A stretch of 64,000 nucleotides of DNA from Octopus sinensis (lineage: Eukaryota), in the NCBI RefSeq assembly GCF_006345805.1, contig NC_043001.1:29264001-29328000 (forward strand), written 5' to 3'. Made by a program: the position numbers and the translations under genes. Below the pieces are notes generated by a model. That model had not been told where the DNA came from. It did not search any database and saw only the letters and a list, made by a program, of their open reading frames with translations. Of the stretch, positions 1 to 64,000 are shown piece after piece. Numbering within the stretch: the stretch's first letter is position 1; each line of letters opens with the position of its first letter.

Positions 1-263
1 ACGTTCTGAGATTTAATAATAAATTTTAGAGAGTTACTTCCCTTATATATGTCAAAAATGGATTAAAAATGGGAAAAATTGATGGTAATTTTTTTTTTAA
101 ATCGTAGACTCATCGTAGACGCGCGCTAATACCCAGACGGTCTCGATATGAATCACGACTATAAGATACCCGGTTTTGGTTAAACTGCACCGCAAAATGT
201 GGGAGTAGTTAGGAATCTAAATCGTAGGAGACAGACACACAACCTCACTTTTATATATAAAGA
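1..263 (-). mobile_element. Non-autonomous Helitron-like element, 5' end (cut by window edge)
   Basis: Minus strand begins A|TCtttatatataaaag followed by tgtgtctgtc, typical of Helitron 5' TC termini. Confidence 0.45.
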
Positions 264-423
264 TTTCCTCTATTTACATAATATTGAGGTCTCTTTCTTT
301 CTTTTGTTATCTTACTGTTTTTACCAATATACATATATATATATATAAATATATATATAGTTACAGAGATGTACTTGCATAGCAAGTGACTTGATCTGAG
401 ATCGTGTGCTGGAACGAAAACAG

Positions 424-682
424 TTGCAGCGTTGAAGGTGTTTATAAGCCATTTAAGAAACACACAAAAACCGTTAGATTCACTTCAACATTTAAATTAA
501 ATTTGTCAAAATATTTTCGTCGCTTTGAGACCGCGACCTGTTAGCACGATATTTTTGTCAGTGAACAGGTCGCGGTCTCAAAGCGACGAAAATATTTTGG
601 CAAATTAAATTTAAATGTTGAAGTGAATGTAACGGTTTTTGTGTGTTTCTTAAATGGCTTACAAACACCTTCCACGCTGCAA
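424..682. repeat. Long inverted repeat: arms 424-542 and 564-682 (119 nt each), 21-nt spacer
   Basis: Manual reverse-complement alignment gives 5 mismatches in 119 nt. Confidence 0.9.
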
Positions 683-739
683 TATATATATACACACATA
701 TATATATATATGTATGTATGTATGTATGTGTGTATATGT

Positions 740-985
740 GTATGCATGTATGTGTGTGTGTGTGCGTGTCTGTGCTTGTGATTGTCCTCCACCACTGCTT
801 GACAACGAATGTTGGTTTGTTTACATCCCTGTCACCTAGTGGTTTGACAAAGGAAACAGATAGAATAAGTACAATGCTTACAAAAATAAAACTGGAGTTG
901 ATTCATTAAACTACAATTCTTCAAGGCATTGCCCCAGCATGGCCACAGAGCAATGGCTGGAAAAAGCAGAAGAATAAAAGAATTG
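740..985 (+). mobile_element. 3' portion of tRNA-derived SINE
   Basis: Body gatagaataagtac...ccagcatggcc is shared with the copies at 3062-3420 and 49361-49697. Confidence 0.7.
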
Positions 986-990
986 AGGGG

Positions 991-1172
991 GACCTCTACA
1001 TGGTAGCTAGACCTGGTAGAAATAGCAGCAAAATTTCCCCCAAATCACACCTTACTGTCTTATCTATGTATATATGTATGTATGAGCCTATGAGGGAGAC
1101 CCCTACATGGCAGCTAGACATGGTAGAAATAGCAGCCAAATCTCCCTCAAATCACACCTTACTGTCTTATCT
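991..1172. repeat. Direct duplication of about 75 bp (991-1065 and 1098-1172)
   Basis: gac(c)ctacatgg..gctagac..ggtagaaatagcagc...aatcacaccttactgtcttatct occurs twice, period 107. Confidence 0.8.
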
Positions 1173-1410
1173 TTCTGCTACTTGGATATAGGTGTTATAT
1201 TCGTCTAAAAAAACTTTCCTGTCACACACTCACGCACACGCACACACACACACACACACACACACGCACCGTCACACACACACACACGCGCACACACACA
1301 CACACACACACGCACGTTAGCTTACAATTTTATTTATATATTTGCGTGTGTATGTGTGGAAAGAGGAAGTGGGAGGCAGAGTGAAAGAATCACCACAGTA
1401 AGTGAATTAG

Positions 1411-1677
1411 TTTCATTTTATTCGTTGCCCACTCTGTGTGTGCGTTTGCGTGTGGTGTAAACCAGACTAAGAAAAGCATTTGACACACACACCAGAATGT
1501 GAGTTTTCTGTAAATTTTGCTTAATTGGAGTTTAAATTTTAAAAACTGGACCTGGCATGACGCGATGCATTGTACTCTTAAAAATGCCAGGTAAATTGTA
1601 ATTGAAGAAATCCTATATTGTAGATTTGTATAACTCCCAAAAGGAGGCAGATAAAATCTGCCTTTTATAATAAGAGA
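1411..1677 (-). mobile_element. Helitron 5' fragment, same family as 47010-48440
   Basis: Reverse complement is nearly identical to 47010-47270; both six-frame translations share YLIIKGRFYLPPF...KLTFWCVCQMLFL. Confidence 0.7.
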
Positions 1678-2329
1678 TATATAAATATAGTTCACATTTA
1701 CAGAGAACAAAAGACGAAGATAGGTGAGGAAACAACAAGCAGGTGTATTAGTTTAATGCTCTGGAAGAATGGTAAAGTCTTTGACATTTTGAGCCTATGC
1801 TCTTTGAAAGAAGAGATTTAAGGGGGAAAAAAAAGGAAGAGAGAACAAAAAAGAAAAAAAATGGAGAGAGAAGATATGTTGGGATTAATGGTTCAACATG
1901 ATGAAATATATATACTTTTTTTCCATATATATACATATATATATATATACGAGCAACCCCCCCCCCGTCCAATGGACAGTGCTGAGTTGTCAAACATTTA
2001 AACCAAATTTTCTCAAAACAACTTGTCCGACCATTCCAGAGGCCTCTCCTTTGAGAAACACAGATTTAACCAAAATTTGAAACACCAGCAAAAGAAGAAA
2101 TAAAGATAGACTTTTTTTTTATTCCAAAGAAAAACGATTTTATTCACACAAATATGCAACCAAAGAGTTTAAAGTATCAGTAATGATAAGGCTGTTGCCT
2201 GGGAGAACACAAACATGGTTTAAACAGTAAGCTTGGCAGGAAAGAAACGTGCCTTTAAGCAGTACAAAAACAACAAAAAATGGAAGGTGCAGTTATGTAC
2301 AGGTTGATGGAAGAAAAGCAGGACAAAAA

Positions 2330-2500
2330 TGGCTTTATCGATCGCATTCTCACCAGGAATCGATTTTTGTAATTTTTTCAAGACTTATACATGCCCTGAT
2401 ACTGTCAGTATCTACATATCAAATTTGAGCGCAATCAGATGGAGGATGCCCGAGATCCTAGAACACACACACACAGACAGAACCGATTTTATATAATAGA
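2330..2500 (-). mobile_element. Helitron-like 5' fragment
   Basis: Minus strand begins A|TCtattatataaaatc followed by (CTGT/GT)n. Confidence 0.4.
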
Positions 2501-3061
2501 TATATACACACATACGTGACAGACTTCTTTCAGCTTCCATCCACCAAATCTACTGACAAGGATTTGGTTAACTCGAGGCTATAGTAGGAGACACTTGCCC
2601 AAAATGCTGTACTGTAAGACTGAAGATGAGATCACATGTTTGAGAAGCAAGCTTCTTAACCATCCAGCCATGTTTATGCAAAAGTATGTAATTTATAAAT
2701 GAATAAATATCTGTATAAATATCTATAGATCTTGCCTTATAGGATGTGAAAAAAATAATTTACTCCAATAAAAATAGTGACTATTTCAATGTTTAGTAGA
2801 TGAATTGTAAGGATATGGGTTAGTTGCTGATATAAAATATATCAATAAGAGAAGAAAATAATACAGAACAAACTAAAGAAGACAGAAGGAAACAGGTGAG
2901 TATATTTTTGAATATATTTGACCTTTCTTTAAAGGTAATGAAAAACCTGTCTTATTTGGAGGGCAATTTTTACCTGTTGTAAAAGAAAACAAATAAATAC
3001 TGAAGCAAACCAGTTTTCTCAGTGGCAATGTCAAAATACATATGTACCTACATACATTTTT

Positions 3062-3420
3062 TTTATTTGTGTCAATCATTTGACTGTGGCCCTGTTGGAG
3101 CACCACCTCCTTTAGTCGAACAAATCAATGCCAGGACTTATTCTTTGTAAGCCTTGTACTTATTCTATCCGTCTCTTTTGTTGAACCACTAAGTTACAGG
3201 GACATAAACACACTAACATCAGTTGTGAAACGATACATACATATATACATACATACATACGTATGTACATATGCACAACAGGCTTCCACACAGTTTTCAT
3301 CTACAAAATTCACTCACAAGATATTGGTTGGCTGAGGATCTAGTAGAAGACAGTTGCTCAAGATGTAGGACTGAACATGAAACCATGTGGTTATAAAGCA
3401 AGATTCTTAACTGCACAGCC
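3062..3420 (-). mobile_element. tRNA-derived SINE with CORE-like central box, near full length
   Basis: tRNA-like head at the right end, central microsatellite, and a tail shared with other copies in the window. Confidence 0.75.
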
Positions 3421-3671
3421 CATATATATAATTTTGTATTTCTTTGCACCACTCACATGTCATTTCCCCTTTCCAACAGCCTTCAATTTAGAAGAACAGA
3501 AGAATACTTCATGTTTGTCTTTTGTTCTTTTTCATATATTTTTTGAATTGTGATGGAAAAGATGTAATTAGTTATAGTTGGATAAAATTTTGAATCCAGT
3601 TGAAGTTTGCAGTTCTGTATTGTCTCTCTGAGCAGGATTTCTTTCTCCTGTGATCTCTATAGATATATTAA

Positions 3672-3891
3672 GCCTTTCTTTACCAACCTGGCTGAAACCG
3701 GCTCTGGCTCTGAGTACAAATGTCTTGTTTGCATATGTTTTGAATTAAAATCTTCCACCAAATGTTAGTTACAATTTATGCTCCTAACACTAGTTTTATG
3801 ATAACTAAGTTATTTTACTAAAATTTTTGTTATATTTAAAGTAATTGAAAGAGACACAGAGCATCTCAAAATAAATACAGTAACAAAAGGG
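3672..3891. mobile_element. piggyBac-type MITE
   Basis: Flanked by TTAA at 3668-3671 and 3892-3895; imperfect TIRs (g/c)cctttc.ttacc ... gtaacaaaaggg. Confidence 0.6.
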
Positions 3892-4030
3892 TTAATTGTC
3901 AATGTAAAGCATAAAGTGATGTCTTTGTGTTGCAGTTTCTATTTTCCATTTGGTGCATGTTTTTATATTCATATATCTTGTTGGTACGGCTCATGGGCAA
4001 TATATTATATTTTTTTAAGAATTGGTCAAA

Positions 4031-4650
4031 CATGACCTTCGAACGTTGGGTCTCACAGAGGCAATGATGAAAGACCGAGATCTCTGGAGATATGCTGTGA
4101 CTGCGAAGACTTGACAAATAACATGAGTCCATGGCTGTTTCCTGCACCAGTTTCACATAGCAGCCCCAGCCCATCCAAAGTACCATGGATCGCAGAATGG
4201 CCTGCTGAGCTTACCTTGGATCATAGGGTGACCTGCTGTGCTTACCTTGGATCATAGGGCAACCTGCTGTGCTTGAGGAGACCTATTGAGTCAAGTACAT
4301 CAACACCAAAATAAAAATCAAATGGAAATTGTAGTTGTGATACCTGTGCCGGTGGCACGTAAAAAGCACCATCCGAAGGTGGCCAATGCCAGCACCACCT
4401 TGACTAGCTTCCATGCTGGTGGCATGTAAAAAGCACCAACGAATCGTGGATGCTTCCAGCCTCCCCTGGCACGTAAAAAGCACCCCCTACACTCACAGAG
4501 TGGTTGGCATTAGGAATGGCATTCAGCTGTAGAAACACTGCCAGATCAGACTGGAACCTGGTGCAGCTCCTGGCTTCCCAGACCTTGGTTGAACCATCCA
4601 ACCCATACAAGCATGGAAAATGGACATTAAACGATGATGATAATGATGAT
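4031..4650 (+). mobile_element. 5'-truncated RTE-clade LINE (ORF end + 3' UTR + GAT tail)
   Basis: HDLRTLGLTEAMMKDRDLWRYAV ORF end, aaaagcacc subrepeats, terminal gcatggaaaa..gacattaaacgatgatgat. Confidence 0.85.
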
Positions 4651-5419
4651 GAATTCAATTTGGTTTTCATGCTGATGATATGATAATAAATGTTGGGTAT
4701 GACCAAAAGAGTACAACTGAGGATACAAGTGACTGAAGTGGGGTTCTTTCAAAGGTACCTGGAATAATCTTTTTCAATAGAGCATGTATTTTGGAGATCA
4801 GGGAATCTTGCCAGGTGAAGCCACTACTTCTCTGCATTGAGGGGTCACAGCTCTAGTGCTATGGACATGTGATTTGGATACCACAGGAAAGCATCACTAA
4901 ATGGATTCTTCAAGCCAAGCTCACTGGGGCAGACAAAAATGAAATAGCAGGATAATAGTCATAATCTTAGTTGGACATGCTAGGAATGCAGCCAGAAAAT
5001 GTAATGGCCCTATGGAAGAGGTGCCTGAGGACTCAAACCTAAGAACCCACCTAGGAATGATGGGTAGAGTCGATGGATGGATGGGTGAGTGGGTGGAGAA
5101 TTTGAACAACTGAGATTTCAGTTTTGAAGATATAGTGCTGTAACTTTTGTCTTTTCTTTGAGAGGGCTTCTCTTGATATGTTCTGATGTACTTTATGTAA
5201 TTCTTATTTGAGGGCAGATATAGCTTACTTCCACCTGTTCACAATCTGAAATATATAATTTTTTTCCTTAAACTCTTTCCTGGATTAGTTGTTGTTCCAA
5301 AGAAATGCATTTTGGTCGACAAAATTCTTTCAACATCTTTTTTTAATAACAATAAGTTTATTAACTTTGTTTCATTTGTGTCGAGGGAACTTCTAAAGGA
5401 ACAGATTATTATGTTTGAC

Positions 5420-5765
5420 TATATGAAAGAATCACCACTGCTTTGTTGTTATTATTGTTGCTATCTTCAAAACTACTTGCTTCACTTCTATATTTAAGAG
5501 ATGAGGAATTATGTACATTATTTACAATTGAGGAATATTTGTCCTCATCTTGTTTGTTGTTAACACAAAATTTCGGCTGATATACCCTCCAGTCTTCATC
5601 AAGTGTCTTGGGGAAATCTTGAACCTGGGTTCTCATTCCTAAGGCATTTTTCGTCGTTGTTGTCATCTTCGTCCTTCTTCTTCTTCTTCTTCTTCTTCTT
5701 CTCTTCTTCTTATTATTATTATTATTCAGGTCACTGCCCGGAATCGAACTCGGAATCTTGGGGTT
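5420..5765 (-). mobile_element. tRNA-headed SINE carrying a decayed hammerhead-ribozyme-like motif
   Basis: B-box GAGTTCGATTCC at 5751-5740; hammerhead-like core at 5607-5562. Confidence 0.55.
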
Positions 5766-7129
5766 AAGAAAGTCAACCTCAGCAAAATTTGAACTCAGAA
5801 TGTGAAAAAAGATGAAATACCGCTAGGCATTTTACCCAGCATGCTAACAATTCTGCCAGCTTGCCACCTTAATAATAATAGTAACAAATACCCTGATGCA
5901 GTACCAGGCATTGGTTCTCATGGCTTCCGATCTTAATTGATTGGAAGTGTTATCATGTACATATTTTGTCTTGGTATAAAAGATGGGCTACAGCAAATAT
6001 TCTGCTCAGTACCACAGATTTGCTGGTCAATTGTTTGACCTTAACCGGTTGAGCATGTCCCTTAGTAGCTGCAGGTATGTTCATCTCTAATCATGAGCAG
6101 AAGTAATGAAGGAGTATCATAGCTATGTGTTGAGAAGAATTCTTTGGAGCTTAAATAATTTACCTCTGGAAACATGTGTGTCTCATTCAACATCCTTATT
6201 CAAGGGCCTTTTGAGTGGGATGGGTTACTCAACCTGAAGAAAATTCTAATTGGGTTCCACCTGCAAGGTCATACATTGTTTATCTTGATATGAGATCACC
6301 ATATTGCACACAGATGGTTGTGATGCATGTGCCTGGTGTACCCTTATCAGACGTGGTTATGATGGGTGTACTGAACTTTGTATATTTGTGCCTTGGCATC
6401 ACTTTGATGGTGTGTCCTTCCCTCTCACATAATGATAATGATAATGGTTTCAAATTTTGGCTGAGGGTTAGCAACTTTGTGGGCGGGGATAAGTGGATTA
6501 CATTGACCCCAATACTCAACTGGTACTTATTTTATCGACCCCGAAAAGATGAAAGGTAAAGTCAACCTTGGCGGAATTTGAACTCAGACCATAAAGACAG
6601 ATGAGATACCACTAAGCATTATGACCGGCATGCTTATGATTCTGCCCGCTTGCCACCATTATACATAATAATAATAGCGGTTTCAGATTTTGGAACAAGG
6701 CTAACAGTTTTTGAGGAGAGGGGGATGTTGATTACACCAAACCCAGTACATGACTGGTACTAATTTTATCAACCCTGAAAGGATGAAAGGCGCTGTTAAC
6801 CTTGGCAGAATTTGAACTCAAAATGTAAAGACAAGTGAAATGCTGGCATACTAACAATTCTGACAGCTTGCCACCTTAATAATAATAATAATGATATTAA
6901 TATTTAGAATAATAATCCTTTCTACTGTGGGCACAGGGCCTGAAATTTAGGGGAAGGGATTAAGTCAATTCCGTTGATTCCAGTACTTGGATGGTACTTA
7001 TTTAAATGACCCCAAAAAGATGAAAGGCAACGTCAACCTCAGCAGAATTTGAACTCAGAACATAGTGACAGACAAAATACTGCTAAGCATTTCGCCCAGT
7101 GTGCTAATGATTCTGTCAGCTTGCCACCC

Positions 7130-7168
<39 letters not shown>

Positions 7169-7465
7169 TAATAATAATGGTTTCAAATTTTGCCAAATAC
7201 TGCTAAGCATTTCATCCAGTGTGCTAATAATATTGCCAGCTCATCGCCTTAATAATAATAATAATAATGATAATAATCATAAGTGGCCTGATGCAGTACC
7301 AGGCAGTGGCTCTCGTGGCTGCTGATCTTAACTGATTGGAAGTGTTATCATGTACATGTTTTGTCTTGGTATAAAAGATGGGCTACAGCAAATACTGAAG
7401 AGTTGATTACATCGACCTACAGTACTCAACTGGTACTTATTTTATCGACACTGAAAAGATGGAAA
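5765..7465 (-). mobile_element. Cluster of co-oriented tRNA-derived SINE copies separated by (AAT)n
   Basis: The unit ...gatgaaagg..aagtcaacct..gcagaatttgaactcaga...tgctaac.attctgccagcttgccacctt recurs, ending near 5870, 6660, 6877, 7120 and 7250. Further copies near 8590 and 30005. Confidence 0.8.
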
Positions 7466-7466
7466 G

Positions 7467-8423
7467 TGTAGAACGACCGTGTGAAAGGAGAGGTGAGGAA
7501 TAAATGACTCCTTTAATACACTGCACAGTCTCTTTACAATAAAAGCAAAAAGGATAAATGAATGCGAGTGCCAGCAGGAAAAGAAAGCCGACACAACTGA
7601 TAGAAGGTTTAAGAGAAGATTTTATTTAGGTGTTAACATGTGTGTCTGTATGTGCGACATAAGTACATATATAATAATGATAATAATAATAATAGACAGG
7701 CTGTCATGCATACATAATGTGTATGTGTGTACAAACAAGGGTGTATGCGTGTGGGATAAAATGCAGAGCGTAGAAAGAGTTAATAATAGGACACCAGAAG
7801 TTCACATAATGATGATAAATACCAGTTCGTAGTCAGGTACACAATAGTTGAAGTTCTGTAATAAGAAGTTGTGGCATAGATGCAGAGCTGGTTGAAGCAC
7901 ATGTCATGTAAGCAGTTGTGGCTACTATGCCGCTACTGGTCACTTGATACAGGACAATCTCACAGGTTGTACTTTCTGTTAACCACAATGAAGTAATTCA
8001 CAAACAATGAGGAGTTGCACCTGAGTGAATGTTGCTGTGTACATAGAGATGTTGTTGGCATTGTTAAGAAGATGGAGGTCCTGAATGCTGCTGGACAAAG
8101 TTGAGTCTCCATGTGAGCTGCTGGTGTGGTTGTCGCTGGAACTGGCTGTGTGCTCTGTGATCAGTGGTTAGACCTTAGAAGGTCTAGAACCAAAGATGAA
8201 ATACGATTGTTGTAACTAGCCTTTTATAGGGACTAGGAGGCTCCAACGGAAATTTAGAAGACTGTGTCACAGGACCTTATCAGAAGGCTGCAATTGATTG
8301 GGTTGCACATTGGCACGTAATAGAGCAAGAGACACATTGCGCCAATACCAACCAATCAGAGTAGTGAACACAACAGGATCCAAGTGGCCGAAGGCTAGCC
8401 GTTATCTGCTATGTCCGTACTCA
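7467..8423 (-). mobile_element. Probable solo LTR of about 957 bp
   Basis: TG...CA ends with short imperfect inverted termini (tgtagaacg / tgagtacgg). Minus-strand CCAAT-like boxes, TATAAAA near 8228-8222 and AATAAA at 7626-7621. No clear TSD; it interrupts a SINE. Confidence 0.5.
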
Positions 8424-8434
8424 TATATATATAT

Positions 8435-8468
<34 letters not shown>

Positions 8469-9404
8469 GAGAAAATTTCACTAAGTGTACACTACAAAAG
8501 CATAGTTGACCCTGGTGGAATTTGAAAGATGGACAAAATGCCACAAAGCATTTTGCCCTGTGCCTTAACAATTCTGTTAGCCACCTTAATGATGATAATA
8601 ACAATAAAAATAATAGTAATGGTAATAATACTTTCACAAGCCTGCTAACTTATTGTTAAGGGCTATAATTGATTGACATTAAGCGATAGAGCTAAATACT
8701 GTATAACATTTAGTCCACAAGTTTAACATTGTATTGATTATTCACTTGTAAACTGGTACATGTTTTTAGCACGTAGGGTAAGTTGATAGTCTTGCCTCAT
8801 TCCATCAATGTTCACCACATTGGCCTAGTTTAACCTATCTTATCATCATTACCCCACTGTGGACTTGATATGAAAACATGGCACTTTTGTTTTAACAGAA
8901 GTTGTTTCATATGATGGTGATGAGGATGATGATGATCATGATGGTGGTGGTGATGATGATGATGATGCTGATTTCTTTATTATCCATATGGGTTCAAAAT
9001 ATACAATAAAACACATACACCATGGAACAACAAACAGTGTTAGGTGGGGTGGAACAAACTAGTTTTATTGATAAGATCTACAAATGAGTATATTTGAAAG
9101 CTTTGAAAAGAAACACTATTGAACCCAATGAAATGAAACCACAGAACAATTATGCTTGAAAGTGGGAAGTAGATTAAAGGCTATTAATTGCAATAACATA
9201 TAAACTATAATATCTTAAGTATTTTTCAGGCTTTCCTTTGTTACAAGAGTGGAGGGAGGGGCTATAATTAATTTGCACCATTTCTACACTGGAAAATGAA
9301 ACTAAATACTGAAAAACAATTAGGGCTGGTTCTTTATTGTTTACCCCATTCTACCAACATTGAGATGGTGATGATGATGATACAATAATAATAATAATTC
9401 ATTC

Positions 9405-9650
9405 ATCATCATCATTTTTAATGCATATTTTTCCTTTCTTGGACAGGTCTTACTATATAGTATGTTGTCATGCAACATTTTCTTGTGTCATCTCATCTGC
9501 AAGGTTCAAGCTCTTGAGATCCAGTGTCACCACTTCTTTCAATATTGCCACTGGTATTCCTGTGTGCATTTTAGAACTACCAGGCCTGTCATACTCAACC
9601 ACTTTATCTGTTTATCTACACTCCACATTTGAGGTTGAGTATGATAAAAA
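9405..9650 (-). mobile_element. Old, degenerate RTE 3' fragment
   Basis: (CAT)n tail and remnants resembling the RTE ORF C-terminus. Confidence 0.45.
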
Positions 9651-11012
9651 TGTTGAATGTGTGTAAGGTAGATAGAAGTTTAATTAAAAATCAAAGATCT
9701 AAAAAAAAAAAGAAAGAAAAAGCAGTACAGGTTATGTTGGTTAACAAATGATTCAACTTCTATACTCTCTTTATAGAAATGGAGTGAGTAAAAATAGCAA
9801 GAGAATATATCTGTAACAATAATGATTTCAAAGTTAAGAGAGTTTTATCCAATGTTCTTAATGTTGAAAGAAAGACATTCAAAGAGCTTTACTTGTGAGA
9901 AAAGGTAGGATAGGCCAAAAGCAACATAGAATTTTTGATAGTTAAAAGATTTTTTAAAGTACAACTACTGCTCAGATGATTCCACCATTTATTATGATGA
10001 ATATTTTGCTTTCCACTCTTGCTTACCTGGGTTATATTAACTTCACATGCACTCCACCGACATAATATCTAACATTTTTTTCTCTACCTGACATTTCCTT
10101 TATCATAAAATGTAGCTTGGTGGGTTTAGATAGTGGAATGGGGATAGCAAATTTTAATCTCATTTGCCAACAATGGTTCTTTCTCTGGCATCTAGTATTG
10201 AATCTAAATGCCATAACACTATCTCATACAATTATTGTTCTGACCTTTTAGCTTCTCGTTTCAAGATGTGTAAAGTTTACTTTATTAGAATTTGCGTTTT
10301 AATGCAACCATTCGCAACCCACGGGTCAAAAAAACATTTTGAAATATGAACATATTTGTATGTGTGTGTGTGTGTGTGGTTTTATTTAGTTTCTAATACC
10401 TCATAGTTTAGTATCAATCAAATTTATTAAACTGGGTCATAAACCAAATATGAAAAAGTGCATGAATAGATAAATAGAGAGCAAAGAACTTCTCAGTTAA
10501 TATGTTGCTATAATGTTTTGCAAAAAAATGCTCTTTAAATTCATTCTCCGAGGAAAGGCATTAATATTGTAACTTCACATTTCTCTATTTTTGTTGAGAA
10601 AATCTTGAAAGAGTATGTCTTCTGTAAAGATTCAGAAAGTGAACACAGGGTAGTGACGGAAATGTTGATGATGACGATAATGACATATTAATTAACATAT
10701 TTATATTAAATAAAGCTAATTTTACCTTTTAGATTTCTTTAAAAAGTTTAAATAATGGGAAAAAAAAAATCTTAGATCAGATAGTTATTCACAGGTGGTA
10801 TGTTATTTATGTATCTGTATTTATTCGAAGAACATTCTGCAGAATCTAAATGTTGAAAACTCCATTTTTAGTTTTAATGTAAATAAAATTAAAAATCGTA
10901 AAAATATTTCTCTAAGAAAGAAGAAGAGACTTAGCAAACATTTTGAAAAGTTTAACCAATATGATGTAAAGAAACTTGACTTAACTGCATGTATAACTAC
11001 CACCACTGAATT

Positions 11013-11049
11013 GACCAATCAGAGCGTTTGTTAGAGAGCTATGACGTCA
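11013..11049 (+). promoter_or_regulatory. Putative OGDH promoter: CCAAT box plus palindromic CRE
   Basis: GACCAATCAG (NF-Y-type) at 11013-11022 and TGACGTCA at 11042-11049, at the start of a CpG-retaining region about 700 nt upstream of the ATG. Confidence 0.5.
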
Positions 11050-11107
11050 TCAGGCAGAGTGTAGCTGACGACGGTAGTGTATATGACCGCGCTTGAGGAG
11101 ATCCGAG
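11050..11107 (+). other. OGDH: Putative non-coding first exon of OGDH (start uncertain), followed by a 151-nt intron 11108-11258
   Basis: Consensus donor GAG|gtaagt at 11108 and strong acceptor ctcttatttgtttcag ending at 11258. Confidence 0.45.
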
Positions 11108-11756
11108 GTAAGTTTCGTTCAATTAATAATATATATACATTTATTTTTATACACTTCAAATGAATTTTAACTACCTTTTGTTTCCAACAATTAAATAGTT
11201 TGAAATTTCCTGTAATTATTTCCATAACTACTTGATTTTTAACTCTTATTTGTTTCAGAATATTTTGGCTTTCGACGTCGCCATATTTCACTCTTTTAAG
11301 CCAAAAAAAAGCATTGGAGGATCCGAAAATTTCTCTCGTGATTGATTGTTTATGAAATATTTAATGTTCTTATGTCATATTTCAAAGTTTTAAACAACTT
11401 TGAGTGATTGGCTAAAAAGTCAGTTATTAAGTAAAACGATTTACCCTATAAAACCTTTCATGTTGACAATGCTTCTAACAAATAGCTGTCAAGGTTAAAG
11501 AAAAAGATAAAGTTCCTCCAAAGAAAACAAAATAAAGTAAAGTTGTTGGTATCGAAATCAGCACGACGAAGAAATTAGTAAATTTGTTACCTGTAAATAT
11601 TGTTGATATTTTACTACCCAACACCTATCCTATCAAATTCCGACGAAGTAACCCAACAACGATAGTGGCTACGGAAAAGGCCACACTGGATCGTCGTATA
11701 AATCCTCGGCTCTTTCACAATATAAGACATTTTCATATCAAACGAACGTTTTAACC

Positions 11757-11990
11757 ATGTACCGCATTAGCAGGACGTTTTTCAAATTTCCTGTGCGTAT
11801 CACGCACCAGCGGCAGGCATGGACTACTCTCCACAACCATCAGTCCAAGACTTCAAATTCCATCCCAAAGTCAAATCGGATTAACTATGGTACCCAAGCA
11901 GCTGCAGAACCCTTCCTTAATGGGAGCTCGTCTTCCTACTTGGAAGAAATGTATTCTGCTTGGCAGAAAGATCCGAACAGTGTACATAAG
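11757..11990 (+). CDS. OGDH: 2-oxoglutarate dehydrogenase E1, first coding exon (mitochondrial presequence + [29 protein letters not shown])
   Basis: ATG in context aaccATG. N-terminus is Arg/Ser/Thr-rich with no acidic residues, as in mitochondrial presequences. Conserved OGDH motif AEPFLxGxSSxYxEEMY..W..DP.SVH. Donor AAG|gtaagt at 11991, 234 nt, phase 0. Confidence 0.96.
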
Positions 11991-12007
11991 GTAAGTATTT
12001 TCTAGGT

Positions 12008-12043
<36 letters not shown>

Positions 12044-14589
12044 CTGTTTTATAACTAATCCTCCGTGAGTCAGATATGCTAGTTCTTTCACAAGAGTGGA
12101 AGTAATATGATATGCTGAAAAAAAAAAAAATAACAAAGTTGATGTAAACAGGAATTTATTACGCCTATCTTACATGATATTTAATATACATATATCTCTA
12201 CCACAACAGAAACGTGTCAATAGTCTACTTGTATGTTAGGAAATAATAATCTTCCTTGTAAACATTGCCGTTTGGGATATAAGATTTATTACATATGCAA
12301 TGGTTGTTACATAATTCTATCAACTGATTTCTTAATGTTAACCAATAAGTTCAGGTGTGAGTATATTTATTACTCAATATCGGAAATTTTCAAAAAGGAG
12401 GAATGTAATTTAGGAATAAAATTAACACTTAAAATTATTACAGTTAATTTAAAAATAAACGTTTGAAAGCCAGATTCCTAAAGTGAATGACGCTACGTAT
12501 TATTCTTCGTCAAAAACGTTTAAACGAAGTTAAAGGAATCTGTTTTAAAGCTAAGTATTACCAGTATGTTTTTAAAATTGCTTCAATTTCGAATATTACC
12601 AATTTCTTGTAACGAGGCGTCTAAAATTCCTTGCTGTACAAGATTTAATCTGTGAGTCAAGAGTTGTCGTTCTTGGTACCACAGCCCTCATCAAAATCGC
12701 GGGTTAATGAAAATAATTAAACCTTACTTTGGTGTAGGGTGGGGAGGCAATTACTGCTCACATTGTGTGTAGTATATACTTCAGTAAGTAAATTGAATGT
12801 ATCAACAATAATAAAATCCCCTCATATCTAATTTAGGTTGATCCCAATAATGAAGTTTATATTAATCCCGCCCATTCCTGTTGGTAGTTTTTGAAAACAT
12901 TTTCCTTTTACATAACACGTGGGAAGCTGGTATGTAATTTTTACGCCTGGAACTTTGGATTAAAACCTTCTCATGTTCGGAAAGCGTCTGGAAATGACAT
13001 TTTATTAACCAACTATCAATATGCTACCTTATATACTTCCCCAAAAAACTATCTCTTAAACATTTCTACAATAGTTTATCATCTAAAGTATATCTAAATT
13101 AGTTAATTTAACGTAAACTATTTTATTTGTTGTTCGAATTTATTACCGAATTTTTACCATTTTAAAAATAGAAATAACATAAATAAATGTCTTAACTAGT
13201 TTTAGTTAATGCTGCTATCACCAGAGTTCGAGTAGAGAGGTAAAGTGTTCATTGGCATTGTTTCCTCGCTTGGTGTTAACCGTAAAATAGTCTACGCTCA
13301 TTTTGACGTAATGGCACGTTGTTACGTGCTTAGAAGATACATCCTTACTGTTTTTGACGTCGGTTACTGCTTTGACCTTGAGACTACTGCTACCTACTTT
13401 GTGGAAAGATTTACGTCTCTTTCGTCTTTATCACCTTGAGAACGATTGAAGCAGATTTGAATCGGAGCCAATTCCTACACCGGCTCTTTTTGGTTTCAGT
13501 AGATGAAGAGCTAGATATCTCTGCACTTATATGATTATAAGTCAGTGTAGGTAATATCTCCGATTTCAAGTCGACACGAAAATACATATAACACAAGGCG
13601 ATTTACAGATACATACAACGTACATTCATAAATATCTATATAGGCGGGTAGGTGAATTAAACACCAGAGATGCTTTGTCCCACCCAAAAAATGCAACTAC
13701 AGGGTATATATTTTACTGTTTTATGTGAGTGTTTCAACCGTGACATACACGTACACACACAGACACTTATATATATTGTATCGTGGTGTATGTCATTTTA
13801 TGTTTTCCTAACTCGCATTTGTTGGAAGTTAGTTTCGGCCAAAGTCAGTTTTTATTTGGAATTACTGATCTCCTGGCTGCACGTCTTCTTACCGGTTACT
13901 CTATAGTGTGTACTGGGTTCATTTTATCGTGGCACCAACACTAGAGATGTCTTGATTCCGGACTTTACGTTGTCTCCTCATTCGCCAACTAATTTACAGG
14001 GTTTATTTAGTGCACTTGGCATTCCTTCGATATAACTCGACAAAATCAAAACATTTCACTTCGGATATTTCCGTGGGTTGTGGAAATTATGCCAGTAATG
14101 TCTCATTTTAAACTTGAAGAAAAAAAAATGCCTTGCATATTTGTTCTTACCTGTTTCATGTGTGAATGCAAAATCCGCAAATTTCCAAGCAGAAAACAGA
14201 ATCGAACTGTCATTTGCTTCCACGCAAATACCCGAAGTGAAATGTTTTTTGTCGTGTTATATCGAAGGAATGCCGTGCACTTTGTTGTGGCTTCAACTCT
14301 TCTAAATTTGCTGTGTATTCAACAAGACTAAAGACTCATCACTATTCTGGGTTGTGTCTGTTCATTTGGGGCAACATGATCTAGTGGGTGAGAAGAAAGG
14401 GCAGTAACAAATAATCCAGAATTAGATAGTGAAAAAAACAAATGTATGACGGTAGAAATACAATGGTTGGGTGAATGTGTTAGCGGCGGGAGAAATAGAA
14501 AATGTAGTACTTGGAGAATTTAGGAGATGGTAATGGTTGTTGCGTATTAGCTGGTAATAGAGCCAGTCATTGAACCAATCCTATGACTG

Positions 14590-15041
14590 GCAGTTGCCAG
14601 GACCGCTGGACTGACTCCTGTGCAGGTGGCAAGTGAAGAAACACCATTTTGAGATCCATTGAGTCAAGTACACCAACATCAAAATCAATGGAAACTGCAG
14701 TTGTGATCCCTGAGCCGGTGGCACGTAAAAAGCACTATCTGAATCGTTGCCGATACCAGTGCTGCCTTGACTGGCTTCCATGTTGGTGGCACGTAAAGTG
14801 CACCAATCCAATTGTGGCCGTTGCCAGCCTTGCCAGGCACCTGTGCAGGTGGCACGTAAAAAGCACCCACTACACTCATGGAGTGGTTGGCGTTAGGAAG
14901 GGCATCTAGCTGTAGAACCACTGCCAGATCAGACTGGAGCCTGGTGCAGCCTTCTGGCTTCCCAGATCCCCGGTCGAATTTCCAATTCATGTTAGCATGG
15001 AGAACGGATGTTAAACGATGATGATGATGATGATGATGATG
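14590..15041 (+). mobile_element. RTE LINE 3' UTR fragment
   Basis: gtggcacgtaaaaagcac repeats, gagtggttggcgttaggaagggcatc box, (GAT)n tail. Confidence 0.85.
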
Positions 15042-15599
15042 AGAGCATAAGTGATATCACTACTGAATGACCTGTTGGAGAGGAAGTGATGATCAAGGAG
15101 GTTGATGGTGGTGTATATCAGATATCAACAGTTGTTATGCAATCCCACGTTAAACAAGCATCATGATACAATATTATATAACAGTATGTCGGTATAATTG
15201 TGTGGTTAAAAGGTTAATATTACAGCTGCGATGGTTTTGAGTTCAGTTCCACTATGTGGTATGTTGGCCAAGTGCATTCATGTATAGTTCCATGCTGACC
15301 CAAACCTCGTGAGTATGTTGATATTTTTGGCAGCACACAAAGGTCATATACCACAAATAAAAGTTACCTATGCTTCAAACCATGCACATCACGCTGTTGG
15401 ATTGAATATTCATCTGAGAGGTCATGGACAGAAAGTTAGAAAAGCTATCGACAGGGAGGAAGCACAGAGGAATGCCAATCATCTGTAAAGATAGAGCAAG
15501 CACCACACATACACACACACACACATATATAATGTATGTAAATGCCAAATTCTTCCCAAAAGAAGTATCTTCTTATATAGACTAGTGGTTTGTGACTAT

Positions 15600-18430
15600 A
15601 AGATAGAGGCATATAATAAGAGAACAGAACTAACAGTTTTTACTGGAAAATGTGCTAGGGATGACAGACATGTGGCTAGTGCATGATTCCAGCTAAATGC
15701 AGGCTAGTGCATTGCAACAGTACTATAGAAAGTGCCTTAAATGCAAAGAGACAACCCTGAAAAGACTGGAAGAAAGGGAGCAGCAGAGAATACCTAGTTG
15801 TTAAAAAGAAGCTGAATGTCAGGTATGCATAGCTGGAGGAGAGGCAGAAAAGAAGTTTGCACGCATTTTATGGCATCAAGTGTTCTGCATTGCTAGACAG
15901 TATTGAAATTTTCGTGAGAAATCATCATTTAATGTCTGCTTTCCATGCTGGTGTGGGTTGGACGGTTTGACTGAGTGCTGGCAAGCCAGGAGGCTGCACC
16001 AGGCCCCAATCTGATCTGGTGAAGTTTCTACAGTTGGATGCCCTTCCTAACACCAACCACTCCGAGAGTGTAGTGGGTGCTTTTTACATGCCACTGGCAT
16101 CAACCCCACTCAAATGGTGCCTTTTAGATACCACCGGTATGGGAGCCAGTCAGGCAGCACTGGCTCCCATGCTGGTATGTGAAATGATAATAGTACACTT
16201 ATTCTCACTGACATTGGTAGGAAAGGTATAGAGGTGTTACTCTGGGAAGCTACTGAATGTGTCAACAATGGGACCAGCCATCCAAGTTGACAGTATTAAG
16301 GTAGATAGAACAATAAAGGACATGAAGGTAGGGAAAGAAAATAAGCTGGCAGGGATAGTTGCTGAAATTCTTAAAATACACTGCAAAGTAGGGCACAGGC
16401 TGGTCACTTGAAGAGTAATTCAAGTAACACAGTCATACCCAATGCAGTATCATCATAAATTAAAGAGGCAAAGGAGATGCACTAAAGAGATGTAACTACT
16501 GAGAGATCAGTGTTAAACCGGATTATGATGTGACATAAATGGTTATTGCAAAATTGATTAGGGACAGGATTATGGGGTTTGGCTTTGTCTTGAAAAGAGG
16601 CACCACTGGGACCATATTCCTTGTGAGACAACTGCAAGCAAAATGCATGGATAGGAATATTTCCCTATACCTTGCATTTGTCAATCTGGAGGTCTTTGAT
16701 AGGGTCCCATGCACTTTGAGTTGGTGGTCATTAAGGAAATTAAGAATGAATGAATGGTTTGTTAGAGCCATACATGCTATATATGAAAGATCAGTTAGCA
16801 AAGTGAAAATCAGCAATGAATTAAATAATGAATTTAGTGTGCATGTGGGAGGTACATCATGGCTCAGTTCTCAGTTCCTTTCTATTTATTTTATTTCTCT
16901 AAGCCATTACAGAGGAATCTAAGGTACTGCCTGTGGGATGCCCTGCATACTGATAATTTATCTTTTCAGTAGAAGAATTGAAGCTGGAATTCAAGATATG
17001 GAAAGAAAATCTGGAATTGAGAACCCTTAAAGCAAGCTTAGCAAAAGCAAATGCTTTACTAATGAATTTCATTTGATCCATTTGATTTACTAATGAATTT
17101 CATTTGATCCATGCGCAATTGGAAAAGTAGACATGAAAAAGAAGGGACACATAAAAGGTGCAGCAATATCAAAGGAAGATTAACCAGGAAAATAGTTTTT
17201 GTGTGTAGCAGATACACTGGGGCAATAAACACTGAAGATGTACAGAAAACAGGTTCCATCATATGCCAGAGGAAGAAACTAGAAGTAGTTAATAGCTTCT
17301 GCTACTTAAAAAACAACGTCTGTAGTGGGGGTGTTGGTTGCTCTGAGAGTGTAGAGACTGGGCAAAGTTCAGAGAGCTCTTACCTCTGCTGGCAACTAAA
17401 GGCCTCTTGCTCAGGGTGAAAGGTAGACTGTATGATGCATGTGTGCAAACAGCCATGCTACACAACAGTGAAACATGGGCCATGAATGCTGAGGACATGC
17501 GTAGGCTTGAAAGAAATAAAGCTAGTATGATCCACTGGATGTGTAATCTCAGTATGCATACAAGACAGAGTGTAAGCACCCCAAGAGAAAAGTTGGGCAT
17601 AAGAAGCATCAAATGTGGTGTGCAAGAGAGACGACTGTGCTGGTATGGCCATGTGTTACATATGAATGAAAACAGCTGTGTAAGGAAGTGCCTAACTCCC
17701 TAACTTTGGAAGGAACCTGTAGAAGTAGACCCAGGAAGATATGAGATGAGATGGTGAAGCATTACTTCGAACATTGGGCTTCACACAAGCAATGACAGGA
17801 GACCAGGACCTTTGGAGATACGCTGTGATTGAGATCTGGCAACTAAAGTGAAATAGTTTTTGTATGTGGCAAATCCTCAGGAGGAATAAATACTGAAAAT
17901 GTGCAGAAAACAACTTCCGTCACATTCCAGGGGAGAAAACTACAAGTAGTTTATAGCTTCTTGAAGCGTTGGGCAATATATGCTTAAGACCTGTTGAGTC
18001 AAGTAAAACCATTATCGTAGCTGGGGCCGGTGTCCTCTGGCTGACTCCCGTGCTGATGGCACATCAAAGGCACCATCTGAACGTGGTCGAAGCCAGGTCT
18101 GCCTGACTGGCTACTGTGCCTATGGCACGTAAAAAACACCAACCAATCGTGACCGATGCCAATAACCCCCTGACTGGCTCCTGTGCCAGTAGCACTTGAA
18201 AAGCACCATCTGAACATGTTTGTTGCCAGGCCTGCCTTACTGGCTCCTGTGCTGGTGGCACATGAAAAACACCCACTACACTCTTGGAGTGCTTGGCGTT
18301 AGGAAGGGCGTCCAGCTGTAGAAACTCTTCCAGACCAGACTGGAATCTGATGCAGCTGCTGGTTCTCCAGACCTCAGTCAAACTGTCCAACTCATGCCAG
18401 CATGGAAAACGGAAGTTAATTGATGATGAT
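15600..18430 (+). mobile_element. Degenerate RTE LINE (EN-RT linker, RT, C-terminus, 3' UTR), interrupted at about 15922-16190
   Basis: ORF fragments 16539-16922 (RT: GFVLKRGTTGTIFLVRQLQ..YLAFVNLEVFDRVP) and 17407-17703 (LRVKGRLYDACVQTAMLHNSETWA...RRLCWYGHV); frameshifted. Confidence 0.9.
15922..16190 (-). mobile_element. RTE 3' end nested in reverse orientation inside the RTE at 15600-18430
   Basis: catcatttaatgtctgctttccatgctgg...ggatgcccttcctaacaccaaccactcc; RTE-like coding sequence resumes on the far side. Confidence 0.8.
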
Positions 18431-18955
18431 ATATAGGTTTAAGCATGGCTGTATGAATATGCTTGGTAATTTTGTGCTCTCAAGTTCTATCTTGGACTGA
18501 CAAAAGTGGGATTGGTAGAAGGAAATTATTAAAACTAAAATAACCAAGTATGATATATAGATGGCTATTTTATTTAATACTGTTTCAAATGCATATGCCA
18601 GAATTTCATTCAACCAGGCAGTTATTCATAATATCAGGAAACGTTTTATTCAATGTTTCCTATATCAGTGAGAAATTCTCACCCATGTGAGAATCTCTTG
18701 CTGACTGCATGCGTCATTAAAAACGCTGAAATGCACACAGTATTTAAGTGGGCTGCTGCTGGGATGATTTTTCTTTTGTTTCCTGTCAATACTTTTCTTT
18801 TTTAACACAGCAAGGCCATAAGAAATGTTGCCTCAAGACAAATACTGCTGTTACTGGCTCATTGACAGTGTATATACATCAAGACTTTTTAAATTTAATA
18901 CTGTCTCAATTGCATATACCATATACACATACCTATATGAGTCATTATCAGAACT

Positions 18956-20400
18956 AGAGAAGTTTCAGGTGTGGAAGTAAGGTCTAGAATTGAAAGGCCT
19001 TAGAGTCAACCAAGCAAAAACCAAAGTCGTAATAAGTAGGAAGGCAGACAGAGCACAAATCCCTTCAGGTAGATGGCCATGCTTGATCTTTAGAAAAGGC
19101 GTAGGTTGAAACTCCATAAGATGTACTCAGTGTAAGCTATGGACACACAAGAGGTGCAACAATATAAAAAAAAGGCTAACTGGGAAGATAGTTTTTGCAT
19201 GTGGCAAACGCTCAGGTGCAATAAACACTGAAAATGTGCAGAAAATAGCTTCCGTCCCATTCCTGGGTGAAAAACTAGTTGTAGTTGATAGCTTCCGTCC
19301 CATTCCTGGGGAAAAAACTAGTTGTAGCGGGGATGGATGCTCTGAAAGTGTAGCTGCTAGAATAAGAATAGCCTAGGCAAAGTTCAGAGAGCTCCTAACC
19401 TCTGCTGGTGACAAAGGGCCTCTCACTCAGTAAAAGGTAGACTATGACACATATCTGTGAACAGCCATTCTATATGGCAGTGAAACATGGGCCGTGACTG
19501 CTGAAGACATGCGTAAGCTTCCAAGGAATGAAGACAGTATGCTTCGCTGGATGTGTAATGTCAGTGTGCATGCATGACAGAGTATAAGTACCCTGAGAGA
19601 AAAGTTGAACTTAGGAAGCATCAGATGTGGTGTGCAAGAGAGATGACTACACTGGTATAGTCATGTGTTGTGAATGGATGAAGACAGCTGTGTGAAAAAG
19701 TGTCACACCTTAGCAGTTGAGGGAACCTGTGGAAGAGTAAAACTCAGGAAGACCTGGGATGAGGTGGTGAAGCATGACCTTTGAACATTGGGCCTTACCA
19801 AGGCAATGACAAGTGACCTTTGGAGATATGCTCTGCTTGAGAAGACCCGGCAAGCCAAGTGAGACTATAACCATGCCTATGCCAGTACAGCATAACCAGC
19901 CCATTTAAGAGTACCCTTCAATCATTAGGCAATAAACTGCACTTGTGAAGACCTGTTGAAGCAAGTGAAATTGTTGTTGTGGCCGACGACACTACCAACT
20001 GATTGGCACCCATGCCAGTGGAACATTTAAAGCACCATTCGATCGTGATCATTGCCAATGCCACTTGACTGGCTCCCATGCCAGTGCCATGTAAAAGGCA
20101 CCATTCGAGCATGATTGTTGCCAGCGTCACCTGACTGGTCCTGTGCTGGTGGCATGTAAAAAGCACCATTTGAGCATGGTTGATGCCAGTACCACCTGAC
20201 TGGCCCTTGTGCTGGTGACACGTAAAAAGCACCCACTACACTCTCAGAGTGGTTGGCATTAGGAAGGGCATCCAGCTGTAGAAACTTTGCCAGATCAGAC
20301 TGGAGCTTAGTGCAGCCTTCTGGCTCGCCAGCCCTCAGTCAAACCATGCAATCCATGCCAGCATGGGAAGCAGATATTAAACGACAATGATGATGATGTA
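18956..20400 (+). mobile_element. 5'-truncated RTE LINE
   Basis: Homologous to 17000-18430; 3' UTR with several tandem aaaagcaccatt units and a GAT tail. Confidence 0.88.
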
Positions 20401-20419
20401 TATATATAATATATACATG

Positions 20420-20720
20420 TTAGCATGCAACTGTAACTTTGTCGTTGAGAAGTTTTATTTCTCAGCTACATAATTTCAAATTCAGTCCTATTACATAGCA
20501 CCTTGGGTAAGTGTCTTTACTATAGCCCCAGGTTGATCAAAGTCTTGTGAGTGGATCAAAGTCTTGTGAGTACATTGCTTATGTATATATGGAAAATTAT
20601 TGCCTTGCTTAGAAACAGGTGATGGTTGGTGATATGAAGGGTATCCGTCTGTTGAAAACATACCTCAACAAATTCCATCTAATCCATATAAGCATGGAAA
20701 AGTGGATATTAAAGCAATGA
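20420..20720 (+). mobile_element. tRNA-derived SINE with RTE-like 3' tail
   Basis: ccttgggtaagtgtc CORE-like box followed by agcatggaaaagtggatattaaa tail. The related tail occurs at 49110-49320. Confidence 0.6.
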
Positions 20721-21003
20721 TTTATGATTGTGAAGTTTTCTTCACAACCACATGACTTTGGGTTCAGTCTGCAGAACCTTGGGCAAGTGTCTCCTTTTAT
20801 AGCTCTTGGTCAGCCAATGCCTTGTGAATGGAATTGGTTGACAGAAACTATATGGAACTGTCACATGAGTGTGTGTGTGCATGTGCTCAAATGCTCACAT
20901 TCCACTACTTTGCTTGTTTGGTTAAAATAGTGGTATGATGTTTACATTGCTTTTTTCTTGTTAAATATTACAACTAATCTCAAAGCTCTTGAAGTCTAGT
21001 GGT

Positions 21004-21049
<46 letters not shown>

Positions 21050-21340
21050 ATGTAAATCCCCTACTTGAAACAACAAGTAAGAGTTTACTACAGGAATGGC
21101 ATCCAGCTGTAACGTGCTGCCTGAAATATGTCCCTGTTCAATCCTACTCAAATAGTAAACACAGATGTTAAATGAACAATGGATTTGATGAATAATCAGA
21201 TGTTCAGTCAAAGTTACCTATTCATTGAATTAGCATATTAGTGGGTGAGTATTCGACAGGGACATATGCACTTAAAGTTTTTTGGCAAAATCAGCGTGAC
21301 AATGTGTGGCATGAAGGGACCTTTTGAATTACAGGTTTAA

Positions 21341-21559
21341 CCCTTTAGTATTTAAACCGGCCATATCTGGCCAAAATAGCTAATCTGTCTTATGTTCAAA
21401 CTGACCAGATCCAGGCTCTCAAACCTACCCCACAATATTATTCTACGTTAAGTAATTACACCATCAAGATCTTGAAGATATGAGATAATGCATGATTAAT
21501 TCAAATCAATGGGAATCAATAGGCATTATGTTTGATTGAATAATCTGAACACTAAAGGG
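21341..21559. mobile_element. piggyBac-type MITE (219 bp)
   Basis: TTAA|ccctttagt ... actaaaggg|TTAA. Confidence 0.75.
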
Positions 21560-22439
21560 TTAATTCCTCCAATGGACTTCTGTACAGTTTCCATCTATCC
21601 AGTTTCATTCAAGGTTTGGGTTAACCCAACTTTGTGAAAGACTCACTATGGTAAAAGACACGTGCCCAATATACCATGTACTGGTATCGAACTGGAACCT
21701 TGTGACTGGGAAGGATCTCCGTAGCCATTTGGCCTTGTTGCACCTGTTTTATCCTGTGTTGTGTGTGTACAAAAAAAAAAACTTGGTAATCGTTTATGCT
21801 TGGAGTCTGAAGTGTTTTATCTACAACACTGCATGTTTTTTTAAATCGTTCCAGTTAGTGAAATGATATTTGAAAATAAGATAGAAATAAATAGTGAAAT
21901 AATTGTTAAAAAATTATCAGAAGATATTGGAATAATTTTAATAAGTGTGTTTCCTCTTTGATGTTAGTTCACAAAAGTTAAAATTTGAGGGATTACTCAA
22001 TTGGCTAGAATTATCAGCTAAATCTCCCTAAACAAATTGTGAAGATCAAGCCACAAACACAAGAAAGGCAGAAACTAATAGATTAATGACAATGTGGTTA
22101 TATTTAAGTTTAACTCTTCCTTCTCAGTTTTGCAAATGAATACTCTCAATAGTAATATTATTCTAACAATAAGACTTTGAAACAATTTAAGACAGTTGTT
22201 AAATGCTGTTATAATTTTAAAGAAATGAAGGAAGTATTGTTTACGTATAGCTAAAAAGTGAAAATGGCACGTTATTCTCCAAGATTGTCAAAATATATGC
22301 AAAACATCTATCTAAAGATATAAGGTGGTGTAATAATTCTAACAAAACATATTTTCCATGTCTGCTATTTTAAAAAGTCGACTAGATGAATAAAATTTAA
22401 CAAAAGGAGAAAACTGTGAAATTAGGATTTAAAGTAAAA

Positions 22440-22860
22440 TTGCTTTGTTTAGTATTCATTTGATATGTGCCAAAAAAGATTACTTTGTATAAAAATAATA
22501 AGAGTTCACACCGCTCCATTTTCTCTGACACTGATGGCATCATCATTGCATAATCAAGATTTACATTTTTGCTTTATGCAATGTTTTTCATTAACTTCTG
22601 TTCATCACTTTCAACATAGGATTCCACTGTGTGTCCTATTTCTGAAGGTCAAATATAGCGATCGTTTCAATGGCAAACCTCTCAATCAGACACTTCACAA
22701 TTACACTGGGTTTTTCCAACAACTTGACTCTCTGTGATATTGAAAAACAGAAATACTTTCTCTTTTTCTTTTCATGATTATTCATAGGAATATATGCAGT
22801 TCTTTTCAACATTTTCATCATTGTAGAGTATATAGGATGTGGTAGTGCATACAAGACTTG
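22440..22860 (-). mobile_element. Tigger/pogo-family transposase fragment (N-terminal HTH)
   Basis: KKKRKYFCFSISQRVKLLEK..VIVKCLIERFAIETIAIFDLQK resembles pogo/Jerky psq-type HTH; the downstream KTLHKAK remnant fits the same family. Confidence 0.6.
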
Positions 22861-23289
22861 TTGCTATGACATTTCATGGTGATAAACTGAGGCCTAATTA
22901 ATGGGGCTGGACAAGCAAAACCTTAGGTGTGTGATATCACTTTCAACAATTGACTTGTAACAGCTGTGCATTTCCAAGGAACCTGGGCACTCTCTGGAAT
23001 TTTCCATTTATGACACATCTTTCTCTAGATAAATTTTTGGAATTTGGCAGTCTTTTAGATGTGTTTTGTGTGTGAAAAGTAAAATGGAGACGAACTTTAA
23101 ACAATCTCCTCACTATCAAGGAACAAAGATAATAAATTCTTCTGAGTTAGCAGCAGCAGTGACATTGTGTATGGAGTAGGCATCTTATTAACAGAGAAGT
23201 GTGTAGAATAAGTAATTGAAGTAGTAAAAGTATGTAGTAGGATAATTGAGCTTAGACTAACCTTAGTTAATATATCAGTGATATTGATC

Positions 23290-23760
23290 TCTGCATATGC
23301 TCCACAATCTGAACTGGCAGATGGACAGGGACAATTTGCAGACTATGTTAATGATGAATAGTAGTTACTTTCTTGTCATGGTTGGTGATTTCAAGAGACA
23401 TGTTGGACAGTGTTCTAATGAATTTCACAATGTGCTTTGGTTTGAGGAGCAAAGGGGTAATAAGGCTACAAGAACTTTCTGACACTAAAGACTTGACCAT
23501 TTGTAACACTAATTTCACCTGATCGCATATTAATCTTGTGAACACACAAGCTAAATAGATCTAATTCTGGCCAGGTAATGGAATGGACAGATAGTTATAG
23601 ACACTTAAGTGTTTCCTCTTGGGCATAATGTACAAGCCAACACAGGCTAATGGTTAGTAATTTAGGACTTAGAGGTTGGCAGGCTTAGAAAACAATCAGT
23701 TTGGAAAAAAAAGATATGGAAGCTTTAAGATCCATCAAACTGAACTTTAGAAATGTACAA
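23290..23760 (+). mobile_element. Degenerate RTE apurinic endonuclease fragment
   Basis: LVMVGDFKRHVGQ resembles the APE motif GDFNGHVG; followed by an ICNTNF-like segment. Confidence 0.6.
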
Positions 23761-23799
23761 GTTGAAGTATTTGATGGAAGCAAGGAGATAGAGATTTAA

Positions 23800-23991
23800 C
23801 TTTTTAGCATTCAAACTGGCCATATCTGGCCTAATATTATGCAACCTCTCACACCTACCTTACAATGCTCATCTAAAAAATTAGCCATCACTTCATGAGA
23901 ATCTCAAAGCTGCAAGATGATGCATGACTAATTCAAAACAATGTGAATAAATATGCATTACATTTGGCAGAATAATCTGAATGCTAAAGGG
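23800..23991. mobile_element. Second copy of the 21341-21559 MITE family
   Basis: Flanked by TTAA; shares ggccatatctggcc and aataatctga..ctaaaggg. Confidence 0.7.
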
Positions 23992-25099
23992 TTAAAGCAT
24001 AGAAGACAGCTGGAAGTTCCTATGGGACAACCCACTGAGGGCTATAGACCAAATCTGTGACTGGTGGAAGGTTTCAACTAGATTGAAGATGACAGTAGTT
24101 TATGGAGCCATAAAAATGGAGAGGCTTGTAAACACTGGAAAAAAAGTGAGTAGAATGTTAAAAGTAAAAAGACACTACAGTATGTTGAGTGACCAACCTC
24201 TAATCTATTATGCTGGTCCATTCCAACCCATGCTAGCATGGAAAATGGACGCTAAACGATGATGATGATTCCTGAACAATCTGTAACCTGATATACCCAG
24301 CTTAATGTGGAAGCCTGTGTTGCAGATGACCCAATTTTATTTAGCAGGCATGACTTATTTCTTGCAGCCACATGTATGCACACATACATACAGGTTTACG
24401 CTTACTTACCCTCACTATTAAGTCTGATTACACCAACAGATAGTAATACAGTCACATATTTGGGAGTCGTACACTAGGCATGGTCATCAGTAGGGGATAC
24501 TGCTGAAAGCAGTTGCTTTGTTTGATTGGAACAATTGAAATTTTCGATTTTGGTGGATGTATGTAAGAGAAGTGGAGAAAGTGTTGTTGAAATGTTTTGT
24601 GGTTTGTACTATGTTAGACAATGGTTTCAATGAAAATAGCTTCAGTTCAAATCTGTTTTTCAAGTCTGAGTGCTTACTGTAAATTATTGTACTTGCAGTT
24701 TCCATTGACCTACATACACCTTTGTATTTCCTATGTATTTTATTCTCCTACATAATTGGTGATTTTCTTGAGAAAACCAGTGGCCATTACATAAGTTCTG
24801 GATATGACATGTGAAAGGGCGAAATCCCTAATTTCTCCATAAAGAACAAAACCTGTGTGTTAGAAATGCACATGTGAATAGAAGAGAGGGAGGGTTACAA
24901 TTCCCAACAAAATTTTATTGATCAACAGTTAAAGTGTTTCTTGTTTTGACAAACAAATTATGTTCTGGGCATAACCTGCAAAAATTTGCCTTTTTTTGTA
25001 CTGAGCATGTTTCAAAGCAAAATTGTCTGAGAAATTGTTCTTCAGACACTAGTTTAAATTGAAAACGATTGCTGCATTTGTAGAAATGAAATTGTGAAA

Positions 25100-26280
25100 G
25101 TATACAAACTCAAGTTCTAATTTGAGCTGACATTGTGTTCCAGAAGTGACACTGTACAAAAAATATGGAACGTGCTCTGATAGTCTCAAAAGTATTCTGT
25201 AACTTGTCCAGTTCACATGAAAATATTGCTAAGGTTGTTAATCACAACAAATTTGATTTAACTTAAACACCAAAAACAAAAAACAAAAAAAAAAAGCAAA
25301 ATAAATTTATCAAATTTAATTCATAGCATTATGAAAGTCTAAAGTTCCTTGTCAAACTTAGTTTTCATGACTTGTCATATCAGGACAAGGCAAGGTTCAA
25401 CTATTTGATCTTCATATATTCATGATTTGTCCATATTGTCAGTGGTGTACATATTTCCATCTGATATTTGTTTTACAATTACAAACAGTTACTCTATCAG
25501 ATTTTTTTCACACACTGCTGGTAGCACTTTGGGGTTTTTTTTTGTACCACCTTTTTCATATTTAAATGTTTACTTTTCTTAATAGAATTTACCACATTCT
25601 CATTTGATTCCACTGTTTTGAACAGTTTGCAGATGATATGTTCAGGGAGGTGACAATATATTCCCAACAGTAGTTTCATTAATTATTTCAATGTAATGAA
25701 AGTGTTTTGTTCCTCATGATCTTGAATGGGTTGCCATTCTTTCCTTCAAAAATTTGTGTTGGCTGTGATGGACAAGCAGCAATAACACGATGAAAACTTC
25801 TTTTTTGCCACAGCAATAAATTTGTCCAGATTTGTAGCAACTTCCTTTATCTGCAAGGTTTTCTGCCAGATAGCATTTTTCCCATCATTCTCCTCTTTTC
25901 CATGCGATGTAACAAAAGGATTCTAGTCAGCTGAAACACCATGATCTCAGAAGAAATAATAAATTTTTGAATACTTATTGGTTTTTGAATTGACTGAAGT
26001 TCCTTGTAGTGCACAGATCGTTGATTTAAACTTACTGTAGAAAAAGATGTTATCCTTGTCATTTTGGAGCGATCTGAGAAAATAAGATAAGAGAATGATA
26101 TTTTTCCTTTAAAAGTTGTAAGAACTTGAAAACCATAAAAGTTATTCCTTGTCACTTTTGGCGTTGTACAAGTTTTCTTCCCTGTAGCTTCAGGGGCATT
26201 GTGTTGCATTGAGCAGGGATAAAAGTTGTATGGTGATATGGTACGTTTACAGTGTGCTAAAGGTTAAGCTTCACGAGGGA
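25100..26280 (-). mobile_element. Decayed DDE-type DNA transposase, possibly Sola-like (superfamily uncertain)
   Basis: Frameshifted minus-strand translation gives SQFKNQ ... DHGVSAD*NPFVTSHGKEENDG..NAIWQKTLQ, resembling the SQFKN / FATSHGKGxxDG motifs of widespread invertebrate transposases. Confidence 0.5.
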
Positions 26281-26399
26281 CCACTCATGGAATGACCCTT
26301 AAGCAAAAATGAGTACCTAAAAGCATATATGTCTTCCCCTGCAACCAATCTGACACTTATGACCCCCATCCCTTAAAAAATAGTCACCTTTCTAACATC

Positions 26400-27245
26400 T
26401 TACCCTCTGTCACTCTTCTGATTACGGTACTATTTACCCAGCTGATAACAGAACAATGCGCATTCAGTACTCCTTTGTGGAACCACCTTTTTCCATGCAT
26501 TCTTGGTATTTTCCATTGAATGCCCCTTCTACCTCCCTTTTTCCCTATACACCTAATTTTTCCAACAGAAGCCCTCCCTTCCACTACCTTGAATTATCTT
26601 CCTCTATTTCTACCTGTATGTACTTCTGATTTTGCCCCTAATACTGTTCATCCCTCTTGCACCACACTGTCACTACTTCACATCTTTGCTACCACCTTCT
26701 ATCTTCCTCATCCATACCTACTTCTTTCATTTTTCCCTTCGACTAATATTCACAATCAATCATGCTCCCATCATGTTTACCACTCACTACATTTCCCTCA
26801 TCTCCATTCATATCCATCTGTCACTCTCCTTCACACTCCCATTTACTTACCGACGTATACCATTTATATTCACCTTCCTATAATTTAAGGTTGCACATTG
26901 ACACAGCCTAACCACCTTCTTTTTCCAACTGGGGTAACCATATATCTCTCTACTGCAAATACCTGTTCCTATCCCTTTATCATACTTGAGCCTTTCATCA
27001 CTTGACGTCAAGCCACTTCCTTCAATACTACTTCCCACTCAGTTGTGGAGTCTTGTCATGTAAGTTACTTGATGGCTTCACAAGTCGGATGTCGTGTGAA
27101 AAGCACCCAGTACACTCTGTAAAGTGGTTGGTGTTAGCAAGGGAGTCTTGGTTGTAGAAACTACAGACCTTTGGCTCATTCACTCCAGTTGAATCGTCCA
27201 ACCCATGCTATGGAAAACATGTTAAATGATGCTAATAATGATGAT
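26400..27245 (+). mobile_element. Pyrimidine-rich element ending in an RTE-type tail
   Basis: Ends aaaagcacccagtacactc..gtggttgg..ccaacccatgc.atggaaaaca.gttaaatgatg. Confidence 0.55.
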
Positions 27246-28585
27246 AAAAGACACTATATACTTCATGAGTGAAAGCATTTTTATTGGTCTGTGGTCCACT
27301 TTGTTTTAGCTATTTTTTCCAATTTTCAAATATAAACCTAATATTCTACAAGAATCACTTTATCATTGTTTTAACAACCACTGTTCTATGTTTGTATTCG
27401 TTGAAGCAGATTTTCTATGGTTGGATGCCATCGTCACCAACTCTTACCTGTTCCCAAGTAGGCCAATATTTCCCCTTACCCTTTCAAACAGGACCATTGC
27501 AATAGTCAGGCATATTTTCACGGAAGATTGCAAGTGAAGAACATCATTTGTATGACAGTGTTTACAATTAGCAGGATGTCAGGACAATGAGGTTTGAACT
27601 GTGCTTGTACACACGCACATGCACCCAACAAGCTTCATTCAGTTTCCATCTCTTAAAACCACTCAAAGGGCTTGGGACTATAATAGAAAATTGCCGAATA
27701 TGCTGAACCATGTGGTTGTGAAGTTAATTCTTAACCACATAACCATACCTGCACTTATGTATATATATATTATTGGCACAAACCCCTCATATTACTGGTT
27801 GCAAATTTTACTTATGGGGCCTTGGAAACTTTCATAATTGTATAATAAAGTGAGCCTCTCAGGATTGATTTGAGAATATCAATCTACACAAAATACAAGT
27901 TTGGTTTGTGTGTAAAACAAGTTGAATTCTAAAGCTTAGATAAGACTGAAGAATTGTGCAATTTAAACATTTACAACTAGTTATATTGGATGAATGGATA
28001 CTGGGACTTGTTTAGGTTGAAATTCAGTATATTCTAGACGAGCTAGGTACCTTAAATGAGCTGTTGAAACTTTAAGTTGCACAGGGCCAAATCAAACTGT
28101 TTTAAATAATAGTTAGTTCTAGATAACAATTTTACAAAATTGAAAAAATTCACGCCAGCAATAAAAAAGTAGAAATTACTTAGAATGTTGGTGCTGTGCA
28201 TGGTATAAGAAAAAAAAAACAAACTTTGTTCTTTTAGTTTTATTTGTAAAAAAAAAAATGTCAATAACAACTTTATGGAATGAAGTTAAAGTAAACATAG
28301 TATGATTATTTTTTACCCAAATTTTTGGTTGCAGATTTATTTCCATTATTTGATGTTAGTCTTGTCTTTGCTGCATCATATTTATATTGCTATTAGTTAT
28401 TCACTGTCAAAACTTGTGAATTTTGTCGCTTAGCTGAATAAGTTGTCATTATTAGTTTAAAGAACTAGCATATACTCTGCCACTTAGCTCTATGATAAGT
28501 TATAGTATTTTTCTTTGGATAATTTTAAAAACATTTGTGATATATGCATACTTAATTTATGAAAACTTTTTCTTTCCATTTCTAG

Positions 28586-28765
28586 TCTTGGGATGTGTAT
28601 TTTCGAAATACAGCAAGGGGAGTTAGTTCTGCCTACATACGTCCACCTACATTAGGTGGAGCTCCAGTACCCACCAGTACAGAGATGGTGCCTGCTGCAG
28701 CTATGCCCAGTGAGAAGATTATTGAACATCATCTCTCCGTGCAGTCGATTATCCGGTCTTATCAG
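28586..28765 (+). CDS. OGDH: OGDH coding exon 2 (SWDVYFRN...EKIIEHHLSVQSIIRSYQ)
   Basis: Acceptor tttccatttctag, donor CAG|gtgaga, 180 nt, phase 0-0. Matches the conserved SWDxFF...DHLAVQSLIRAYQ segment. Confidence 0.96.
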
Positions 28766-30499
28766 GTGAGATTAATTGGTGATTGTTTTGTGCTTGTTTC
28801 TGCTTTTAAATGATGTAGAATAGATAATTTGTTAGCATCACCATCATCATCAAAATAAAGCATTAATTGGTAACTTTTAAAATATGTTGGTTACTTTTAT
28901 GTTTCTTTGTAAGAGTAGAGAAATATGTTAATTTTTCCTTTGTTCATTGAGAGCTTTTTCTTTTATTTGAGAAATATATAATTTTAATCATTATAATAGT
29001 TAATTTAATAATATTTTATATACTTCACTCATTTCTAAAGCTTTAATTTGTAAAAATTCCATTGTAAAGTTTTAAGTTAGCAGCTACATGCATATTTTGG
29101 TTTAAATCAGTCTTGTAAAATTATAAAATCAATATTTCAAATGTTTCTCTCTTTTTTTATTGCATTGTGATTAGCCAGTGCTGTATTTGAATTTGAAGAA
29201 AATTGCATTCTTTTCTGTTTTCTTTTTATTTGATAACAGGTGATGATTGCTATTTTCTTGGAGTGGATAATTTTTATTTGATTATAAAATAATTTTCACA
29301 TAAACACCTAGGAACATAACAAAAACCAACCATTTATTTTTCAGTTACTTCTACTAGAAACTCCTCTTAATTCAGCAGAATAAATATTTTCAGTTTTACT
29401 CCTGCTTTTTAGCTTTGTGATTTGTGATTATTAATGATCCTGATCAATTGTTTAGGTCCAATGTTTTATTGCAACAATTGTATATTTATATCATTAACCA
29501 AAGTCTCTATTGACTGTTTTCTCCTCTGTTTTAAAAAAAATTGCTAGTCATAATTGAAATTCTTTGTTTTTGTCCCTAAAGAGATTTTCTTAATTTAGTT
29601 GTTGGAACTGTAAAATGGATAGTTAGCTTCCATTATAAGAGTGAAAAATAGTCAGGAAATTGAAATATAATGAAGTTTCTTTATTTGTATGGTTTGTTCT
29701 AGTAGAGACAAATTTCAAACAGGAATGTAGCTAAATGTTTTAATTGGACACATGGGGAAAGAGAGGAAATACTGAGCTTTGCTAAGATATATAATGTTAA
29801 GCTCAAGGCCTGAAATTTTGTTGGGAGGTGTTAGTCGAATCTATCCTCCACACTGCTGAACTGGTATTTATTTTATTTTGTTGACTCTGAAAGGATGAAA
29901 GGTAATGTCAACTTCAGCAGAATTTGAACTCAGGATGTAAAGCCAGAAGAAATGCTGCAAAGTATTTTTTCCAGTGTGCTAACAATTCTGCCAGCCTGCT
30001 GCCTTGATAAGCTATATAATACTGAGAAATGTTTTCAAACACTCTGAAAAGAGCTAATCAGCTCACTATTTAGAAATGTATTGCTTTATGCAAAAGCTGC
30101 TCAGCAGTAAATCTCTCAAGAAAATTAAATATATATGTGTATAATGCTAAAATATACATTCTAGTGTTTGTAGCTTCATGGCATAATTTATGATCTTTTA
30201 CTTATTTCCAACCAAAGGGATGTGGCTATGTTGAAGCATTGCATATATGTCCAATCAAACTTTATTTTAAAGCCAACTAAAAAATTTTCCTAGTCATTCT
30301 TTGAAATATGTTATTTTCTGAAATGAACACACACCTCCTTTTAATGGCTCTGAGGAAGCTTAAGGATGTTGCACAAATATTGCTTCTTATAGCTGAAACA
30401 GCTGTAAGCTAATGGAGTTGATTACATGATTTATGTTCCCTTATGATTCATTAATTAACTTAATATATATATATATATTAGTGTTTCATTTATTAAATG

Positions 30500-30845
30500 A
30501 GATTGTACCTCACGGAGGGAATGTGGCTGATGCTGGTGTCACATAAAAAGCACCTTTTGAGCATAAGGCCTCATGGAGGCAGTGACAAATGTTATGCTTG
30601 AGTAGAAGGCCAATCAAGCCAAGTGAAATCATAGCAGATACTGGTGTCATGCAACTGGCACCTGTATCGGTGGCATATAAAAGCACCCATTACATTCTCA
30701 GAGTGGTTGGTACTAGGAAGGGCATCTAGCCGTAGAAAATCATGCCAAATGAGACTGGAGTCTGGTGCAGCCCCTCAGTTTACTAGTCCTGATCAAACCA
30801 TCCAACCCATGCCAGCATGGACAACAAACATTAAATGATGATGAA
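30500..30845 (+). mobile_element. RTE 3' UTR fragment
   Basis: Same terminal boxes as the other RTE copies. Confidence 0.8.
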
Positions 30846-33496
30846 AAGATTGCTATCCTGCATTATATCTGCTGTTATTTAAGAGCTTTGGTTATGCTCT
30901 GATTTATATGCTTACTATAGTGTTTAAGCTGGTTTGGTTATGATTTTAGAGGCATGTGTGTATTCATTGAATTATAACTCGTAGATCAATTTGATACTTA
31001 ACCCTGCATTTAATGTGATTTTGTAACATCTGGAAGTGGCTGCAAATGTATATGAATTTGATTTTTATTTGTGGAATATATTTTTTTATCTATTAATATC
31101 GTTTTTGTTTCTGGAATTCAAAATTGTTGAATTTTATAAGAATTAAAAATAAGGAACAAATACTGTAGTCAACTATGAAATACTTATACTCAACTTTAAA
31201 TGAATATTGGCTATATTTCTCAACTATTAAATTTATTCAATTTACTATTTCTTTTTAGCAGTAATTTTCGTATTTCTTTCTATGTGTATTCCTCTATTAT
31301 TTTTAAATAGATTTTTCAATCAGTGATAGTTAAAATTTTAACTAATACTTAATTTTCCTTGCATGATTCAACTGTTATTTAAATTTATTTTATAATTAGC
31401 CTGTTGCGGTACAACCATTTTCTCCACTGAAGCCGAAATAGCTCTTTAACTTTAAATTCCTGGTTTGGTGTCATTCTGTGTCCTGATTCTATTCTTCAAT
31501 ACTTACTGACTGCACTTCATCTCAATGTGTATTTACATATTGTACCTGACTGCTTTTCATTAAATATAATGTTTCAATGTCTGAATTCTAAAGCATTACA
31601 TGTCTAATTTCAAGGAGAGTGGTCATGGAGAATTCCTTTCTGATTGTTCCTTGAAATGTACAGAAAACTTTTCAACTTCATATTCAGTATATCAGTTGCA
31701 ATTACCTCAGACCTGTAAAGTGCCTTTTCTCTACTTAAATATAGCAATAAAAAAATGTTTATCATGATTGAAAGAAAAGACAATGACAAAGTGAAAAACC
31801 AGTTCCTTAAATAGAGAAGAAATCAATCAAAAATAGTACTCCAATTTAGTTCATTTTAATATTGTATTAACATTTTTATACAATATTTTTTAAAAATAAT
31901 TAAGCTTTGACTCATGTGTTATACACCGAGATGGTAATTTGTCAACAATTTAGCTTAGGCTATTTTAATTGTTTACAATTTTGAATTAGTAAATACTGAC
32001 TTAAATAATCTTTTAGCTTTCTTGTTTGATTATTTGTTATTCTAGATTAAGTTTAATTTTAAACATAACCTTTCTTATTTTATTGCATAATTGTTCATGA
32101 GAACGTTATAAATTTGATTGCAGTATAACTTTTGTTCTGAACCCAAGTAGTTAATCACCATTAATCATTATTTAATCTGATATTATAGTTTGTGTTGGGA
32201 AGAATATTTAGCTTGAAGTGTATGCTTCATATGCACTTGTAAATTTGCAGACATACACCAACTTGGCAAAAATACAAGCACTAAAAAGTAAAACATTGAC
32301 AATTAAAACTCAATTTTTATGTTTATTAGCTCATTACATTTTTGTCATTATTACTTTGGGTGTATATTTAATATAAATTATGCATTCACAATATATTACA
32401 AATGCTTGCAATATGTGTACCAAAACAAAGGTAAGTGGTTGGAAAGTCATATAACTTTGTGTTAGCATAGAATATATTTTTTTTAATATATAATCAGGGT
32501 TTATTCAGTTTGTACCTAGTAAAATAAATATTGAGGAAGAGATATCACTTGAAGTTCATGTATAAAACAACACTTAAACATCTTAGAATGTATTGCTTGT
32601 TTATTTTAGTGTAAGGGAATTTTCAAACCAGTAACCATTATTACAAATAAAAGTATACCCAATATTCACTGTATACTACTGATAACCACCTATTTCACAA
32701 AGGTATGGAAGCCTGATAAAAGCTTTTTCTAGCTCTGTCAGAGTAAGTGGAATTAGTACACTGTAAGTAACAAGTTAGGTTTTTTTCGCTGAGATATTTT
32801 GAATATATTTTAAATATAACTTAAAGAAATTTAGGATCAACCACAAATAGTATCTAGAAAGAAACTTTTCCTTATAAAATGATTATTTTTTAACACTTAT
32901 GATAATGCTGATTAAAATTGCTATTTGATCTCAACTGCTATTCACTTATTTCTCATTATAGATTTTCATATTAAGCAATAGGTTCTAATTTCACTTGCAA
33001 ATCATTCCAACTCATTAATTTCATTTAATGATGTCCATATGGAAATTGAAGAAAATAATGGGAAGGAATTATCTGTAACCACTTATAGTATCTTCAATAA
33101 AAACTTTTATTTCACTTGAGTTTCTTGTCCAAGTCTTCTAATACTTTTACTTGGAATAGCTGTTGATTACAATAATTCAAAATACACTTTACAGTTGTAG
33201 TGTTTTTAAATTTGGTTATTAGCATTCTAGATCATATGTGAAAGAAAGTTGTCTTATTAAGAAGCCTTCTTATTTAAAAAGGGATATTCTAAATGTTAGT
33301 ATGGCATATTGATATTAAAGGTCATATTTAGAATGTCAGTGAAACAATGAAACTTGACTAAAAATGACATACCAGGCATATCTGCATACCTAATGTACTG
33401 GAAAATTTTAGTTGTGGCATACAGCTTCTCAAGAAGAAAAAATATCTCACCGACACCCTTTGGAACTGTTCACAATAAATTTAATATCCTTACTTT

Positions 33497-34850
33497 ATCA
33501 TCATCATTGTCATTGCTTAACATCTGCTTTCCATGCTGACATGGGTTGGATGGTTTGACTGAGGACTGGTAAGCTGGGAGGTAGCACCAGACTCAATCTG
33601 ATTTGGTAAGGTTTCTACTGCTGGATGCCCTTCCAAATGACAACCACTCAGCAATTGTAGTGGGTGCTTTTTATGTGCCACTGGAATGGGAGCCAAGTCA
33701 GGTGGCACTGGCATCAGCCACACTTGAATGGTGCTTTTTATGTGCATTCCAGGTGGCACTAGCATTAGTCACGCCTGAATGCTGCTTTTCATGTGCCAGT
33801 CAGGCAACACTGACATCGGTCACACTTGACTGTTGCTCTTTACATGCCACCAGTATGGATGCCAGTCAGGTGGCACTGGCATCGGCTACGCTTGAATGAT
33901 ACTTTTCATGTGCCACTGGCACAGGTGCTAGTCAGATGGCACTGACACCAGCCACAACAACGGTTTCACTTGGTTCAACACATCTTCACAAGTGCAGTAT
34001 ATTGCCTAACGATTGAAGGGTATTTTCAAATAGGCCAGTTATGCGACACTAGCATCGGCCACAGCTACCATCTCACTTGGTTTGCCAGGTCCTCTCAAGC
34101 ACAGCATATCTCCAAAGATCTCGGTTGCTTGTCATTGCCTCTGATTGGCCCAACATTTGAAGGTTGTGCTTCACCACCTCATCCCAGGTCTTCCTGGGTC
34201 TACACCTACAGGTTCCCTCCACTGTTAGGGTGTGATACTTCTTCACACAGCCGTCCTCATCTGTACACAACACATGACCACACCAGTGCAGTCGTCTCTC
34301 TTGCACACCACATCTGATGCTTCTTATGTCTAACTTTTCTTTCAGGGCACTTACACTCTGTCGTGTGTGCACACTGACATTACACATCCAGCAGAGCATA
34401 CTAGCTTCATTTCTTTCAAGCCTACGCATATCCTCAGCAGTTACAGCCCATGTTTCACTACCATGTAGCATGACTGTTTGCACACAGGCATCATACAGTT
34501 TACCTTTCACTCTGAGTAAGAAGCCCTTTTTCACCAGCAGAGGTAGGAGCTCTCTGAACTTTGCCCAGGCTATTCTTATTCTGGCGCTTATGCTCTCAGA
34601 GCATCCTCCCCTACTACTCACTTGGTCACCTAGGTAATGGAAGCCATCAACTACTTCTAGTTTTTACCCCTGACATGTAATGGAATCTATTTCCTGTACA
34701 TCTTCCATGTTTATTGCACCTGTGCATCTACCACACACAAAAACTATCTCCCCAGTTAACCTTTCTTTTAATATTGCTGCACCTCTTATGTGTCCATAGC
34801 TTATGTCGGGTACATTTCATGGAGCTTCTACCTATGCCTTTTCTACATCA
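33497..34850 (-). mobile_element. 5'-truncated RTE LINE, antisense to OGDH
   Basis: ORF 34621-34073 (ARIRIAWAKFRELLPLL...LHGSETWAV...RRLHWCGHV...RPRKTWDEVVK...RDLWRYAV) plus 3' UTR repeats and tail. Confidence 0.92.
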
Positions 34851-37800
34851 TATGTGGCAGAGAATGATGCAAGTGAAACTTAGTTAATTTGAAACAAATG
34901 TGAAATAAGATAATTTACACAAGTATTTGATAAAAATCCTGAATAAGTTCAATCACAGTTTAAAGCTTGTTTTTATATAGGCAAGTGTTTATATTAAAAC
35001 AAAATATTGCTTAATTATAATTCTGCTCAACATTATTTATATGCGAATGAGGTTTTAGTGAATTTGGGGCACTAATTGCAATTGGGACATCTATTTTGCT
35101 AGATTTGTTCTGTGATTTTATATGCATGTGTATTTTTTTTCGTTTTCCCAAATCCTACAAAACAGCTAATGAAATACACGCAAGGAATGTGTTTAGAACA
35201 ATAAGAAAAGAACATAGTAACTTTATACAACCAATCAAAATGTCTAGAGAAACTCAGTTTGTATGATTTATTTTTGTATGGGCAATTAGGATATTTATTT
35301 TGGAGGTTTCAGTAGAGAGTCTATCACATTGTATCTATCTAGTCTGCCTCGGTACCTTTCCTCTTTCAACTTTATATCCTTATAGAACTTCTTCCCATGT
35401 TTCACAATCAAATCCTCAAAACTGTATGGAAATCTAAGCAGCTATGGAGAAAGTGTACCTTGATGGTCATATTAGCACACAAACTTTTAAAGTATTGAGC
35501 ATCTTTTGGTTTTATGAACATAAATTTTTTCTTTTCTTTTTTAATCTTTTGTAGAGCAGTGCAATCATGTATCATTATAACTTATATTTTAGGACACCAG
35601 GACTATATTTCAGGACAAGTGGTCAAAAGTTTATTCTCAAACTAATATTTTATGGTAATATATAAAGCTGTTACTTATAATTTTCTATTAGTTCTCGAGA
35701 TGACAATTATTTTGATTCTAGTACTTGAGTGTTGTTTATTTTATTGGCCATAGAAGGATGAAAGGCAAAGTCAACCCAGAAGGATTTGAAGTATATACTG
35801 CAAAGCAGTTTGTCTGTTGCTCTAATTATAATAAATACATGAATTTAAGCGTAAAACAATGTTTATCAGCAGAATGATATCTGAACTTAGAAAATCCATC
35901 ATGTACATAAATGAAACTGTTCATAACCAAAACAAGTTTTATAGGTTGTAAAGATGATATAAGAGACATCTGTCATATAACACTTTTTGCTGAAGTACTT
36001 TTAGATATCTCAAGAACAATCTGAGTCAAGTCCTCTATAAGATTATTAGCCTGTTTATTTGAAATATGAAAAATTGTGACTTATAATTTAACCTATAATT
36101 TATATAAGAGGAATCTAGATTTGACTACATTTCAATTGTGTATATCTAGTTTTTGATTATTTCATTTTTATTGAGTGGGATCCATAACTTTGCTTTATTC
36201 TCAACATATACAAATGGAATGAGCTTTTGAATTGCTATGCTCATCTTTTTTCTTTCAAATCATTGCATTTCAAAAAGTTTTGTTACCATTCTGTGTCAAG
36301 TGCTATATATAAATATGTGGGATATACTCAGTGTATATCTTGGTTATGAAGGAGATTAATGTGAAGCAATGACAGTTTAGAATACAAACTATCAGCAGTG
36401 TTAAGTTGTTTTTTTTAAATATTTTATTGGTGTCTAAATTTTAAATGTTTATAGTTTTCTTTACACCTGTCACTTAGAACATATGAAATTCATTTATGAC
36501 GAAAAAGAAATTCCAAAGTAAATCTAAGTTTTATGAATGAGGATTGCTTCTGATTTTCTTGCATAATTTGATGCAGTCTAAAACAACTGGAAGTTGAAAT
36601 TTAGTTTTATAGTTGAATATCTATGGGCCACAGATCTGCTGTTTCCCCACCCTGCCTTTTCTGTAGCTACCACTGTGACTCCTACCCCTTGGAGCTGGTT
36701 GTATTCAGGCCTTTCCAACTCACTTGTCTCCCTATTCTTTTTGCCCCCCCCCTTTCCCCTTCCTTTCAAGCCTTACGTTAACCACTATTTCTCCCAGTCC
36801 TATGTCTCCAGCACATTAGCTCAAGATGAGCAGCTACTAGGTTACTCTTGCTGGTCCCAGAGAGTCTGTGAGGGCTCCTTTAAGACCGACTAATTAAAAT
36901 AATTCACTAGATATTTAGTTTTGTTAGTATATACTACAGAAATATTCCCAATATTCATTTGTTTTTGTTTCAGAATCTATGAAGAACCAGAAAAATTTAA
37001 TCAGTGGCTGGATTGATATATTTTGTTTGTTTGTTGTCTATAGCATTTCTTAACTCTTAACCTTTACCAGTATGTAGGACTTTTTCCTCTGAAAGTCAAA
37101 CTTGCATGTTATTTTTGAATTTTCCATGAAAGTTTTATTTTCCCAGTTTTTCAGCTACAGTGTTTGTCAAGCATATTTGATTGTCCTTGTGTGAGGGAAC
37201 TTATCAAATACATGCACAATCTCATCAGGATATACAGTATTTAATGTAGGACCTCATCTTTGTAAAGAGGGAGATACCATGCCAATGGTGGTAGACTGTG
37301 TATCAGTATATTGATGTGTTTCACTTTTGAGGAGTTGTTTAGCATGATGAAACCCTATATTTGCTCTGTGTGTGTAGTGTTATTATTTGGATGAGTCACT
37401 ATTTGCTATTTAGTGATAGTTTTAGCTTCTAGTGACAAAATTGCTCATTGTGATCAAGCGACAATATTTTTCAGTTTTGCAATAAATTGAAACTTGTTTG
37501 TGGAACAGTTGTCATTACTGATCTGATATGTTTATTTCATTAAGCTTAAGTGATGTTAAGGTGAAGCTTTCACTCAGTTTTAAAGTTTCAAATTATTGTA
37601 GACACTGATGAAATGCTGCATAAAAGAGGACTGCTTCCTTTATTGCATTTAAATGTTATTGACTGAAATTTGATATTCGTTGAATTTCATACATGCAATA
37701 TACAGTGGACAAACTATTCATAGAAGAACTCATTAAATTTGAGTAAGATAGTCTTATTCAGTCTTTAGATTTAGTGTTTGTTTTTTAAAATACAAATTTT

Positions 37801-38346
37801 CAAATGCTAAAACATATTTTGTTCTAAGCATTAACAATATTGATATCTTTATCTTTTGTTGCATTTAGTGTAAAAGGTGGCAAAGATTCATTAATGCACT
37901 TTTTGAATAGAAAATTTTAAATGCCATTTAGTAGTTGATGAAGCTATAAAGCTAAATCTGCCTTAATATTTTAAAGTTTTTAAGAAATACTGTGACCAAT
38001 ATTGGTGTGCTAAATAATTTAAGAGAGGTACTTTTTTTTTTTTTGTAGTACAATTTTTACTGTGTAGTTCTTACTCTGACCTACATCATACTTGAGGTCT
38101 CTGAAACCAATACAATACTGAAATGACATCCTATTTTTCACAACCTAAATGTTTATCTATTATCTGTACTTCTGCAAGATTTCTACCTCATAAAAAAACA
38201 TAAGCTATTTGCTTGGATTGGTTGAGATTTTCCCAATGTCTTTATATTCTATTTAGTGATATTCTTACAATAATTCAGATTATTTATTTTTGTCATCAAA
38301 TGTATCTCCCTCCTTATTAACTTGCATAACTCTTAAAAACTAAATA

Positions 38347-39550
38347 TTGGGTCATCCCATAAATTATGTGATTTTTTTATACTTTTATTTTTCAAAATTA
38401 TGATAAAAAAAGGTCTTTTTTAATCTAAAATATACTCCCCTTCATACTCTACAATGCTCTTCCATCTATCTGATAGACTTGTGGGGCCCCTCTTCCAGAA
38501 TTAACTTGTCCGTGAGGAAAAATTCTCTTCCAGTACTGTTCTGACCTCGTCTACAGAATTCATAATTCTACCATCCAAATGATTTTGAAGACTGCAGAAT
38601 AAATGATAATCAGATGGGGCAATGTCTGGTGAATGTAGTGGGTGGGGCATTATTTCCCATTCAAACTGCTCCAGCCTTTGGAATGTCATCCTCACTGTAT
38701 ATCACTGAGCATTATCCTGATGGAAGAACACCTTTTGTGTTGAAACCAAAGATGGTCGTTTTTCTTCTGGTGCTGACTTAAGCCGCTCAAGCTGTTTGCA
38801 GTAGATCTCCTTTGTTATCATTTGTTTTGGGTTTAAAAGTTCAAAGTGGTCTAAACCTTTCATATCCTACCAAACAGATAACAACACCTTACATGGGTGA
38901 AGACCTTCTTTAACCTGGGGTGCTTGTGTTTCTCCTTTCCCTACTCACTGTCTTTGGCGATTGACATTTTTATAGAGAACCCATTTCTCATCACCAGTCA
39001 CTATTTGATCCAAAAAAGGTTTGTTCGTGAATTGTGACAGCAAAGAAGAGCACACATTCTCTCTTGCAAAGTTTGTGAGAAACCCATTGACCCAGTTTGC
39101 TGACTTTTTTCATGACATGCAGGTGAATGGTTGAATAACCAAATCCAAGCTTCTCTGCTGGTTCCTCAATAGTTACAGTGGGATTTTGTTCCACCAGGGT
39201 TTGTAGGATGCCCTCATCAAGCCCTACAGATTTTCCAGGACAAGCCTCATCATCTAGGCTGTAGTTTCCGGCCCAGAGTTTCCCTGCACTTTCCGTTGCA
39301 TTGTTGCCTTCATTGAGCTTGTAAAGCAAAATATGCCAAATATACTCCTTTGTCACTTCCATTATAGCTTTGAAAAATTAACTGTCAAAATCGAACTGCA
39401 CTCTTCAAAACTTGCACTAAGAATAAGGACTAGGTAAAATTACTACCTGTTTTTATAGCAAGTTGATGCAGGTAGTTTATCCTGTCCCCCCCCCCTCCAA
39501 CTTTCAGTTCATGCAGTTGGAAATAACGCATTATTTATGGGATGACCCAA
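38347..39550 (-). mobile_element. Full-length but inactivated mariner transposon (1204 bp)
   Basis: TA TSDs at 38345-46 and 39551-52. TIRs ttgggtcatcccataaat (18 bp perfect, 22/24). Frameshifted transposase with WVSHKL (WVPHEL-like) and HSPDIAPSDYHLF (YSPDLAPSD-like). Confidence 0.92.
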
Positions 39551-39801
39551 TACATTATATGGAATATTTTGTCAAACTTACTCTTGATATGTATATTATG
39601 ATTGTTCTTACAAATATGCATATATGTACACACACACACACACACACCACACACACTGTGTTTATTTAAAATAAACAAAAAAACCCATAGTTTTTACTTT
39701 GTTATCTATTAAAAGGAGGAGAGCTAAATACTTGGTTCCTTACACCATATTCTGTAGATAAAACTGTATGTCTGTTCGTTTTATCTTTCCTTTTCAAACA
39801 G

Positions 39802-39904
39802 ATTCGTGGCCATAATGTAGCTAAATTGGATCCTTTAGGAATTGCTTCTGCAGATTTAGATTCTGAGACTCCACCAGAGCTAATTCTGACAAACTATGGA
39901 TTGG
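39802..39904 (+). CDS. OGDH: OGDH exon 3A, mutually exclusive ([34 protein letters not shown])
   Basis: Acceptor ctttccttttcaaacag, donor TGG|gtatgt, 103 nt, phase 0-1. IRGH..A.LDPLG motif present; joins exon 4 in frame (G+AT = Asp). Confidence 0.94.
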
Positions 39905-40379
39905 GTATGTATTGAGAGCCACTGTAGGATATGTAACAATTTTTTTGGTTACAATTTTCAAATGTTTCTTTTTTACATTACTTCCACATTGAATTCTTCA
40001 ACTGATACTGCTGTAAAAAAAAAAAATTGTTGCAATATATTCCAAATGAAAATATCGCTGATGATAATTTCAAATATTGTTTTATGCATTTGAATAATAA
40101 TAATAATAATAGTAATCATCATTATTTAATGATGATGATGATAAAATAATCATGCTGGCATGAGCTGGACTGTTTGACAGGATCCAACATGTGTGTTTGT
40201 AGAGTGAGAGCTGTATGGTGGTGGAGAAATAGAAATAATTTGGTGGCTCAGAGGGATAATCGGTGTAAAATGTGGGTAGAGATAATAGTTTAAGGATGAA
40301 GAATGGATATCAAATGAAATGGTTAGAGAGATGATGGGCTGTGAGGGTATCTTGAGGAAGATGTTGGGCAAAGGGCCCA

Positions 40380-40692
40380 GTTGTGCATAAACTGGCACTC
40401 TGCTATGGTGATGAGAGTTCCAGTTGATCCAATCAATGGAACAGGCTGAAATTAATGTGCAAGTGGCCGATCTCTCCTTGGATATGCAAACCCTTAACAC
40501 ACTTCTCACAGAGATTCAGTGTAACAAGGCTGGCCATTTGAATTACAGGTACAATTAAATTTTTGCTAGCTGGATGGACTGGAGCAATGTGAAATAATGT
40601 GTCTGGCTCAAGGACACAATGCACTGCCAGGAATCAAACTCACTACCTTTATGATCATGAGACAAACACTCTAACCACTAAGCCATATGCCT
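40380..40692 (-). mobile_element. tRNA-derived SINE
   Basis: Reverse tRNA head (ggaatcaaactcac..ctctaaccactaagccatatgcc) and tgtctggctcaaggacacaa box. Confidence 0.65.
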
Positions 40693-40694
40693 TC

Positions 40695-41110
40695 AGAACT
40701 TAGTTTTGCAGACTTGGGTGGGTCTTCTTGAGACCTGCATATCAACACTCGTCCCAGACCTTTGTCTTCATTCTCTGTCTTCCTGGATTCTTCTTGGCTC
40801 TCCCTTTTCTGTGAACTCTGATCCTCATATTGCATGACATTTGCAATTCTCTTCCTTTCTGCCTCACCTTTAACCAAGTATACTTGTCACCTAGCTGTCC
40901 TTTTAGCCATTTGGTAATGCTTCTTGCTACCATGTTCCTTCTAGGTTTTCCAAGCCTGTCTCTTACCCCTTATGAATCGCGTAACAGAAATAGGATATGC
41001 TCTATATTGCAGGAAATATGAGTTTTGTATCCCACCATTCCTTTATTAGAGGACAGTCTTTTTCCTGGTTGGTAGTAGAATTTAAATGTCTTCTGTGCAG
41101 TGCCCAAGCG
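40695..41110 (-). mobile_element. RTE EN-RT linker fragment
   Basis: KGEAERKRIANVMQYEDQ matches the corresponding region near 15840. Confidence 0.55.
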
Positions 41111-41450
41111 GGGTCTTGTTTTATATAAGGGATCATATTCTCCCTCATGTACTGTTACACTGATATCTTGTATATGTAAATATCAACAAAACTTTTAAAA
41201 ATTACATTCTGGTTTTGATACTGGAGATACAAAGGCTCACTGATGGTTTCTGTTGTTGATAATCCTGGATAGCTTCTTTATTCTCATTGTTATATTTACT
41301 ACAAAAATACTGAATTTGGTTCAGATATTAAAGATATTTAAAAGTCTGTTTAGATTTTACCTATAGGTTTCTTCCAAGAAGTTTCAAAGAGAAATTCTAT
41401 CCTATCTGTTATAGGAGGCACAAGCACTTTCACACACATGCATACATATG

Positions 41451-41595
41451 ATGGAAACTTCTGCCTACCAAATTCTCTCAACAAGGCTTCAGTTGACCCG
41501 AGGCTATAGTAGAAGACACTTGCCCAAGGTACCATATAGTGGGACTGAATCCCAAACCATGTCATTGAGAAACAAGCTTCCTAACCACGCAGCCT
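41451..41595 (-). mobile_element. SINE 5' half (tRNA head + CORE-like box)
   Basis: gaggctatagtagaagacacttgcccaagg...gggactgaa. Confidence 0.7.
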
Positions 41596-43110
41596 ATTTA
41601 AACATTTTTAACTCCATTGTGTTTCCAGAATAAATTCAGTTTTGCTGCCATAACTGCTATCATTATTGGAAATAGAAATATTTCATTCCTTTTTTCCAAC
41701 ATGTTTTTCATTTGAATATCCTTTAAATTTGTTGTTACTTCTGAATGTGAAGCTGGTATCTTATTGTTTCAAATATGGAAAAAAGTTTTTGAATAGATAA
41801 CAATGTCAGAAGAAATATTTAAAAAAAATTCAGAATTTTTATGTTTCTATCTGTGACAGGCTTTCCATCCTTACCACTGCCTCTTTAAAAATAAACTTGA
41901 TTCATTCCCTTTACAGCTACTGTTTAAGACAATCCTAATCTGAGACTGTTGTCACTATATATGTATATGTTTCACGAGTACATATATCTGAATGTATGTA
42001 TGTGTGTGTATTTGTACAGACATACACACACACATTGCCAATGCTCTCTATGGTTATTGCTGTGTATCCTCTTTTGTCCACCTATTAGTGCTAGCTAGGC
42101 AGTTCCCATCACCTATGCTTGACCCTGATCGTGACAATCCATCCAAATCATGACAGCTTAGAAAGTGAACATACAGTAATGGTGTTGCACAGCAAGTGTC
42201 TATCTAGTTAAATTAGTATAATAACAATTTTTATGTTAATATGAATAAGTATTTACGTGCAGTATCAAACAGGTTGGTAATTTAGGACGGTGAAAAATTT
42301 TGGACACTGTCATATGTGAAAGTGTTAAGTAGTAATGTACGAAATTGATTATTGCCAATTTTGGTTTTACGTTCATATTGATCTATTCATAGGATTACAG
42401 TTAACTTCTACGAGTTAATGGCAGTCCTTTGAAATTTTTGGTTGATATTAACAACTATGCATATCGAGTTTATAAACTTTATATATTTTCATTTGGAAGA
42501 TTTTGTTTCACTGTAGTAAACAGTGCAAGAATTCATACAATGTAATGTAAGTTGTTTAACAAATAGTTTTATTCCAGGGAATAATGAAGGCTAAATAAAA
42601 GATCCTACCACCTATTTACAAAAATTTTGATTTGTAAAGATATTTTTTGTAATTTCACATTCACAGCTTGAAATAATGGTTAAGTAAAACTTGATGAAAC
42701 TGTTAACTAGTAATTGACTCCAAATATATATTACTTTTATGCTAAAGTTACTTCTATTTAAATTTTTTTTTCTTCTACGCAGCTTCATCATCATCATGAA
42801 GTAAGCTGCGTAGAAGCAGAAAAAAAAAACATTAATTTTTTTACTGAAGGAATTTGTATAAAAAATTATTGAAATGTTATAATCAAAAATTTAATAATAG
42901 GTAGTAATATCTTTTATACACACGTATATTTGTGCATGTGTGTTTCAGGCCTACAATTATACAAACACTAATTATTTGTTTTTCTTTCAGTGCTTTGGAG
43001 AAATTCGTTTTGCATCTGACAGTTGAGATGAGTTTTCAGGGATCTGGATCGGTACTTTCATTCACTACTAGTTCCTAATTTGTGTCTTTTTTTGGTTTCT
43101 CTCACACTAG

Positions 43111-43210
43111 ATCCGCGGTCATGAGCTAGCTGCAGTTGATCCACTTGGCTTAGATCAGCGCTCAGATGGTTCATCTATGTCCGAGATTTTAATCAACCAT
43201 TACGACCTTG
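43111..43210 (+). CDS. OGDH: OGDH exon 3B, mutually exclusive paralogue of 3A (IRGHELAAVDPLGLDQRSDGSSMSEILINHYDL)
   Basis: Branch-like cctaat at about 43075, pyrimidine tract, acceptor cactag, donor TTG|gtaagg. 100 nt, phase 0-1 as in 3A; IRGH...DPLG motif retained. Confidence 0.9.
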
Positions 43211-45970
43211 GTAAGGCTAGGTGTCTGATGCTGCTACTGGTATAATTCTACTTGTCAATGTTGTCACCAGTTTTCTAAGTCTTAATATTTCATTATTCTA
43301 TTCTTTTGCTAATGAAAAGATATTCTGTTTTCTCATTTTCTTTCTCTCTGTTTTAATTTCCTCTGTTCTTTCATTCTTTAAATTTGGTTGGTTTTGTGCT
43401 TATCTTCTTACATGTAACTTCTATAATTTTTTAACTAATTCATTTGATCACATCATCCCTCTCCTTCATAAAGTAGTCTGAATTTTTTTGTCAAAGTCTA
43501 TTGTTCACATTACTAGATTTACTAGACTTCAGAGTATCACTGGAAACAATATTCCATTTTATTAATTACTGAGCATTTTGTTAATTTCGGAAATGTTAGT
43601 GACATTGAAATAGATAATTGTTGGCAGTTGCACTATGTCTTTTGGTGTTCCCCTTCCCATTTCCTTCTTAATGAAGCATATTATTGTTTCCTGAACATTC
43701 ATATTCTTATCACAGTCTATTTCAGTCCTTCCAACACTTTTTTCGGTCCAGTTGTTGCAAAATAGCTTAAATCTTGCAACAGTACTTTAAATTAATTACT
43801 TTGGTTTCTCATTTAAGTCCTGTAGGAAAATTTTGTATTGCGTGTGCTTGTGTATTTGTGCGCATAGACGTTATAATTTTGGCAGTAGTTTAATGCTTAC
43901 TAAACATTTTGATTTGTTTTTCTAAACTTTAAGTGGATATTTATTTATTTTTTATATTTGTTCAGCTCAGGAGTTTTTCACATCAGTATCTGCTTTTTTG
44001 TTAAATTAGTAAAATTGCCATGATTTCACACTTTAATATGTGCACACAATCAAGTGTGTGCATGCATAGTCTTTTCAGAAGTTGTTTTGTTTTGGTTTTC
44101 CTTGAAAATGAGAATCGGAGTATATTTTTAGAGCATGTTACTGCAATTATTTTAGCATGTTGCTTCATTTACATGTGTTCTTTATTGATATGAGTAAGTT
44201 GATTTGCTCATAACTACTTTGTTTAGATGTGTATATTATGTATTCATGTTCTAGCTAAATTTATCTTTTTTTTTTCCTGTAACGTGTTTTATGTGTAATG
44301 CAAGTAACGCTACTAGTGTACCAATGCCTTCAATAATCGTATGTTGTTGATAAAATAAAGTTTAACTAGTTATTGCACATTTTTCATAGCTTCCCAATCA
44401 AGGCTACTCTGAGGTTCAGCAACAATTTGAATTTTAACCTACAGTTTGTTGGTTATTAAATTTATTAAAAGTAAAGTTGTTACTTAGCCCCAGGTTAATG
44501 TTGATTGAGTAGCAACAAAAGTTGTGCTTGTAAGATCTTGCAGAAACTCATGGCTTCAGTTTGCAAATCATTTTATGCTTAAGAAGCACTGACAGTTTTG
44601 ATGGATTTTCATGTGTGACAAATCTTACATGTAAATTACTTGAAATCTTGTGTATGTTTTCTGTTGTAAAGCTGTTAGTCTGTATTATGAATGCAAGTTA
44701 AAGTTTATGTTGCTGATCCAACTGAAAAGAAATAATAAATAAAATTCAGCAGTTGCCTAATTTTAGTTTTTGATTTTTGTGATCTAGGTTCTTTTTTTTC
44801 TTTTTCTTACACCAATGACCTACCTACATGCTTGAAAATTTTAAAATTTATGCATTATTTTGACTATTAAAGAAAAAAATTGGCCTTTCTGATAAGGCAG
44901 TAGTTACTGACAGTCTTTTATCTTTTGAATGTGTGATAAAAACAGAAACGAAAGAAAAAAACAGGAAATGATTTTATCACGTTGAAACTAAATAGCAATT
45001 AAATTACTAGCTTTATACAGTTTGGTCTCAAGTTATTTGAAAGTTTTTGGCTCTCAGTCAACAGATTTTTGGCTTTTTGGTTTGTGTGTGTGTTGCTGGT
45101 TTGGTGGAGAAAGTGCTTGTACTCATAGCCTTCCCACAGTCCCTCAGGACCTGTGATACTGAGACAGTAAAGGTTCCTTCTGTTGAACAGCAAGTTGATG
45201 GCTGCTAGAAAAACATGGGCTGGAAAGAATGTCCTGGAGGGAAGGGATTGGGTGAAGTAGTTAGTAGGGAGCCTAGTGTGCTGGGTACAATATAGATGAT
45301 GGGAGATGAGTGAATTGGAAGTGTTTTAGTAGAGTTCACAGGGGATCAACCAGCTTTCAGGAGTATATACCACTATAAGTGGTAGAAAAACAGAAAGAGC
45401 TCATTCATGAGTCAGAGGTTTCTGTTATGATTTTTCTGTGAGTTGACATACCTTTTTGCATTTATTTCACTGAGCAGAACCCCAAATGTAGTGTTAGTAC
45501 TCTAATGCTTCACTCTTTCATTGCTATATTTCTAACTAAAGTGTGGTTTAATTAAATTCTAGTAAGTAGGATGCTTTGATGGCATAGCTATACTTAAAAA
45601 AAAAATTATTAACCTACCAGAGTTGTTTGAGACACAATTTAAAAGGTTCGTTAATCTATTATTGAAATTTTACTTCAAAAATGCAGGTAAGTACAGGTTA
45701 AAAATCTGTAAAATGTAAAGTTAGACTTTCTTAAAGTATCACCAGAATGTGAGCTGGCAGAATCATTACACCATGTGACAAATTGGTTGGCAGCATTTTG
45801 TCCAACTGCTTATATTCTGAGTCAAAAATTTGCCTCAGCAGAATTTCATCTCTAGGCAGTGCTCCAGCATGGCCGTAGTCAAATGACTGAAGTGAATAAA
45901 AGAATATAAACAGTTATCAATAAACATATATATTGCTAAAATATTATGTATATACACTTTATATGTATAT

Positions 45971-46210
45971 CATCATCATCATCATCGTTTAACGTCCGTT
46001 TTCCGCGCTAGCACGGGTTGGACGGTTTCGACCGGGGTCTGGGGAGCTCGGGACTGCCCCAGGCTCCAGTCTAGTCTGGCAGTGTTTCTACAGTTGGATG
46101 CCCTTCCTAACGCCAACCACTCCGCGAGTGTAGTGGGTGCTTTTTACGTGCCACCTGCACAGGTGCCAGAGGGGTCTGGCATCGGCCACGTTCGGATGGT
46201 GCTTTTTATG
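45971..46210 (-). mobile_element. Young RTE 3' end (CpGs retained)
   Basis: (CAT)n cgtttaacgtccgttttccgcgctagcacgggttggacgg... Confidence 0.85.
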
Positions 46211-46468
46211 TGTGTGGGGGGGGGTGCAGAAATATAGGGGAGCACCAGTGGGGAGGGGTGGTTCAGAGAAATGATGACAGGTTCTAGGCAAGTAGAATGT
46301 AGGATATCGAGAGAGGGGTAATGCATGGTGAAATAGCGTATTGAAGAGGGGGGTTCGAAGAGTAGACACCTATAATGGTGGTGGGAGAAGCGACATCCGG
46401 TATAGATGGAGCAAAATATAGAGATATCCGGTATTGGTAGTGGGGGTGGGAGGGCGGGCGCACCGCGC

Positions 46469-46982
46469 ATTGGGAGATGAGGTTTTAGGCGGCAGAAAGA
46501 AGACAGGATTGAGATGAAATGCTTTGCGGTGGTGTGAATAAGTTTTTGTGAGTGAAAGTTTTTATGCTTCAGCTAGCATTTGAGACGAAAGACAACGATA
46601 ACGCTATTAGATGGGGATACAATAATAATAAGGCTTGCAAAAACAATGAAAAGAGGAAACAGGTCGGGAACTTTGCTGATGTTTTTTCATCCTGCGGAAG
46701 CGAGTGAAGGTGAGATATATACCGAGAGAGAGAGAGAGAGAGACAATGAAAACAGAGGGAGAACCGACACCACATAGCGAGAGAGAGAATTGGGAGATGA
46801 GGTTTTAGGCGGCAGAAAGAAGACAGGGTTGAGATGAAATGCTTTGCGGTGGTGTGAATAAGTTTTTGTGAGTGAAAGTTTTTATGCTTCAGCTAGCATT
46901 TGAGACGAAAGACAACGATAACGCTATTAGATGGGGATACAATAATAATAAGGCTTGCAAAAACAATGAAAAGAGGAAACAG
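46469..46982. repeat. 194-bp direct duplication (46469-46662 and 46789-46982)
   Basis: Period 320; one mismatch seen (agacaggatt vs agacagggtt). Confidence 0.9.
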
Positions 46983-47009
46983 ATATATATATATATATAT
47001 ATATATATA

Positions 47010-48440
47010 TCTTATTATAAAAGGCAGATTTTATCTGCCTCCCTTTTGGAGTTATAGAAATCTACAATATAGGATTTCTTCAATTACAATTTACCTAGCA
47101 TTTTTAAGAGTAGAATGCATCGGGTCATGTCAGGTCCAGTTTTTAAAATTTAAACTCCAATTAAGCAAAATTTACAGAAAACTCACATTCTGGTGTGTGT
47201 GTCAAATGCTTTTCTTAATGTGGTTTACACCACACGCACACACACAGTGTGCAACGAATAAAATGAAAGTAAATAGCGACAGAGTGATTTGAGGAAGACT
47301 AAACTGAAAGTATTTAAACCACTACTCAAAAATAAAAAAACACAGCAAACAGAAACAAATAAATACATAACGATTTACTCCTCACACAATTTCTTCAATT
47401 AGAGTGTACCCATGATTTTTCAGAGTACTTCAGTGGGTGATGCCATAAAAAATTTCTTTCAATTTTACCACCAATTAAGACAAAATTCGAGAAAACTCAA
47501 TATTTTAACATTTCACTCCGAAAGCATTGATGTACATGTGTGCGTGCGTGAGTGTGTGTGTGTGTGTGTGTGTTTGATGGGTTGTGCGACACAGAAAGTG
47601 TGGTGTGTAAGTGAAGTGCTTTTGTTAGTGTGTGTAAAGAGACAGACAGAGTGAAAGACAGAAATAAGCGCGCGTAATTGAAAGTTTTCACTATGATATC
47701 ATCACGTGCGAAAAAATTCGAAGGGTTTTGAACAATTGAGATACAGATGTCACGCCTGTATTGAAACCATTGCTAAGCTGCCATAATTGCTTAATTAAGA
47801 CTTTGTTTAAATTGAAAGGGGCAAATATGTGACGAGGTTGAAAAAAAATACCCCAGAAAAAAAAAATGTACTGCTGGTATTTATATAATTCACTACTATT
47901 TTGCTACAATGTCGTGAAAAAGAAAAAATTTAGATATGTAAATCGAATTCGCCACCCCCTTTTCCCCATTCGCGTTTGTGTAAAAAAAATTATTATTTAA
48001 GTTTTAAAAATTATTTACTTTGTTCAAAAAATATTAATATTAATTAATTTTCAAGAATTATTTAATTTTATTCTGTAAAATAGTAATTAATTCCGCGAGG
48101 TTGTTATTCAGGCACCTAGAATGGTAACCTTCAACTAACACTATCTCCTCTGAGACCCTGCGGCGCAAGTTGACCAAAATTGAGAGTATGGTAGAAGAAG
48201 GGTTGCTCTTCCTTCCGTAGAACATAAAATTCAAATCGGACCATGTTAACACCAAAAATTATTTACATCAAAAAGATGCTTTTTTCTATGAAAATCCCTA
48301 TTTTTTACGATTTTTTCACTGCTGTGTCGCCACTTTTTGGTGTATTTCGACCAGAAAAATGTTCACAAAATTTTTACTTTTCAAAATTACAATTCCAGCG
48401 GGTCGAAACAAACCCGAGCAACGCCGGGCGATACTGCTAG
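47010..48440 (+). mobile_element. Complete non-autonomous Helitron (1431 bp)
   Basis: Lies between A and T inside (AT)n. 5' TC (tcttattataaaagg), 3' GC-rich hairpin cccgagcaacgccggg (48413-48428) 8 nt before terminal CTAG, no TSD. Confidence 0.8.
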
Positions 48441-48531
48441 TATATATATATATATGTGTGTATATATATATACATACATATATATATATATATATATGTG
48501 TGTGTATATATATATACATACATATACATAC

Positions 48532-48569
<38 letters not shown>

Positions 48570-48640
48570 TATATATATATGGTATATATATATACATACA
48601 TATACATACATATACATATTATATATATATATATATATAT
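48441..48640. repeat. Compound (TA)n/(TACA)n microsatellite
   Basis: Directly visible; source of several spurious Y/I-rich ORFs. Confidence 0.95.
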
Positions 48641-48890
48641 CATCATCATCATCGTTTAACGTCCGTTCTCCATGCTAGTATGGGTTGGACGGTTCAACCG
48701 GGGATCTGGGAAACCAGAAGGCTGCACCAGGCTCCAGTCTTATCTGGCAATGTTTCTACAGCTGGATGCCCTTCCTAACGCCAACCACTCCGTGAGTGTA
48801 GTGGGTGCTTTTTACGTGCCACCCGCACAGGTGCCAGGCGAGGCTGGCAATGGCCACGGTCGGATTGGTGCATTTTACGTCCCACCGGCA
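48641..48890 (-). mobile_element. RTE 3' end
   Basis: Same family as 45971-46210. Confidence 0.85.
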
Positions 48891-49060
48891 TATCATTCAT
48901 ATCATTCATATATATGTATATATATGCATATATATGCATATCATTCATATATATTCATATATATGCATATATGCATATACATATGCATATATATTCATAT
49001 ATATGCATATATGCATATACATATGCATATATATGCATATCATTCATATATATGTATAAG
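48891..49060. repeat. Low-complexity tandem repeat (atatatgcat / atatcattcat units)
   Basis: Directly visible. Confidence 0.85.
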
Positions 49061-49360
49061 TACATGCGCATGTGTGTGTGTGAGTTACCATCTCTTTACC
49101 TTGATATTGTGTGATATTGTAAACAAGTGTCACTGTCCTGCAAGCAGTGTCCTTCCATGAAAAATATTTCTGGCCATGGAGAATATTACCTTCCTTGGAA
49201 ATAGGTGAGGATTGGTGACAGAGAGGAGCATCCAGCCATAGAAAATGCACCTCAACAAATTCCATTCAAGCCATGTGAGCATGGAAAAGTGGATGTTGAA
49301 ATGATGATCATCATCATCATTATCGTCAACTATTATGTATCAATAACATACTAGAGGATT

Positions 49361-49697
49361 CTTTTATTTGTTTCAGTCATTTGACTGTGGCCAGGCCGGA
49401 GCACCACTTTTAGTCAAATCAATCCCAGGACTTATTCTTTGTAAGCCTAGTACTTATTCTACATACCAACATCAGTTGTCAAGAGATGGTGGGGGGACAA
49501 ACACAGATACATAAACACACACACACACACACACACATATACAGTGGGGTTCTTTCAGTTTCCATCTTCCAAATCCACTCACAAGGCTTTGGTTGGCCCA
49601 AGGTTATAGTAGAACACACTTGCCCAAGGTGTCACACTGTGGGACTGAACCCAGAACCATGTGGTTCGTAAGCAAGCTACTTTACTACACACCCATT
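49361..49697 (-). mobile_element. Near full-length tRNA-derived SINE
   Basis: Same family as 3062-3420: CORE-like acacttgcccaagg box, (CA)n middle. Confidence 0.8.
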
Positions 49698-52600
49698 CCT
49701 GATAATAATTTTTATGGATTAGTAACAAGGGTATGATCCAGGACCTTTTTAGGTCCTTCAAGACATTACCTTGTAGGTATTTCAAGACATGTGATCATAT
49801 TGTTTAATGCTCAGCCTAAGTCTACCCACCAAAGCAGAAATCAAATTGAGAAAATTCATTAAAAGGAGGAAAAAAAAAAAAAAGAAATTAGTTGTTATGT
49901 AGCCCCAGTTAGTTCTAGTTGAATGAACTTACAGCATGGAGGTGGCTGATTAAATTTTTAGGATGAATGACTAAATCCAGGTTACCTACAAATTCAGAGT
50001 ACCTACAGATCCAGTGCCCAAAGTAAAATGTTTGTGATGTTTGTATAGGCTAAACAACAATATGTAATACATCTTGTAATGAATGAAACACGAAAAGAAA
50101 GCAGTGAATAAGGTTCAGATTTAGGACTTCAAATATGGATGGTTTAGGTCAGGGCTGGTCAACCTGAGGCCCGTGGCCCACAGCCTTTTATCTTGCAGCC
50201 TGCTTGATACTTTTTCGAAATGGGTTGATTTAAAACTCTTTACTCTCTTTTACTCTTACTTGTTTCAGTCATTTGACTGCGGCCATGCTGGATCACCGCC
50301 TATATATATATATGTGTGTATATGTAAAAAAACACAAACTGAGACAATAACGCAAAACATTTAGAAGACGATACAAAAAACATAGATGGGACATAGCTTA
50401 AATATTTTATATATGCCCTGATTTTGTCCAGTTTTTCCCTTTGTTCAGATGCTTCATAGCTATCCATTTTATTATACGGAGCACTTATAGGAGCAAACAA
50501 GAGTAAATGGGTTTTAAGTTAACAGGTTTTGACTGGTTAGGTCTGGTTTCTTCTGGAATTTTAGTACAGAAATATTGTAAAAGTTTTCCCTCCATTCTCT
50601 TTTTGAAAATTATTTCACTACTATCAGAAATTGAAATGTCAGTGTCCTCTACATTTATATTTAATGCATTGAAAAATTGTCCAAATTCAGAGGCACTGTT
50701 ACTAAATCTGAAACTTATGTAATTTTTAAAATGAGTAGAATATTATAAAAAGAAAAATAAAGGATTTGGGAGAAATAGCTACAAATATCAGGGAACAGTG
50801 TTGGACGATGTACAATATTTATATCTAGTAAAACCACATTATCATTGACTCAGACATGATATATGCCTGTATTTTGATTTAATTATGAACATGTAAATCT
50901 AGGCTGTTTTGAGTGCTTTGATACTGTATGGTTGCATGTGGGAGTGCTTTGGCAACATGACGACATGTAGTTTTAGTTAGTTGATAACAAAAAGGTTAAT
51001 GTCAAGTATATATTTATACTTTAGAAATTTTAAAATTTTACATATGCTTAAGTAATGGTTTGTACTACTAAAGTTTTCTGGTGTATTTGTAGCATACTTC
51101 GAGGTCAACTTTTTTTTATACATACTAAAGCCATTGTTATTTTGACAATTATATATAAATGCCCTTTTTTTTTCTTTGGATAGATAGAAGTTGGGGGGTG
51201 GGTTTAGCTGGCTGGTTTCAAATCTTATTTGATTCTCATCAGAGATAGACTACCATTTCATCTGCTCATGAAGAGAAATATAACTAATATCTAAATATAT
51301 ATAGTCACTAAATCTAGTGTTTGCTCAACTAATTAGTTTTGTTTGTATAAATAGTGATATGTTAGAGACTAATTCAAATTAAATAATTATCTTCCAAACA
51401 GGATTTCAATAATGAAATATTTTTTCTCTAAGGTATTTTTTTTTTACAGTTATTCATATCATTTCGAACAAATAATTTTTTGTAGATAAAGAGTGCAGTG
51501 AATGTGCCAGGAAAGCTAGCATTAGTTTTTTTGTGCAACTTGTTGCTTGGTTTAATTTTTTTTTTTTTTTTTTTATGTAGATAAAACTAAGGATAGGTCA
51601 TAGAGATAGGAAAACCTGCCTTGGGAGTGAGCCGAAATGAAATTGTTTCTTCAGTGACTGAACAGACTTGTTTTCCCTCTGACTTCCTTTCAAAAACATA
51701 CATCAATATTAAAACCATTTGTTTTCTAATAAGACAGAATGATGCAAAGTAAAGTGATCTATTGAATTAAACAATCATCCTTATCTTCATTGTTTTTGCC
51801 TATTTTCATGTTGGTATGGGTTGGATGAGTAATCATAGTTTGGGTCCTCATTTGATGTGACCTTTTTGATGGGTTGTGGGATCACGTACATGCATTCTAT
51901 TTTTGACCTGGGAAGAGTTAGCTATGCAGGTAAAGGTTAATGATGGGAAAGGCATTCAGTTGTAAAACAATACCCCGATAATATGTTCATTTGGCCTATG
52001 CTAGCATAGAGAACAAATTCCTTAACACTTTATAGTGGGTGCTGGGGGCAATTTGTCATGGTATCTGTTCTAGAAGCTATGTTCTCAACAGGATATGACT
52101 ATAGGGTCCTCATGAACCTTCATCATCTTGTTTCATTTAACAACCACTTTACAGTGTACATTTAATTGTGATACCAGCACTAGTGAGGTACCTTAATAAA
52201 ATTAGTGGATTATCTTGCGAGACAAGAGACATTATACATCATCTCAATTTGTTTTGGGCAACGTGACCAATGGAGTGGATAGAAGAGAAAATGAATTAGG
52301 AGCAATGGGGAGAGAAATAATGAGAGACACACTATTGGCTGCTACATATTTGCTGGTGAGAGAGAAAGAGGATCTGTAATGGATTGTCATAAAAATGGTC
52401 TATGGAAAGGTACTGTGATGACTGTTAATAACTAGATACTTGGAGAAGAGGTTAGCAATATAAGTGACGCTAGCTAATGAGAGTGTGAAAGTGATGAATA
52501 GCAATAAGAGTTATGGACATCAGTAAAAGAGTGACTTGAGTGAGTGATGGCTAGCATTATAAGAAAGTAAATGGGACAGGGTGTATTGGATATCAGTAGA

Positions 52601-52829
52601 TTTTCTGCAATACCTCACTTCTCAAGCATCATGACAAAGGAGAGACAGGGTTAGAAATCTACAGATAGTAAGTGATGGGAATTGCATATGGAAAGTTCTA
52701 ATGATTCCTTTCATTCCATGGGTACAGTGAATAAGAGATTGGGGATTGAAGCAGGAGCAGTAGTAAAAGATTAGCTGGTACAAAATGAGGAAAAAACGCT
52801 CAGATGTAGATGTAAATTGCATATTCCAG

Positions 52830-54270
52830 CCTCCATCACTACTCCTAATTTAATGTATGTTTCACCAGACTTGCACAGTTGTTTGGATCCACTCCTGCAC
52901 TGTGTGTAGCCAATTGTCACAGCCCTTAGTCGTCTCCTTTGTGAGATACGACATCTTAAGATCTGTCGTCACTACTTGGTCCTAGTCCTTACTCAGTTTC
53001 CATATTCTGCTGGTTCTATTCTCTTGGATTACTTGACATTTCTTAATGCTACTGTCATCTATTTGTATAATGTTCCTACGCTAGTGCAGTTCTCTTTTAT
53101 GCACAGTATATCGGGTTCCTCTTATATCAAGCCAACCCCCTCCATCATCATTGCACACTAACATTACGCATCTAGCGGAGCATGCCCACTTCATTTTTTT
53201 TCTAGTCTTTGCATTTAAAGTGCATTGCTCATGAATCCTCTGTATTCAAGGAACATGCATCATTGCACTTCATATACATGAATTAGACAATCTACTTTGC
53301 ACTCTGAGGAGAAAATTCTTTGTTGCTAATCGTAGGTAGTAGCTCACTGACTTTTTTCTGACTTAATCTTGCTCTGGCTATTATGCTTCTAAAGCACTCA
53401 CTTCAACTTCTAATTAGTTCTTCTAATTAACAAAGGATGTCCATTACTTCTAGGAAGTCTTCCAGGCATTTGAATCTTTTTCTGGTCAGCTCTTAGTACT
53501 TGTTGCACCTGTACTCCTATCACAATGTCTGTAACTGGCAGTCATTGAATATAACACTTTCCTTTAGTTAACTGACTAGCATGTGCCCTATTCCAATAGA
53601 CAGTCTAATCATATTGCGGTGGGGTCTAACTGTTTCCCTCTCCTTAATTACCCTAGCTACCATAGTGTTGCTAATTTGAATCAATTACTCCTCTGATTTA
53701 TTTGGAGAAGGCTGTCTTCAACAACCTTGCATTATAGTACTTTTATGACTATTTCTTTTTGCCATCAACAAGAGCAGTTGTACCATTATCATTCTGTACA
53801 CAGTTCTCAACAAGATCTCTGGCATTTTGCTTTGCAACTTGAAATATGTCATACATATGAACAATGACAAACCCCTTACTTTCAGCTTTCTCTTTTCTCT
53901 TTTCTAACCACTCAATATTGCTCTTTTCTACCCTTTTTCTTCCAGCTTTCAGGCTTTAATCTTTGTACTCTCACAAATCTATTCCTCCACCAGTTCACCT
54001 TCTTTTGGATCTGAGATGTTGCATCAGTCACAGATCTGCTCTTTTGCTGTCAGTAGATTCTTCTTTTGAGAGCAATTGTGGTTTTCCTTTCTCTTGTTAT
54101 CTGTGTCGGCACTTCTATGAACACACTACTTGTTGGTAACTCTTTCAACTTCCATATCCTCCTCCAAATCTCTTTTGCTTCGGAGTATGTCTAACTCTTA
54201 CTCTACAGTCTCTAATCATTTGTAAAGTTTAAACTTGAGCTTTTATGGTCTATATCAAAATCTTAACCAC
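52830..54270 (-). mobile_element. Older, heavily decayed RTE-like RT/C-terminal fragment
   Basis: Minus strand shows remnants of ARIRS..KKF.ELLP.L.TK.FS..VKGRL and RLER..MLRWMC motifs. Confidence 0.6.
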
Positions 54271-55891
54271 TGCAACAGCCATAACGCAAAGAAATATGTA
54301 TGCATGGGTAATAAAGCAAATTTATTATATAAACTGAATGAAAACACAAATGAGGAACTAACTTAGTACTTGGAGAAAAGCTATACTGAAGAGACAATCC
54401 TTTAAGTTCATGTTGGTTTCAGTGACTGCTAGTGTGTATGTTGTAGTTGTCTTTAAAGTAAGTAATGTTTGTTGTGAAAATAAAATTGTTCCTGCAGCTT
54501 CTTGAGCAATGTTCTATGAGTAATTAGATAGTAGAAATGTAGGGTTGAAGTACTAACAACTAAAAAGTGCTTTGCATTTAGTGCAACTGTGTGAAGATTA
54601 ACAGAGGCATCTGCTCTACTGATTACTACTTGATAGCATTGCAATTGTAATTTTGAAACATTGCAAAATGTGCAGAACAATTCTTTGCTATATTTATGTT
54701 CTTTACTCCAAATTTGTTCAGAATAATTTTTAGATGGGGGATAGCAAGTATGTTTTAAAGATGTTGTTAATCTTGTCATTACAAGTGTATAATTCATTGA
54801 AAGAAAGTCGGATTGCAAACAATTTTGTACTTGATTTATTTTCTATGTAGTATAGCATATGCTGACTGTTGATGTAGAGATGTCTACTTTCAACTAATTG
54901 TTTAAAGTTGTTTTTTTTTATAAGTTTTGATCACTCCAAGAATTTCTTTTAATTGATCTATTGCATGTTGGCTGGATTTAATGTTTATAGTTTAAATATC
55001 AGCTAATTTCAAGAAAAGGTTTCAGACTAATATATTAAATGTACCTATTTCAAAAGTTTTATGTGTATTCAGCTGCACTTTTATTTAACATTTAAAGATA
55101 TTTATAAATATATTGTATCACTATGTATAAAGATATTGACCAGTGTTCAAGCTTGTCTAATTACAATGTTTATAATAGTCTAATGTCTGATAAAGCTATG
55201 TATTTTAAAATGTAAATAAAGTAGAAAGAGCTTAATTTACTTTTTAGATTAATAATATAAATGAATATAATGTGGATTTTAAATTGACTTTTGATTTTGT
55301 AGATGAAATATCTGCCTTTTCCTTTTTTTTTTTTTTTTTTTTTAGTATGGGATGGTTATATTCCAGTAGGTTCCTACTGTTTTCTGGTAGATCTAGTTGT
55401 TTTTTTTTTCTTAATTCCTAGGTAACATGTATTTTGATGTTATCCTCAGTAATGATAGAAAGGATACTTTCAACTCTGTGATTAACAATATAGTTTTCTG
55501 GAAAAGGTCTGATGTTGAAAAATTATTGTTTTATTTTGCAATTTTCTTTATTTGCATTATATTAAAGAGTATATTCATATTTTGTTTTCATGATGTTGCT
55601 TTTGTCTAGATAAAGCTGCAATTATTTACAAAATTTGCAGAAATCTGAAAATTAAGTAAATATTTTATATTATTTTGTTATTATAGTCTATTCTTGTTGT
55701 AATGGAATAATTTTGAATAATTTATTTAACATTCTATAAATAGGAACTGCTGTAAGCTATTCTATCATCAAGTAAAGATAGATTTTGCAGGAATTTATGA
55801 AGTTAATAACTAAAGTGGTCAGCCATTAACTGGTATGATTTCATGTTAGAAATTCTTTTATAATTTGCTTTGTGTCTTCGATTGTTTCTAG

Positions 55892-55924
55892 AAAATGCAA
55901 AGAATCAAAATTTGGTTGTCTCAG
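55892..55924 (+). CDS. OGDH: Candidate 33-nt alternative insert exon of OGDH (adds ENAKNQNLVVS)
   Basis: Acceptor ttgctttgtgtcttcgattgtttctag, donor CAG|gtaagg. Length is a multiple of 3, phase 1-1, and open when placed between exon 3A/3B and exon 4. No transcript evidence available. Confidence 0.55.
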
Positions 55925-56148
55925 GTAAGGTAATATTGGGAATGCAACTGGATTTGAGTTATGTTGTTGTAATTGTTAAAAGCTAATTAAGATAGTGAAA
56001 CAATTCAAATAGTTACCCAAGAAACTTTAAATGGTTATGAATTAAAATATTTAGTTTTGTAGCTAAATTATTCATTTCTATTTGAATACTCTGAAATCAT
56101 CTCCAAATCTGTTTTCAAATATTTAAAAGTAGGTATTTTAGCCTATTT

Positions 56149-56308
56149 CAGTGCTCCGCAGCCTTTTTTCATTTGCCGTATTCTTACATTCTTTTCAAAA
56201 TTTGATGGTACATCTGAACTAAAAGTATAGGGGAAAAAATTCTGCAGCACTCCTAGCATCGTCTTGTGGCACACCAGTGTTCTGCAGCATACTGGTTGCA
56301 GATCATTG
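56149..56308. mobile_element. hAT-type MITE (160 bp)
   Basis: Imperfect 15-bp TIRs (cagtgctccgcagcc / revcomp caatgatctgcaacc, 11/15); 8-bp TSD gcctattt (56141-48) / gcctgttt (56309-16). Confidence 0.75.
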
Positions 56309-56969
56309 GCCTGTTTTGTAAAAATGTTAATCATTTGAATTATGAATTTTTGTTTAAAAATGCTCTTTTTACCATAGTAATGTGGCAAAAATTGTTAAAT
56401 TTCAAATTGAACTTAGAAATCAAGTTATTTTTTATTAGCTATCTTTTAATAATTTTTCATCTAACAAAAAAAAAAAAGAAAAATCTTGCTTCTTACCATT
56501 TATTGGTAGAAATCTAGATGACTTCTCTGTTAGTTTTTTTTATCTTAATGTATTTCTCGGCTTGTATAAATTATACAAATATTAGGATAACATCTGCTAT
56601 GCATTTATTGTCACCTATTGCTTTGTATATCTTCTATATATTCCTCTTCTCTTGCTTTCGATATTTGTGTGTTGTAGATTTTATTTTATTTACAATTTAA
56701 CTATCAAGTTAATCGTTGTGATGAAATAAGATTCAAAAGATAATAAACTTTTTGGTGAGAGATTTGAATCACTTCAGTTTTTCCTTAGCATTATTCTTTC
56801 ATGTATACTTTTTTCATAAATATTTGTATTTTAGTTGCTGTGCTTTTTATTTATTTTTTTTTTTTTTATTGTATATTATGTCTCAAAAAAAAAAAAAATT
56901 GGATTAACATTTTTCGGTTGCATGCTTCTTGTATTGATAATGAACAGTTTGCAACTATCTTTCTGTTAG

Positions 56970-57070
56970 ATGAGCCTGATCTTGATAAAGTCTTTAGACT
57001 TCCACACACCACTTATATTGGCGGAGATCAAACTGAGCTTCCATTACGTCAAATCATCAAGAGACTAGAG
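56970..57070 (+). CDS. OGDH: OGDH exon 4 ([34 protein letters not shown])
   Basis: Acceptor atctttctgttag, donor GAG|gtatgt, 101 nt, phase 1-0. Conserved DLDKVF.LP.TT.IGG...LPLR.II.RLE. Confidence 0.96.
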
Positions 57071-57265
57071 GTATGTAAATCTTCTGATATAGCTTCCTCC
57101 AGTTACTTACAGAATGTCTATCTATGATATTGGATGAAATGTATTTTGTGTATTCTTTTCTTTTTGTTTTGAGTTTGGTATACAGTTTTCATTAATGTGT
57201 TAACAAGAAGCAATATTTTAAAACCCACTATTCAATGCCTAGAATGTTAAACTATTTTTCCTCAG

Positions 57266-57420
57266 GAAATTTACTGCCGACAGATAGGTATTGAGTTTAT
57301 GTTTATCAACAATCTTGAGCAGACCGATTGGATTCGTCGCAAATTTGAGGTACCTAACATCATGCAGTTTGATGCCGAAGAGAAGAGGCTTATCCTAGCA
57401 AGACTTATTCGATCAACTCG
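57266..57420 (+). CDS. OGDH: OGDH exon 5 ([28 protein letters not shown]...LARLIRSTR)
   Basis: Acceptor tttttcctcag, donor TCG|gtgagt, 155 nt, phase 0-2. Conserved YC..IG.EFMFIN motif. Confidence 0.96.
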
Positions 57421-58254
57421 GTGAGTGTGTTTAAATTCTGTATCTCTACTGAGTGTGATCATTTGGTTGGCAAAGTCAGTCTAATTTCAGTTCCATAGAT
57501 TAAGGAAAATTACCTTTTAATCTTATACACAAGTGCCCCAGAAGCTCACTTTTGGTCTTTGTTATTTTAGATGATGTATAAATCTGTTTAAAAAAACAAC
57601 TTTATTAGAATAATAATCTTCTTGAAAGATGGTTAACTAACCTCCCTATGCTATACTCACAACATAGAAATCTATTATGTATGCCTTCTCCATTTTCTTA
57701 CATTCTATTCACTTCTTTATCTTCAGTTGCTTCATCCTAAAGATGGTTTTAGGAAGTGGGTGGAAGGGAAAAATAGAACCAAAGCATTGTAACAACTAGA
57801 TGATGGGGCCAAACCACACACACATATATATCAATCATCCTCACCTCACTCCTCTGTCTACAATATTATTTTAGTGCTGTTAGAATGAGAGCAGAATTTG
57901 TTATTACTACCATATCATATCCTATCTTAATCTCACCAGTTTTAGAGAATCTGTGAGTCTGATTTTCAGTCATTACCCCTTCTAATAACAGCTATTAGAT
58001 GAAGAGGAAAATAAAAAGAACCTGGAGAAGTTGGCAATCCTGGTTTTGGCATTATTAGGAACTAAACTGGGTTAGGTATACATTTAAGAACTTTTCTGGT
58101 GATTGACATACACAGTACACTTATTTAAAATAAATATAATCATATTGTGAGTGTTAACCATGTTCTACACATTCTTTCTTAGTTTAGAACATTTATTTAA
58201 AAAAGTTTTTTAATTATTGGTTTTTAAAATTGCTTTGTGATTCTTGCCTTTTAG

Positions 58255-58401
58255 ATTTGAAGATTTTCTTGCACGAAAATGGTCATCTGAGAAACGTTTC
58301 GGTATTGAAGGCTGTGAAGTTCTGATTCCAGCAATGAAGGCTGTCATTGATTCATGCAGTTCACTTGGTGTGGATAGTTTTGTTATTGGCATGCCTCACA
58401 G
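58255..58401 (+). CDS. OGDH: OGDH exon 6 ([28 protein letters not shown]...IGMPHR)
   Basis: Acceptor cttgccttttag, donor CAG|gtttgt, 147 nt, phase 2-2. Signature KRFGxEG and GMPHRG. Confidence 0.96.
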
Positions 58402-59688
58402 GTTTGTAACTTTCACTCTTAAACCCTGTGATATATTTGTTTTTTTACCTCAAACCATCAAAATAGAATTTGTCTGAAGCAATTTTAGCTTATTTGAAGG
58501 ATTTATAAAATAAGTAGAGAAATACTTTCCATGACTTCAGTTTTGTTTAGAATTTTATAAAAAAAAACACTATTAAGACACAGTAAATACAGTCTTAGAT
58601 GATATAACAGTTACCTGGAGCTAATATATATGATCCTGGTTCTTTAGAACTTGATAAATGTAAGTTAAAATTAAAATACACATTAGATTTGGTGTATGCA
58701 GTTTGTCTTTAGATTTTCTTCTCATCCTCACATAAAGATTAGCCTTATGCATCACTTCCATGCATTAAATATTTATTCTAGCTTAACCTTTTTCTGATCA
58801 GAATTGAGTTTCACTGCATGATTATGTTTCTTGATACCATAGAATCAGTGCTGAGCACACACACACCCCTTCCACCCAGACACACACAAAGCAAAGTACC
58901 TTCAATGACAGTTAACACACAGCCAATGAATTCTCTTCACATCTTGTTCTCTTGACCATCTTGTTACAGTTTTAAGGTACCCAGTCTTTTGTCACTGAAA
59001 GGGATTAACTGCAGGTTTTGGTTAAAAGTTGTTGCATAACTTCATCAGATTTAGCATTCAGCATGTAGGATATAAATGTCTTGAATTGAATTGTGTATGA
59101 AATGCTGCTAACAGATTCACAAGATTTACTGCCTGTTGTTAATTAGCCTGCAGCTCAGTCATAGATGAGTAAATTCAAGGTGAAAAAGCTGTTCAATTCT
59201 GACCAGCGCATCATGTTATCAGGCACTGTGCATCACCCAGAACTACATTTTCTAAAGTTGTAGGGTTTAATTTGAGTTTACTACTGTTAATTTTAAGGGA
59301 AATAAGGTCAAGGAAGAAATCTTATAAAAATGCTACTTAGAGAGAAAAATAGGTCGTACAATTTTTATGAAGGCTCATCTGAATTGTGATGGGTTGTTTC
59401 ATGAACTTAGGTAGAAATATAGAATCAGTACTTAGCACTAGAAAAGGCAAAAGTTAGAATTTCATGGTGGGTCAGATGGTTAAAGTTGATATATTTCTTT
59501 ATATTTTTATATTCTCTACTATAAAAATATTCTCAACATTTACTGTTAAGTTCTCATTTGTTTCTCTCTCTTAAATGATCAAAAACCAAATTATGACTTT
59601 TTAAAATGTTTCTTAAACATTTGTAAATAATGTCAATGTTTTAAATCCCATGTTATTTTCTTAATTACATGTTTTTCTCTCTTTTCAG

Positions 59689-59959
59689 GGGTCGTTTGAA
59701 TGTACTTGCAAATGTTTGCAGGAAACCTCTGGAACAGATCATTTGCCAGTTTGATTCTAAACTGGAACCATCTGATGAGGGATCTGGAGATGTAAAATAT
59801 CACTTAGGCATGTGCCATGAGCGTCTGAATAGAGTAACTAACAAGAACATAAAAATGTCTGTTGTTGCAAACCCCTCACATTTGGAAGCAGTCAATCCCG
59901 TTGTTCAGGGAAAAACGAAAGCTGAACAATTTTACCAAGGAGATAAGGATGGCAAAAGA
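59689..59959 (+). CDS. OGDH: OGDH exon 7 ([15 protein letters not shown]...[10 protein letters not shown]...[22 protein letters not shown]...GKR)
   Basis: Acceptor ttctctcttttcag, donor AGA|gtatga, 271 nt, phase 2-0. GDVKYHLG and NPSHLEA signatures. Confidence 0.96.
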
Positions 59960-61109
59960 GTATGAACACATTATTAATTTTAGACATTTACTATAAAAAT
60001 CTTGTTGCTGTATGTTCTATTTTTCTAATTCTGGATCATGACTAATGGGGCTGGTTTCTGTAGACCAGCCAATTTAGATTGCTGTGAAAATTTTCAATAC
60101 ATTTCATGATTAAAAAAACATGATATTTACAAAAGTCTGTACGTGAACTGGATAAGTTTTTTTAGGAGAATTTGATGGATACATTAAAAAAAATGTCCTT
60201 TGATGTTAAAAGTATTATCTTGTAAACCTTTTTATCTGAGCTAGATTTATAGTGCACAACAGGTTTATGATTTAAATCAAATGCTAGTACTTAATATTTC
60301 CATTACAAATACACATAATGGAAAGGATCCCAGTTTTACTTCAGTACTTTTATAGTATTTTCAATTGGGATGTGGTTGCAAACATTTTTTGGCATATTTA
60401 TTTGTCTCTTCAGTCATAATTTCAAATAAATAGATACATTTAAACAAGTATATTATTTTTGGCATATGTGAATCCAGACATCCAAACATTGGGCCTGAAA
60501 ACATATTTTGCCGATATTTGTAGCTTAGCATTGTTTATTCCTTTTTTTGACATAAATTTCTTTTTATTGCTACTGTCCTTAGAAATATTTTTCTGTGCAA
60601 TAGAATCTAAACATTTTTCTCAATATTTTCAATACCATTTGAGGGAGAAAAATTTCCTCATACCAGGTGGTGCTATTAAGTTAGACATGGCCTGGGCCAA
60701 TAATGGCCGAAACCTATCAAAGTATCATGTTCTGAACTTTTGGTATTGTATAGAATTTGTTAATTTTGCAAAATGAGAGGAGTATCATTTGCACATGCTA
60801 ATATTATTGTCTGCTAAAATTACACATTGAAAGTTATTAATCATGACAAATAAATACATCAAGTTTGTAAGGAAGGGTACAGTCATGAGATAGTTAGTGA
60901 TAGTAAATATATTTATGAAACAAATTCTCTTATCAGAACAAAACACTAATTTGTCATGAGATATCTTGTTATCAGGGTTTAGGCCATAATCACCATTGTG
61001 TGTCTGCTGGCACTGATTTAATGGGTTAATGGGTAGGTGATAGTGGATTTCAAAATGGTTTGTAACAGTGGTTTATTTTTTATTTGAAATATGTTCTTTA
61101 TTCTATTAG

Positions 61110-61238
61110 GTCATGAGTGTACTACTTCATGGAGATGCTGCCTTTGCTGGTCAAGGGGTTGTCTATGAAACGTTTCATCTCAGTGATCTGCCCATGTATA
61201 CAACCCATGGTACTATTCACATAGTTGTTAACAATCAG
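61110..61238 (+). CDS. OGDH: OGDH exon 8, thiamine-diphosphate-binding motif ([21 protein letters not shown]...HIVVNNQ)
   Basis: Acceptor ctttattctattag, donor CAG|gtaaat, 129 nt, phase 0-0. Carries the GDA...NN ThDP/Mg motif of OGDH E1. Confidence 0.97.
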
Positions 61239-61724
61239 GTAAATTATCACCATTTTATTATATTGAAATATCTAATAGAATAATGTTTATTGTATTGTTT
61301 CCCTTTTGCAAACACTAATTTTTCTTGAAACCTTTTGGCAAATAATTTATTGTCACTGAAATCTTTTTACTTCAAAGATACAAACCTAAAAGCAATATAA
61401 CTGTTAGGGAACTGTTTATTTATAAAGATAGTGCAATATTTGTGAAATTGCCCTGACAAGCAAATGACACCATTAGTGAAACTACTCTTCATAAACCTGC
61501 AATATTGTGTGTGTGTGTGTGTGTGTGTGTGGGAGAGAGAGAATAGCTCTTATCTCTTTGTAGCTGTTTCACTAATGCCAATCACCTAACACTCATTTTT
61601 GTTCACACAAAGTTTTGGTTTCATTTCTTTCAAGCAAAGGCAGAAAGTTATAATTTCAGTGTATTATCGTTGATACACCATAACATTTAGAGCAATTTAC
61701 ATTCAGAAGGATTTTTTTCCTTTA

Positions 61725-62560
61725 TAATGTCCTCCTTCAATGCTAACATGGGTTGGACGGTTTGACAGGAGCTGGCCAGGCAGGAGCCTGCATCACGCTT
61801 CTGTGTCTATTTTGGCATAATTGTTATGGCTAGATGCCCTCCCTAACACCAACCACTCTGTAGAGTGGGCTGAATGCTTTTTATCTGCCACTCACACAGG
61901 TGAGGTCAGTTTTGATATGGTTTTTAAGGCTGGATGTCCTTCTAAATGCTAACCACTTTACAGTGTGGATTTGATGCTTTTTAAGTAGCACCTGCACTGG
62001 CAGGGTCACCAAGTAACTTAGCAAGGCAAGAAATCTTTGAGAGAAGAGGGGAAGGGGCCATTGAAGGAGGTGATCTTCTGTCAGATGATGAAAGGTCAGA
62101 ATGTGACAGAGAGACAGGAACAGATGTCTAGCTGCAGAGGCGGTACATAGTTACCCAGCGAGAGTTAACAAAAATGAGGGCAAAAACAGGTGTGCTGCTG
62201 AAGAGGAGGAACATGATTACCTAAAAAGAGAGGGGGAGTTAACAAGAAAGAGATGTCATGCTGTAAAGGAGATACATGGTTACCTAGCCAGAGGTAGGAG
62301 AAAGAGGGAGAGAGAGTGATCAAGAATGAGTCAGAAACAGGTTTTTTGCTGTAGAGGAGGTCCATGACACCTCAACCAGAGGGAATAGCAAACGAAAGAG
62401 AGAGAAAGTAGGAGACAGCAAGAGCAGGAGAGGGATGGTAGTAAGGGCCAGGGTATGCTCACAAGGAGCAAAGATCAGGGCATAGATGGGATGGTAGAGT
62501 AAGGAAGAGAGAGATGAATGGTGGCAGGTGCTGGCAGAGTATTGCCAAGAGGTTGCAAGT
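61725..62560 (-). mobile_element. RTE-tailed element with a purine-rich (plus-strand) body
   Basis: catgggttggacggtttgac..gatgccctccctaacaccaaccac terminal boxes. Confidence 0.55.
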
Positions 62561-62815
62561 AGAGAGTTGGGGTGGGAAATGAATTAAAAAATGAAAATGT
62601 AAAATAGATTAAGCAAATTTACAGAATCAGAAGAATTTTTGAAATACAGTGTAACCTCAGTTACAAATGTGCTTGGAAGATTTCCTCTCTTCTTCTTCAT
62701 TATTTTCTTAAGAGAAATTAAGATCAATTTAAAATAAACCTCTGAATTATTCATATGGTTGCAGAGTAGACTGCTTTTGACTTGTGTATATTGTTCTTTT
62801 GTCTGTTTCTTTTAG

Positions 62816-62995
62816 ATTGGTTTTACAACTGATCCTCGTGTATCGCGGTCATCACCTTACCCTACTGATGTTGCTCGAGTAATCAATGCTCCAATATTTC
62901 ATGTGAATGCTGACCATCCCGAAGCTGTGATATATGTTTGCAAAGTAGCCTCTGAATGGCGACATCGATTCAACAAAGACGTTGTGATTGATCTG
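62816..62995 (+). CDS. OGDH: OGDH exon 9 ([38 protein letters not shown]...DVVIDL); gene continues beyond window
   Basis: Acceptor gtttcttttag, donor CTG|gtaaat, 180 nt, phase 0-0. Conserved IGFTT and APIFHVN motifs. Confidence 0.96.
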
Positions 62996-64000
62996 GTAAA
63001 TTCCATGTCTTTTTACTGCTTGTTTGGAGTATTTTAAACTTCTGTTGTTTTTTAATTTAATCATTGAAACACATGTAAAAAAAAAAAAAATTTTTTTTTT
63101 TTAGTCTACAAAGAAGCTTATCAACTAAAACACCTTGTCAGTAATTTCGATGTTTCGGTCGCATATTTCTAAATATTTGCAAAAGTATTATTAAAAATAT
63201 GAAAATATATTGGCTTAGTTATATTTTAGTTTAGCAGAATAAGCATTAATTTGGAAAAAGTGAAGAATATTTTAACATTCTTTTCCAATAATTTGATTTT
63301 GAAAATCTCTACCAAAATATTCGAATATCTTTAATTTTGATTGTTCTTCATTAGATTATGCATTTCCAATGTCTTTTTCTTACCTGCTTTATACTGTTGA
63401 AGGTGTCGCAGAGAGAGTGAACTCCTGGATATCCTGCCAATTTCAGAATCTCTTAGGGTTGCTATATTGGAGTTGTTTCCTGCTATTATTCCTGGCTCAT
63501 AAGGATGGCAAGCTAACAAATATTAATTAATTATACACGACTCCTACTCTTATGTTTGTAAGCTTTATCTACAACATTACCTATTTGCAGCTAAATGAAC
63601 TGAACCAGCGAGTGTTTAGTATTGTGGCTATCAGACTGTACAGCTTGGTGATGGGATTCGAAATGTCGTCAAACATTCTGCAACTAGTCACTCACTGTCA
63701 ACAAATCTGCTCCTCTACAAGATGTTTCTTTTAACTGGAAACTTGTGAAAGTTTTTGCAATTTACATATGTACATGTATATATTCACCCGACCCTTCACC
63801 CCTTCACATATATACTCATACTTTTTTTTTATTGCGTAGTTTTGTTTTTATTAACAATATCAGGCTCCGTAATATTTAGATAGCTAGAAAAGTATTTTTT
63901 CATACTTTATTTTGGTAATTTAAAAAATTCATTAGAATAGTTTTTTTTTTTTTTAAATACAGTAACATTTTTAATTGTACATTTTATAGAAATTGGAACA

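Follow-up and report, generated by a model that had tools for sequence, protein, structure and literature searches.

OGDH is a rate-controlling step of the Krebs cycle, and in mammals the choice of a single exon sets whether mitochondrial Ca2+ can activate it. Vertebrate OGDH contains two mutually exclusive exons, 4a (LS1, Ca2+-insensitive) and 4b (S1, with the motif DADLD, Ca2+-sensitive) (Denton et al., 2016; Armstrong et al., 2014; both as cited in Kralovicova et al., 2021; PMC7969005). The loop encoded by these exons has a role in the Ca2+ activation of the mammalian enzyme (PMC7969005, PMC9177970), and an Asp to Ala change at the first position of DADLD abolishes Ca2+ sensitivity (PMC7969005). 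One published account regards the duplication of this exon as vertebrate in origin and ties it to endothermy.

The window, that is, the whole 64,000-nt stretch of Octopus sinensis DNA analyzed here, contains the 5′ half of the OGDH (E1o) gene of Octopus sinensis/vulgaris, with two tandem copies of the exon in question, designated 3A and 3B (Table 1). Exon 2, which ends in …SIIRSYQ in phase 0, was located by tblastn with a human OGDH sequence, combined with the reading of splice sites. The conceptual products containing 3A or 3B (500 and 499 aa) are identical to the N-terminal 500 and 499 residues of proteins P0242 and P0241, respectively, from O. sinensis/O. vulgaris, a match to the gene that lies far beyond chance. 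Additionally, searches with the peptides of both isoforms hit human OGDH (structures 8i0k and 7wgr), and the matching residues were those expected. Full-length cephalopod proteins were reached with a 982-aa chimeric query, composed of the N-terminus encoded in the window and the C-terminus from Elysia.

Table 1. Features of the OGDH locus around exons 3A and 3B; coordinates are positions in the window.
Feature	Coordinates	Strand	Evidence or remarks
OGDH exon 2, upstream donor shared by 3A and 3B	28586..28765	+	tblastn and splice sites; matches P0241/P0242
Conserved intronic flank 5′ of 3A, with polypyrimidine tract and cag acceptor	39726..39801	+	conserved with Argonauta hians
Exon 3A, 103 nt, phase 0-1, ancestral ADLD-type copy (SADLD)	39802..39904	+	RefSeq isoform X1 (P0242/P0243)
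Intron between 3A and 3B, 3206 nt, U2-type GT-AG, 162 AG dinucleotides	39905..43110	+	
Conserved intronic flank 5′ of 3B, including a branch-like CTAAT 33 nt before the acceptor	42967..43110	+	
Exon 3B, 100 nt, phase 0-1, divergent, without acidic DxDxD loop	43111..43210	+	RefSeq isoform X2 (P0241, P0122); transcript L002
TGA met upon double inclusion	43122..43124	+	direct reading
Conserved intronic flank 3′ of 3B, candidate splicing-regulatory region	43211..43408	+	
OGDH exon 4, common downstream acceptor, 101 nt, phase 1-0	56970..57070	+	
TAG met if 3A and 3B are both skipped	57066..57068	+	joining of exons 2 and 4

A six-frame scan of the window identified exactly two copies of the RGH..DPLG signature, corresponding to exons 3A and 3B. 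Exon 3A (cag|ATTCGT…GATTGG|gtatgt) encodes 34 residues and exon 3B (tag|ATCCGC…ACCTTG|gtaagg) the peptide IRGHELAAVDPLGLDQRSDGSSMSEILINHYDL. Both exons are homologous (13/33 aa, 53 % nt identity), sharing IRGH, DPLG and Y.L, and they differ in the loop, which is SADLD in 3A and LDQRSDGSS, with an extra Arg and no DxDxD, in 3B. The first-pass annotation had described them as paralogous exons of 103 and 100 nt, both of phase 0-1, and its coordinates and sequences all proved right; both exons have AG/GT sites.

The length of each exon is 1 mod 3, so that inclusion of both, or of neither, leads to an early stop. Conceptual joining of exon 2 and exon 4 to either 3A or 3B gave an open frame, whereas joining 3A directly to 3B reads …GL DPRS* and stops at the TGA that had been claimed for 3B; the TAG claimed for the end of exon 4 upon double skipping was likewise found (Table 1). 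Both premature stops precede later exon junctions. Mutually exclusive exons that are incompatible in frame and policed by nonsense-mediated decay (NMD) exist, e.g., FGFR2 IIIb/IIIc. The octopus pair is like these in that the exon lengths are not divisible by three and that double inclusion or skipping produces a premature stop, but differs in that NMD of the octopus products is only inferred. The claim that exclusivity is enforced by reading frame thus stands in part: the remaining products are non-productive, although this does not show that the frame selects the exon.

Exons 3A and 3B are already known as a database annotation, because RefSeq isoforms X1 and X2 carry 3A and 3B, respectively, in both O. 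bimaculoides and O. sinensis; the pair is not new as a feature, and the gain for the octopus feature itself is therefore small. Splicing of 3B is documented in a more distantly related cephalopod: a Logan transcript contig (L002, from ERR12945499; 4796 nt) joins exon 2, 3B and exon 4 at exactly the predicted junctions and contains a complete ORF of 1022 aa. Its sibling proteins P0245, P0254 and P0124 (1023 aa) contain only 3A and differ from the L002 product solely within this exon. From this related transcript and the annotations in two Octopus species, mature transcripts hold exactly one of 3A and 3B. The Argonauta hians gene model does not annotate 3B, and among assembled full-length transcripts 3B was present in one contig versus at least 44 contig instances of 3A, as would be expected if 3B were a decaying pseudo-exon or an unused artefact of gene prediction.

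The complete spliced mRNA with 3B argues against this, as does the pattern of substitution. Between octopus and the species of L002, exon 3B has 18 nt differences, with 15 synonymous and two nonsynonymous codons (pS 0.667, pN 0.027), which gives a dN/dS of about 0.016, with synonymous sites saturated; the values for core exons e6 and e9 are 0.017 and 0.009. Exon 3A shows four synonymous and no nonsynonymous differences between octopus and Argonauta, and 33 of its 34 residues are identical in the siblings of L002. These comparisons show that both exons are kept by purifying selection. Furthermore, 3B is intact, with its AG and GT, in Argonauta hians, and conservation includes its splice sites and reaches far into the introns on either side: the conserved block spans 452 nt at 3B, compared with 212 nt at 3A, and the first ca. 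135 nt of the downstream flank of 3B nearly match the exon itself in conservation. We consider it extremely improbable that 3B is an unused exon, a reading that the transcript and the selection signal refute; 3B is spliced and under strong purifying selection, contrary to what the first-pass annotation had named as grounds for dismissing it. O. bimaculoides does not differ from the window in either exon or in the flanks (100 % identity), making this species uninformative for conservation. Exons 3A and 3B are thus confirmed as mutually exclusive tandem duplicate exons, conserved and expressed.

Exclusivity could be mechanical, depending on Dscam-like docking and selector RNA sequences, steric hindrance or U2/U12 incompatibility, instead of on frame surveillance and trans-acting regulators. 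Sites for such pairing might lie in the long conserved flanks of 3B and in a conserved element of intron 2. Nevertheless, pairing between the conserved intronic blocks was mostly within the range of shuffled controls, by duplex energy as well as by the longest complementary runs: duplex folding gave z-scores no lower than −2.7, and complementary runs were of 9–14 nt, with none but one above the shuffled maxima. This one, a 12-nt pairing flanking 3A, is absent from Argonauta, leaving RNA pairing unsupported. Incompatibility of spliceosomes is at odds with the 5′ splice sites, which are all U2-type. In vertebrates the intron between the two exons is short, with distant branch points and a mega-polypyrimidine tract, whereas the octopus intron has an ordinary AG-free zone of only 39 nt ahead of 3B; given this zone, the length of the intron, its 162 AG dinucleotides and the conserved CTAAT 33 nt upstream of the acceptor, steric exclusion between 3A and 3B is implausible, in agreement with the earlier claim that the spacer argues against it. 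Overall, a mechanical basis appears quite unlikely. A scan of the flanks for motifs of Rbfox (GCAUG), PTB, MBNL, CELF, Nova and QKI did not reveal a distinctive conserved motif. The mechanism of choice is consequently reached by elimination, since neither a splicing-factor motif nor an RNA pairing was identified.

The account that we consider very probable as a whole attributes exclusivity to frame surveillance and trans-acting choice. In this account, 3A and 3B arose long ago by tandem duplication of the OGDH exon that encodes the last part of the long N-terminal helix (IRGH..DPLG) together with the loop after it, 3A retaining the ancestral ADLD-type loop and 3B exchanging it for LDQRSDGSS. 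Splicing of one of them between exons 2 and 4 produces two full-length enzymes, of 1009 and 1008 aa, which differ in only about 20 residues of the loop. Products of double inclusion or skipping would be removed by NMD, so that only single-inclusion mRNAs persist, and the exon would be chosen by trans-acting splicing regulators that bind the extended conserved sequence in the introns flanking 3B. The pair predates the split of cephalopods, gastropods and bivalves. With moderate to low confidence, the exchange may alter the allosteric regulation of E1o between tissues, either its sensitivity to Ca2+ or adenine nucleotides or its contacts with partners.

The alignments to the human structures and to vertebrate 4a and 4b, together with PMC7969005, bear out the earlier statement that the mammalian pair occupies the same position. 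The octopus and vertebrate pairs are alike in the gene, in the position of the exon (IRGH..DPLG plus loop), in being tandem duplicates whose combined length is not a multiple of three, and in having one copy with an acidic ADLD loop and another without it, with the isoforms differing only there. However, the order is reversed, the ADLD-type exon coming first in octopus but second in vertebrates, and the first Asp of the vertebrate DADLD is Ser in octopus 3A, 3B lacking DxDxD altogether. As had been suggested, the likeness of 3B to vertebrate 4a is limited to the RGH/DPLG core, with 11 identities; these core-confined identities, and a neighbor-joining (NJ) tree without supported grouping, leave the orthology of 3B with vertebrate 4a unsupported.

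Because 3A carries SADLD instead of DADLD, we only infer a Ca2+ switch in octopus. Indeed, the Ser in 3A and the loss of sensitivity caused by the Asp to Ala change (PMC7969005) suggest that both octopus isoforms may be Ca2+-insensitive and that their functional difference may lie elsewhere. The exon swap could then tune another property of E1o, such as its stability, its sensitivity to ADP or NADH, or the contacts of the N-terminal linker with E2o and E3. We judge this somewhat less than an even prospect: the consequence of an Asp to Ser change for Ca2+ affinity is left unsettled in PMC7969005, and immediately ahead of the segment lies the flexible N-terminal linker, which binds both E2o and E3 (PMC11436768), but Ca2+ activation in mammals is the sole experimentally defined function of the loop. 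In the AlphaFold models of the two isoforms, the constant IRGH part belongs to a helix (residues 121–144) and the variable part to a loop; since this loop is of low confidence in both, with pLDDT below 50 at residues 155–159, the models cannot tell the isoforms apart.

We defined the molluscan pair as an A exon (RGHN..ADLD..NY.L) situated upstream of a B exon (..HY.[FL], with the 5′ splice site TTG|gtaag[ag]), both between the equivalents of exons 2 and 4. Octopus, Argonauta, the bivalves Mactra and Pecten, and the basal gastropods Haliotis and Patella all conform to this definition, with the ADLD-type exon first and the divergent exon second; all the exons from the bivalves and basal gastropods have AG/GT sites and lengths of 1 mod 3. 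RefSeq isoform pairs are also annotated in Gigantopelta, Pomacea, Littorina, Babylonia, Physella, Dreissena and Ruditapes. The octopus pair agrees with the other annotated molluscan pairs in exon, phase and order, A (RGHN..ADLDSE.P.EL..NYGL) preceding B, whereas the B copy is lineage-specific, being LDQRSDGSSMSEILINHYDL in cephalopods, L..EEKELQVQYYNL in heterobranch gastropods and I.KPSMENLEPSTF in heterodont bivalves. The exception is Bradybaena, in which two gene copies (L005 and L006) hold the B exon alone. The same tandem order in bivalves and basal gastropods makes the pair at least pan-molluscan; the molluscan pairs contradict a published account that names a mollusc as lacking the duplication.

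Outside molluscs, isoform pairs are annotated at the same exon in the nemertean Lineus, in the sea stars Patiria, Asterias and Acanthaster, and in insects and ticks; in the literature searched, we found no paper describing these invertebrate OGDH exon pairs. A single duplication in a bilaterian ancestor would make the octopus pair homologous to those of vertebrates, insects, nemerteans and echinoderms. It would account for the same position and the length of 1 mod 3 in molluscs, nemertean, insects, ticks, sea stars and vertebrates, and the less-derived molluscan B exons, for example that of Patella (INSADLEKNPPSELSLSHYHF), are similar to the downstream exon of insects (INSADLDDRHPQELLYNHYSF), with which they grouped in the NJ tree. 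Nevertheless, the ADLD-type exon is upstream in molluscs and downstream in sea star, vertebrates and insects, and the divergent exons of different phyla have nothing in common beyond the RGH/DPLG core. The exon-level phylogeny that the first-pass annotation had proposed was run as an NJ tree of 52 exon peptides, which at ca. 33 aa each are too short to settle the history; it supported shallow clades alone and no deep nodes (cephalopod B exons, 200/200; cephalopod plus heterobranch B exons, 72/200; all molluscan B exons, 0/200).

Owing to the opposite exon order and the lack of deep support in this tree, the homology of the octopus pair with the vertebrate switch is not established. Regarding the earlier alternative of a deeply ancestral switch or a convergence in molluscs, the pair is thus at least pan-molluscan, whereas its homology to the mammalian pair is unproven. 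We consider it unlikely that the loop exon was duplicated only once, very early in bilaterians, and that the either/or switch was kept for more than 550 million years in molluscs, nemerteans, arthropods, echinoderms and vertebrates, with a different copy diverging in different lineages; if true, few conserved switches in animal metabolism that work by mutually exclusive splicing would be as old. In a weaker version, molluscs and vertebrates may have independently evolved the same kind of switch at the same exon, with or without an acidic loop.

What is added here is the pan-molluscan tandem pair in the same order, and the opposite order in sea star, vertebrates and insects. The occurrence of a pair of equal age in molluscs, and of annotated pairs in a nemertean, sea stars, insects and ticks, weakens an endothermy-specific reading of the duplication and implies that isoform switching at this exon is either recurrent or ancient among cold-blooded animals. 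Lepidoptera contain three alternative copies of the exon.

The 5′ half of OGDH, the 2-oxoglutarate dehydrogenase E1 gene, lies on the forward strand of the window; its exon map was obtained by tblastn, with a human OGDH sequence used only as a probe, together with a reading of the splice sites. Every exon in the window has AG/GT borders, the conceptual product contains the Pfam domains 2-oxogl_dehyd_N and E1_dh, and both isoforms match human OGDH (8i0k/7wgr) across the exon 2-3-4 region in a PDB sequence search. The 500-aa product with exon 3A is identical to residues 1–500 of the X1 protein (XP_029636245.1 from Octopus sinensis, CAI9722724.1 from O. vulgaris), and the 499-aa product with 3B to residues 1–499 of X2 (XP_029636246.1 and CAI9722725.1, respectively); three residues differ in OGDH from O. 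bimaculoides, which assigns the window to O. sinensis or O. vulgaris. The octopus pair is already in the public annotation, with both isoforms as RefSeq X1/X2 of O. sinensis and O. bimaculoides (XP_014777605.1/XP_014777606.1) and as GenBank models of O. vulgaris. No description of an OGDH exon pair from octopus or any other invertebrate was found in the literature searched.

Exons of OGDH in the window, and intact A exons (ADLD-type copy) of other molluscs that are absent from the deposited models
Feature	Source	Position	Strand	Basis and remarks
Exon, ATG, MYRIS...	window	11757-11990	+	tblastn + splice sites
Exon 2	window	28586-28765	+	tblastn + splice sites
Exon 3A	window	39802-39904	+	tblastn + splice sites
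Exon 3B	window	43111-43210	+	tblastn + splice sites
Exon 4	window	56970-57070	+	tblastn + splice sites
Exon	window	57266-57420	+	tblastn + splice sites
Exon	window	58255-58401	+	tblastn + splice sites
Exon	window	59689-59959	+	tblastn + splice sites
Exon	window	61110-61238	+	tblastn + splice sites
Exon	window	62816-62995	+	tblastn + splice sites
A exon, 103 nt, GDADLD	Mactra antiquata, L007	11610-11712		genomic locus; upstream of annotated exon; B exon 82 nt
A exon, 103 nt	Pecten maximus, L008	9156-9258		genomic locus; upstream of annotated exon; B exon 106 nt
A exon, 103 nt	Haliotis asinina, L009	13386-13488		genomic locus; upstream of annotated exon; B exon 103 nt
A exon, 103 nt, ADADLD	Patella caerulea, L010	6177-6279		genomic locus; upstream of annotated exon; B exon 103 nt

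The first-pass annotation had read 3A and 3B as mutually exclusive exons; the observation was correct, and its interpretation is supported by the evidence below. As re-read from the window, the exons measure 103 and 100 nt, are both of phase 0-1, lie 3206 nt apart and encode 34 residues and IRGHELAAVDPLGLDQRSDGSSMSEILINHYDL, respectively. Joining both gives GAT CCG CGG TCA TGA, with the stop at 43122–43124, and omitting both leads the frame to a TAG at 57066–57068. Neither double inclusion nor double skipping is compatible with the reading frame, and the aberrant products would be removed by nonsense-mediated decay. The two exons are identical in 13 of 33 residues and 53 % of nucleotides, a divergence that marks an old duplication; there is no third copy within the 64-kb window.

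Exon 3B is in use and conserved in cephalopods. A Logan contig of 4796 nt from run ERR12945499 (L002) has a complete 1022-aa ORF in which exon 2, an orthologue of 3B and exon 4 are joined exactly as predicted, and three full-length ORFs of 1023 aa from the same species (P0245, P0254 and P0124) carry 3A and differ from the L002 product inside this exon only. Whole-protein identity to octopus OGDH is 87.9 % for this species and 94.2 % for Argonauta, from which we infer that the contig comes from a more distant cephalopod than Argonauta, probably a decapodiform. Its 3B differs from that of octopus in 18 of 100 nt and 2 of 33 residues, with 15 synonymous and 2 nonsynonymous codon changes (pS 0.667, pN 0.027, dN/dS ~0.016; Nei-Gojobori per exon). 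This ratio is on par with those of catalytic-core exons e6 (0.017) and e9 (0.009), and below that of exon 2 (0.096). An exon never spliced and free of purifying selection, the alternative raised in the first-pass annotation, is therefore contradicted by both the L002 junctions and the dN/dS. The 3B of Argonauta hians is likewise intact, with AG/GT borders, and shows four synonymous changes and one conservative change with respect to octopus; it lies at 38420–38519 of locus L004 (GCA_054771915.1), and the deposited model GAB1604737.1 has the 3A isoform only. The introns of both species are no longer alignable except near exons, with conserved blocks of 212 nt around 3A and 452 nt around 3B (144 nt upstream and ~198 nt downstream of the exon); flanks of this kind typically accompany alternative exons under regulation. 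In the full-length assembled ORFs, 3A was seen on at least 44 contig instances and 3B on one, which hints roughly at 3A as the predominant form. Exons 3A and 3B are a genuine, expressed and strongly constrained mutually exclusive pair.

Steric hindrance between 3A and 3B, already dismissed in the first-pass annotation, is implausible from the intron sequence: the AG-free zone before 3B is limited to 39 nt, the intron contains 162 AGs, and 33 nt upstream of the acceptor lies a conserved CTAAT branch-like motif. All 5′ splice sites are of the U2 type, complementarity of the docking/selector type between conserved intronic blocks was within shuffled controls, and a search of the flanks for conserved splicing-factor motifs yielded nothing distinctive. 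The sole docking/selector candidate, a 12-nt pairing, is not conserved in Argonauta. By elimination, this points to a regulated choice in which trans-acting factors would select the exon through the conserved flanks of 3B, with frame surveillance as a backstop. The 11-kb intron 2 also contains, 474 nt 3′ of exon 2, an element (29192–29257) ~85 % conserved with Argonauta. It comprises a long pyrimidine tract followed by ACAG/GTGATGA, where a 3′ splice site directly abuts a 5′ splice site (CAG/GT at 29239/29240), the pattern of a putative recursive splice site (zero-length exon).

Modelled with AlphaFold (mean pLDDT 73), both isoforms have TM-scores, normalised to the target, of 0.88–0.89 with human OGDH structures. 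A long helix (residues 121–144) finishes with the constant IRGH part, and the variable part forms a loop, of low confidence at 155–159, followed by short helices. Ahead of this segment is the flexible N-terminal linker, with contacts to E2o and E3 (PMC11436768). In mammals, the DADLD motif in this loop is needed for Ca2+ activation and is lacking in exon 4a (PMC7969005, PMC9177970); a D>A change at its first position makes the enzyme insensitive to Ca2+, and for D>S the outcome is stated as open (PMC7969005). The octopus 3A loop has SADLD and that of 3B has LDQRSDGSS, with one Arg and no DxDxD motif, so the isoforms are likely to differ in regulation and, by analogy with mammals, this might concern Ca2+.

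The octopus pair is a molluscan case of a known type of exon switch. Our analysis adds to the known annotation that the pair is pan-molluscan, that its order is reversed and that there is evidence for isoform switching at this exon, repeated or ancient, across animals. The deposited models from Mactra, Pecten, Haliotis and Patella all contain only the B exon (divergent copy); in the four loci the order is A then B, with AG/GT borders and lengths of 1 mod 3. Molluscan A exons share RGHN, ADLD, NY.L and a G/gta[tg]gt-like donor, and B exons have in common a near-terminal HY and a TTG/gtaag[ag] donor, a pattern to which octopus 3B conforms. RefSeq isoform pairs differing at this exon only occur in Gigantopelta, Pomacea, Littorina, Babylonia, Physella, Dreissena and Ruditapes. 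The pair of the limpet Patella conflicts with a remark that the limpet Lottia has DADLD and no exon duplication (PMC7969005), which thus deserves re-checking. Bradybaena similaris is an exception: two near-identical OGDH copies (L005 and L006), ~1 Mb apart on AP039598.1, encode an identical 1021-aa protein with the B exon only, and an A-type exon is found in a separate gene on another chromosome (P0127). The exon types may be partitioned between gene duplicates, or the assembly may contain a duplication.

A nemertean (Lineus X3/X4), sea stars, insects and ticks likewise have alternative exons at this OGDH position. In one of the sea stars, Patiria miniata (L011), a divergent exon of 97 nt (12679–12775) lies upstream of an ADL-type exon of 103 nt (19711–19813), and read-through models give the same order in vertebrates (P0200, Suricata) and insects (P0182, Tribolium; P0213, Danaus chrysippus), opposite to that of molluscs. 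These models have 2–3 alternative exons in series, with three RGH..DPLG copies in Danaus; they are probably annotation errors, but still reveal exon order. A neighbour-joining (NJ) tree of 52 exon peptides did not resolve the exon history. We therefore favour one duplication no later than the base of the conchiferan molluscs. Any kinship with the vertebrate pair is hypothetical: duplication may have recurred, or a single older one may have been followed by divergence of different copies in different lineages. Directly after this exon, a second variable site is seen in Lineus X1/X2 (P0259/P0260), Ptychodera X2 (P0275), Ruditapes (P0148/P0154) and owl (P0019), where some isoforms have short extra inserts (AATDEDINMIMKFAR, DKVLPAELNWL, GHGHVI and DLAVFKERLRVLTVG). 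These suggest a cassette micro-exon between the equivalents of exons 3 and 4 in several phyla; in octopus, the intron from 3B to exon 4 showed no conserved candidate.

The introns also contain repeats and putative transposon relics. An ORF of 123 aa on the minus strand (38991–39362), ~440 nt upstream of 3A, weakly matches the HTH_48 domain of Mos1/mariner transposases (E 8.8e-4; 19.8 bits, below the cutoff of 24.1) and probably represents a mariner-like remnant within intron 2. Two other ORFs (34073–34621, minus strand, 182 aa; 16539–16922, plus strand, 127 aa) had no Pfam match, and we take them to resemble C-terminal fragments of reverse transcriptases from non-LTR retrotransposons. The intron between 3B and exon 4 contains dense TA/CA-type microsatellite and low-complexity DNA (~46500–49200), which on either strand gives rise to spurious ORFs of the 'YIYIYI' and 'HTHTH' kind.
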